A stretch of 28,021 nucleotides of DNA, from IMG/VR virus record IMGVR_UViG_3300000229_000001, positions 1-28,021 of that record; one strand, given 5' to 3'. Source of the DNA: a virus. The translations under genes were made by a program, and so were the position numbers. The notes below the pieces were generated by a model that saw only the letters and a program-made list of their open reading frames with translations, had not been told where the DNA came from and made no database searches. Numbering within the stretch: position 1 is the first letter of the stretch; every line of letters begins with the position of its first letter. Shown here in pieces: positions 1-28,021 of this stretch.

Positions 1-73
1 ACGCTCATTGATGAGCTACTAGAACCCCCACCTGCACTAAAGCTCCCCCCTGTGTTAGCACTACCAAATAATT
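1..73. repeat. 73-bp direct terminal repeat, left copy (identical to 27949-28021)
   Basis: Exact 73/73 identity read directly from the sequence. The repeat lies inside a continuous minus-strand reading frame, so it marks the closure point of a circular or permuted assembly rather than a gene boundary. Confidence 0.95.
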
Positions 74-2273
74 GTGCGGCCTGTGGTAAAGCTGTGGCTG
101 TTGAGGTAGCACCTCCTCCACCTTCACCACCACCTTCACCACCACCTGCAGTTGGAGTCGCACCAGGCGATGACAATAATTGCTTAGCCTTGGCTACATT
201 GGTAGCGATTTGAATAATACCACTAGCAAATTGTGCAATACCTGCAGCACCTGCAGTAATTCCATTTAATGGGTTAGTATTTGAAGCTGCTACTAATCCT
301 GAGATAGCCTTAGCAGTATCAATACCTATTTGAATAAGAGCAGTGGACTTGTTAAATTTCTCTAGTTTCTTTTGGTCTTTAATAAGCATTCCCCCTAAGT
401 TAGCTAGACCATCTACTGTATCTTTTGCTAGTGATAGTTTTGCATCCCTTTCTTTTTGTGCTTCTGCTACCTTAGCATTCTTAGCTTCAATTTCTATATT
501 GAGTAACTTATCCTCATGGGCTTTCTTTAATAACTCAAGAGTTTCATAGTTACCATTAGCAGCTTCTACATCCAAAATAAATTGTGCATTTTCTGCTCCC
601 CTCTTTTGGGTTGCTTCATCTTGTAGGGTGAGTAATAACTCCTCCTGCGCCTTTACCCTTTCAGCTTCTTTTACAGCCTTCTGTGCTTTCTCCTGCTCAT
701 CATATATAGCTATTAATGTTTTTTTCTGTTCAGCTGTTAGGGTAGTGTTAGCCAGTGCATCTGCTCTTAGTTTCTCATATTGAGCAGTCTGTGCTAGTAA
801 TTCCTTTTCCGCCCCCTCTGCCATAGCATTGAATTTAGCATCCAATATCATTATCTCCCCATTCACTACATTATTAGCCTCATTAATCTGAAGCTGTTGC
901 ATATCTTTTTTTCTTTGCTCTTGTGCTTGAGTTAGTAGGATAGTTTCTTCTTCTGTTAAATTTTTGTGTGCATTTAATTTTAGATCTTCTAGTTGTTTAT
1001 TGTATTGTTCCTCTGTAATCTTTTTAGCTAGAAATTGCTTATCTAAGGCTTCTATTTCAGTTTTTATAGTATCAGCTAGAAAGTTATTCTTGAAGTCCAT
1101 GAATGCCTTTTGTCTTATGGCTTTCTCTTTCTCTATCCCACTCTCCATAGCATTATTCTCACCATCGGCAATCATGCTTGCTAGTTTTAACTTTTCTGCA
1201 TTGAAGGCTTTAATATCAGCCAGTTGCTCTTTGAGATTATCCTTATTACCTTTCTTACCTTCCTTTACTTTCTCTTTTTGCGCAGCAATCTCTTGAGCAT
1301 CAATAACTTTCAACTCATTAAAGCTATTCCTCCTAGCCTCCCCCATTGATACAATAAGTCCCCTAGCCTCTGCCATAGCCTTATTCCCTTCTACCTGTCT
1401 CTTTCTTTTTTCCTCATCCTCTATGTTTAAAGTCTGTAGTTCCTGTAGGTTAAGGTATATCTGTTGTAGTTTTAATCTACTCTCTGCTATCACTTGTGTT
1501 TGATAGGCTATAGAAGCTTTAATCTTAGCACGTTGTAACTCAATAGTTCCTTTGCCCTCAGCTTTAGCAAGTGCTATCTTCCTATCATAGTCACCCATTT
1601 CAGACTTATTGGCAGCATCTAACCTTTGCATTCTCTTTTCACTTGCAGCTGCCTCTGCATCCATCCTCGCCATTTCATTTTTGGCCCTTTCTTCACCTGC
1701 ATTATCAGTAAGCCCCATCCAGTCGGTAAGCATTTCAAAGCCTGCTATGAGAGCATTTATAGGCATCATTAAAGCATCAATAACTACCTGAAGTAGACCG
1801 AATTTTTTCATTACCAAAACAATAGCTACTACAATAGCTACTATCACAGCCACCAATAAAAATATGGGGTTAATAAGTAATTGTGCCCCTAACTTTAAGA
1901 AGGTACTACCTAAAGTAGTTACTGTTTTTGTTAAGGCTCCCATTCCAGCTATTATAGTTTTTGGATCCACCCCTTTCATCGCTGTAGCAAAAGTTGTTGC
2001 TTTGGCGGAAGCCTCTTCAAAGTCTAAACTCATCAAGCTATCCTTAATACCACCCAAGCCATTACTCACCTGCTCAAACTTTGAGCCTGTAGCAAAGACA
2101 TTTACTGCCTCATTAGCATCTTTAATCTTATCAGATAGTACACCAGCTTCCTGTGATAACCTAGCAATATCAGCAGGGTCAGTAGCGTTGGCTATCTCCC
2201 CTTTGAGTGCTTTAAGTTCTGCTTTAATGGCACCGAGTCCTGAGACTTTTATAGGTATTTCTACTTCGTTCAT
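1..2273 (-). CDS. tape measure protein, N-terminal ~757 codons (gene wraps around the window; C-terminus at 27870-27948)
   Basis: ATG at 2273-2271. I checked every codon down to position 1 and found no minus-strand stop. The frame continues through the repeat junction to a TGA at 27872-27870, giving 783 aa. It has a hydrophobic stretch (LGAQLLINPIFLLVAVIVAIVVAIVLVM), a long K/E/A/Q-rich coiled-coil core and a Gly/Ser-rich C-terminus (GGGEGGGEGGGG...GGGSSSSS). It is absent from the ORF track only because the window edge cuts it. Confidence 0.75.
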   Translation of the reverse strand, partial: MNEVEIPIKVSGLGAIKAELKALKGEIANATDPADIARLSQEAGVLSDKIKDANEAVNVFATGSKFEQVSNGLGGIKDSLMSLDFEEASAKATTFATAMKGVDPKTIIAGMGALTKTVTTLGSTFLKLGAQLLINPIFLLVAVIVAIVVAIVLVMKKFGLLQVVIDALMMPINALIAGFEMLTDWMGLTDNAGEERAKNEMARMDAEAAASEKRMQRLDAANKSEMGDYDRKIALAKAEGKGTIELQRAKIKASIAYQTQVIAESRLKLQQIYLNLQELQTLNIEDEEKRKRQVEGNKAMAEARGLIVSMGEARRNSFNELKVIDAQEIAAQKEKVKEGKKGNKDNLKEQLADIKAFNAEKLKLASMIADGENNAMESGIEKEKAIRQKAFMDFKNNFLADTIKTEIEALDKQFLAKKITEEQYNKQLEDLKLNAHKNLTEEETILLTQAQEQRKKDMQQLQINEANNVVNGEIMILDAKFNAMAEGAEKELLAQTAQYEKLRADALANTTLTAEQKKTLIAIYDEQEKAQKAVKEAERVKAQEELLLTLQDEATQKRGAENAQFILDVEAANGNYETLELLKKAHEDKLLNIEIEAKNAKVAEAQKERDAKLSLAKDTVDGLANLGGMLIKDQKKLEKFNKSTALIQIGIDTAKAISGLVAASNTNPLNGITAGAAGIAQFASGIIQIATNVAKAKQLLSSPGATPTAGGGEGGGEGGGGATSTATALPQAAQLFGSANTGGSFSAGGGSSSSSMS

Positions 2274-5150
2274 TTATGTGTAGTATTTAATTTCGATTGT
2301 TGTTCCATCTAAGTATCCATCAACAAAGCCAACCCCTATTTGGGTGGTGGTAACTGATACTGTATTTGAGCTTGTAGAGTATTGAGCAGATATTACTCCG
2401 TCAAAGTTTATATTACTAATCATTATAGTAGGGACGTTTGTGCTAGAGATATATGAAGGCTCGTAAGCATCAAGATACCCCTCATAAGTACCTACCCCTG
2501 TTCTTGTCCAAGTAACACCCCCTAAGCTATCATTTTTAACTTGCGCTATTGGATCTGTTATACCTGATTGTGTTAAGTTAGCTATGTAAATTAATGGCAC
2601 TATACCTGTAGCTATACCATTTAATCTATTAACCATTAAGCTATCAGCTACTAAGGCATTCTCACTGATGATACGATCATCCCCTACTATCACTGATCTA
2701 GTACCACCCACTATTACGTTACCTCTACCATTCACAGTTGCCGTTGCCTGATTAGAAAATACATTAGTGTTTACCATCTTAGTGGTGTTTACTTTACTCA
2801 TTGCTAACATTTGTATAGGCCCTATCCCTGCAGGAGGTGTAGGGATCACTGGTCCACTAGGTCCCATAAAGGGTGTAAAGTTAGTCTCAGAGTCTATGCT
2901 GATGAGTTCTACCTTAGTGAGCGTGTTAGCGTTGGCATCGTAGTCAATTACCTTATTGATATTCCACCATGAGTTATCTATCCTAATCTTATCATTTAAC
3001 TTCATTGATTGGATGTCAGGCTCTTTCAAGTTAAACATCGCTGTGAGCATCTTACCGTTATTAATTTGCCCCATAGTCCTTCTCCAATATCTATTGTACA
3101 AGTTATTTTCTGTAAGGCTAGTAGGTTGGTAGTAGTAATAATCACAGATAGCGTAATTTATATCAAAGGTTGGTGTCAATGGATCATCAAAGTGACCAAC
3201 TAAAGGATAGTTAGTAAGGTTTATCTGACCAACACTACCATAATCATATATATAAAATTGTCCACAGGTAGCTAATGGCTGCCCTGCCGTAGTCTTATCA
3301 TATAAGATACGTATATTGGTCTCAGGTGCAGAACCTGCTATCATTGGTACAAAGGCACCGAAGACTGTTTTTATAACAGGAGTAGGACTAAACAAATTTG
3401 ATTTAGTGGTTACTTCCTTTACATACTCATTGTCAAAGATTACCTCAGCTTGTCCATAGATATTACTAGTAGCATTGGTATAAGTGGTGTTAGGATTATC
3501 CTTGTCGGAAGCGTATGTAAGTATTATTTTCTTGCTTGTTATCTCAGGAAGGAAGGATAAACTTTGCTCCTGCTCCTTAGCCAGCTTATCGGTCCAGTCC
3601 ACCTCAGTACCTGCATCATAGAAGTCGTCTCTATTTTGTAATAATAGTTTATTAGGTTGTGTACTATCTACTTGAGCGTATATATTATACATGTTAAAAA
3701 TACCCTTAATAAAGTCACTTTGCTTTATCTTCTTAGGTACGTAATCATTAACCTCTATTGTACCTCCTATTGCATATATAGTACTGCTAGGAACTATGCT
3801 TATTTGTATAGAAGAGATAACAGCTTGTATAACTATCTGCCCTGATGCAGGAGCTACACCTGAGGGGGAAGTTTTTCTCCAGTTTCTTACAGATGCAGCG
3901 TTGTTTATAGTCGCATAGTGTTGGCTTACATTTAAACCTATAGTAGCAGATGATAAGTTATTAAGTAAATTATAACTAAGTGGTATAGTAGTCTGTACCG
4001 TTTGTGTTAGTAAAGATGTAGTACCATTAGGGATAGTTAATGGACATTGAACAGCATTTTGCACCCCTAACGAAGTAGCTGTTGGTGAGGTGTTGGTATA
4101 TAGATTACTAAAAATAATAGGCTGAGTACCTGCACTCACCCCTATAGCAGGCTTGTAAAATACATTAGCAGCTGAATTATTAGCACTACCATACAAAATA
4201 CCTCCTGATGTATTTACCAGGTTTAATGAGTAAGTCATAGTAACGCTATAATCATAACTCTGCGCATTAGCTGAACTTATGATGAATGGTGTAGTATATA
4301 CACCTGTGAGAGGGTTAAATATATTTTGTATATCTTCTAGTTCAGTCCAAGCTGTTATGTTAATCTTAGTAGCAGGTGTTTGTGTGGTAGCTATTACTGC
4401 TATGTTAGAAAAACCTGCCAAGTTATTAGCTCCATTAATAGTAGTAGCTACAGTCTTTTCTGCTTTGACTAAGTAATCTGCATAATCAAAGTTATCTACC
4501 CCTCCATTGTAAGGGATAAAGAGCTTATCAAATCTATCATAAGATAATGTAGGCCAGTCATAGGTAAAGCCAGCATCTTGAAATATCCTATCAAGATAGA
4601 CCTTTGCGAATACGGCAGGTTTAAATTCTTGAGTGTTATAGACGGCATCACCAGATCCAGGTAAAAAATATTTAAATCCATTCACTACCGTATTAGAAAA
4701 TCTAGCTACCACATTAAATGCATCGTATGTATGGTTAAGGTCACTGAAATCTATATCAGTTAATTCCTTGTTAGCGATAGCTGTAAAAAAATCTGCTTTG
4801 CTATCTTTGATTAGTACCTCATAGGTTACTTGCTCCTCATAACCGTCTGTTAACTGTGACTTTACAACACCTGTCAATTGCATTGAACAATCCTCCATTA
4901 TCGGTATGCCATCCTGAATAACAGCACAGGTAGTAAGAGCATTAATGTTAAATGTACCCTCAACTATATTCACATCATAGTAATGGTTCAGTAGGTTATT
5001 GTTATTCTTACTACCAGTAAGAGTAATAGTTTTAGAGAAATTACCTTTGCGTTGGCTTATATCTCTTATATCTCCTGCTTGAAAGTTAAGAGGAAAAGCT
5101 GTACCTTCCTTGACATCTAAAAACCCTGTACTAAGTTGTATCTTAACCAT
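2274..5150 (-). CDS. large tail structural protein, probable tail tip/fibre (host recognition)
   Basis: 958-aa ORF, the largest in the genome. Its TAA stop abuts the tape-measure ATG (2271-2276). Composition is Asn/Thr/Ser/Gly-rich and beta-type, with no enzymatic motif recognised. Function is inferred from size and position only. Confidence 0.5.
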   Translation of the reverse strand: MVKIQLSTGFLDVKEGTAFPLNFQAGDIRDISQRKGNFSKTITLTGSKNNNNLLNHYYDVNIVEGTFNINALTTCAVIQDGIPIMEDCSMQLTGVVKSQLTDGYEEQVTYEVLIKDSKADFFTAIANKELTDIDFSDLNHTYDAFNVVARFSNTVVNGFKYFLPGSGDAVYNTQEFKPAVFAKVYLDRIFQDAGFTYDWPTLSYDRFDKLFIPYNGGVDNFDYADYLVKAEKTVATTINGANNLAGFSNIAVIATTQTPATKINITAWTELEDIQNIFNPLTGVYTTPFIISSANAQSYDYSVTMTYSLNLVNTSGGILYGSANNSAANVFYKPAIGVSAGTQPIIFSNLYTNTSPTATSLGVQNAVQCPLTIPNGTTSLLTQTVQTTIPLSYNLLNNLSSATIGLNVSQHYATINNAASVRNWRKTSPSGVAPASGQIVIQAVISSIQISIVPSSTIYAIGGTIEVNDYVPKKIKQSDFIKGIFNMYNIYAQVDSTQPNKLLLQNRDDFYDAGTEVDWTDKLAKEQEQSLSFLPEITSKKIILTYASDKDNPNTTYTNATSNIYGQAEVIFDNEYVKEVTTKSNLFSPTPVIKTVFGAFVPMIAGSAPETNIRILYDKTTAGQPLATCGQFYIYDYGSVGQINLTNYPLVGHFDDPLTPTFDINYAICDYYYYQPTSLTENNLYNRYWRRTMGQINNGKMLTAMFNLKEPDIQSMKLNDKIRIDNSWWNINKVIDYDANANTLTKVELISIDSETNFTPFMGPSGPVIPTPPAGIGPIQMLAMSKVNTTKMVNTNVFSNQATATVNGRGNVIVGGTRSVIVGDDRIISENALVADSLMVNRLNGIATGIVPLIYIANLTQSGITDPIAQVKNDSLGGVTWTRTGVGTYEGYLDAYEPSYISSTNVPTIMISNINFDGVISAQYSTSSNTVSVTTTQIGVGFVDGYLDGTTIEIKYYT

Positions 5151-6618
5151 TGACTATATTATTATTAGCTAACTTGATTGTAATGTTTTGCTTAATTAAG
5201 TTCTTATTTCTCTGGTTGTATAATTGGTAGTCTGAGGTAATAATGTTACAACTTATGTATTCAGTGCTTTCAGGTATATCACAGTCATTTGCATAATTAC
5301 TCTGCTTTACATAAGTGAATGGAGAAGAGATTAACTCAGTAAAGTAGTTAGCCATATCCATAGTCATAAAGTTAGTAGCTAGGTCAATAGTTGTTTCGGT
5401 TCTTATGTATGTGTTAGTCATTCCTCTCTCTGTAAGAGCATAGTCCCATTCATTACTACCATTGATAAAGCCAGGCACATCTTGATTAAACTGCTCTCGT
5501 ATTACGTTACCTTTCTCATAGCTGTTAAGGCTAAAAGCAAAGCTGTTCCACGATCCCATCTTGTCTAAGAATAAGATACTGTACTCAGTGGTGCGGATCC
5601 TTCTATCTAGCATTACTCTATACTTTGATGAACTTACCACCCCATTACGCTCATAGTGGAAGTCATAGTACTCAGTGGTAGGTTCTATCAAGTTACCTGA
5701 GCCAAAGACAAGAGTAAGTGTTCCAAAGTTGTTAGGCCCTACAGATACACCACTAAGACGATCAACAGCTGTTACATTCTTTTCAAAGATGTTACCGCCA
5801 TCGTTACTAAATACCATTGTATCAGGCGGAGTAGGTGAGCCATTAGCTATGCAGTTCACCCACATATCTTGAGACAAAGTGGAGTACATATTTTTATTGG
5901 CTGATGGATAGCTAGTAAGGAACTTATCAAAAACTCCGTTAAGCATATAGTCCTGATAATCATAGCTAGGCCATTCACTCCATTTGATAGCTCCATTGAA
6001 TACATATCTGTTTAGTTGTTGAGCTAGATCTCTATTGACTGTCTTTCTCCCATCTGCATAGGTGATGGCACCATCTATATTGATATTGGTTACCAAAGAG
6101 AATAAGCTATTTACCACTATGTAAGCAGGGTTAGCTACTAGCACAGTGAAGAGTCCCTCAAGGTTAGGGTTAGCTACACCTAAGTCAGCTTGAGTAATAT
6201 TGATTTGATCCCCTACCACAAAAACATTAGCTACATCTATTCTTACTCTTCCTGCAAATGGAGCTGTTGTCCATTGAGTAAGGGCAGCAGTGTATAGAGT
6301 GGTAGTAAGGTACTCCTCCCCTATCCTTACATCATATTTGTAGTAGCTGTTAGTGGCGTTGTATGCTGAGGTATTTGTTAGGTTTAAGTCATAACTTACC
6401 TTGGCTTGTAATAGCTTAGATAGATCTATCTCCCCAAAGCCAGTGCCATAAGTAGGAAGCACCCTGTACTCTGCTATCTTATTTAAGGTGCCACTCTGAT
6501 ATATATCATAGATAAACTTGAAGCCTTGCAGTGCTACATTAGAGGAGCTGTAGATATACTTAACAGGGTTGTATGCAGGGACTATTACTTGAGGGGTTGC
6601 TTGTGCTACTAATGCCAT
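5143..6618 (-). CDS. virion structural protein, probable tail/baseplate component
   Basis: 491-aa ORF that overlaps the 958-aa gene by 8 nt. Its start lies 10 nt downstream of late-motif copy 6629-6660. Composition resembles the 958-aa protein. No family recognised. Confidence 0.35.
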   Translation of the reverse strand: MALVAQATPQVIVPAYNPVKYIYSSSNVALQGFKFIYDIYQSGTLNKIAEYRVLPTYGTGFGEIDLSKLLQAKVSYDLNLTNTSAYNATNSYYKYDVRIGEEYLTTTLYTAALTQWTTAPFAGRVRIDVANVFVVGDQINITQADLGVANPNLEGLFTVLVANPAYIVVNSLFSLVTNINIDGAITYADGRKTVNRDLAQQLNRYVFNGAIKWSEWPSYDYQDYMLNGVFDKFLTSYPSANKNMYSTLSQDMWVNCIANGSPTPPDTMVFSNDGGNIFEKNVTAVDRLSGVSVGPNNFGTLTLVFGSGNLIEPTTEYYDFHYERNGVVSSSKYRVMLDRRIRTTEYSILFLDKMGSWNSFAFSLNSYEKGNVIREQFNQDVPGFINGSNEWDYALTERGMTNTYIRTETTIDLATNFMTMDMANYFTELISSPFTYVKQSNYANDCDIPESTEYISCNIITSDYQLYNQRNKNLIKQNITIKLANNNIVNG

Positions 6619-6830
6619 TACTTGTCTTTACCTATATTAGCTCCATTACTGTTATTGTTTTTAAAGCCACCCATAGCTACCATATACGCATGATCTAACA
6701 TCATTAAATGCTGTTGCATCCTACTAGGGTTGTTGAATACTATCTCTACCCTCTTACCTGTCTTATGATGGATGTATGCCTGCACCACCTGTATCTTATG
6801 TATTGTATCAGAATGCATAGTAAGAGTCAT
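6618..6830 (-). CDS. hypothetical protein (70 aa)
   Basis: ORF bridging TerL and the 491-aa gene. It overlaps the TerL 3' end by 23 nt, so Met-5 at 6818 is an alternative start. Its last codons (ANIGK) are occupied by a late-motif copy. Confidence 0.4.
   Translation of the reverse strand: MTLTMHSDTIHKIQVVQAYIHHKTGKRVEIVFNNPSRMQQHLMMLDHAYMVAMGGFKNNNSNGANIGKDK
6629..6660 (-). promoter_or_regulatory. late-motif copy e: AAACA-N17-AATATAGGTA
   Basis: Plus strand has TACCTATATT at 6629-6638 and TGTTT at 6656-6660, exactly 17 nt apart. The motif ends 10 nt before the ATG of the 491-aa ORF (6618). Confidence 0.5.
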
Positions 6831-7956
6831 CAGTGTAATACTCCTGCCTTATGTGAGTAGTGGCATATCTAATTGCATCCATAGCATCATCAAATAATTT
6901 GACAGGCTCATCTGTTATGAAGTCCCCTATCTTCTTCCATTTGTAGTTCTCATATTCTCTCCTCAGTGCCTTATCGTCCTGGCATATAACTCCGAAGCTC
7001 TTAAGGTTATCTATCCCTTTCTTTACTACCTTGTTAGCGTTCTGTACATCATAGCCTGCTATGTTCATCTCTTGTATAATTTCAGGCCTAGAGTAATCTG
7101 CTAAGATGGTTACAGTCTGTTCTATACCTAGTGTGCCTAGCTTCTCTATGAGCATAGTAGTGGTGAGGTAGCTCTCATATATAACAGGCTCTACGTATAT
7201 GTCATTATCACAGTAGTACACCCTCATTAAAGCTGTGGGGTGATTATACCCAAAATCTAATCCATATACGTACTTAACAAACTTGCTAGGCCTATGTGCC
7301 ACAAATAACCAGTTACTGTAGATGTTACTCTTAGAGGTAGCCTTCTCCCCCAAGGCATATATTTGATATAGTGCTTCATCCGTTCTCTTCAGATCCTCTA
7401 TCTGTGCCTTAATGCTTTCAGGAAGGAAGGGGTTATCTTTGTACGTGCTCTTTATCTTTACGCTCTCATCTGCAGGTAATTCATACAGCCATGATGCACT
7501 ATCACTTGGGTTATAATCAAAGATAAGCTTATCCTCTGTTCTCATATTAAGCTGAGTAAAATCATCAAAGTACAGCTCATTAGCTTCATTACACCAAGCT
7601 ATATCCCTTTTCCTACCCCTTATCTTTTGCTCATCATCTACTGAAAAAAACTCCACCATAGAGCCATTGGCAAAGGTGTAGATGTGCTCACTCTTATTGT
7701 GTGCCTCCTGCTTATACAGCCCTATATCTTTTAATATCTCTATAAAGTCCCTAAGTACTGTAGCACGTAGAGCAGGGAAGGTTTTGCGTATTACGCTCAC
7801 CACCTTATTATTGTTTTGTAAGCAATAGATTATCATAAGCTGACAAAGGGAGTAAGTCTTAGAGCTCCTGCTTCCACCCTCATTAATAATAAACCTCTTA
7901 TCTCCTAAGATAGCATCATAGTTTTTCTCAAAGATAGCAGTCGCTTTTATATCCAT
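6808..7956 (-). CDS. terL: terminase large subunit (PBSX/Terminase_3-like)
   Basis: Walker A-like GGSRSSKT. Walker B/coupling motif DIAWCNEANE. C-terminal RNaseH-like nuclease acidic motifs GLDFGYNHP, ADYSRPE and DDAMDAIRYA. Confidence 0.9.
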   Translation of the reverse strand: MDIKATAIFEKNYDAILGDKRFIINEGGSRSSKTYSLCQLMIIYCLQNNNKVVSVIRKTFPALRATVLRDFIEILKDIGLYKQEAHNKSEHIYTFANGSMVEFFSVDDEQKIRGRKRDIAWCNEANELYFDDFTQLNMRTEDKLIFDYNPSDSASWLYELPADESVKIKSTYKDNPFLPESIKAQIEDLKRTDEALYQIYALGEKATSKSNIYSNWLFVAHRPSKFVKYVYGLDFGYNHPTALMRVYYCDNDIYVEPVIYESYLTTTMLIEKLGTLGIEQTVTILADYSRPEIIQEMNIAGYDVQNANKVVKKGIDNLKSFGVICQDDKALRREYENYKWKKIGDFITDEPVKLFDDAMDAIRYATTHIRQEYYTDDSYYAF

Positions 7957-8006
7957 AGCAAAGCTAGTACCTAGTTAGATACTATATTGTTATTATTATT
8001 ATTATA

Positions 8007-8417
8007 CTACTTAACTATAGTTACAGTTATAGCAGATATTTTCTCATCACCACTGGTAACATCTGTGTGCTCTTTCAGTGCATTTATTCTTTGGGTGATG
8101 GATGCATTATACTGCCCTACCATTCCACCCTCTATCTGATCCATTCTAATTGCTTCCTCTATGCGTGAGCAGATTGTCGTATAGTCAGAATATCTCCCCC
8201 CTGTATTAGCAAAGTAATCCTGCACACTACACTCTTTATCAGCAGCATAAGTTCTAAACCCTACCTGAGTTAAAGGTCTCTCTAAAGGGATAGCTGTAGC
8301 CTCACCTGTTTTAGTAGATAAGCTGTAAGAATATCTAGGTGTAGACTTACACCAGTTTTTGTATCCCTCAAATAGCTCCCACATTTTTTCAGGGGTTTCT
8401 ATATGCTTTGGTCTCAT
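8007..8417 (-). CDS. terS: terminase small subunit
   Basis: 136 aa, directly upstream of terL. The segment IEGGMVGQYNASITQRINALKEH resembles the conserved small-terminase helix. The N-terminal TPEKMWELFEGYKNWC region looks like a DNA-binding region. Confidence 0.65.
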   Translation of the reverse strand: MRPKHIETPEKMWELFEGYKNWCKSTPRYSYSLSTKTGEATAIPLERPLTQVGFRTYAADKECSVQDYFANTGGRYSDYTTICSRIEEAIRMDQIEGGMVGQYNASITQRINALKEHTDVTSGDEKISAITVTIVK

Positions 8418-8602
8418 TTTTCTTCGTTCTCTACCCCTTTATACTTGGCTTTAGGAGTGCTCTCTTCAAATAGATACCCTAATCCTTTAGATGTATAATA
8501 CTTATGATCTTTAGCAGTCTCTTCTGTTACTGTAAAGCTGGTCTCAAAATTACCATTATACATAGTAATATACTTACCTAGGTGTTCCGTTTTTATCTTC
8601 AT
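8414..8602 (-). CDS. hypothetical protein (62 aa)
   Basis: ORF whose stop overlaps the terS start in an ATGA junction (8414-8417). Confidence 0.45.
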   Translation of the reverse strand: MKIKTEHLGKYITMYNGNFETSFTVTEETAKDHKYYTSKGLGYLFEESTPKAKYKGVENEEK

Positions 8603-8750
8603 ACTGTAGTAAAATTAAAAAAGTGTAATATAATGTTATCCATATTCCTGCGGCCCTACTGGCCCATATATAATCTAGTGTAAACAAAGCTAATCCACAG
8701 CTCAGGGCTGTAAGTAAGCTAAAGATACTAATAACTTGGCTCGGTTTCAT
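8574..8750 (-). CDS. small two-helix membrane protein (58 aa), below the ORF-track cutoff
   Basis: Translated by hand: MKPSQVISIFSLLTALSCGLALFTLDYIWASRAAGIWITLYYTFLILLQYEDKNGTPR, with a TAA at 8576-8574. There are two hydrophobic segments. The ATG is the last base of a late-motif copy. The ORF fills the otherwise noncoding gap 8603-8727. Confidence 0.4.
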   Translation of the reverse strand: MKPSQVISIFSLLTALSCGLALFTLDYIWASRAAGIWITLYYTFLILLQYEDKNGTPR

Positions 8751-9270
8751 ACCTATATTGTAATTTATTTAGGTTTTGTTTCAATTCTTTTATGAGATAG
8801 TAAGCAGATGTATGAGTAATACCAAAATAAATTGCTAAAGACCTTGAGGTGGTATAACCTTTATCGATGTAAGCTTCAAATACTATTTTTTGCACCTGGT
8901 CTTTAATTTCTGATCTATAAATCTCTATAAGTCCCTTATTAAAAGAGTATATCTTATCCTCCCTTATCTTATCTACTAGCTCATCATCCTCTATCCTATC
9001 AGGTGAGTTATCAATTATAGCCGTTATCCTATCGTCTTTATGGCTCTTTGATGTACTCCATAGGATTTGGTATTTAATGGTGTTTAGAAGGTAGCTTTTA
9101 ACCTTATCCTCATCTGCTACATAATCATTTATAGTAAGCACATGAATGTATGAGTTATTTATGACTGTATCAGCGTCTATGTAGCTACCCATCTTAGATA
9201 GAAAGTAGGCAGTATATGCCCTCACCTCAGGGTAAGCCCTGCTAATGTACTGATCTAAGAGCTTTTTCAT
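8728..9270 (-). CDS. sigma-70/ECF-like sigma factor (divergent)
   Basis: 180 aa. Region-2-like segment DTVINNSYIHVL...SYLLNTIKYQILWSTSKSHKD. C-terminal region-4-like HTH YTTSRSLAIYFGITHTSAYYLIKELKQNL. It lies immediately upstream of the packaging genes. Confidence 0.55.
   Translation of the reverse strand: MKKLLDQYISRAYPEVRAYTAYFLSKMGSYIDADTVINNSYIHVLTINDYVADEDKVKSYLLNTIKYQILWSTSKSHKDDRITAIIDNSPDRIEDDELVDKIREDKIYSFNKGLIEIYRSEIKDQVQKIVFEAYIDKGYTTSRSLAIYFGITHTSAYYLIKELKQNLNKLQYRYETEPSY
8750..8781 (-). promoter_or_regulatory. late-motif copy d: AAACA-N17-AATATAGGTA
   Basis: Plus strand has TACCTATATT at 8750-8759 and TGTTT at 8777-8781, exactly 17 nt apart. It lies inside the 3' end of the sigma-like gene. 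The final A of the motif is the A of the ATG of the 58-aa ORF. Confidence 0.5.
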
Positions 9271-9457
9271 ACCATATCATAAAATCCTTATGCCATATTC
9301 TCCTCCTCACAGATGCACAGAAGCACTCCCTAGGTTGCGCCCCTTCATATTTTATCCTTATCTTTAGCATTGCCACACATGAGTGCTTAGAGTACCTGAT
9401 ATTTTCAGGTAATAACTCTATCTCATCTATTAGTTTTATCTCAGCTTCTGTAAACAT
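9242..9457 (-). CDS. hypothetical protein (71 aa)
   Basis: ORF in the co-directional gene chain. No motif recognised. Confidence 0.4.
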   Translation of the reverse strand: MFTEAEIKLIDEIELLPENIRYSKHSCVAMLKIRIKYEGAQPRECFCASVRRRIWHKDFMIWYEKALRSVH

Positions 9458-9684
9458 TCATCTAAAATATAAGCAAGTAGTGCAGCCTGACAAGCAAGTA
9501 TAAAATCAAAGGTAAAAATTATAGTAAGCCAAAAAGCCACACATTTAATACAGCCTAATGCAGAGTGTATATGTATGGCTATTGTGCTACTTGGTCTATA
9601 CTTAAATAAGTAATCAAAGGTTGCTTGTAATGGCTCAAAATTAACAAACCACCACGCTAATGGTACAAGAGCTAGTAATATCAT
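9436..9684 (-). CDS. small membrane protein, DUF1360-like
   Basis: 82 aa with hydrophobic helices. The GCIKCVAFWLTIIF segment resembles the CxxC-W motif of DUF1360 membrane proteins. Confidence 0.45.
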   Translation of the reverse strand: MILLALVPLAWWFVNFEPLQATFDYLFKYRPSSTIAIHIHSALGCIKCVAFWLTIIFTFDFILACQAALLAYILDECLQKLR

Positions 9685-9688
9685 AGCT

Positions 9689-9696
9689 CAAATATA
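9689..9696 (-). promoter_or_regulatory. TATATTTG box (TAnnTTTG type), weak candidate promoter
   Basis: Plus-strand CAAATATA in the 21-nt gap 9685-9705, only 4 nt upstream of the ATG at 9684. This 8-mer is expected a few times by chance in an AT-rich genome. Confidence 0.25.
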
Positions 9697-9705
9697 GTAA
9701 ATAAA

Positions 9706-9948
9706 TTAGAAAGGCAGATCATCATCACTATCGTCCACCTTCAAAGGTATCTCTGTTAGCACTGGTCTCACGTATGGCTCACTAAATGATGCACTAAAAT
9801 ATTTCATGCCTGACTGTGAGGTCTTAAGCCATAGAGCTACCTCCATGTCTTTACCATTAACGTTTACCTTCCCTTTGTAGTCCGGGTGACTCTCTGAGGT
9901 TTTCTTATCATTTTTAAAGATAGCACCTGAATTATTCTTTGTTTCCAT
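9706..9948 (-). CDS. DUF736-like small protein with SSB-type acidic C-terminal tip (DDDLPF)
   Basis: 80 aa. The core HPDYKGKVNVNGKDMEVALWLKTSQSGMKYFSASFSEP resembles the DUF736 pattern PDY+G...W.K...G..Y.S. The protein ends DDSDDDLPF, like the bacterial SSB tip (DDDIPF in E. coli). Confidence 0.6.
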   Translation of the reverse strand: METKNNSGAIFKNDKKTSESHPDYKGKVNVNGKDMEVALWLKTSQSGMKYFSASFSEPYVRPVLTEIPLKVDDSDDDLPF

Positions 9949-9950
9949 TG

Positions 9951-10046
9951 TTAATTATTATTAATTATTGTTAATAAATACATTATAAAGCAGTACCACC
10001 CCCACACAATCGCAGGGGCTAATACTATTGATAGTAGGATAATCAT
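9951..10046 (-). CDS. possible 31-aa hydrophobic peptide
   Basis: MIILLSIVLAPAIVWGWYCFIMYLLTIINNN. Its ATG overlaps the upstream stop as ATGA (10043-10046). Very short, so weakly supported. Confidence 0.2.
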   Translation of the reverse strand: MIILLSIVLAPAIVWGWYCFIMYLLTIINNN

Positions 10047-10222
10047 AATCTTCTCTCTTTAACGATAGGTATCTCTTCTCCATATACCCTACCTGTAATC
10101 TCTTCTGCATACTTTATGGCTTCTTTGGCTATATACTTAGCTGATACTCCTGCACCGTTTGTTATAAGTGCTTGCATGGCTAATAGGATCGCCTCCTCTT
10201 TAAACTCTTCTCGTGATTTCAT
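10043..10222 (-). CDS. hypothetical protein (59 aa), below the ORF-track cutoff
   Basis: Hand translation: MKSREEFKEEAILLAMQALITNGAGVSAKYIAKEAIKYAEEITGRVYGEEIPIVKERRL. It has ATGA junctions at both ends (10219-10222 and 10043-10046). Confidence 0.4.
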   Translation of the reverse strand: MKSREEFKEEAILLAMQALITNGAGVSAKYIAKEAIKYAEEITGRVYGEEIPIVKERRL

Positions 10223-10890
10223 AGTTGTGTTATTAATTGGTTAAAATACTCCCTGCACTGTTCTACCCTCACTTTTATCTGTTCTATCACCTCCTCATCT
10301 CTTTGTATAGTAAATACCTTTACTCTCTTAGCATCAGGGATATTATCAAAGTTGTGCTGGTTCTGCACCTGGTCTCTTAAATCCAGGCTCTCCTCCATTA
10401 GTCCTAGCTTATAGTGGGCGCTCTTAACCTCCTGCTCTACTATTGCATGGGGTGTATTGGTTAGGCAATAACATAACAGACTTTCTGTTTTTCCTGTTAG
10501 CCACATATACCCTTGAAGCTGGTAGTAATAATCTTTATTAGGGCATTCAGTTTCAAACCAAGGAAAAGTGCTACCACTCCATGAATTTTTAACATCTATT
10601 AGCACCTGATCTGTAATTACATCAGGCGTTCCTGTTATCCAATCATTACTATATTGCTCCTCATTCTTAAACAGGAAGCCCTTATCTACCTGTTCCATTA
10701 CAAAACTCAGGCACATATCCTCACACTCATTGCCCTTATCAGTATATTTAGAGCTAAATTCTTTTCTTATCCCATAAACGTGTGCCAAGGCTAATCCTTG
10801 AATAAACGTTTTGGTTGTTTGTGATAGTACCTCCCCTTTAGTTTTTGGGGAAGTCATTACCTTACCTATAGCACTACATCTTATTTTCAT
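10219..10890 (-). CDS. YqaJ/lambda-Exo-like PD-(D/E)xK recombination exonuclease
   Basis: TGTPDVITDQVLIDVKNSW (D...D-x-K core) and YYYQLQGYMWLTG, both typical of YqaJ-type phage exonucleases. ATGA-coupled to the ERF gene. Confidence 0.75.
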   Translation of the reverse strand: MKIRCSAIGKVMTSPKTKGEVLSQTTKTFIQGLALAHVYGIRKEFSSKYTDKGNECEDMCLSFVMEQVDKGFLFKNEEQYSNDWITGTPDVITDQVLIDVKNSWSGSTFPWFETECPNKDYYYQLQGYMWLTGKTESLLCYCLTNTPHAIVEQEVKSAHYKLGLMEESLDLRDQVQNQHNFDNIPDAKRVKVFTIQRDEEVIEQIKVRVEQCREYFNQLITQL

Positions 10891-11438
10891 ATTACAGGTA
10901 TTAATAGGAGTGAATTTATCTGCACTTCTGTAAGGTCAAAGCTTTCCTTTAATTTTTCTACTGTGTACTTTCCATCTGCTATAGCTTTCACTGCCTCAGT
11001 AAATCTTTTATTATCCATTTTAGGCTTTGCAGTAGAAGCCACGTGTCCATCATCATCAGTTGCTTGCAAAGTTAGTAAGCTCTGTATAGTGTATCGCCTA
11101 AAATAAGAAATTTGGCTACCCTGCTTCTGTGCATCTAAGCTAAGGTCCAAAGTCATGCAGCTAGAGATACTAAAGCCAGTGTATATGCATACTATCTGAG
11201 TACATACGCTACCGCCTTCTATTGGCTGTAATAAAAGCAGATCATGCTGTAATAAAATAGGTTCAACGGTCTCTAAGATAGAATTAATATCTGCATAAGA
11301 CTTTTTGAAGTGTGGATTAGTAGCGTTCTTATGTACTTTTCCGATTAGTTGTTTAGCTTTGTGAAGCCTCACATAGAAGGGAGCAGGCTGCTGCTCAACC
11401 TCCTTAGGCTTTACAGCCCTTGTAGTTGTTTTTTCCAT
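10887..11438 (-). CDS. ERF-family single-strand annealing protein
   Basis: NPHFKKSYADINSILETVEPILLQHDL, then QGSQISYFRRYTIQSLL and ATDDDG, matching the ERF pattern NP.F.s.YA.L...Gs..tY.RRY....DDD. Confidence 0.8.
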   Translation of the reverse strand: MEKTTTRAVKPKEVEQQPAPFYVRLHKAKQLIGKVHKNATNPHFKKSYADINSILETVEPILLQHDLLLLQPIEGGSVCTQIVCIYTGFSISSCMTLDLSLDAQKQGSQISYFRRYTIQSLLTLQATDDDGHVASTAKPKMDNKRFTEAVKAIADGKYTVEKLKESFDLTEVQINSLLLIPVI

Positions 11439-11459
11439 TGGTTAGTTATTAATTATTTA

Positions 11460-11467
11460 CAAATATA
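11460..11467 (-). promoter_or_regulatory. GTATATTTG box (TAnnTTTG type), candidate promoter for the ERF/exonuclease block
   Basis: Plus-strand CAAATATA in the 114-nt AT-rich gap 11439-11552, 21 nt upstream of the ERF ATG. It shares the extended AAATATAC core with the boxes at 15020 and 17608. Confidence 0.45.
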
Positions 11468-11552
11468 CTACTTATTAATCTATTTTAACACTATTATTTA
11501 AAATAATTTCTCTTAGCTTATTACTTACCTAATGTAGGATTGCTTTTAATAA

Positions 11553-12038
11553 TTATTTGTTGTTATAGTTTTGGCAAAAGTTATCGTACCAAATCACGAA
11601 ATCATCAAAGGTTTTAGTAATTATATACAAGCCTCCTGCATCTTCTATCATTTGTTGGTATTTTTTCTGCACTTCACTCTGCTTATCCTTACCTATCTTT
11701 ACCTCTATCTTTACAGAACGGCCGTAAATAGTAGCAGATATATCTGCGGATCCAGGAGTTCCTGTTCCCTTAGTCCACTGCCCTGCTGTTTTAGTGCCAT
11801 CAGTTCTATAACTTTGCCTAAATACTCCCATTGTATTTATCCTTTCAGCTTGGTGCTGTGAGAAGTTCAAGAAGTCTTTTACACATTTAGTTAGTCCATT
11901 AGCTGTAGCATCTGAGTACTTAGTAAATGGGATAATGTGCCCTGGTGCTGATGGGTACCTGTAGGACATGTACTTTCCTTCTAAGTCCTTAATTCGTTGT
12001 TTGTTTTCTTTTGTCATTAAAAGCATTTTTATATTCAT
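11553..12038 (-). CDS. VRR-NUC-type PD-(D/E)xK nuclease (resolvase-like)
   Basis: GTPGSADISATIYGRSVKIEVKIGKDKQSEVQKKYQQMIEDAGGLYIITKTFDDF fits the VRR-NUC pattern G.pD...iE.K....s..Q......G. The start is uncertain: alternative Met at 12017 or 11969, and the latter removes the 50-nt overlap with the upstream gene. Confidence 0.65.
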   Translation of the reverse strand: MNIKMLLMTKENKQRIKDLEGKYMSYRYPSAPGHIIPFTKYSDATANGLTKCVKDFLNFSQHQAERINTMGVFRQSYRTDGTKTAGQWTKGTGTPGSADISATIYGRSVKIEVKIGKDKQSEVQKKYQQMIEDAGGLYIITKTFDDFVIWYDNFCQNYNNK

Positions 12039-12678
12039 TATTTAATTCTATCCATTCTTTACTGTAATCTCTACCTCTTTCAGCTTGTTGTAATCTATAA
12101 GTAAGGCTCGATATTGGCATTTCACTCTTGTAAATTCTTTCTGCAAGCTCTCTGTCTTTTTCATTTGCTTCGCATAAATATAAGAATTGAGTTCCGATAT
12201 ATTGCTTATAATTATCTTTTCGTTTTCCATAAGTTAGTTCTATAGTTGGTATTTTATACTGTTTAATTTTTATTATATCTTTAGCATCTTTAGCATGTGT
12301 TATATTTACCTCCACTATGCACATTATCTCACCATCACTATCTAAAAATAAGCAATCAGGTCTCATAGAGTAATCAGGTATCTTTGTTTTTATGTATCTA
12401 GCAGCCTCAGCTTCTAGCAATACCTTATCACATGTAATTATTAAATTATCTACTTGCACTGTTTTTTTCTCTTTTAAGTATTTTTGACAGTCTTTATGAA
12501 AAATTATATTAACATCAATATCCTCACCTCTTTTAGTTTTGTAGTGTTTTTTATATTTTTCTCCATGTGCGACTATAATTTCATACTCTTTCTCTTCATA
12601 CCTAAAATAATATGTAATACCTTTAACAGCATCATCAATATGTATGCTATTACCATCTATATCCTCAGCGTATGTCAT
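11989..12678 (-). CDS. CoiA-like PD-(D/E)xK nuclease (tentative)
   Basis: 229 aa. SMRPDCLFLDSDGEIMCIVEVNITHAKD...KIKQYKIPTIEL parallels the CoiA nuclease core (RpDv...iEiQ.S.is...R..Y). Very AT-rich. ATGA-coupled to the primase-helicase stop. Confidence 0.4.
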   Translation of the reverse strand: MTYAEDIDGNSIHIDDAVKGITYYFRYEEKEYEIIVAHGEKYKKHYKTKRGEDIDVNIIFHKDCQKYLKEKKTVQVDNLIITCDKVLLEAEAARYIKTKIPDYSMRPDCLFLDSDGEIMCIVEVNITHAKDAKDIIKIKQYKIPTIELTYGKRKDNYKQYIGTQFLYLCEANEKDRELAERIYKSEMPISSLTYRLQQAERGRDYSKEWIELNNEYKNAFNDKRKQTTN

Positions 12679-14999
12679 ATTTTAGTAATTTTAAAGTATC
12701 TCCCTCCTGCACTTCTACCCTTCTCTAAATTGTATTTCTTAAACTTGCAGTACTCATTAATCATACGTAGATAAGTCTGAGCATTAAGATCGGCCCATCC
12801 CCCTGTGTAAGTCTGAAAGTCCTGAATGGAAGAATTGTTATAGTGTACCACATCTATGGTTACGTTACCCTCTATAACATAATCATAAAATTCCTTATTT
12901 GTAGCTGAGATTAAGCGTTTATCATCTGCATTAATAGCTTTTGATTTAACTAAGCCCATCGATAGGAATTTCTGAAGGTTACTGATCATATAGTTATCAA
13001 AGATTAACCAGTCTAATATAGTCCAGTGATCAAATAACAATCTACCATACTCATCTAGTGGGCTCCTATGAGCATTAAAGTACTGATTAAATTCTATCTC
13101 ATGCCTTCTCCTATCATGGCTACCACCTGCACCACTTATCACATAGTTGGTAGTGATTACTATTTTGGGTGATCGTTCAAATGGGATAAAAATCTCATCT
13201 TTATTTTTTCTATTCACTGTTATTCCTTCTGAGATTAAACTAAATAACTGCTCAAAATCAAAGTTCTTTTTTACATCATCAAAGGCTAGGATCTGACTAT
13301 CTAAATTCACTCTCTGATATACGAAATCACTCTTTTGTGGGTTAAAGCTCTTACCATCTATTTTTACTATATTTCTAATCTTACCTATAGCAGTTAGCAC
13401 TAAGCTCTTACCACTACCTCCATTAGGATTATCATCTATCTCCTGATCATTAAAAATTATTGCCTTCTGATCTGTTTTGTCTTTGTATGTATGCAGTAAA
13501 TATCCTAGTGTAGTCTCTAAAGCATCTACCCTCCGCTCATCATCTGCAGATACTTTGGATACAAAGCTCTTAAAATCATTTTGTATGGTCTTAGTTAGCT
13601 TGTAGTTCCTGTCTATTATTTGCCTATCCCATATATACCCATCAATATCTATATACGGTACTATATCCACCTTATCCTTAGTAATCTTAACTACTCCATT
13701 ACGGTAAGGTATAAAGCTCACATCTTTAGTATCCTGTAACATCATTAACTCAATAGGATCTAGCATTGAAAGGTGCCCATCTGTAAAGAGGTAGGGTGAT
13801 TTACTGCAATAGTTCCATACATCCACCTGCTTCTGCTTCATTAGGTGCCCTAGCACGAAATCCTTTATCTGATCTACTGAGCTGAGGTTTACTTTATTCT
13901 CTACCACCCTAACAAATGTAGATCTCTCTGCTCTTTCAGGGTAGTATTTTTGAAATCCGTATTTATTGAGGAAGTCTCTATACTTCATCGGATCCACAGA
14001 GATTACTTTCTTATCACTAATGGTCCAAAATGTATCCTCACTATTAGCTACCTCTTTTTTCACATCCTCTATCACATCAGGCTTAATATCTAATTGCTTA
14101 GATATATCACCAGGTGTAATTCCTTCCTTTAGTTTAGATTTAACCTTTAAGATAGTTTCTTTATCCTCAAAGTACTTTGTACCTTTATCCGCTCTTTTGT
14201 AAGCAGATCCTACACAGGTATTAATTTCGATTTGAGAAAAGCTTTTATCACTAAATTGGTGCATGTATAGCTTAGCCGTATTTTCACTTATACCATACTC
14301 AGCAAAACAGCTAGCAACTTTAAATACCCAATTATTTCTACCATTAGATATATCTCCATGGTTAAACTTCATTATATTCTCAATAATATTACCTTCATTA
14401 GTCATTGGCAGCACTGGCACCCTTTCAAATGAGCTATGCCCTTTCTCCTCTTCTATAAGAGTAAATACCTCAGCATCTAAATTGATATAAGCATTAGGAT
14501 CATAGCTTTCAAAACATACCCTGCTAACATTACAGCTAGATGCATCAAAGTAATCACTATTAAAAAACTCCTGAAACGCTTTAAACCTTCTCTTGTGTGT
14601 GAATTTATCAGATGCTGGTATCTTAATCACACATTTTAAACCTTTACCTGATGGTGATACAAATATCATAAAGACATAAGGGCATTCAATTAGTCTATCC
14701 TTCTCAGCTTTCATTTCTTTACTGCTAGGATAATCATCAAAATCTAATATACAAAGGCCTGAGTGCTCAATAAGGCCATTATCATTTCTTTCATTAAAGG
14801 TGCCATTAAACATGATAGCTCTAAGGCTGTTTTTTAGGTTGCTGTAGGTAGGATTTTCCTCCTCCATCCCTCTAAGGGTAGTAATTTTTTCTATTAATTC
14901 AGGGTACCCTTCCTTAATTCTATTGTACACATCCACCACATCCTGAGTGTAGGGCGTTTCTTTAGAATTGAAGAGAGATTTAAAGACTGATATATTCAT
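12675..14999 (-). CDS. primase-helicase (BT4734/VirE-N-type primase-like domain plus SF3/D5-like P-loop NTPase)
   Basis: N-terminus: LRAIMFNGTF...HSGLCILDFDD...FVSPSGKGLKCVIKI...SRVCFESYDPNAYIN. C-terminal half: Walker A NPNGGSGKS and Walker B ILAFDDV. Confidence 0.85.
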   Translation of the reverse strand: MNISVFKSLFNSKETPYTQDVVDVYNRIKEGYPELIEKITTLRGMEEENPTYSNLKNSLRAIMFNGTFNERNDNGLIEHSGLCILDFDDYPSSKEMKAEKDRLIECPYVFMIFVSPSGKGLKCVIKIPASDKFTHKRRFKAFQEFFNSDYFDASSCNVSRVCFESYDPNAYINLDAEVFTLIEEEKGHSSFERVPVLPMTNEGNIIENIMKFNHGDISNGRNNWVFKVASCFAEYGISENTAKLYMHQFSDKSFSQIEINTCVGSAYKRADKGTKYFEDKETILKVKSKLKEGITPGDISKQLDIKPDVIEDVKKEVANSEDTFWTISDKKVISVDPMKYRDFLNKYGFQKYYPERAERSTFVRVVENKVNLSSVDQIKDFVLGHLMKQKQVDVWNYCSKSPYLFTDGHLSMLDPIELMMLQDTKDVSFIPYRNGVVKITKDKVDIVPYIDIDGYIWDRQIIDRNYKLTKTIQNDFKSFVSKVSADDERRVDALETTLGYLLHTYKDKTDQKAIIFNDQEIDDNPNGGSGKSLVLTAIGKIRNIVKIDGKSFNPQKSDFVYQRVNLDSQILAFDDVKKNFDFEQLFSLISEGITVNRKNKDEIFIPFERSPKIVITTNYVISGAGGSHDRRRHEIEFNQYFNAHRSPLDEYGRLLFDHWTILDWLIFDNYMISNLQKFLSMGLVKSKAINADDKRLISATNKEFYDYVIEGNVTIDVVHYNNSSIQDFQTYTGGWADLNAQTYLRMINEYCKFKKYNLEKGRSAGGRYFKITKI

Positions 15000-15019
15000 A
15001 TTTAGGTTAGTTTAGGCAG

Positions 15020-15027
15020 TAAATATA
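15020..15027 (-). promoter_or_regulatory. GTATATTTA box (near TAnnTTTG), candidate primase-helicase promoter
   Basis: Plus-strand TAAATATA, 20 nt upstream of the ATG at 14999. It shares the AAATATAC core with the boxes at 11460 and 17608. Confidence 0.4.
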
Positions 15028-15044
15028 CTAAATTATTCATAATT

Positions 15045-15234
15045 GTGACAAGTTTAGGTTATTTTATGACAAGTTTATGACAAGTTTATGACAAGTTTTT
15101 TTTAGTAAGAACCGCACTGCTATTAAGTATTAGAGGTTTTATGACAAGATGACGAGAAATAAAACGAAAAAAAATATTTGAATTTTCAAATGTTTTCCAA
15201 CCTCCCCTAATAAGAGGATTTGTCATATCGTCAT
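15045..15234. repeat. iteron array, TGAC(A/G)A core x8 (candidate replication origin/operator)
   Basis: TGACAAGTTT at 15046. Three perfect tandem 11-bp units ATGACAAGTTT at 15066-15076, 15077-15087 and 15088-15098. ATGACAAG plus ATGACGAG at 15141-15156. Two inverted copies within TTGTCATATCGTCA at 15220-15233. An A/T-rich tract lies at 15157-15200. Confidence 0.6.
15176..15191. promoter_or_regulatory. perfect inverted repeat ATTTGAA-TT-TTCAAAT
   Basis: Read directly. It lies inside the A/T-rich part of the 15000-15237 intergenic region and could be a protein binding site. Confidence 0.35.
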
Positions 15235-15237
15235 TTT

Positions 15238-15600
15238 TTAGTAGTAGTTGCATCTTATCTGCTCTTTTAATTTCTCTAATTTATCAATAGTGTAGCACTC
15301 CAATACGCGCTGTTTAAGTGGCTTGTAGTATTGTGGGAGCACAAACTGCTCTCTGAGCTCTTTAGTATGCAGCATATAAGCATGATCTTTTTGCTTTGTG
15401 TAGATATTATGCTTAGTCATTCCGTTGATAACTGTTGCATGGCTCTGATTAAACAGCCTACCTATTTGTGATAAGGTCATTCCGTCTTTTTGTAGTACAT
15501 GATACAAGTAATACCTCCGATATAGCACAGGCATAAACCTGCACTTATCTTTAAGGTCAAATTTGTCTATAATGTACTGCACTTCTTCTAATCTAGTCAT
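15238..15600 (-). CDS. DnaA-domain-IV-like HTH DNA-binding protein (candidate origin-binding protein)
   Basis: CRFMPVLYRRYYLYHVLQKDGMTLSQIGRLFNQSHATVINGMTK parallels the DnaA C-terminal domain (R..a.Rq.amyL...l...SL.eIG..Fg.rdHtTVlha..k). Its stop is 4 nt from the iteron array. Confidence 0.6.
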   Translation of the reverse strand: MTRLEEVQYIIDKFDLKDKCRFMPVLYRRYYLYHVLQKDGMTLSQIGRLFNQSHATVINGMTKHNIYTKQKDHAYMLHTKELREQFVLPQYYKPLKQRVLECYTIDKLEKLKEQIRCNYY

Positions 15601-15839
15601 GATAATAGCTTAGGGTTTACTGATTTGAATAACTCACTTTGACTATCTACTAATCCTACTGCATTAATGTAATCTATCTCTACTTTAGCACTGGCTATAA
15701 TAGAAGTACTGAGCTGAGCTATTGCTTTAGCTTTATCCACTTCATTAGCGACCTGCTCAGTTGTTAATCCCTCATCAGATAATCTTTCTAATGCCATGAA
15801 AATATGATCCCTTAGATCACTTAGTTTGTTGTTTGCCAT
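15597..15839 (-). CDS. hypothetical protein (80 aa)
   Basis: Helical ORF, ATGA-coupled to the downstream gene. No family recognised. Confidence 0.45.
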   Translation of the reverse strand: MANNKLSDLRDHIFMALERLSDEGLTTEQVANEVDKAKAIAQLSTSIIASAKVEIDYINAVGLVDSQSELFKSVNPKLLS

Positions 15840-16437
15840 TTGTTTTTGCTTTTAGTTTATTGTTTAATTTAATTAAGTCCCTAACCTCTGCAGGGTACCT
15901 GTGTATGCTGTTCATTATTGCTACTTCTCCCCTTGTCTTTAACTGCAAATTGCTTAGTTCACAGTTCAAGTAGTTCCTATCTATAAAATTGACTACAGAT
16001 CCTTTTGGTATTTCTCCATTTACCTGAGTCCATATATATCTATGCAGGAGCTCCCAATGGCTATCTTTAATTTTGATATATTGGTACAATCTACCCTGTG
16101 TATCTGCTCTCACATTAATAGTGCCTTTGGGTTTAGTGTTATGAGGCTTATGCCCTTGTTTAAACATTGACTTTTTCACCTTCTCATAAGTTTCTGTAGG
16201 CATCTTTTTACCTTTGTTATAAGGTGTGTGCCCTGGCTTAAATTGAAAAGACTCACCATTTCGTATCCCTTTCTGATACCTACTACTTGCTGCAGTCTTA
16301 AGGTAGTTTATGTCCTTATGTATCTTATATATCCATGCAATATTGTACACTTTTGATATTTTCACCCCTAAGTCTTTAGCTATTACGGCTGTGCTTTCAA
16401 ATGGATATCTTTTAATTACTTCTGCTTTGATACTCAT
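15817..16437 (-). CDS. HNH_3-like endonuclease-fold protein, catalytic His apparently replaced
   Basis: HRYIWTQVNGEIPKGSVVNFIDRNYLNCELSNLQL aligns with the HNH_3 pattern HR.vwe..G.iP.G..VdHiDgn..NN...NL. The His of the dHiD step is Phe here (NFID). Upstream are repeated GH.P.N.KxKG motifs and an N-terminal HTH-like segment. Confidence 0.65.
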   Translation of the reverse strand: MSIKAEVIKRYPFESTAVIAKDLGVKISKVYNIAWIYKIHKDINYLKTAASSRYQKGIRNGESFQFKPGHTPYNKGKKMPTETYEKVKKSMFKQGHKPHNTKPKGTINVRADTQGRLYQYIKIKDSHWELLHRYIWTQVNGEIPKGSVVNFIDRNYLNCELSNLQLKTRGEVAIMNSIHRYPAEVRDLIKLNNKLKAKTNGKQQTK

Positions 16438-16604
16438 AACTCCTCTACTATATAACCATTATCAATATACCACTGGGGTGTATCTACTTGCTCATCTGTG
16501 TAGATGAAATCATGCAGATTACCATCTTTACCAAGGTAGCACTCCCACCATGAGCCGCCTTCAGGCTCTACGTTATCCTCTAGCCATACTCTATATTTTT
16601 TCAT
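16434..16604 (-). CDS. hypothetical protein (56 aa), below the ORF-track cutoff
   Basis: Hand translation: MKKYRVWLEDNVEPEGGSWWECYLGKDGNLHDFIYTDEQVDTPQWYIDNGYIVEEL. Its TGA overlaps the HNH-like ATG (ATGA at 16434-16437). Confidence 0.4.
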   Translation of the reverse strand: MKKYRVWLEDNVEPEGGSWWECYLGKDGNLHDFIYTDEQVDTPQWYIDNGYIVEEL

Positions 16605-16746
16605 ACTGTTCAACTTTTAAAATTAGTTTTGGCCACATAGCCATTTTCATTATTGCATGGTCTCTATCTATTGCTTCTAGTATTCTGATGGCAATTCGTT
16701 TTTTTCCGTTTTCAAAATAGTTGTAAGTTACTTTATATCTATTCAT
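16591..16746 (-). CDS. hypothetical protein (51 aa), below the ORF-track cutoff
   Basis: Hand translation: MNRYKVTYNYFENGKKRIAIRILEAIDRDHAIMKMAMWPKLILKVEQYEKI. It fills the gap between neighbours, with short overlaps at both ends. Confidence 0.3.
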   Translation of the reverse strand: MNRYKVTYNYFENGKKRIAIRILEAIDRDHAIMKMAMWPKLILKVEQYEKI

Positions 16747-16990
16747 CTTTAAAGGTTTTATTTTGGTTAAAATCCTGTTCGCTTAGATAGTCAAGATAAA
16801 GTTCTAAATTAAAACTACCCCCTTTATCTTCTAAGGTTGATTGATTACGCCACCACCGAACACAATTCATCACGTTCGGTCTTATTGGTGTAAATTCGTT
16901 CTCTTGTATCTTTTCTGTTTTCATTTTTTTAGTTTTAGTATTCATTATAATAATCATCATCAAGTTCTTGACTTTCAATATAATCATCAA
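16739..16990 (-). CDS. hypothetical early protein (83 aa as called; likely shorter)
   Basis: The first 15 codons (MMIILKVKNLMMIII) overlap the upstream gene. Met-16 (16945) or Met-23 (16924) is a more plausible start. Confidence 0.4.
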   Translation of the reverse strand: MMIILKVKNLMMIIIMNTKTKKMKTEKIQENEFTPIRPNVMNCVRWWRNQSTLEDKGGSFNLELYLDYLSEQDFNQNKTFKDE

Positions 16991-17258
16991 TTCCGTAATA
17001 AATCAAATCTTGAAGAACAATATCTTCAATTTCTGCTTTTGCTGATAGCATTTCTTGGTTGTTTGGAAAATAAGGATGACAAATGCCGTTAATCCATTGT
17101 TGGCAATCTTCGGCGTAAACGTCAATTTTTGCTTCATATTCGTCTTCATTATAATAAACAAATTCCCATCTAAAATTCAAATGAAATTCAATATCATCTA
17201 ATTCATAATAAAGACAAACATTATTTCGGTCGATAAATTCAATATCTTCAATATTCAT
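16935..17258 (-). CDS. highly acidic early protein (107 aa)
   Basis: Counted by hand: 14 Asp, 15 Glu, 4 Lys/Arg and 13 Tyr. No motif recognised. Confidence 0.55.
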   Translation of the reverse strand: MNIEDIEFIDRNNVCLYYELDDIEFHLNFRWEFVYYNEDEYEAKIDVYAEDCQQWINGICHPYFPNNQEMLSAKAEIEDIVLQDLIYYGIDDYIESQELDDDYYNEY

Positions 17259-17268
17259 TTTCTTAGTT

Positions 17269-17406
17269 TTAAAGGTTTGTAAAATAAGCTAAGGTATAAA
17301 TACCTGCCCAAAACAATATAAACACAGCGGAGGTGCTTAAAACGTCTCTATGCTCATCTGTTAGGGGTGTAAAGTAATACACAAGGTCGGATAGTTTCTT
17401 TCTCAT
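17269..17406 (-). CDS. possible 45-aa membrane peptide, below the ORF-track cutoff
   Basis: MRKKLSDLVYYFTPLTDEHRDVLSTSAVFILFWAGIYTLAYFTNL, with one hydrophobic helix. ATGA-coupled to the upstream ORF (17403-17406). Confidence 0.35.
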   Translation of the reverse strand: MRKKLSDLVYYFTPLTDEHRDVLSTSAVFILFWAGIYTLAYFTNL

Positions 17407-17582
17407 TTTCTTTGAATTTTGTAGATTTCGTTTACTGCTTTGATTTCTGCTTTCACTATTTGTGATTTCTCCATAGCTTTAGCTACATCGCAGATGCTCT
17501 CCCATTGTTTCTCATTAAAGGATGTTCCTGAGTTAATTTGCTGGAGTAGGTACTCAACAGCTGTTAAATTTTGATCGTTCAT
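17403..17582 (-). CDS. hypothetical protein (59 aa), first gene of the early operon
   Basis: Hand translation: MNDQNLTAVEYLLQQINSGTSFNEKQWESICDVAKAMEKSQIVKAEIKAVNEIYKIQRK. Its start lies 25 nt downstream of a TATATTTG box. Confidence 0.4.
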   Translation of the reverse strand: MNDQNLTAVEYLLQQINSGTSFNEKQWESICDVAKAMEKSQIVKAEIKAVNEIYKIQRK

Positions 17583-17607
17583 AATTGGTTAGTTTTAATT
17601 AGTGAAG

Positions 17608-17615
17608 CAAATATA
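17608..17615 (-). promoter_or_regulatory. GTATATTTG box (TAnnTTTG type), candidate early promoter
   Basis: Plus-strand CAAATATA in the 184-nt noncoding gap after the terminator. It is the first such signal upstream of the small-ORF operon. Confidence 0.5.
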
Positions 17616-17622
17616 CGAATAA

Positions 17623-17634
17623 ACAATTAATTGT
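17623..17634. promoter_or_regulatory. perfect 12-bp palindrome ACAATTAATTGT (possible operator)
   Basis: Read directly. It lies 8-19 nt upstream of the early box and is flanked by the direct repeat AAACAATT (17621-17628 and 17635-17642). Confidence 0.35.
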
Positions 17635-17683
17635 AAACAATTTTTATGTAATTTATAATCATTCTAAATAAGGAATTTCCTTA

Positions 17684-17728
17684 ACAAAAAAATACCCCCC
17701 TGCCAAACTAACCAAAGGTGCAGAGGGG
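17684..17728 (-). terminator. rho-independent terminator ending the late operon
   Basis: Minus-strand RNA CCCCUCUGC-(16-nt loop)-GCAGGGGGG forms a 9-bp stem with one G-U pair. It is followed by UAUUUUUUUGUU, 39 nt after the metallophosphoesterase stop. Confidence 0.7.
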
Positions 17729-17766
17729 TTAAGCTAATACATTGGGCGTATTAACCTAGTGCAAAC

Positions 17767-18690
17767 TTACATATTAAATTTGTGACTATCTATATATTTG
17801 ACAGTTTTTTTATCTCCCGATCTTTCTCTCACACATTTAATAGTGAGTATTCTACCACCTAATGGCTTAATAGGAGCTCCTCTCTCTACATGCCACCCTT
17901 TGGATCCATCTCCGTACTCTTCTTTGTAGGTACCTGTAAGCATTAGGTGGATTTGTTTCTGTTTAAGTGTGTAGCCTGACATTGAGTGAGTTTCAAGTGT
18001 ATCTCTCACATCATTTCTGCATGAATTTTCATGTATATGTCCCATTGTAAATACATCAAAGTTCTCATAAAGTTCTAGCGCCCTGGTTAAATTGATAGCA
18101 CCTTTGGTAACTACCCCACCACCACCTGATCCGTGGAAGTATTTTATTTTGGTAGAGAAAGAGGTGGTATTATTTTTACTAGTTGATTGCCTAACTACTA
18201 CCCATCCACCATACCCCCCTAACTGCATATTAGAATTAGCTCTAAAATTTATATTATCTACAAATCTTTGAAGTATATCGGTTTCTTGCCATTTGATTAT
18301 AGCAGTTTCATGGTTACCGTATCCTATTAACTTGATTATATGAGCATAAGGCTTAAACCATTCTACAGCTGTATTAACTATAGAGTCTAAATACATAGCA
18401 TTATTGTGCTCAGGTCTTATATCAGATTTATTCCTCCTGTTATCACCTCTCCCCTGCATTAAGCAGAACATATCACCATTGATAATTACAGGGATGTTTT
18501 CTTCTAAGCAATAATCTAGGTGCCTTTTGATAAGATCCCTATCTGTATGTGGGTTATCCCAGTGCAAATCACTTAGCATAGCTATCCTTACTTCACTACC
18601 TTCTAGTTGAAGCTCGTGAACATTTTTAGAGTGTCTTATCATAAATTTATTTAAAGGGGTTGTATAGTTTATAAAGAAACTTAAGCACAA
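17767..18690 (-). CDS. calcineurin-like metallophosphoesterase
   Basis: All signature motifs are present: LSDLHWD (DxH), INGDMF (GD), YGNHE (GNHE), FHGSGG (H) and MGHIHE (GHxH). The likely true start is Met-17 at 18642, which removes the overlap with the upstream gene. Confidence 0.85.
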   Translation of the reverse strand: MCLSFFINYTTPLNKFMIRHSKNVHELQLEGSEVRIAMLSDLHWDNPHTDRDLIKRHLDYCLEENIPVIINGDMFCLMQGRGDNRRNKSDIRPEHNNAMYLDSIVNTAVEWFKPYAHIIKLIGYGNHETAIIKWQETDILQRFVDNINFRANSNMQLGGYGGWVVVRQSTSKNNTTSFSTKIKYFHGSGGGGVVTKGAINLTRALELYENFDVFTMGHIHENSCRNDVRDTLETHSMSGYTLKQKQIHLMLTGTYKEEYGDGSKGWHVERGAPIKPLGGRILTIKCVRERSGDKKTVKYIDSHKFNM

Positions 18691-19093
18691 ACAATACCAC
18701 TATGCCTGCTATAGCACCATATAAGAACAGCATCCAATTAGTTTTGGACTTTTGTATCTTAGCTTCTTTATATATGTACTTATATTTAAGCACATCCTGC
18801 TTTACTAGTTGTGTTTTGTACCTATACTCAATTCTAGTTTGCCACCTAGTTTTAGGTATATAGATATTCTTAAAAAATATAACGGAGTCTTTGGTTGTTA
18901 TTACCTTTTCCCATATAATGGTGTCATTTATTATTACAGGGATAGAGTCAATGGTCTGTATTTTTATTGTATCACTATCTGTAATCAATTTTAAGCCGTG
19001 TTTAAGAGCCTTTTTATAGTGGTATTGTGCCATTCGTTCGGACGAACACCCAAACATCGTTAAAACGCTTAAAAATACAATTAATTTTTTCAT
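18647..19093 (-). CDS. unimolecular spanin candidate (lipoprotein signal plus C-terminal TM anchor)
   Basis: N-terminus MKKLIVFLSVLTMFGC is a signal peptide ending in Cys (lipobox-like). The C-terminus has a hydrophobic helix, NWMLFLYGAIAGIVVLFVLKFLY. ATGA-coupled directly downstream of the amidase. Confidence 0.5.
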   Translation of the reverse strand: MKKLIVFLSVLTMFGCSSERMAQYHYKKALKHGLKLITDSDTIKIQTIDSIPVIINDTIIWEKVITTKDSVIFFKNIYIPKTRWQTRIEYRYKTQLVKQDVLKYKYIYKEAKIQKSKTNWMLFLYGAIAGIVVLFVLKFLYKLYNPFK

Positions 19094-19770
19094 AAGTTCT
19101 GTAGCATTGCTATCATTCTAGGGCACGGATAGATGTCTGATTTATCTTTTCTCACACTATTGTGTGTAAATATACCATTTTCTCCCCTCAAAGCACGTTT
19201 ATCAATATCAAAGATGCTAGCATAGTAATCTCTAGGGATGTTATACTGATCACAAAGGTAGACTAGAAGCTGTCTAGTGCTCTCTATTTGTGCATCCGTG
19301 TATTTTTGCCAATAGATATGACCTTTATATGGTTTGTCTAATATTGTAAGCTGAGTATAATCTACTTTACCACCTACATAGTTATAGTAGTAGCCATTTC
19401 TTTTAGTTAGTGGGCCAAAGTTACATATTTCTATCCCTACAGATAACCTATCTAAACCCCTATAAGTTACTCCTACCTCCTCAAATACTTCCTGTTTTAA
19501 TCCCAAATGGTACGCCCAATTTTTAGAGCTAAAGCATTGCACTATTGTGCCTTTGGAGCCTATGATAAAAGCAGTTGCTACTTTGCCCACCTTTTGATTA
19601 AAGTATTTAGCTACTGATATAGCATCTGGTCCACCTGCAGTATGGTGCAAGTAGATTTGTTTCTTGTCCGTGAGCTCGTCTATGTATTGATCTTTAGATA
19701 ATCGGTGTTGAACTATCCTGGTTATGTCTAAGTCCATTGATGTCTGTTTTAATTTCTTTAGCTCTTGCAA
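19090..19770 (-). CDS. N-acetylmuramoyl-L-alanine amidase endolysin (Amidase_2/PGRP type)
   Basis: IYLHHTAG, SVGIEICNFG, YTDAQIESTRQLLVYLCDQYNIP and IFTHNSVRKDKSDIYPCP match the Amidase_2 zinc-amidase pattern. Alternative start at Met-12 (19737). Confidence 0.85.
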   Translation of the reverse strand: MQELKKLKQTSMDLDITRIVQHRLSKDQYIDELTDKKQIYLHHTAGGPDAISVAKYFNQKVGKVATAFIIGSKGTIVQCFSSKNWAYHLGLKQEVFEEVGVTYRGLDRLSVGIEICNFGPLTKRNGYYYNYVGGKVDYTQLTILDKPYKGHIYWQKYTDAQIESTRQLLVYLCDQYNIPRDYYASIFDIDKRALRGENGIFTHNSVRKDKSDIYPCPRMIAMLQNL

Positions 19771-20185
19771 ATAAATTTTTCATTCCCTGCCATATATCTA
19801 TACCCTTAACTGCTTTGTAATTTTCATTTATGCTCATCACTTCAATTGATACCAGGACCAAAGAAAGTATTTTTGTAAGCATTAAAGGAACAGAAAAAAA
19901 CTTTAAAATAATATCGTTAAGAATAAAATAATCAATTAGATAGAAACCAATTACAGCCACCTCATAAAGCATCAGCTTAGATATGATAGCAGATAACCTC
20001 CGTGAGGTTATGGCTACCCTTAATTTCTTAGCCTTCCATACCCCCATAATAGTATCTACCACAATAGCAAACCCAATTAAAAAAAGAATACCTGAAATAG
20101 GTAAAAAAAACGCTCCAACAACCGCTAATAGTTGTACCATTGATTGTTTGAACGTGGATAATAAGATAGCTAGCTGTAGTCTCAT
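19694..20185 (-). CDS. holin (Phage_holin_4_1-like)
   Basis: 163 aa with several hydrophobic helices. DTIMGVWKAKK and SIEVMSINENY resemble the D.itG..kA and E..Si.EN motifs of that holin family. It lies immediately upstream of the endolysin. Confidence 0.6.
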   Translation of the reverse strand: MRLQLAILLSTFKQSMVQLLAVVGAFFLPISGILFLIGFAIVVDTIMGVWKAKKLRVAITSRRLSAIISKLMLYEVAVIGFYLIDYFILNDIILKFFSVPLMLTKILSLVLVSIEVMSINENYKAVKGIDIWQGMKNLFARAKEIKTDINGLRHNQDSSTPII

Positions 20186-20748
20186 AGTATTAGTATGCTG
20201 TTATTATATCCATTTTCTCTAAGGTTACCACACATACCAGTGCAAGTAGTTTGAAATTGAGTTATGCAAGAGCAATTGTTAAACATAGGCCTAAGATCAG
20301 TATCCATGTTAGTGGCAGATATGAATATAGGAAATAAATTTTTATTAGTTAGTAGCCATCTGATTAATCTCTGCTCAAAGAAACTAGCTTTTTGTGCATA
20401 GTGTTCCATACCAAAGGCTACCTCTGAACGTGATACGCTAGCAGAGTAATCACCTGACTGTGTTTGTAATCCTTTATTTTTTAATTGATATGTTAATCCA
20501 AAAACCGCATCCTCTGCACTTCTCCATGCTATCACTGGCTGTATAAACTCCACTAAATCTATCTCATCAGGTGTAAGTGCCTGAGCATTGTAAGCTGTTA
20601 GCATGTGATTGTAGAAAGTAGTGCCCAAAATAGGCTGTATCCTTAGTGCTGCCTGAGTAGCTATGTATGGAGTAACATCTGTTACATCTACATTCGCAGT
20701 TATAGGAGTATTAACTTTTAAGTATGTTTCTGTTATGAAGTATAGCAT
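20182..20748 (-). CDS. possible head-tail connector/adaptor protein with Cys-rich C-terminus
   Basis: 188 aa, directly after the portal. The N-terminus (ITETYLKVNTPITANVDVTDVTPYIATQAALRIQPILG) resembles gp6-type connector openings. C-terminal segment NNCSCITQFQTTCTGMCGN. Confidence 0.3.
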   Translation of the reverse strand: MLYFITETYLKVNTPITANVDVTDVTPYIATQAALRIQPILGTTFYNHMLTAYNAQALTPDEIDLVEFIQPVIAWRSAEDAVFGLTYQLKNKGLQTQSGDYSASVSRSEVAFGMEHYAQKASFFEQRLIRWLLTNKNLFPIFISATNMDTDLRPMFNNCSCITQFQTTCTGMCGNLRENGYNNSILIL

Positions 20749-22085
20749 TATACAGGGGTTGTTGTTTCGGTTACTACTATAGCAGCTGCTGCACTCTGAG
20801 TCATATCTCCACCCTCAATTGGTGGCAAAGAAGCCAACGCTCTCACCTCATTTATAGTCATAGTTTCAAGAACCTTATTAGCTACCAATGGACTGAGCGA
20901 GTTTATCGCATCATTTACTTTTGAGCTTTCAGCCTCTAGCTCTACTATATTTTCATTAATTATCTGAAAGTTATTGATAGTAAATTCTGCAGGTATCTTA
21001 GCGATTGTTAAGAGCTCATTAAAGATAGCCATTACACAGCCTCTTAGCTCCATTACTACATTCTTTTCAAATATCACATATGCCTGCTTAATATCTGCAC
21101 CTCCTCCAAGGCTTCCTGTAGTTCTTACTCCCATTAAGATAGGATCAATAGTGTGAGCAAAACAAATCTGCTCTGTATTAAGCTGTGAGGCTTCCTGAAA
21201 GAGACTATCATTACCATTTGTAGGTAGGCTTTCTATCTTAGGTAACTGATCCTGTGAATTAGCAAAAAATGCCACAGCTTTACCAGCGTTTACAGCTCCC
21301 TTAAGCTTATTTAGAGTTTCCTTAATCATGTGCTTTTCCTCCTCTGATTGCGGTCTCTTAGGAAACATCATAGCAAAAGATGGAAATACACTATTTTGAA
21401 TATTGCTCTTAGCAAAGTAGGAAAGCTCCCCACTAAGGAAGGCAAAGTTAAGTGCTGAGGTGTATTGTGGTAGTGAGTAGTAATCCTGCCCTAGTGATTT
21501 AATCTCATAGCAATATAATTGCTCATAATCAGAGCATGCTACGTGATAAGGTTTGATTTCTTTTACATCTATATTCGTACTCCAGTCTTCACATAGATAG
21601 TACATATCTTTAAACCTAGATATCCTTACTTTTTCAGGTGATATATTTTCTATTTTGACTAATTTCTTAGTGCTATCAAAATAAAGTTTAAAATATACCC
21701 TATTATGTACAATCAATTGCTTAGTAACAGCTTTAACTATATGCTTTAGTTTTGTTTTCCTTTCAAACATATACAACTCTAATTTTTCAGGCGTTGTTAA
21801 TTTGTCGGTTGCTAAAGCAAAACCGCCACCTATCACTGCATTAGTTTTGTAATCACATATTGCACCATGAAGTGGGCTAGAATAATACATTTGATTAAGT
21901 AGCTCAGGATAAAGATTATCATTACCAAATCTTACCCACATATTAGTAGCGTATCTACCATTTACATAAGGCAAAGTTAGATTACCTTTTCCTACAGGTA
22001 AAAATGGAGTACTAAAAGATTGATAACCTTCCACCATTTCAGGAGCCGTACTCTCTTTCTTAAATAAATTATTATACCATGCCAT
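20748..22085 (-). CDS. portal protein (PBSX-type)
   Basis: 445 aa. YYSLPQYTSALNFAFLSGELSYFAKSNIQNSVFPSFAMMFP...GAVNAGKAVAFF...ICFAHTIDPILMG fits the portal pattern Y..P.y.sal......f....l.Ng..Ps....NAGK. Confidence 0.85.
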   Translation of the reverse strand: MAWYNNLFKKESTAPEMVEGYQSFSTPFLPVGKGNLTLPYVNGRYATNMWVRFGNDNLYPELLNQMYYSSPLHGAICDYKTNAVIGGGFALATDKLTTPEKLELYMFERKTKLKHIVKAVTKQLIVHNRVYFKLYFDSTKKLVKIENISPEKVRISRFKDMYYLCEDWSTNIDVKEIKPYHVACSDYEQLYCYEIKSLGQDYYSLPQYTSALNFAFLSGELSYFAKSNIQNSVFPSFAMMFPKRPQSEEEKHMIKETLNKLKGAVNAGKAVAFFANSQDQLPKIESLPTNGNDSLFQEASQLNTEQICFAHTIDPILMGVRTTGSLGGGADIKQAYVIFEKNVVMELRGCVMAIFNELLTIAKIPAEFTINNFQIINENIVELEAESSKVNDAINSLSPLVANKVLETMTINEVRALASLPPIEGGDMTQSAAAAIVVTETTTPV

Positions 22086-22087
22086 AG

Positions 22088-22438
22088 TTAATCGTATATT
22101 GAGGTGCCTACTGGCCCACTTACCACCATTCTACCCTCTTCTATCACCACACCTGTGGACTGTGCAATAGTTAAAGGTAGTACATAGGGTACTGAGCTCT
22201 CATAAATTTGATATACAAACTGCCCTTGTAATAAAGTAATATCTACAGGCTCATTAAGTACAAAGAGATTGTACCTTTCAGGCCATAAGCTAGCATCAGC
22301 AGTAGTAAATAGCTGAGGTAGACTAGTAGTATTCATTTCATTAGTAAAAGCAAATAGATAATGAGGGGTAGATACAGTAGTAACCTCTGTTAAGGTTAGC
22401 ACTACCTGGTTAATTACTCCCTGTTCAATGTATATCAT
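22088..22438 (-). CDS. hypothetical virion-module protein (116 aa)
   Basis: The ORF starts exactly at the end of late-motif copy a. It lies 2 nt upstream of the portal gene. No family recognised. Confidence 0.45.
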   Translation of the reverse strand: MIYIEQGVINQVVLTLTEVTTVSTPHYLFAFTNEMNTTSLPQLFTTADASLWPERYNLFVLNEPVDITLLQGQFVYQIYESSVPYVLPLTIAQSTGVVIEEGRMVVSGPVGTSIYD

Positions 22439-22469
22439 ACCTATATTATATGTTTACTTCAAAATGTTT
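22438..22469 (-). promoter_or_regulatory. late-motif copy a: AAACA-N17-AATATAGGTA
   Basis: Plus strand has TACCTATATT at 22438-22447 and TGTTT at 22465-22469, 17 nt apart. It lies in true intergenic DNA just after the terminator at 22476-22501. The final A of the motif is the A of the ATG at 22438. Confidence 0.55.
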
Positions 22470-22475
22470 AGAAAT

Positions 22476-22501
22476 AAAAAAGCCCCACTAATTGCAGGGC
22501 T
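22476..22501 (-). terminator. rho-independent terminator after the 179-aa gene
   Basis: Minus-strand RNA AGCCCUGC-AAUUA-GUGGGGCU forms an 8-bp stem that includes two G-U pairs. It is followed by UUUUUAUUU. Confidence 0.55.
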
Positions 22502-22523
22502 AATTTTAAGCGTATTAAGAATA

Positions 22524-23063
22524 TTAAGATACTCCAATAGCAGCTAAAGCTGCAGGAAGCATATCTACTTCATAAGCTAAGTACTCATTTTCAGCTACCA
22601 AAGTAACGGCATATTTGCTACCATCTGCTCTAGCAGTTCCTGATCCTTCAGCTACTGCAGAAACTTGCAAGTAAGGGAAGTACCAATACTTACCATTCGC
22701 ATCTAAAATAATAGCTGTTAAATACTGTTGCCCTGATCCCAAAATTTTGATAGCTCTTGACTTATCAGCCTCACGTCTATGGAACATTAAAGCAATAGTC
22801 TGAGTAACAAAAGATGAGCCATTTACTAGGTCAATAGCAGCCTCTTCTGTAAAGGATGAAGTGTTCCTACGGATATAAAAGTTTTCAAATAAAGTAACAC
22901 CTGCTAAGGTAATACCTGTAATAGACCATCCTAAACCTGCAGATGGATCAGTTGGTGTAATAGAAGCGATCTCATCTTGTTGGTTTATCCATATACCATA
23001 GATACCCCCACTGTTGTTATCGCAACTTTTTAAAATGGCCTCGAGGGCTTGACATGTTGGCAT
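22524..23063 (-). CDS. major tail (tube) protein candidate
   Basis: 179 aa, bracketed by two terminator hairpins directly after the capsid gene, which suggests a high-abundance product. The CDNNSGGIYGIWI...DANGKYWYF...GTARADGSKYAVTLVAEN layout resembles siphophage tube proteins. Family not confirmed. Confidence 0.45.
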   Translation of the reverse strand: MPTCQALEAILKSCDNNSGGIYGIWINQQDEIASITPTDPSAGLGWSITGITLAGVTLFENFYIRRNTSSFTEEAAIDLVNGSSFVTQTIALMFHRREADKSRAIKILGSGQQYLTAIILDANGKYWYFPYLQVSAVAEGSGTARADGSKYAVTLVAENEYLAYEVDMLPAALAAIGVS

Positions 23064-23070
23064 GATTTTA

Positions 23071-23098
23071 AAGTTTATATAAAGGGGGTTGCCCCCCT
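23071..23098 (-). terminator. hairpin/attenuator after the major capsid gene
   Basis: Minus-strand RNA AGGGGG-GCAA-CCCCCU forms a 6-bp GC stem with a GNRA-type loop. It is followed by UUAUAUAAACUUU, 14 nt after the capsid stop. Confidence 0.5.
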
Positions 23099-23111
23099 CT
23101 ATGAGTGAATA

Positions 23112-24056
23112 TTAAGCGTAGTAAACGATATCTGTTGGATTAACAAAGCTAAATCCTACTTTCATATTAGCACGTGTTCTGATAATTGGCTCAGCAACAG
23201 TATCTGCTAAGTTTACAGCACGTAAGTCAGAAGAGTCACCCTCACCATCAAAAGCATAAATAAGGTTATCTTTCAAAGTGATTACAAATGTATCATTAGA
23301 CATACCTGGACAAGTAACTATTTTAATACCTAAATAAGTCAATGCCAAATCTTGTGTGATAAATGCATTCGTATTACCTGAAGCTACACCTAATCGGTAA
23401 ATATTCACCAATTGAGTAGGCAAGTAGATACGTAAGTCAGCAGTTCTAGAAGCAATAGCAGCAGGAACTAAAGCGAAAGCCGCTTCTAATTTAGCACCTA
23501 ATCCACCCACTCCTGAGAATGTAGTGATAGCACCTGTACCACCATTGATAGCATCACCAGCTACAACTGAAGCAGCTAATCCTTTCTCGTAACCATCACA
23601 CAAAGCAAGTTGTGGATTAGCAGATAGGATATCACCTTGCCATCTTAATGCTTCAATTTGTCCTGCAATAGCATTAGCCATCTCGGACCAGTAGAAGTTA
23701 AAGAAAGAAGCTACTGAGAAATCACCGTTAGAACCTTGTGCCATTTGTAAAGATACAAAAGACTGCTCTAAGTCAAATTGGCAAATTTGAGCCATTGCAG
23801 AAAGAGCACATACATCTACTTCATGAGAGCTTAAGTCGTCTGTGTTATGGTTAGAGAAGCTACAAGGGCTAGCAGCTAGTAAGCCTGTGCCAAAAGTAAC
23901 CGTTCCGATTTTAGTTTTGTACTTGATACCAGGTAAAGTACGGAAGTTATCAGGAATATCACTACCTGAAAGGTAAGCTTGCGCGTAGAACGCCTCAGCG
24001 TTCGGTGCTAATAATGCAGAAGCATCAATGTTTAAATCAAATTTTAGTTTTCTCAT
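23112..24056 (-). CDS. major capsid protein (HK97-fold, PBSX XkdG-like context)
   Basis: 314 aa, immediately after the XkdF-like protease/scaffold gene. Ala/Gly-rich, with locally higher GC and a distinct codon choice. Followed by a hairpin. Confidence 0.75.
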   Translation of the reverse strand: MRKLKFDLNIDASALLAPNAEAFYAQAYLSGSDIPDNFRTLPGIKYKTKIGTVTFGTGLLAASPCSFSNHNTDDLSSHEVDVCALSAMAQICQFDLEQSFVSLQMAQGSNGDFSVASFFNFYWSEMANAIAGQIEALRWQGDILSANPQLALCDGYEKGLAASVVAGDAINGGTGAITTFSGVGGLGAKLEAAFALVPAAIASRTADLRIYLPTQLVNIYRLGVASGNTNAFITQDLALTYLGIKIVTCPGMSNDTFVITLKDNLIYAFDGEGDSSDLRAVNLADTVAEPIIRTRANMKVGFSFVNPTDIVYYA

Positions 24057-24071
24057 TGTTTTTTGTTTTTT

Positions 24072-25049
24072 TTATTGGTTGTTAAATTTATTGAATTTAC
24101 TTAATTTTTGCTGTACACTCATCTTTACAGCCTCTTCCATAACCTCCTCTTCTGTTTCTACTACTAGAGACTCTTCCAACTGATTTTTTAAATCAGCTAT
24201 CATAGCCACAAGTGCATCCACTTGTTCAGTAATTAATGGGCGTACTATCTCTAGTATTGCCTCAGCATCCATAGTAGGATCTACAGCCATAGTTTCCTCT
24301 TCTACTACTTCCTCTTCTTCTTCTACTACTGTATCAGCCATAGCTTCCTCTTCTACTACTACTTCCTCTTCTCTAATTTCAGTGATTTCACCATCTACTA
24401 CGACATAGATTTTGCCGTCAATTAAGTGTTCACCATCAGGTAATTTATTCATATTATTTAGTTTAAGTTGTTGCTGTTCTTTGAGCTTCATACCAAGATA
24501 ACCCTCAATTGAAAAGCCTACCTGCCCATCTGCTACCAGTTGTGCATAGTATTCTTTATCTGTTACCTGAGCTGTTACCATTAGTGTGCCTTCAGGTACT
24601 TCTATCCCAAAACTAGAATAAGCCTTATCCTCTTTGGGTGTATCTACTATCCATGCTTCTAATACATAAGCAGGTACAGTTTTCTCCGTATCATGCTCTA
24701 GGTTAAAAAGATCCTTATTACTCATATCACGCATAAACTTTGCATGAATTTTCTCTATCTCTTCTATGGTAAACTTAACATAGTACTCTTTGTTCTCTTC
24801 ATCATCCTTTCGGTATATCTCCATAGGGATAAGAGCAGGTGCTACTATTCGATACTTAACATCATCTGTAAATATCATGGGCTTAACCTGGCTATTAAAA
24901 GCCATACCCATAACTTTGATAGCAGGCGTGGATGTAAAAGCTATTTGTTCTATACCTAAGTCCTCCCCATTTTCAGAGTATTCAGGATCAATAGTAATTT
25001 TGTAAACAGGTAGATTATCTTTTGCCATACCTATATTATAATAATTCAT
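24072..25049 (-). CDS. XkdF-like prohead protease / scaffolding fusion protein
   Basis: The N-terminal ~190 aa (IAFTSTPAIKV...YRIVAPALIPM...FNLEHD...GFSIEGY) resembles the PBSX XkdF domain. The C-terminal part is an acidic E/V-rich helical tail. The true start is probably Met-8 at 25028, where the late motif ends in the ATG. Confidence 0.6.
   Translation of the reverse strand: MNYYNIGMAKDNLPVYKITIDPEYSENGEDLGIEQIAFTSTPAIKVMGMAFNSQVKPMIFTDDVKYRIVAPALIPMEIYRKDDEENKEYYVKFTIEEIEKIHAKFMRDMSNKDLFNLEHDTEKTVPAYVLEAWIVDTPKEDKAYSSFGIEVPEGTLMVTAQVTDKEYYAQLVADGQVGFSIEGYLGMKLKEQQQLKLNNMNKLPDGEHLIDGKIYVVVDGEITEIREEEVVVEEEAMADTVVEEEEEVVEEETMAVDPTMDAEAILEIVRPLITEQVDALVAMIADLKNQLEESLVVETEEEVMEEAVKMSVQQKLSKFNKFNNQ
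24285..24372. repeat. imperfect ~33-36-bp direct duplication inside the scaffold tail
   Basis: AGCCATAGTTTCCTCTTCTACTACTTCCTCTTC (24285-24317) versus AGCCATAGCTTCCTCTTCTACTACTACTTCCTCTTC (24336-24371). They encode EEEVVEEETMA and EEEVVVEEEAMA. Confidence 0.7.
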
Positions 25050-25059
25050 ATATTTGTAA
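25028..25059 (-). promoter_or_regulatory. late-motif copy b: TTACA-N17-AATATAGGTA
   Basis: Plus strand has TACCTATATT at 25028-25037 and TGTAA at 25055-25059, 17 nt apart. The final A of the motif is the A of Met-8 of the protease/scaffold ORF. The upstream box overlaps the plus-strand TATATTTG box. Confidence 0.5.
25049..25056 (+). promoter_or_regulatory. TATATTTG box (TAnnTTTG type), candidate promoter of the plus-strand cassette
   Basis: Exact TATATTTG, 14 nt upstream of the ATG at 25071. It is the only candidate signal in the short divergent gap. Confidence 0.45.
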
Positions 25060-25070
25060 AAAAATTAACT

Positions 25071-25613
25071 ATGGTAACTATTTTAGGAAGGGAGATCCCC
25101 AACAAAATTGAAGAGCTGACTATTGAGCAGTTTGAAGCAATTACAGATATTAACAATAATAAAGAGATAGATCCTGTGGATAGGCATCTGCAAATCTTTG
25201 AGTACTTAGGCATCCCTGAAAAGGAATTTTTTGACTTTGATATTGCAGATTTTATTGATATTGTTAAAGAGTTTAATACTACACCTGAGCTTACTAATAG
25301 TATGGAGCCTGTAGGCACACTAGAGCTAGATGGATTTACCTATACTGCAGAGCTTAAGCTAACAGTACGTGAAACAAAGCTAATAGAAAAGATAGCCATC
25401 CACAAACAAAAGGGATACATATCTGATATGATGGCTGTTATGTTCAAAGCGGATCACCTAACTAATGCAGAGCACTATACAGAAGCTCACCTTAAGCTAA
25501 AGTCTAAGCACATTAGGAAGTTGAAAGCGGAGTTGTGCATCCCTTACATTATGTTTGTGGCTAACAAGGTAAAAAAACAAGTAGAAAATGTACCTACCGA
25601 AGCAGTGGAGTGA
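25071..25613 (+). CDS. acidic helical protein, paralogue A (tail-assembly-chaperone-like, G-like?)
   Basis: 180 aa on the opposite strand. Its N-terminal ~70 aa are paralogous to the next ORF (IPNKIEELTIEQFEAITDIN / PEKEFFDFDIADF versus LPKQWSEVTVEQFMEIAEID / PESIEDMDIDEL). Confidence 0.4.
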   Translation: MVTILGREIPNKIEELTIEQFEAITDINNNKEIDPVDRHLQIFEYLGIPEKEFFDFDIADFIDIVKEFNTTPELTNSMEPVGTLELDGFTYTAELKLTVRETKLIEKIAIHKQKGYISDMMAVMFKADHLTNAEHYTEAHLKLKSKHIRKLKAELCIPYIMFVANKVKKQVENVPTEAVE

Positions 25614-26325
25614 AGTAACTGTAGAGCAGTTTATGGAGATTGCTGAGATAGACAAAGAGCTAGGGGCTTATCATTATAATAGTGAGATACTTTCTATCAT
25701 CACAGATGAGTCCCCTGAGTCTATTGAGGATATGGATATAGATGAGCTGAAAGGATACATAGATGAGTGCAAGTGGGCCCTCTCACAGCCATCTAATAAA
25801 TATAAGCATGAACTCTTAGGTATGAAAGTTAAGCCCTTTAATAAATTGTGCCTTTATGAGTACATAGACCTGGACTATTATTTCACTAATAACTACATAA
25901 CTAACTTAGCTAATATCTGTGGTATTTTATATAGACAAACAAAAGTAAATGAGTGGGGGGAGGAAGTGATAGAGCCTTACGAATATGATTGCACTATCAG
26001 AGCTGAGAAGTTTTTAGATTTACCTATCACAGATGTGTATGGTCTCATTAATGAGTTTCTAAAGTTTAGGGATAATTTTCTTAACACCTATAAAAACTTA
26101 TTCCAAGGGGAGGAGCTAGCAGAATTAACAACAGCAGAGAAGGCAGGGCTTACACCTGATGAGCTGAAAGAGGAGGAGGATAGTAAGAAAGATAGTAAGT
26201 GGAGCTGGGAGCGTATGATATACGGCCTGTGTAATAATGATCTTACCAAGTCTGATAAGATAGGAGGGTTACCCCTTACCTATGTTTTTAATATGATGGG
26301 GATGAAAAAAGAGTTAGACATCTAA
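25588..26325 (+). CDS. acidic helical protein, paralogue B with C-terminal extension (GT-like chaperone?)
   Basis: 245 aa. It overlaps paralogue A by 26 nt in the +1 frame. The C-terminal WSWERMIYGLCNNDLTKSDKIGGLPLTYVFNMMGM resembles the W.W..l..gL......i..l.l.....m.G motif of GTA-type tail assembly chaperones. Confidence 0.4.
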   Translation: MYLPKQWSEVTVEQFMEIAEIDKELGAYHYNSEILSIITDESPESIEDMDIDELKGYIDECKWALSQPSNKYKHELLGMKVKPFNKLCLYEYIDLDYYFTNNYITNLANICGILYRQTKVNEWGEEVIEPYEYDCTIRAEKFLDLPITDVYGLINEFLKFRDNFLNTYKNLFQGEELAELTTAEKAGLTPDELKEEEDSKKDSKWSWERMIYGLCNNDLTKSDKIGGLPLTYVFNMMGMKKELDI

Positions 26326-26766
26326 AGGGAAGCCAGGTGTAAATCCTGCAGGAGGATCTGTTGCTTCAAATGTATAAACTATCCTTTGATTTTTTTCTAA
26401 TACTTCCACCACCTCTAGTATCGGAAATCTCTTAGATAACCACTCAGTATATTGAGAGTAAATCTCAGCAGTAATGCCTGCAGAGTTCAGCTCTTCTGTG
26501 AATTGTGCTACATAATCTCTAGGAGTAATTACTCCACCATTCCATAAAAACGCTCCGTTATTTAAAAATATAAAATAATACATAGCTATTATCTGTATCT
26601 CTAATTTCTCAAAACCTGTAATCTTAGCATTGATCCTGATACTTTCTACTAGGGTACCTTCGCCATCTACTATATCATCCCTAAGTATTCGTTTCAATAT
26701 AGTAGCCATCCTTCTCCTAGTCGGATATAGTACATTAAACTCACCTGTGTTTGCGTATCTTCCCAT
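26314..26766 (-). CDS. possible HK97-gp10-like neck/tail-completion protein
   Basis: 150 aa. DGEGTLVESIRI and YYFIFLNNGAF parallel the DtG.L+.Si and hYa.fvEfG motifs of the HK97 gp10 family. Its 3' end overlaps the convergent plus-strand gene by 12 nt. Confidence 0.3.
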   Translation of the reverse strand: MGRYANTGEFNVLYPTRRRMATILKRILRDDIVDGEGTLVESIRINAKITGFEKLEIQIIAMYYFIFLNNGAFLWNGGVITPRDYVAQFTEELNSAGITAEIYSQYTEWLSKRFPILEVVEVLEKNQRIVYTFEATDPPAGFTPGFPLDV

Positions 26767-27407
26767 TATTGTATTTTTTCTACTAGCACCCCATAACTCT
26801 GAGTATTTGCTGCTACTGTATTGTTTTGAATTGTAAAATATAAGTACTGCGGAGTAGTGAAATTTTTAGAGATTACATCAAAAGCAGCCGATAATCCATA
26901 GTCTGCATTAACGTTTCCACCTGCTTGTATTGTTTTAATACTTCCTGAAGCACCTCCTATTACAGGCATAGTCCTATATATAGATACCATACCAGCACTA
27001 CCAATAGCATTAGTAGCTAAGAGAGTAGAGGTTGTTAATTGTGCAAGTGTAGGGGAAGCAATTGTCCCTATTCTTATTCTACTCTTAGGAGCGGCCCCTC
27101 CTAATGTTACTACCCTTGCAATAAAAGATGAGCGAAGCATAGCATTGCTTATTGTTGTAGGTATGGGTACAGAAGCAATCAAAGTTTCATTGGTAGTTCC
27201 AGTTACTACTGTAACAGCAGATGAGCAATATAAAGCACCACTACCACTACCTCCACTAGCAGCTGCTATAATTTGAGTGCCTGTAATTGCTGTATTAACA
27301 GGAAGCCCTCCTATAATGGAAGTACACTCTATCAAATCCGTTGCTTGTAAGTCACCTGTGTGAGCAGGTAGATTAGGTCTCCATGAGCCCCACCATCCAT
27401 TAGCCAT
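26766..27407 (-). CDS. hypothetical virion protein, Gly/Ala/Thr/Ser-rich (possible fibre or receptor-binding protein)
   Basis: 213-aa ORF whose start lies 1 nt after late-motif copy c. Beta-rich composition. No family recognised. Confidence 0.3.
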   Translation of the reverse strand: MANGWWGSWRPNLPAHTGDLQATDLIECTSIIGGLPVNTAITGTQIIAAASGGSGSGALYCSSAVTVVTGTTNETLIASVPIPTTISNAMLRSSFIARVVTLGGAAPKSRIRIGTIASPTLAQLTTSTLLATNAIGSAGMVSIYRTMPVIGGASGSIKTIQAGGNVNADYGLSAAFDVISKNFTTPQYLYFTIQNNTVAANTQSYGVLVEKIQ

Positions 27408-27408
27408 A

Positions 27409-27440
27409 TACCTATATTATATTATTAAATCCATTTGTTT
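27409..27440 (-). promoter_or_regulatory. late-motif copy c: AAACA-N17-AATATAGGTA
   Basis: Plus strand has TACCTATATT at 27409-27418 and TGTTT at 27436-27440, 17 nt apart. It fills the 31-nt gap between the 144-aa and 213-aa genes. Confidence 0.5.
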
Positions 27441-27873
27441 AAATTGGCACAGCACAGTCGGTCCAGTCATTAACTGTTAAGGTAATACTCATCTGATACC
27501 CTGCAGCATAATCTAGTAGATCATTGTTGAGGGGCGTAAAGGTAGGAACTCCTACCACATCAAAACTGTAATCAGTGCTATCCATGTAATAGATGTACAA
27601 ATCATTTAGTATCTGTTGTGTATCGCTTAAAATTGTTATGATGTTAGCTCTATCTTTTTGAATAATATCATAGCAGTAAATATCAAAATTAAACTCTGTA
27701 GTGTTTTCAGTTGGTATCACTCCACTAGGCACAATATACACTAAAGGGTATTTCTCGTCTTGAGTGGCAAAATTATATAATTGCTCTTTGAAATCACTAC
27801 CTACTTTGAATACTTGCTTATGTGCTGTATAAAAAGCTATGATATGGTTTGTTATTGCTTGTAAACTGTTCAT
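27439..27873 (-). CDS. hypothetical structural protein (possible neck or tail-terminator type)
   Basis: 144 aa, ATGA-coupled to the tape-measure stop (27870-27873). The EKYPLVYIVPSG...FNFDIYCYD layout is reminiscent of DUF3168-type neck proteins. Weak support. Confidence 0.3.
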   Translation of the reverse strand: MNSLQAITNHIIAFYTAHKQVFKVGSDFKEQLYNFATQDEKYPLVYIVPSGVIPTENTTEFNFDIYCYDIIQKDRANIITILSDTQQILNDLYIYYMDSTDYSFDVVGVPTFTPLNNDLLDYAAGYQMSITLTVNDWTDCAVPI

Positions 27874-28021
27874 AATTCTGCTGATTTATTTATTCGATTA
27901 ATTTTATCTTGCACTGATGTTACTTGAGTTTCACTTACTATAGCTGTTACGCTCATTGATGAGCTACTAGAACCCCCACCTGCACTAAAGCTCCCCCCTG
28001 TGTTAGCACTACCAAATAATT
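27870..28021 (-). CDS. tape measure protein, C-terminal end (same gene as 1-2273; 27949-28021 duplicates 1-73)
   Basis: The reading frame is preserved across the junction, because 27948 is divisible by 3. The protein ends ...SMSVTAIVSETQVTSVQDKINRINKSAEL, with a TGA at 27872-27870. Confidence 0.75.
   Translation of the reverse strand, partial: LFGSANTGGSFSAGGGSSSSSMSVTAIVSETQVTSVQDKINRINKSAEL
27949..28021. repeat. 73-bp direct terminal repeat, right copy (identical to 1-73)
   Basis: Exact identity read directly. Confidence 0.95.

Follow-up and report, generated by a model that had tools for sequence, protein, structure and literature searches.

A candidate iteron-based replication origin merged with the primase-helicase promoter of an uncultured freshwater phage

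The intergenic region upstream of the primase-helicase gene of a freshwater phage (positions 15000-15237 of the window) is probably both a replication origin and the promoter-operator of that gene, with short repeats (iterons) that would be read by a predicted winged helix of the primase-helicase itself. We read this arrangement as an origin and autoregulated promoter of the SaPI Rep, P4 alpha and pRN1 type, a known logic extended to a new lineage. For a large family of uncultured ~28-kb freshwater phages that probably infect Bacteroidota, a group in which, to our knowledge, replication origins are essentially unmapped, the region offers a concrete candidate origin together with a candidate pairing of initiator and iterons.

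Genome context and layout of the iteron region

The window is the whole stretch of DNA analyzed, 28,021 nucleotides of IMG/VR record IMGVR_UViG_3300000229_000001. Its first 73 bases recur at its end, and this terminal repeat marks the window as a closed assembly of a complete circular phage genome of 27,948 bp. The freshwater phage genome is 27.9 kb and circular or circularly permuted. The genome encodes a terminase, a portal, a protease-like protein, an amidase, Erf, an exonuclease, an HNH endonuclease and the primase-helicase; Pfam and PHROG scans of the larger ORFs detected no DNA polymerase, integrase or partition (ParA, ParB) genes. The host is likely a member of the Bacteroidota because Shine-Dalgarno motifs precede only 3 of 28 genes, TAnnTTTG boxes are present and the primase has its closest isolated relatives in phages of Flavobacterium, Maribacter and Polaribacter. 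A megablast search of GenBank phages with the 12-17 kb segment and a tblastn search of phages with the 120-aa protein returned no match, and the comparison therefore relied on IMG/VR and metagenome contigs. The features that enter the analysis are as follows.

6808-7956 and 8007-8417: terminase genes, 7 kb from the repeats.
12675-14999, minus strand: 774-aa primase-helicase with an AEP primase-polymerase domain (BT4734-like_N), PriCT_1, a P-loop DUF5906 domain and a predicted C-terminal winged helix.
12684-12896, minus strand: predicted winged-helix domain, the proposed iteron reader, residues ~702-772 of the 774-aa protein.
15000-15237: intergenic region of 238 bp between the primase-helicase gene and the 120-aa gene, both on the minus strand.
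15020-15027, minus strand: Bacteroidota-type -7 box, TATATTTA in the window and TAnnTTTG in relatives, 20 nt before the start codon of the primase gene.
15045-15055, minus strand: proximal iteron, TGACAAGTTT at 15046-15055, 21 bp from the phased array.
15066-15098, minus strand: phased array of three perfect head-to-tail 11-bp units, ATGACAAGTTT, which read AAACTTGTCAT on the coding strand.
15099-15140, no strand: spacer between the inner pair and the phased array, ~42 bp in the alignment.
15141-15156, minus strand: inner iteron pair, ATGACAAG plus ATGACGAG, CTCGTCATCTTGTCAT on the coding strand.
15157-15200, no strand: A/T-rich tract, candidate DNA-unwinding element, containing the palindrome at 15176-15191.
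15201-15218, minus strand: conserved non-iteron block, TCCTCTTATTAGGGGAGG in the window and TTCTCTTAT(T/A)TA in relatives.
15220-15234, minus strand: distal iteron pair, ATGACGATATGACAA on the coding strand, in the opposite orientation to every other copy.
15238-15600, minus strand: p120, the 120-aa DnaA-domain-IV-like HTH protein, syntenic with the candidate origin region and not co-varying with the iterons.

The TGACRA motif occurs 14 times on the two strands of the 28-kb window, and 8 of the 14 copies lie within the 188 bp from 15046 to 15233. The maximum per 190 bp in 2000 first-order Markov simulations was 4 (mean 1.9). The first-pass annotation had reported eight TGAC(A/G)A cores in 190 bp, and all of its coordinates were confirmed in the sequence. 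Outside the region the motif is rarer than chance (6 copies observed versus ~18 expected, with a total of 6 or fewer in 1 of 2000 simulations), a deficit suggesting that the motif is avoided in the rest of the genome. A second iteron-like cluster was not found in the complete genome. The three perfect 11-bp units recorded in the first pass were recovered by TRF with a period of 11, 3.3 copies and a 100% match.

Four of the copies are arranged as two opposed pairs. The distal pair consists of inverted TGACAA at 15220-15225 and TGACGA at 15228-15233. The inner pair is spaced 8 bp start to start and has the opposite orientation. The spacer that separates the two opposed pairs is 66 bp long and 74% A+T in the window. 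At least two short iterons thus lie on either side of an A/T-rich region in opposite orientation, and the same is found in all related clades. The A/T-rich tract and the perfect inverted repeat ATTTGAA-TT-TTCAAAT at 15176-15191, both named in the first-pass annotation, are present, with two qualifications. The tract is moderately unstable, ranking ~300-570 of 28,000 windows in nearest-neighbor duplex stability; it is not among the least stable sites of the genome and so gains no independent support as an unwinding element from this measure. The palindrome (7-bp arms) is doubtful as a core element because it is kept in the closest clade only.

The intergenic region was also described as the largest noncoding region, and it probably is the largest truly noncoding stretch of the genome, given that a 783-aa ORF wraps the circular junction and covers the seemingly ORF-free positions 1-2273 and that small ORFs fill the other gaps. 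A 55-aa ORF (15086-15253) and a 78-aa ORF in clade B were rejected as genes because neither reading frame is conserved and the indels in the alignment are 1, 10 and 11 nt long. No Rfam family was detected in the window or in two relatives.

The proximal iteron coincides with the primase promoter, a coincidence that is visible in the sequence. TTGTCA of this iteron (15051 to 15046) forms the -35/-33 element of a minus-strand promoter, TTGTCA-18-TATATT, with 10 of 12 matches, and the array would thereby also be an operator. Across the aligned clades the -7 box is an almost invariant TA[CT]ATTT[AG] column block ~20 nt before the ATG. Exact TAnnTTTG boxes occur elsewhere on the coding strand, including one 22 nt upstream of the Erf ATG. 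An explanation of the TTGTCA copies as merely reiterated -35 boxes was rejected, as other clades put unrelated motifs at the same positions. The overlap of the proximal copy with the promoter had been missed in the first pass, as had the predicted winged helix of the primase.

Conservation of the architecture across relatives

Relatives were collected by a scan of IMG/VR, which gave 80 loci with primase identities of 94, 89, 66, 63 and 60%, and a clade with a 771-aa primase (L082-L086) was added from metagenome look-ups. A p120 homologue was matched in 60 loci and lies directly upstream of the primase wherever the primase start is on the contig, with a p120-to-primase separation of 191-479 bp in these 60 loci. 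The region is immediately upstream of the putative initiator gene in the 60 p120-matched loci, in L082-L086 and in MW202828. The position of the repeats between a DnaA-like gene and the primase-helicase gene, which the first-pass annotation had called classic for a phage origin, recurs in the loci with a p120 match, and the placement of the repeats is kept in relatives down to 60% primase identity.

The iteron architecture is common to more than 60 metagenomic loci as primase identity falls from 94% to 60%. In the direction of transcription, the shared layout consists of a terminator (in some clades), an iteron pair, the conserved block, the A/T-rich tract and an opposite pair with units 8-9 bp apart, followed by a ~45-bp spacer often with a single inverted iteron, 2-4 iterons and the TA[CT]ATTT[AG] box. 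In clades A, B and F and in the 771-aa clade, the distal pair is kept and immediately follows the stop codon of the upstream gene. The block at 15201-15218 stands out from the rest of the spacer by its stronger conservation and can be recognized, as CTCCTATTATAGG, even in the clade with different iterons. Clades A and B have 66 bp between the opposed pairs, clade F and L082 of the 771-aa clade have 64 bp, and L085 has 72 bp; the length of this spacer is steady while its sequence diverges. The inner-pair position is occupied in every clade, each with its own motif, and the spacer before the phased array ends in a single inverted iteron in clades B, C and E and in the 771-aa clade. The 2-4 promoter-side iterons are spaced 10-11 bp or about 21 bp apart across clades, and an iteron occupies the -33/-35 position in all of them.

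The iteron motif itself turns over by clade (TTGTCAT, GCGTCAT, TCGTCAC, GCGACAT and, in clade C, ATCGTAGTGAT), and between 6 and about 10 or more copies are present. Even the closest relatives differ in the number and sequence of the phased units: they carry two TTGTCAT units plus one CCGTCAT or GCGTCAT unit, or have one unit deleted. Fixed positions despite motif turnover, a fixed geometry and the depletion of the motif elsewhere argue that the iterons are binding sites for a co-evolving protein and not slippage debris. A more distant relative, MW202828, with a primase 40% identical, has two ATGTCGA units, an A/T-rich stretch and two opposite TGACAT units directly upstream of its primase.

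The promoter overlap could mean that the repeats are an operator only, which would let the primase-helicase or another phage regulator control the primase promoter while replication starts elsewhere or by recombination. The iteron at the -35/-33 position of every clade agrees with such a role, and the recombination genes Erf and exonuclease lie just downstream. The lack of a GC-skew signal and an A/T tract that is not extreme point the same way, although the skew, which declines monotonically with no switch at 15.1 kb, is uninformative because nearly all genes are on one strand. However, conservation is just as strong 140-235 bp upstream of the start codon, where the distal pair, the 64-66-bp A/T-rich spacer and the inner pair are located, as in the promoter-proximal copies. 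In D-clade phages 6-10 iterons extend over more than 250 bp, most of them well upstream of the promoter, too many and too distant for a simple operator. Moreover, the cluster is the only one of its kind in the complete genome, and an initiator-type primase-helicase that carries a DNA-binding domain requires a site on which to load. We regard a role as an operator alone as unlikely, and a combined origin and promoter-operator as the preferred reading.

Candidate readers of the iterons

The primase part of the 774-aa protein was identified by profile matches to BT4734-like_N (2e-19) and PriCT_1 (7e-6), with a match to PrimPol_Db (1e-18) below the cut-off for that profile. The DUF5906 P-loop domain scored 33 bits against a Pfam cut-off of 27.6, has the Walker A motif GGSGKS and belongs to a family that we take to be SF3-type. 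The primase family comprises 444 members (E <= 1e-10), and a PDB sequence-profile search with this family returned no helicase and no winged-helix match. An AF2 model of a C-terminal fragment had a pLDDT of 82, rising to 87-93 over a segment of ~70 residues (~702-772) with an H-S-H-H-S-S topology. Its top Foldseek matches in the PDB were mostly winged HTH proteins (PadR, LmrR, Fur, MarR, TFE-alpha), all weak (E 0.1-1), and the P4 alpha structure 1ka8 was absent from the top matches. Against a viral library, the segment matched the C-termini of homologous primases and, weakly, phage primases and replisome organizers. The C-terminus of the primase is thus predicted, at the level of fold, to be a winged helix, and this segment is the most divergent part of the primase between iteron classes.

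The neighboring protein was the other candidate. The first-pass annotation called it DnaA-domain-IV-like, and four lines of comparison support that resemblance. p120 matched Pfam Bac_DnaA_C at 2e-5 (below the cut-off), NCBIfam DnaA at 1.2e-5 and, by profile, the Aquifex aeolicus DnaA structure in the PDB with an E value of 0.002, and its PHROG family is annotated as DnaA-like. The AF2 model (pLDDT 84) had the DNA-binding domain of Mycobacterium tuberculosis DnaA as its top Foldseek match (probability 0.99, TMt 0.61). The protein carries the conserved H-x-T-V-x-[HN]-G signature in its HTH and consists only of the domain-IV-like HTH and a short helical tail, without the AAA+ domain III.

Natural swaps between relatives, produced by recombination, separate the two candidates. 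The p120 proteins of L016 and L046 are 99% identical, while the iterons are GCGTCAT in L016 and ATCGTAGTGAT in L046, and the L046 spacer contains no GTCA. The primases of these two phages are 62-80% identical over most of their length, but identity drops to 23% in the C-terminal segment, where the recognition helix is predicted to be of the NAQTYLRMINEYCKFK type in L016 and DTKTLLKWVREWCKQN in L046. More generally, the C-terminus of clade C, which has ATCGTAGTGAT iterons, is 23-26% identical and its recognition helix is changed. The converse case is L011 and L010, with p120 proteins 32% identical, primases 98-100% identical and the same iterons. In MW202828 a distance of 2.4 kb separates the repeats, which stay with the primase, from the DnaA-like gene. 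These swaps and MW202828 indicate that the iterons follow the primase-helicase and not the DnaA-like protein. TTGTCAT and GCGTCAT were rejected as separate specificities: L014 and L025 have identical primase C-termini, and their arrays are TTGTCAT-rich and GCGTCAT-rich, respectively. The two motifs therefore form one specificity class with the core GTCAT. The comparisons favor the primase-helicase as the iteron reader, with modest confidence, since there is essentially one clear specificity switch linking primase and iteron class (clade C) and the spacer abuts the primase gene, so that the two are physically linked.

Reading of the iterons by p120 as variant DnaA boxes, with p120 then recruiting the primase-helicase to the origin, is improbable. 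This alternative draws on the DnaA-like HTH with its signature, on the p120-spacer-primase order in 60 of 60 p120-matched loci and in L082-L086, and on a loose resemblance, by eye, of the D-clade unit TTATCGTCACA to the DnaA box TTATCCACA. The L016/L046 and L011/L010 swaps and the distant DnaA-like gene of MW202828 contradict it, and so the 120-aa protein, which the first reading had put forward for binding to the repeats, is unlikely to be their reader. The genome has no perfect copy of TTATCCACA, and none of its 16 one-mismatch matches falls inside 15000-15237. A third possibility, another repeat-built cis site (a pac site, a partition site or a host-factor binding array), is compatible with the sequence pattern alone, as pac and par sites also contain repeat arrays, but is most improbable given that the terminase genes are 7 kb away, that no ParA, ParB or integrase was found and that the array always travels with the primase gene.

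The swaps also have a practical use. Natural mosaics, with the same DnaA-like protein and different iterons or the converse, offer ready-made material for work on specificity swaps, and the 238-bp module together with the primase-helicase gene might be tried as a minimal replicon for hosts without genetic tools.

Proposed mechanism and relation to known origins

In the proposed mechanism, the 774-aa AEP-primase/P-loop helicase would bind the 7-bp iterons (YYGTCAT, core GTCAT) through its C-terminal winged helix. The opposed pairs at 15220-15233 and 15141-15156, 66 bp apart, would position two helicase rings in opposite orientations, and these rings would melt the A/T-rich tract between them. 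The primase domain would lay primers, and a host polymerase would then take over. The four further iterons, in 11/11/21-bp phase on one helix face, would tie the concentration of the initiator to its own transcription through their occupancy and may add cooperative binding. p120 would be an accessory protein or regulator rather than the iteron reader.

The layout resembles that of the SaPI origins, in which two or more iterons flank an A/T-rich region on each side, the two sides pointing in opposite directions, and are read by the C-terminal winged helix of an SF3 Rep, with PriRep as a fusion in SaPI5 (PMC9371898). SaPI Rep/PriRep and the phage share short opposed iterons (5-7 bp), at least two per side of a central A/T-rich region, and an ori (a candidate one here) that adjoins the initiator gene. 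The SaPI initiator is a P-loop helicase that loads itself and reads the iterons by a C-terminal winged helix, with the primase in the same protein in SaPI5, and the phage protein is predicted to be of this kind. In SaPIs the iteron sequence varies in step with the C-terminus of the initiator from one element to the next, as it probably does here. The ori of SaPIs is found downstream of rep; the candidate ori here is upstream of its gene and merged with the promoter. The window also differs in its extra phased array (four copies), its AEP (BT4734-like) primase and its probable Bacteroidota host, and no sequence similarity to SaPI Rep was detected.

P4 alpha and pRN1 ORF904 combine a primase, an SF3 helicase and a C-terminal winged helix (PMC2777425). 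The phage protein resembles P4 alpha in having a primase, a helicase and a C-terminal winged-helix origin-binding domain (here predicted) in one polypeptide. The sites bound by P4 alpha are repeated octamers (type I iterons) grouped in two clusters, ori and crr, which are 4.5 kb apart, and the small partner Cnr modulates binding. P4 differs in its DnaG/toprim-type primase and in its separate ori and crr, whereas all sites lie within 190 bp here. The domain order of ORF904, prim/pol plus helicase plus C-terminal winged helix, likewise matches that predicted here. The pRN1 gene for a small DNA-binding protein, ORF56, lies immediately upstream of ORF904 in the same operon and encodes a repressor (PMC4234260). 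By analogy, ORF56 is a plausible counterpart of p120. The pRN1 origin differs in lying downstream of orf904 with no recognized iterons, and ORF56 is not DnaA-like.

SV40 large T antigen and papillomavirus E1 are SF3 initiators that assemble as head-to-head double hexamers on inverted short-repeat pairs beside an A/T-rich tract. In SV40 the early promoter and the origin overlap, and transcription of the T antigen gene is repressed by its product. These eukaryotic systems have another origin-binding fold and no fused primase, and the analogy is one of logic only.

Direct repeats of initiator sites adjoining an A/T-rich element are also shared with iteron plasmids and with lambda O and its ori. 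The lambda ori lies inside the O gene. The iterons of plasmids differ in being 17-22 bp long and read by Rep_3-type dimers or monomers; the region has 7-bp cores at 8-11-bp spacing, outside the plasmid (Rep_3/RepA/pi) pattern, and neither Rep_3 nor a related Pfam domain was found in the flanking proteins. In iteron plasmids (RepA, pi, TrfA), direct repeats lie beside an A/T-rich unwinding element and the initiator acts on extra sites to repress its own promoter (review, PMC4980987).

The likeness to DnaA and oriC is limited to the domain-IV-like HTH of the neighboring p120. The protein has no AAA+ domain, the region has no DnaA box and the repeats do not co-vary with p120. Relative to the known cases, the candidate origin is set apart by a position upstream of and fused to the initiator promoter, an 11-bp phased array, an AEP primase and a conserved partner that is DnaA domain IV only.

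A separate and rather speculative role for p120 is that of a second sequence-specific origin factor that reads the block TTCTCTTAT(T/A)TA at 15201-15218 and then bends or destabilizes the A/T tract, or recruits or excludes host replication proteins. If p120 does read this block (TTCTCTTATTA), the origin would have two readers, a stand-alone piece of a bacterial initiator and a viral SF3-type primase-helicase, and DnaA domain IV would have a role in phage replication that has not been described before.

Iteron turnover and a conserved neighboring block

The iteron hexamer TGACRA is depleted outside the array at 15046-15233, with 6 copies against ~18 expected; only 1 of 2000 simulations gave so few (6) over the whole sequence. 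Such depletion elsewhere in the genome would fit selection that removes stray initiator sites. The 11-bp units at 15066-15098 differ in number and sequence between relatives that are 94% identical (window versus related loci L003, L006, and L021). The third unit reads CCGTCAT or GCGTCAT in these relatives, and L021 has lost one of the units. The three perfect window copies look like the outcome of recent homogenization or slippage. A non-iteron element of the region is conserved across clades.

15201-15218, non-iteron block TTCTCTTAT(T/A)TA(GG), immediately after the distal iteron pair

The block occurs at the matching position in L003, L010, L079, L082, L085, and L046, and the clade with unrelated iterons (represented by L046) still keeps it, there as CTCCTATTATAGG. 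Either the 120-aa DnaA-domain-IV-like protein (p120) or a host factor may bind here. The window also carries a repeat cluster within a gene.

24131-24372, imperfect CTTC/TAC-rich tandem repeats of 18 nt and 35 nt within the 325-aa protease-like gene

These repeats are a coding acidic repeat and not a regulatory array.

Elements upstream of related primase genes

Loci of the clade with 63% primase identity share a conserved hairpin, with seven consecutive U after it, between the -7 box, a Bacteroidota-type promoter element, and the primase ATG.

L071:4876-4985, L063:2252-2361, and L073:4867-4976, hairpin and U run; also found in other loci of this clade

The hairpin has 13 pairs, 4 of which show compensatory changes. 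It has no Rfam match and is absent from the window. It may act as a transcription attenuator or be a short origin-proximal RNA. Several elements lie 5' of the 40%-identical primase of phage MW202828 (L001).

MW202828 3781-3988, terminator hairpin, two ATGTCGA units, A/T-rich stretch, and two TGACAT units

The TGACAT pair is oriented opposite to the ATGTCGA pair, with the A/T-rich stretch between them. The annotated 41-aa CDS at 3770-3895 of MW202828 is probably spurious.

Gene calls and recombination around the candidate origin region

Two mechanical ORFs across the iteron region, one of 55 aa in the window (15086-15253, minus strand) and one of 78 aa in clade B (L009-L035, ~4762-4998), were rejected as not conserved. 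Both begin at an ATG within an ATGAC iteron, and annotations will probably list them wrongly as genes. A small protein is encoded upstream of p120.

15597-15839, minus strand, 80-aa protein matching PHROG 2044 (6e-18)

Its synteny with an HNH endonuclease gene is conserved. The PHROG label, 'RNA polymerase beta subunit', looks doubtful for a protein of 80 aa.

Recombination breakpoints fall exactly at the end of the p120 gene, at the junction of its stop codon and the spacer (window ~15237; L010, L014, L016, and L046), giving mosaics that combine a p120 type with an origin/primase type. The C-terminal ~80 primase residues are also swapped independently (L014 versus L022).

Genome closure and concatemeric contigs

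The two ends of the window form an exact 73-bp direct repeat (1-73 = 27949-28021), which identifies the window as the assembly of a complete 27,948-bp genome closed into a circle. One ORF spans the circular junction.

27870..2273, minus strand, 783-aa ORF

Two primase copies, ~27.8 and 28.9 kb apart, occur in related contigs 37 kb and 79 kb long, which are therefore concatemer assemblies.

Follow-up and report, generated by a model that had tools for sequence, protein, structure and literature searches.

Late promoters of phage T4 carry TATAAATA at -10 and are served by gp55 together with gp33 and the sliding clamp; they have no -35 box, gp55 is devoid of a sigma-4 domain, and the clamp links late transcription to replication. 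The general features of cellular ECF promoters are reportedly those described by Staron in 2009 and Rhodius in 2013. For ECF promoters of group 4, AAC in the -35 element and a spacer of 16–18 bp are characteristic (bioRxiv 10.1101/2020.06.23.168245). The Salmonella phage 7-11 encodes the sigma factor gp47 and has eight late promoters of the form GTAAtg-N16-aCTA (PMC8948821), and in phage phiEco32 the sigma factor gp36 is paired with promoters carrying the element tAATGTAtA (PMC8948821, PMC12276001). Late promoters of the Thermus phages YS40 and Lalka27a share the consensus TAGGGT and a conserved C at -25, and the majority of transcripts of these phages are leaderless, beginning directly at the A or G of the initiation codon (bioRxiv 10.64898/2026.04.20.719267). 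Promoters of the primary sigma factor of Bacteroidota consist of TTTG at -33 and TAnnTTTG at -7, and leaderless mRNAs are rare in this phylum, accounting for 3.7–5.5% (PMC9723704, PMC7366714).

The window analysed here, that is, the whole stretch of 28,021 nucleotides, has ends which overlap by 73 bp in an end-to-end comparison; it thus represents a complete genome, closed into a circle of about 27.9 kb. It belongs to a small freshwater phage, the host of which is probably a member of Bacteroidota. Neither megablast nor tblastn searches revealed close relatives among isolated phages; the known relatives number in the hundreds and are uncultured. Shine–Dalgarno sequences are absent from the genes of the phage genome, and no integrase or repressor was found in it. 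Since the genome is complete, the five sites of the bipartite motif described below represent its whole complement. These five copies most likely form the complete set of late promoters of the phage, read by a phage-encoded ECF-type sigma factor and giving rise to leaderless or near-leaderless mRNAs; under this explanation, which we consider the best one, the phage would be lytic.

The 10-mer AATATAGGTA occurs five times in the window, always on the minus, i.e. gene-sense, strand (positions 6629, 8750, 22438, 25028, and 27409), with 0.32 copies being expected, and none of 100 shuffled sequences contained at least five copies. In each of the five sites an upstream box, AAACA or TTACA, is located at a distance of 17 nt. 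A search for WWACA-N17-AATATAGGTA returned exactly these five sites, with none added even when one mismatch was allowed, against an expectation of 0.14. The frequency of WWACA on the gene-sense strand is 0.0108 per position, and its occurrence at the same offset in each of the five sites has a probability of about 1.5e-10. The original prediction, which had listed five minus-strand copies with a box 17 nt upstream and had roughly estimated less than one chance occurrence of such a 10-mer, is borne out by this recount. The conserved block is extended by one base in the 5' direction relative to the 10-mer and reads TAATATAGGT(A/G). No copies of the motif are present in the 9-kb early region. A candidate sixth site at position 5151, upstream of the 958-aa gene (TTACA-N18-AATATAGTCA-ATG, with a spacing of 18 and two mismatches), was discarded, being unconserved in relatives and merely coding sequence of the 491-aa gene.

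The gap between the end of the motif and the ATG is 0 nt at 22438, 25028, and 8750, 1 nt at 27409, and 10 nt at 6629, which reproduces the distances given for all five sites in the original prediction. The motif AAACA-N17-AATATAGGTA at 27409..27440 (minus strand) ends 1 nt before the ATG (27407) of a 213-aa gene, and its AAACA box is overlapped by the TAA stop codon of the upstream 144-aa gene; this site is conserved in relatives, with most copies ending exactly at the ATG. In some relatives the gene downstream of this site is replaced and the motif is retained. The TTACA-N17-AATATAGGTA motif at 25028..25059 (minus strand) heads an operon comprising the protease, major capsid, and 179-aa genes; it is placed between divergent genes, back to back with a promoter of the host type. 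The start codon of the protease/scaffold gene (MAKDN...) begins with the last A of the motif. This copy had been noted to fall on Met-8 of a longer open reading frame; the upstream ATG of that frame, at 25049, is unconserved in relatives, and on this comparison the motif-end ATG is the true start of the gene.

At 22438..22469 (minus strand), the last A of AAACA-N17-AATATAGGTA is the A of the ATG of a 116-aa gene, and the site heads the operon extending from the portal to the lysis genes. The motif ends here at ATG or GTG in 39 of 40 distinct relative contexts, and third-position changes in codons 2–5 in the alignment of relatives indicate that the frame is translated. The copy at 8750..8781 (minus strand; AAACA-N17-AATATAGGTA) lies within the final 18 codons of the sigma-like gene, at the head of the operon encoding the small and the large terminase; its last A belongs to the ATG of a conserved 58-aa membrane-like ORF (8574–8750), and both the spacing of 17 and the start codon at the motif end are found in 49/49 distinct contexts. 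The remaining copy, AAACA-N17-AATATAGGTA at 6629..6660 (minus strand), is separated by 10 nt from the start codon of the 491-aa gene (ATG at 6618) and stands at the head of an operon with the 491-aa, 958-aa, tape-measure-like, and 144-aa genes. Since the motif directly abuts the ATG in 23 of 43 distinct relative contexts, the 10-nt gap is a clade-specific insertion. The suggestion that the sites split the morphogenesis and lysis region into blocks agrees with their positions at the heads of operons. A tape-measure-like ORF is indeed present downstream of the 491-aa and 958-aa genes; the label "tail" given to these two is tentative, since both proteins, which are encoded in this late structural operon, have no family match. 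They also give no polymerase signal.

Promoters of the host type were found outside the late sites. Four intergenic TATATTTG sequences carrying TAnnTTTG, the placement of the -7 box relative to the transcription start being taken from PMC9723704, are correctly oriented to early genes: at 17608..17615 (minus strand), at the start of the early/replication region; at 11460..11467 (minus strand), upstream of the ERF recombinase gene; at 9689..9696 (minus strand), driving the 82-aa, 71-aa, and sigma-like genes and followed by AGCT-ATG; and at 25049..25056 (plus strand), in front of the plus-strand gene pair 25071–26325, where the box and the spacer of the late motif, which is on the other strand, overlap. 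TAnnTTTG is present in none of the five late sites, as was anticipated when the motif was described as unlike the housekeeping promoter of Bacteroidota. Unlike that promoter, the late sites lack TTTG at both positions, and what they have in common with the -7 box is TA and one T.

Two intrinsic terminators complete this layout. One of them, with a folding energy of -13.7 kcal/mol and a T-run, ends the capsid operon at 22481..22501 (minus strand), directly upstream of the 22438 motif, and corresponds to the hairpin which the original prediction had placed before this copy; the hairpin and the T-run are kept in all relatives. The other, at 17686..17729 (minus strand), has the stem CCCCTCTGC...GCAGGGGGG followed by seven T (-19 kcal/mol), ends the late operon running from portal to lysis, and just precedes the early region. 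Because of the two terminators and the divergent intergenic region, transcription must restart at the motif. Each motif site is the sole conserved candidate promoter of its operon.

The interpretation of the motif as a promoter depended on its recurrence upstream of orthologous genes, and this was observed. In the hundreds of uncultured relatives, both boxes are retained before the same five genes, and 242 of the 252 bipartite sites in the clade of the window precede the same five gene families. Across 160 related loci, 256 copies of the motif are in the sense orientation and 6 in the antisense one, and of 174 distinct contexts, 140 (about 80%) have a start codon where the motif ends. At non-coding sites the frequency of the majority base is 0.98–1.0 in the downstream box, 0.75–1.0 in the upstream box, and 0.63–0.78 in the spacer, the sequence of which drifts freely, while its length is kept at 17 across relatives, a few lineages having 16 or 18. 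The upstream box is AAACA, GAACA, or TAACA at most sites; TTACA is found at the protease site of the window and in its close relatives. Insertions of 1–3 or 11–12 nt (counted from the T ending the core, p8) occur between the downstream box and the ATG. Since the spacing of the two boxes is constant despite these insertions, the position of the downstream box is linked to that of the upstream one and not to the ATG. Conserved boxes with free spacers, the terminators and the divergent gene pair, and the host-type promoters of early genes all support the late-promoter interpretation, each prediction accessible to computation having been confirmed.

Sister clades carry modified versions of the motif. 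In a clade with a sigma-like protein 47–50% identical to that of the window, AATATAAGTA is found at the three orthologous sites covered by the loci, in the arrangement AAACA-N17-CAATATAAGTATG, with 32 sense and no antisense copies; in a clade with 37% identity the block is ATTATAAGAT or ATTATGAGTAG, and the spacing is unchanged. The motif varies from clade to clade, its changes being concerted with the divergence of the sigma-like protein; this provides the one indirect indication that transcription from the sites depends on the latter. In the sister clade L161–L166, AAACA-N17-AATATATATA with a 12-nt leader precedes one gene; an apparent variant of this clade, TAATATAG-ATG, with the ATG seemingly 2 nt nearer to the motif, was dropped, as it lies inside an 89-aa coding sequence. 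Another abundant motif, AAACACGAA, is found within 5' UTRs near ATGs in distant and sister clades. No cellular regulon with the late motif was detected in 185,579 species genomes (596 Gb), where the 26 single hits are roughly the chance number. Of the 26, only three come from this phage group, as fragments assigned to unrelated MAGs, and the scan of cellular genomes therefore points to no host.

The proposed trans-acting factor is a 180-aa protein encoded at 8728..9270 (minus strand); its gene closes the early/middle unit, which is under the control of the host-type promoter at 9689. Its fold and a superfamily profile are sigma-like, in line with the earlier notion that the phage encodes its own sigma-like protein. 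The AlphaFold2 model consists of two helical domains with a disordered acidic linker between them. Foldseek matches of the protein in the PDB are nearly all of the ECF/sigma-70 family (e.g., 6dv9_F, 5zx2_F, 6jbq_F, and 1or7), and those in BFVD are likewise almost exclusively sigma factors, of phage origin. The C-terminal helix-turn-helix domain matches the sigma-4 domain structure 3hug with a TM of 0.65, and the N-terminal domain alone gives TM values of 0.46–0.69 with sigma-2 structures. Among the 77 family members, 33 are matched by TIGR02937 (best 4e-8), 10 by Sig70_bacteroi1, and seven by TIGR01636 (RinA; best 7.5e-4); the protein of the window itself has E=0.019 over the full length with TIGR02937 and scores 14.6 bits, below the curated cut-off of 42.9. 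In an hhalign comparison with E. coli RpoE, region 2 was aligned in register (E=0.026). No Pfam or PHROG matches were found for the protein, and an hmmsearch of PDB sequences with its profile gave nothing significant, yielding generic helix-turn-helix hits. The family, comprising about 277 clusters at 50% identity, has no Pfam model. On the basis of the fold matches and of the TIGR02937 signal in 33 of 77 members, the 180-aa protein is predicted to be a very divergent ECF-type sigma factor; since seven members touch the RinA model, a role as an activator is conceivable.

The following sequence of events could be proposed. Host RNA polymerase with the primary sigma factor would first read the TATATTTG-type promoters and transcribe the early and replication genes. 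The early unit ends with the gene of the 180-aa protein, which would provide a divergent ECF-type sigma factor made of sigma-2 and sigma-4 domains. We infer that this protein is the reader of the motif: it would redirect host core polymerase to (A/T/G)AACA - 17±1 bp - TAATATAGGT, with the sigma-4 domain reading the AAC-containing upstream box and the sigma-2 domain the start of the downstream block. Transcription would most likely start at the purine after ...GGT, and since this purine is in most copies the A (sometimes G) of the start codon, the first late gene would be leaderless or near-leaderless. The leaderless state of the late mRNAs is thus suggested by the coincidence of the motif end and the start codon.

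The geometry of the sites is consistent with such a mechanism. The distance in AAC-N17-TAAT agrees with the 16–18 bp spacers of ECF promoters, two boxes of the ECF type being separated by 17 nt in 5/5 window sites and, apart from a minority with 16 or 18, in relatives, and AAC, the hallmark of ECF promoters, is present in the upstream box at most sites. If the start is placed at the A of the ATG, AAC occupies -30 to -28, the invariant block -10 to -1, and the cross-clade core TATA -7 to -4, and the pyrimidine(-1)/purine(+1) rule is satisfied; where the start codon is GTG, a purine at the start is retained. Against the proposed mechanism, however, this places the block 3–5 bp farther downstream than the elements of characterised sigma-70-family promoters, which lie at -12 to -7; only TAAT (-10 to -7) would overlap the canonical -10 window, and the would-be positions -12 and -11 are poorly conserved. 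The low sigma score of the window protein and the rarity of leaderless mRNAs in Bacteroidota likewise count against it. Codons 2–5 evolve under coding constraint, and the start codon at the motif end must therefore be part of the mRNA. Application of the rule of phiEco32 and 7-11, according to which transcription starts 6–9 bp past the element, would put the start inside the coding sequence and is excluded by this constraint. Taking AATATA or TATAGG as the -10 element (spacers of 17–19 bp) would place the start 2–5 nt inside the coding sequence, and was rejected in view of synonymous-site variation in codons 2–5 and an in-frame stop just upstream. One could further hypothesise that the exceptionally long invariant block, reaching as far as the start codon, is not just a -10 element, that the divergent sigma factor fixes initiation to one nucleotide, that late operon heads beginning with 5'-AUG are a deliberate strategy in Bacteroidota, where Shine–Dalgarno sequences are absent and leaderless mRNAs few, and that AAACACGAA is a second signal; we regard this extension as rather unlikely. 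If it were true, leaderless late messages could be privileged, for example through 70S initiation, during shutdown of host translation or transcription.

Sigma appropriation by MotA/AsiA is known in T4, and RinA/ArpU proteins are late activators encoded just upstream of terS. The late motif could similarly be a promoter read by a host alternative (ECF) sigma factor, or by the host primary sigma factor retargeted by a phage activator bound to the AAACA box near -30. The centre of this box is near -29, which is the position of the MotA box, and the 180-aa gene, like genes of RinA-type activators (PMC3152322), lies just upstream of the small terminase gene, at a distance of two small ORFs and with one motif copy in between; the motif is also found at the heads of four other operons. 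The RinA model matches and the sub-cut-off sigma score of the window protein mentioned above also point in this direction. However, fold matches of the 180-aa protein span both sigma-2 and sigma-4 over its full length, and TIGR02937 outperforms the RinA model in both the number of members matched and the best E-value (33 vs 7 and 4e-8 vs 7.5e-4). The motif is devoid of TAnnTTTG, which an appropriated host primary sigma factor would still need, and it has no regulon in cellular genomes. A host sigma factor or a phage activator thus seems an unlikely explanation. That the motif is a promoter for a T7-like, single-subunit RNA polymerase of the phage, with transcription of TATA/GG starting from its first G, is hardly credible, even though TATAGG resembles positions -4 to +2 of T7-class promoters and all clades have a purine, G or A, at the initiating position: no candidate phage RNA polymerase gene was found in the complete genome, the 774-aa protein being a primase, and the stretch corresponding to the continuous conservation of T7-class promoters from -17 to +6 is here a free spacer.

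The conserved block could, alternatively, act in RNA, as a translation-initiation signal or a processing site 5' of the start codon, in transcripts starting farther upstream; it adjoins this codon in roughly 80% of the distinct contexts, AGGT is complementary to part of the anti-Shine–Dalgarno sequence, and AAACACGAA in distant clades lies within 5' UTRs near ATGs. A Shine–Dalgarno site is a purine-rich match to the anti-Shine–Dalgarno sequence 5–9 nt before the start codon. A gap of 0 nt between AGGT and ATG is incompatible with this function, and Bacteroidota do not use Shine–Dalgarno sequences (PMC9723704). The distance of the block to the ATG is flexible (0, 1–3, or 11–12 nt), while that to AAACA is fixed; moreover, the motif regions have no Rfam match and no predicted RNA structure (z-scores of -0.1 to +1.7), and no upstream transcript is obvious, given the conserved terminator about 10 nt above the AAACA box and the antisense genes above 25028. 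A function of the motif in RNA is, in our view, very improbable. Little credence can be given to the idea that the motif is an operator for a DNA-binding regulator, or a conserved module-boundary sequence promoting recombination between phages. Cluster A mycobacteriophages carry asymmetric "stoperators", and the motif is likewise asymmetric, oriented with transcription, and located at gene boundaries, where the exchange of the gene after the 27409 site leaves it in place. Yet two boxes with AAC in the upstream one and a 17±1 spacer have the geometry of a sigma factor target and not of a single operator, neither an integrase nor a repressor is seen in the phage, and without these sites the operons would lack any conserved candidate promoter. 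Exchange of modules at promoters follows from promoter conservation and fits the explanation by a phage sigma factor.

If the motif is read by a phage ECF-type sigma factor, as we consider most likely, the system would resemble that of phage 7-11 in having a divergent phage sigma factor with region 4 and a few bipartite phage-specific late promoters with a spacer of about 16–17 bp, and in the use of host-sigma promoters for early genes and of phage promoters before late blocks. However, the box sequences are unrelated, the sigma proteins have no detectable sequence similarity, and the hosts are Enterobacteria in one case and Bacteroidota in the other; transcription in 7-11 starts 6–9 bp past the element and the mRNAs have leaders, whereas here the block reaches the start codon. 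As in phiEco32, a phage sigma factor would replace that of the host for middle and late genes, and tAATGTAtA resembles TAATATAgg. The phiEco32 element is a single box, since gp36 lacks region 4; it is centred at -11.5 and needs the cofactor gp79, whereas the present element includes an AAC box upstream, at a constant distance, and no homologue of gp79 was identified. The Thermus phages have the same overall design, including the tolerance of GTG starts, leaderlessness being predicted here from sequence, but their hosts are Deinococcota rich in leaderless mRNAs and not Bacteroidota with 3.7–5.5%, their specificity factor has not been identified as a phage sigma factor, and both the element sequence and its distance to the start differ.

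Cellular ECF systems share with the one proposed here a two-domain sigma factor of about 180 aa, an upstream box with AAC, a spacer of rigid length, and a start with a pyrimidine at -1 and a purine at +1, and A is enriched at +1 of cellular leaderless ECF promoters. In contrast to their CGT- or GTC-like downstream elements, that of the phage is AT-rich (TAATATAGGT) and 10 bp long; furthermore, the phage sigma gene lacks autoregulation as well as an anti-sigma partner, and the protein falls below family cut-offs. An AT-rich phage-specific late element and, as proposed here, a small phage sigma-like reader are reminiscent of T4, from which the present system differs by an upstream box at fixed spacing, a C-terminal domain matching sigma-4, and the lack of an indication of coupling to replication.

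Both late promoters dependent on phage sigma factors and leaderless phage late mRNAs have published precedents; the phage group is new here. If the proposed explanation is true, it would provide a transcription map for abundant uncultured freshwater phages of Bacteroidota, consisting of host-type early promoters, a sigma factor, five late promoters, and two terminators, and would assign a function to the family of the 180-aa protein, the roughly 277 clusters of which are currently without one. The sigma factor and its promoters would form a pair orthogonal to the unusual primary sigma factor of Bacteroidota, which could be used as a genetic tool in these bacteria, where standard expression signals fail. 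The phage would also represent a natural system for leaderless translation in bacteria without Shine–Dalgarno sequences.

Positions 1–73 and 27949–28021, the two ends of the window, carry the same 73 bp, which makes the window a complete genome of about 27.9 kb in a circularly closed assembly. Nearly all genes lie on the minus strand, including a tape-measure-like ORF (>757 aa) that starts near 2274, crosses the circular junction and ends near 27878. Identified genes encode a portal protein (20748–22085), a capsid-like structural protein (23112–24056), an S78-type protease/scaffold protein (24072–25028), the small (8007–8417) and large (6808–7956) terminase subunits, an amidase (19090–19770), a BT4734-like primase (12675–14999), an ERF recombinase (10887–11438) and an HNH endonuclease, while no RNA polymerase gene was found in the complete genome. 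Several lines point to a Bacteroidota host. The GC content is 36%, Shine–Dalgarno sequences are absent from the genes of the window, the isolated phages closest in the large terminase (33% identity) infect Parabacteroides and Bacteroides, and all primase matches from phages with a named host belong to Flavobacterium, Maribacter, Polaribacter or Bacteroides phages. The Bacteroidota primary-sigma box TAnnTTTG is enriched (61 copies versus 32.5 expected), and its exact form TATATTTG occurs at four intergenic spots, 17608(-), 11460(-), 9689(-) and 25049(+), each correctly oriented upstream of a gene start. Binning placed three short contigs of the phage group (L222, L224 and L232) in MAGs with the labels Rhodobacteraceae, Phycisphaerales and Candidatus Fonsibacter, probably as an artefact that gives no host assignment.

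The 10-mer AATATAGGTA, the downstream box of a bipartite motif, is present in five copies, all on the minus strand (plus-strand positions 6629, 8750, 22438, 25028 and 27409), against a chance expectation of 0.32, and none of 100 dinucleotide-preserving shuffles reached five. With two mismatches allowed, the number of matches was at background (86 versus 83 expected); therefore, the signal consists of five exact copies and not of a diffuse compositional bias. Exactly 17 nt 5' of every copy lies the upstream box, AAACA or, at 25055–25059, TTACA. Since WWACA has a frequency of 0.0108 per position on the gene-sense strand, the probability of five hits at one fixed offset is about 1.5e-10. A scan for the full pattern WWACA-N17-AATATAGGTA returned the same five sites only, also with one mismatch (0.14 expected). 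The five-copy motif with fixed 17-nt spacing is thus borne out by the counts, shuffles and full-pattern scan, and the distances to start codons given in the original prediction agree with those measured at all five sites. Because the genome is closed, these sites represent the complete set. The downstream box is at a constant distance from the upstream box but not from the ATG; neither predicted RNA structure nor an Rfam match was found in the motif regions.

Hundreds of relatives of the window are available in IMG/VR, and the exact 10-mer was detected in 160 related loci in 256 gene-sense versus 6 antisense copies. In sequences extracted from relatives upstream of orthologues of the five downstream genes, both boxes are still present where the downstream protein is only about 40–60% identical to that of the window, and the spacer sequence is free to vary. 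Where the site is non-coding (three of the five), the majority base has a frequency of 0.98–0.99 in TAATATAGGT, 0.75–1.0 in the upstream box and 0.69–0.78 in the spacer. The boxes are 17 nt apart in most contexts and 16 or 18 nt apart in some lineages. Of 174 distinct contexts, 140 have the conserved block extending exactly to the start codon, and the gaps before ATG in the window (10 nt for the 491-aa gene and 1 nt for the 213-aa gene) are clade-specific insertions. Some orthologues of the 116-aa gene start with GTG, so that a purine is kept at this position; third-position variation in codons 2–5 and an in-frame stop just upstream show that this gene is in fact translated from the ATG at the end of the motif. 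Likewise, the protease start was placed at ATG 25028, since the ATG further upstream is not conserved. A 58-aa ORF (MKPSQVISIFSLLTALS..., 8574–8750, minus strand) with a hydrophobic N-terminus is conserved in 78 related loci with 41–93% identity and is therefore a real gene heading the terminase operon.

In the clade of the window, members of the five orthologous gene families follow 242 of the 252 bipartite sites, and most of the other sites precede genes swapped into the same position. In some relatives, the equivalent of the 27409 site is kept although the downstream gene has been replaced (MANNTLQQ...) or deleted (L073 4126, L120 19166, L135 12198 and L145 11859). The predicted late promoters thus coincide with module-exchange boundaries.

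On the resulting map, early units would start at the host-type boxes 17608, 11460 and 9689, the last of them ending with the gene of a 180-aa sigma-like protein (8728..9270, minus strand), and the 9-kb early region contains no motif sites. The predicted late units, all on the minus strand, comprise the terminase genes (from 8750), the 491-aa, 958-aa, tape-measure-like and 144-aa genes (6629), the 213-aa and 150-aa genes (27409), the protease, capsid and 179-aa genes (25028), and the 116-aa, portal and lysis genes (22438). Site 22438 lies about 10 nt past a conserved intrinsic terminator closing the capsid operon, and a second strong terminator (about 17690–17729) closes the portal-to-lysis operon just ahead of the early-region host-type promoter. 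Site 25028 is located in a divergent region. Upstream of it, inside the late region, run two acidic plus-strand genes (180 aa and 245 aa; 25071–26325), for which no family match was found; the 3' end of the pair overlaps the 150-aa minus-strand gene by 12 nt. The TATATTTG box at 25049–25056 (+) is predicted to drive this pair; it overlaps the spacer of the opposite-strand late motif, thus placing two predicted promoters back to back within about 35 bp. The positions of the late sites, the constant distance between their boxes and the negative results for RNA structure and Rfam speak for promoter action at the DNA level. At 9684–9696 (minus strand), TATATTTG is followed by AGCT and the ATG of an 82-aa gene. 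In flavobacteria, the host-type box is reported at -12 to -5 (PMC9723704); with the box in this position, the 82-aa gene too would be transcribed from a host-sigma promoter as a leaderless mRNA.

The final 18 codons of the sigma-like gene (8728–8781, minus strand) contain one entire late motif, which itself encodes the conserved C-terminal LQYRYE of the protein; in clades with a different protein ending (…IQDENQ…), this copy is missing from the coding sequence. The 180-aa sigma-like protein has no Pfam or PHROG matches, and none of its homologues (210 in one search, 277 clusters at 50% identity in another) carries any annotation. Its AlphaFold2 model (mean pLDDT 80) has two helical domains with a disordered acidic linker (residues 77–93) between them. 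Nearly all Foldseek matches in PDB are sigma-70-family proteins, mostly ECF (SigL, SigH, sigma-E, AlgU, SigW, SigK); the weak E-values of these matches (5e-3 to 1) are what one would expect if the two domains are oriented differently to each other. For the isolated sigma-4 domain structure 3hug, the alignment had a TM of 0.65 (rmsd about 3 Å), and the N-terminal domain modelled alone (pLDDT 88) reached a TM of 0.69 with a sigma chain and 0.46–0.55 with sigma-2 structures bound to -10 DNA. Matches in BFVD are phage sigma factors. Among 77 diverse family members, 33 matched the sigma70-ECF superfamily model TIGR02937 (NCBIfam; best E-value 4e-8), 10 a Bacteroidota-specific ECF model and 7 RinA; the window protein matched TIGR02937 over its full length with E=0.019. 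We conclude at the family level, the window protein itself being below curated cut-offs, that it probably belongs, as a very divergent member, to the ECF-type sigma superfamily.

Comparison of three sister clades revealed co-variation of protein and motif. AAACA-N17-CAATATAAGTATG occupies the three orthologous sites covered by loci in the clade with 47–50% sigma-like protein identity (32 sense versus 0 antisense), AAACA-N17-ATTATAAGAT-ATG and ATTATGAGTAG-ATG were found at 37% identity, and AATATATATA at one site at 51–58%. The copies of one genome all change in concert, as would be expected for sites with one trans-acting reader; general sequence divergence could contribute too. In 596 Gb of cellular genomes, only chance-level single matches and three mis-binned fragments of the phage group were found, and the motif is therefore phage-specific. 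Sister clades L187–L215 and L167–L169 (e.g., L190 10918, L167 3599) also carry the 9-mer AAACACGAA, about five per locus (139 sense versus 0 antisense in 357 kb), usually 2–12 nt 5' of ATG; in one case, it follows a host-type TATATTTG box and lies within the 5' UTR. A possible role of this 9-mer is that of a translation-initiation or second promoter signal.

Bacteroidota primary-sigma promoters, T7-class promoters, T4 late promoters and Shine–Dalgarno sites were all rejected as the identity of the late motif by tests for their defining features, and a search of the available literature for it found no relevant paper. In mechanism, phage 7-11 (sigma gp47, with eight late promoters of the bipartite form GTAAtg-N16-aCTA; PMC8948821) and phiEco32 (sigma gp36, element tAATGTAtA; PMC8948821, PMC12276001) come closest. 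If transcription started at the purine after ...GGT, AAC would occupy -30 to -28 and TAAT -10 to -7, AAC-N17-TAAT would fit the 16–18 bp spacing of ECF promoters, and the pyrimidine(-1)/purine(+1) rule would be obeyed. The invariant block would then span -10 to -1 and the cross-clade core TATA -7 to -4, further downstream than in those sigma-70-family promoters that have been characterised. Transcription in phages 7-11 and phiEco32 starts 6–9 bp beyond the element (PMC8948821); by this rule, the start would fall within coding sequence here, an outcome excluded by the coding evidence. In the element, a short -10 may be joined to a conserved discriminator/initiation region, perhaps because a leaderless mRNA requires single-nucleotide start-site precision. 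Alternatively, initiation may occur a few nucleotides earlier, e.g., with the G of TATA|GG as the first base, so that a 2–3 nt leader would result. Every test run supported the original prediction of phage-specific late promoters, in which the transcription start and the need for the sigma-like protein are inferences. On sequence and structural-model grounds, we consider it likely that the motifs are late promoters dependent on the phage sigma and yield leaderless or near-leaderless mRNAs.

The closest precedent for the whole design is provided by Thermus phages YS40 and Lalka27a, with a phage-specific late consensus and most transcripts leaderless, beginning at the A/G of the start codon (bioRxiv 10.64898/2026.04.20.719267). 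Leaderless mRNAs are rare in Bacteroidota (only 5.5% of mRNAs in F. psychrophilum; leaders below 10 nt in about 3.7% in B. thetaiotaomicron), so that a phage that would head four of five late operons in this way stands out in the phylum. Phage-sigma late promoters and leaderless phage mRNAs are already known, and the window phage would be a further example. Its own features are a sigma family without a Pfam model, predicted promoters that merge with start codons, in a host phylum without Shine–Dalgarno sequences, and one predicted promoter within the 3' end of the very gene for the sigma-like protein.
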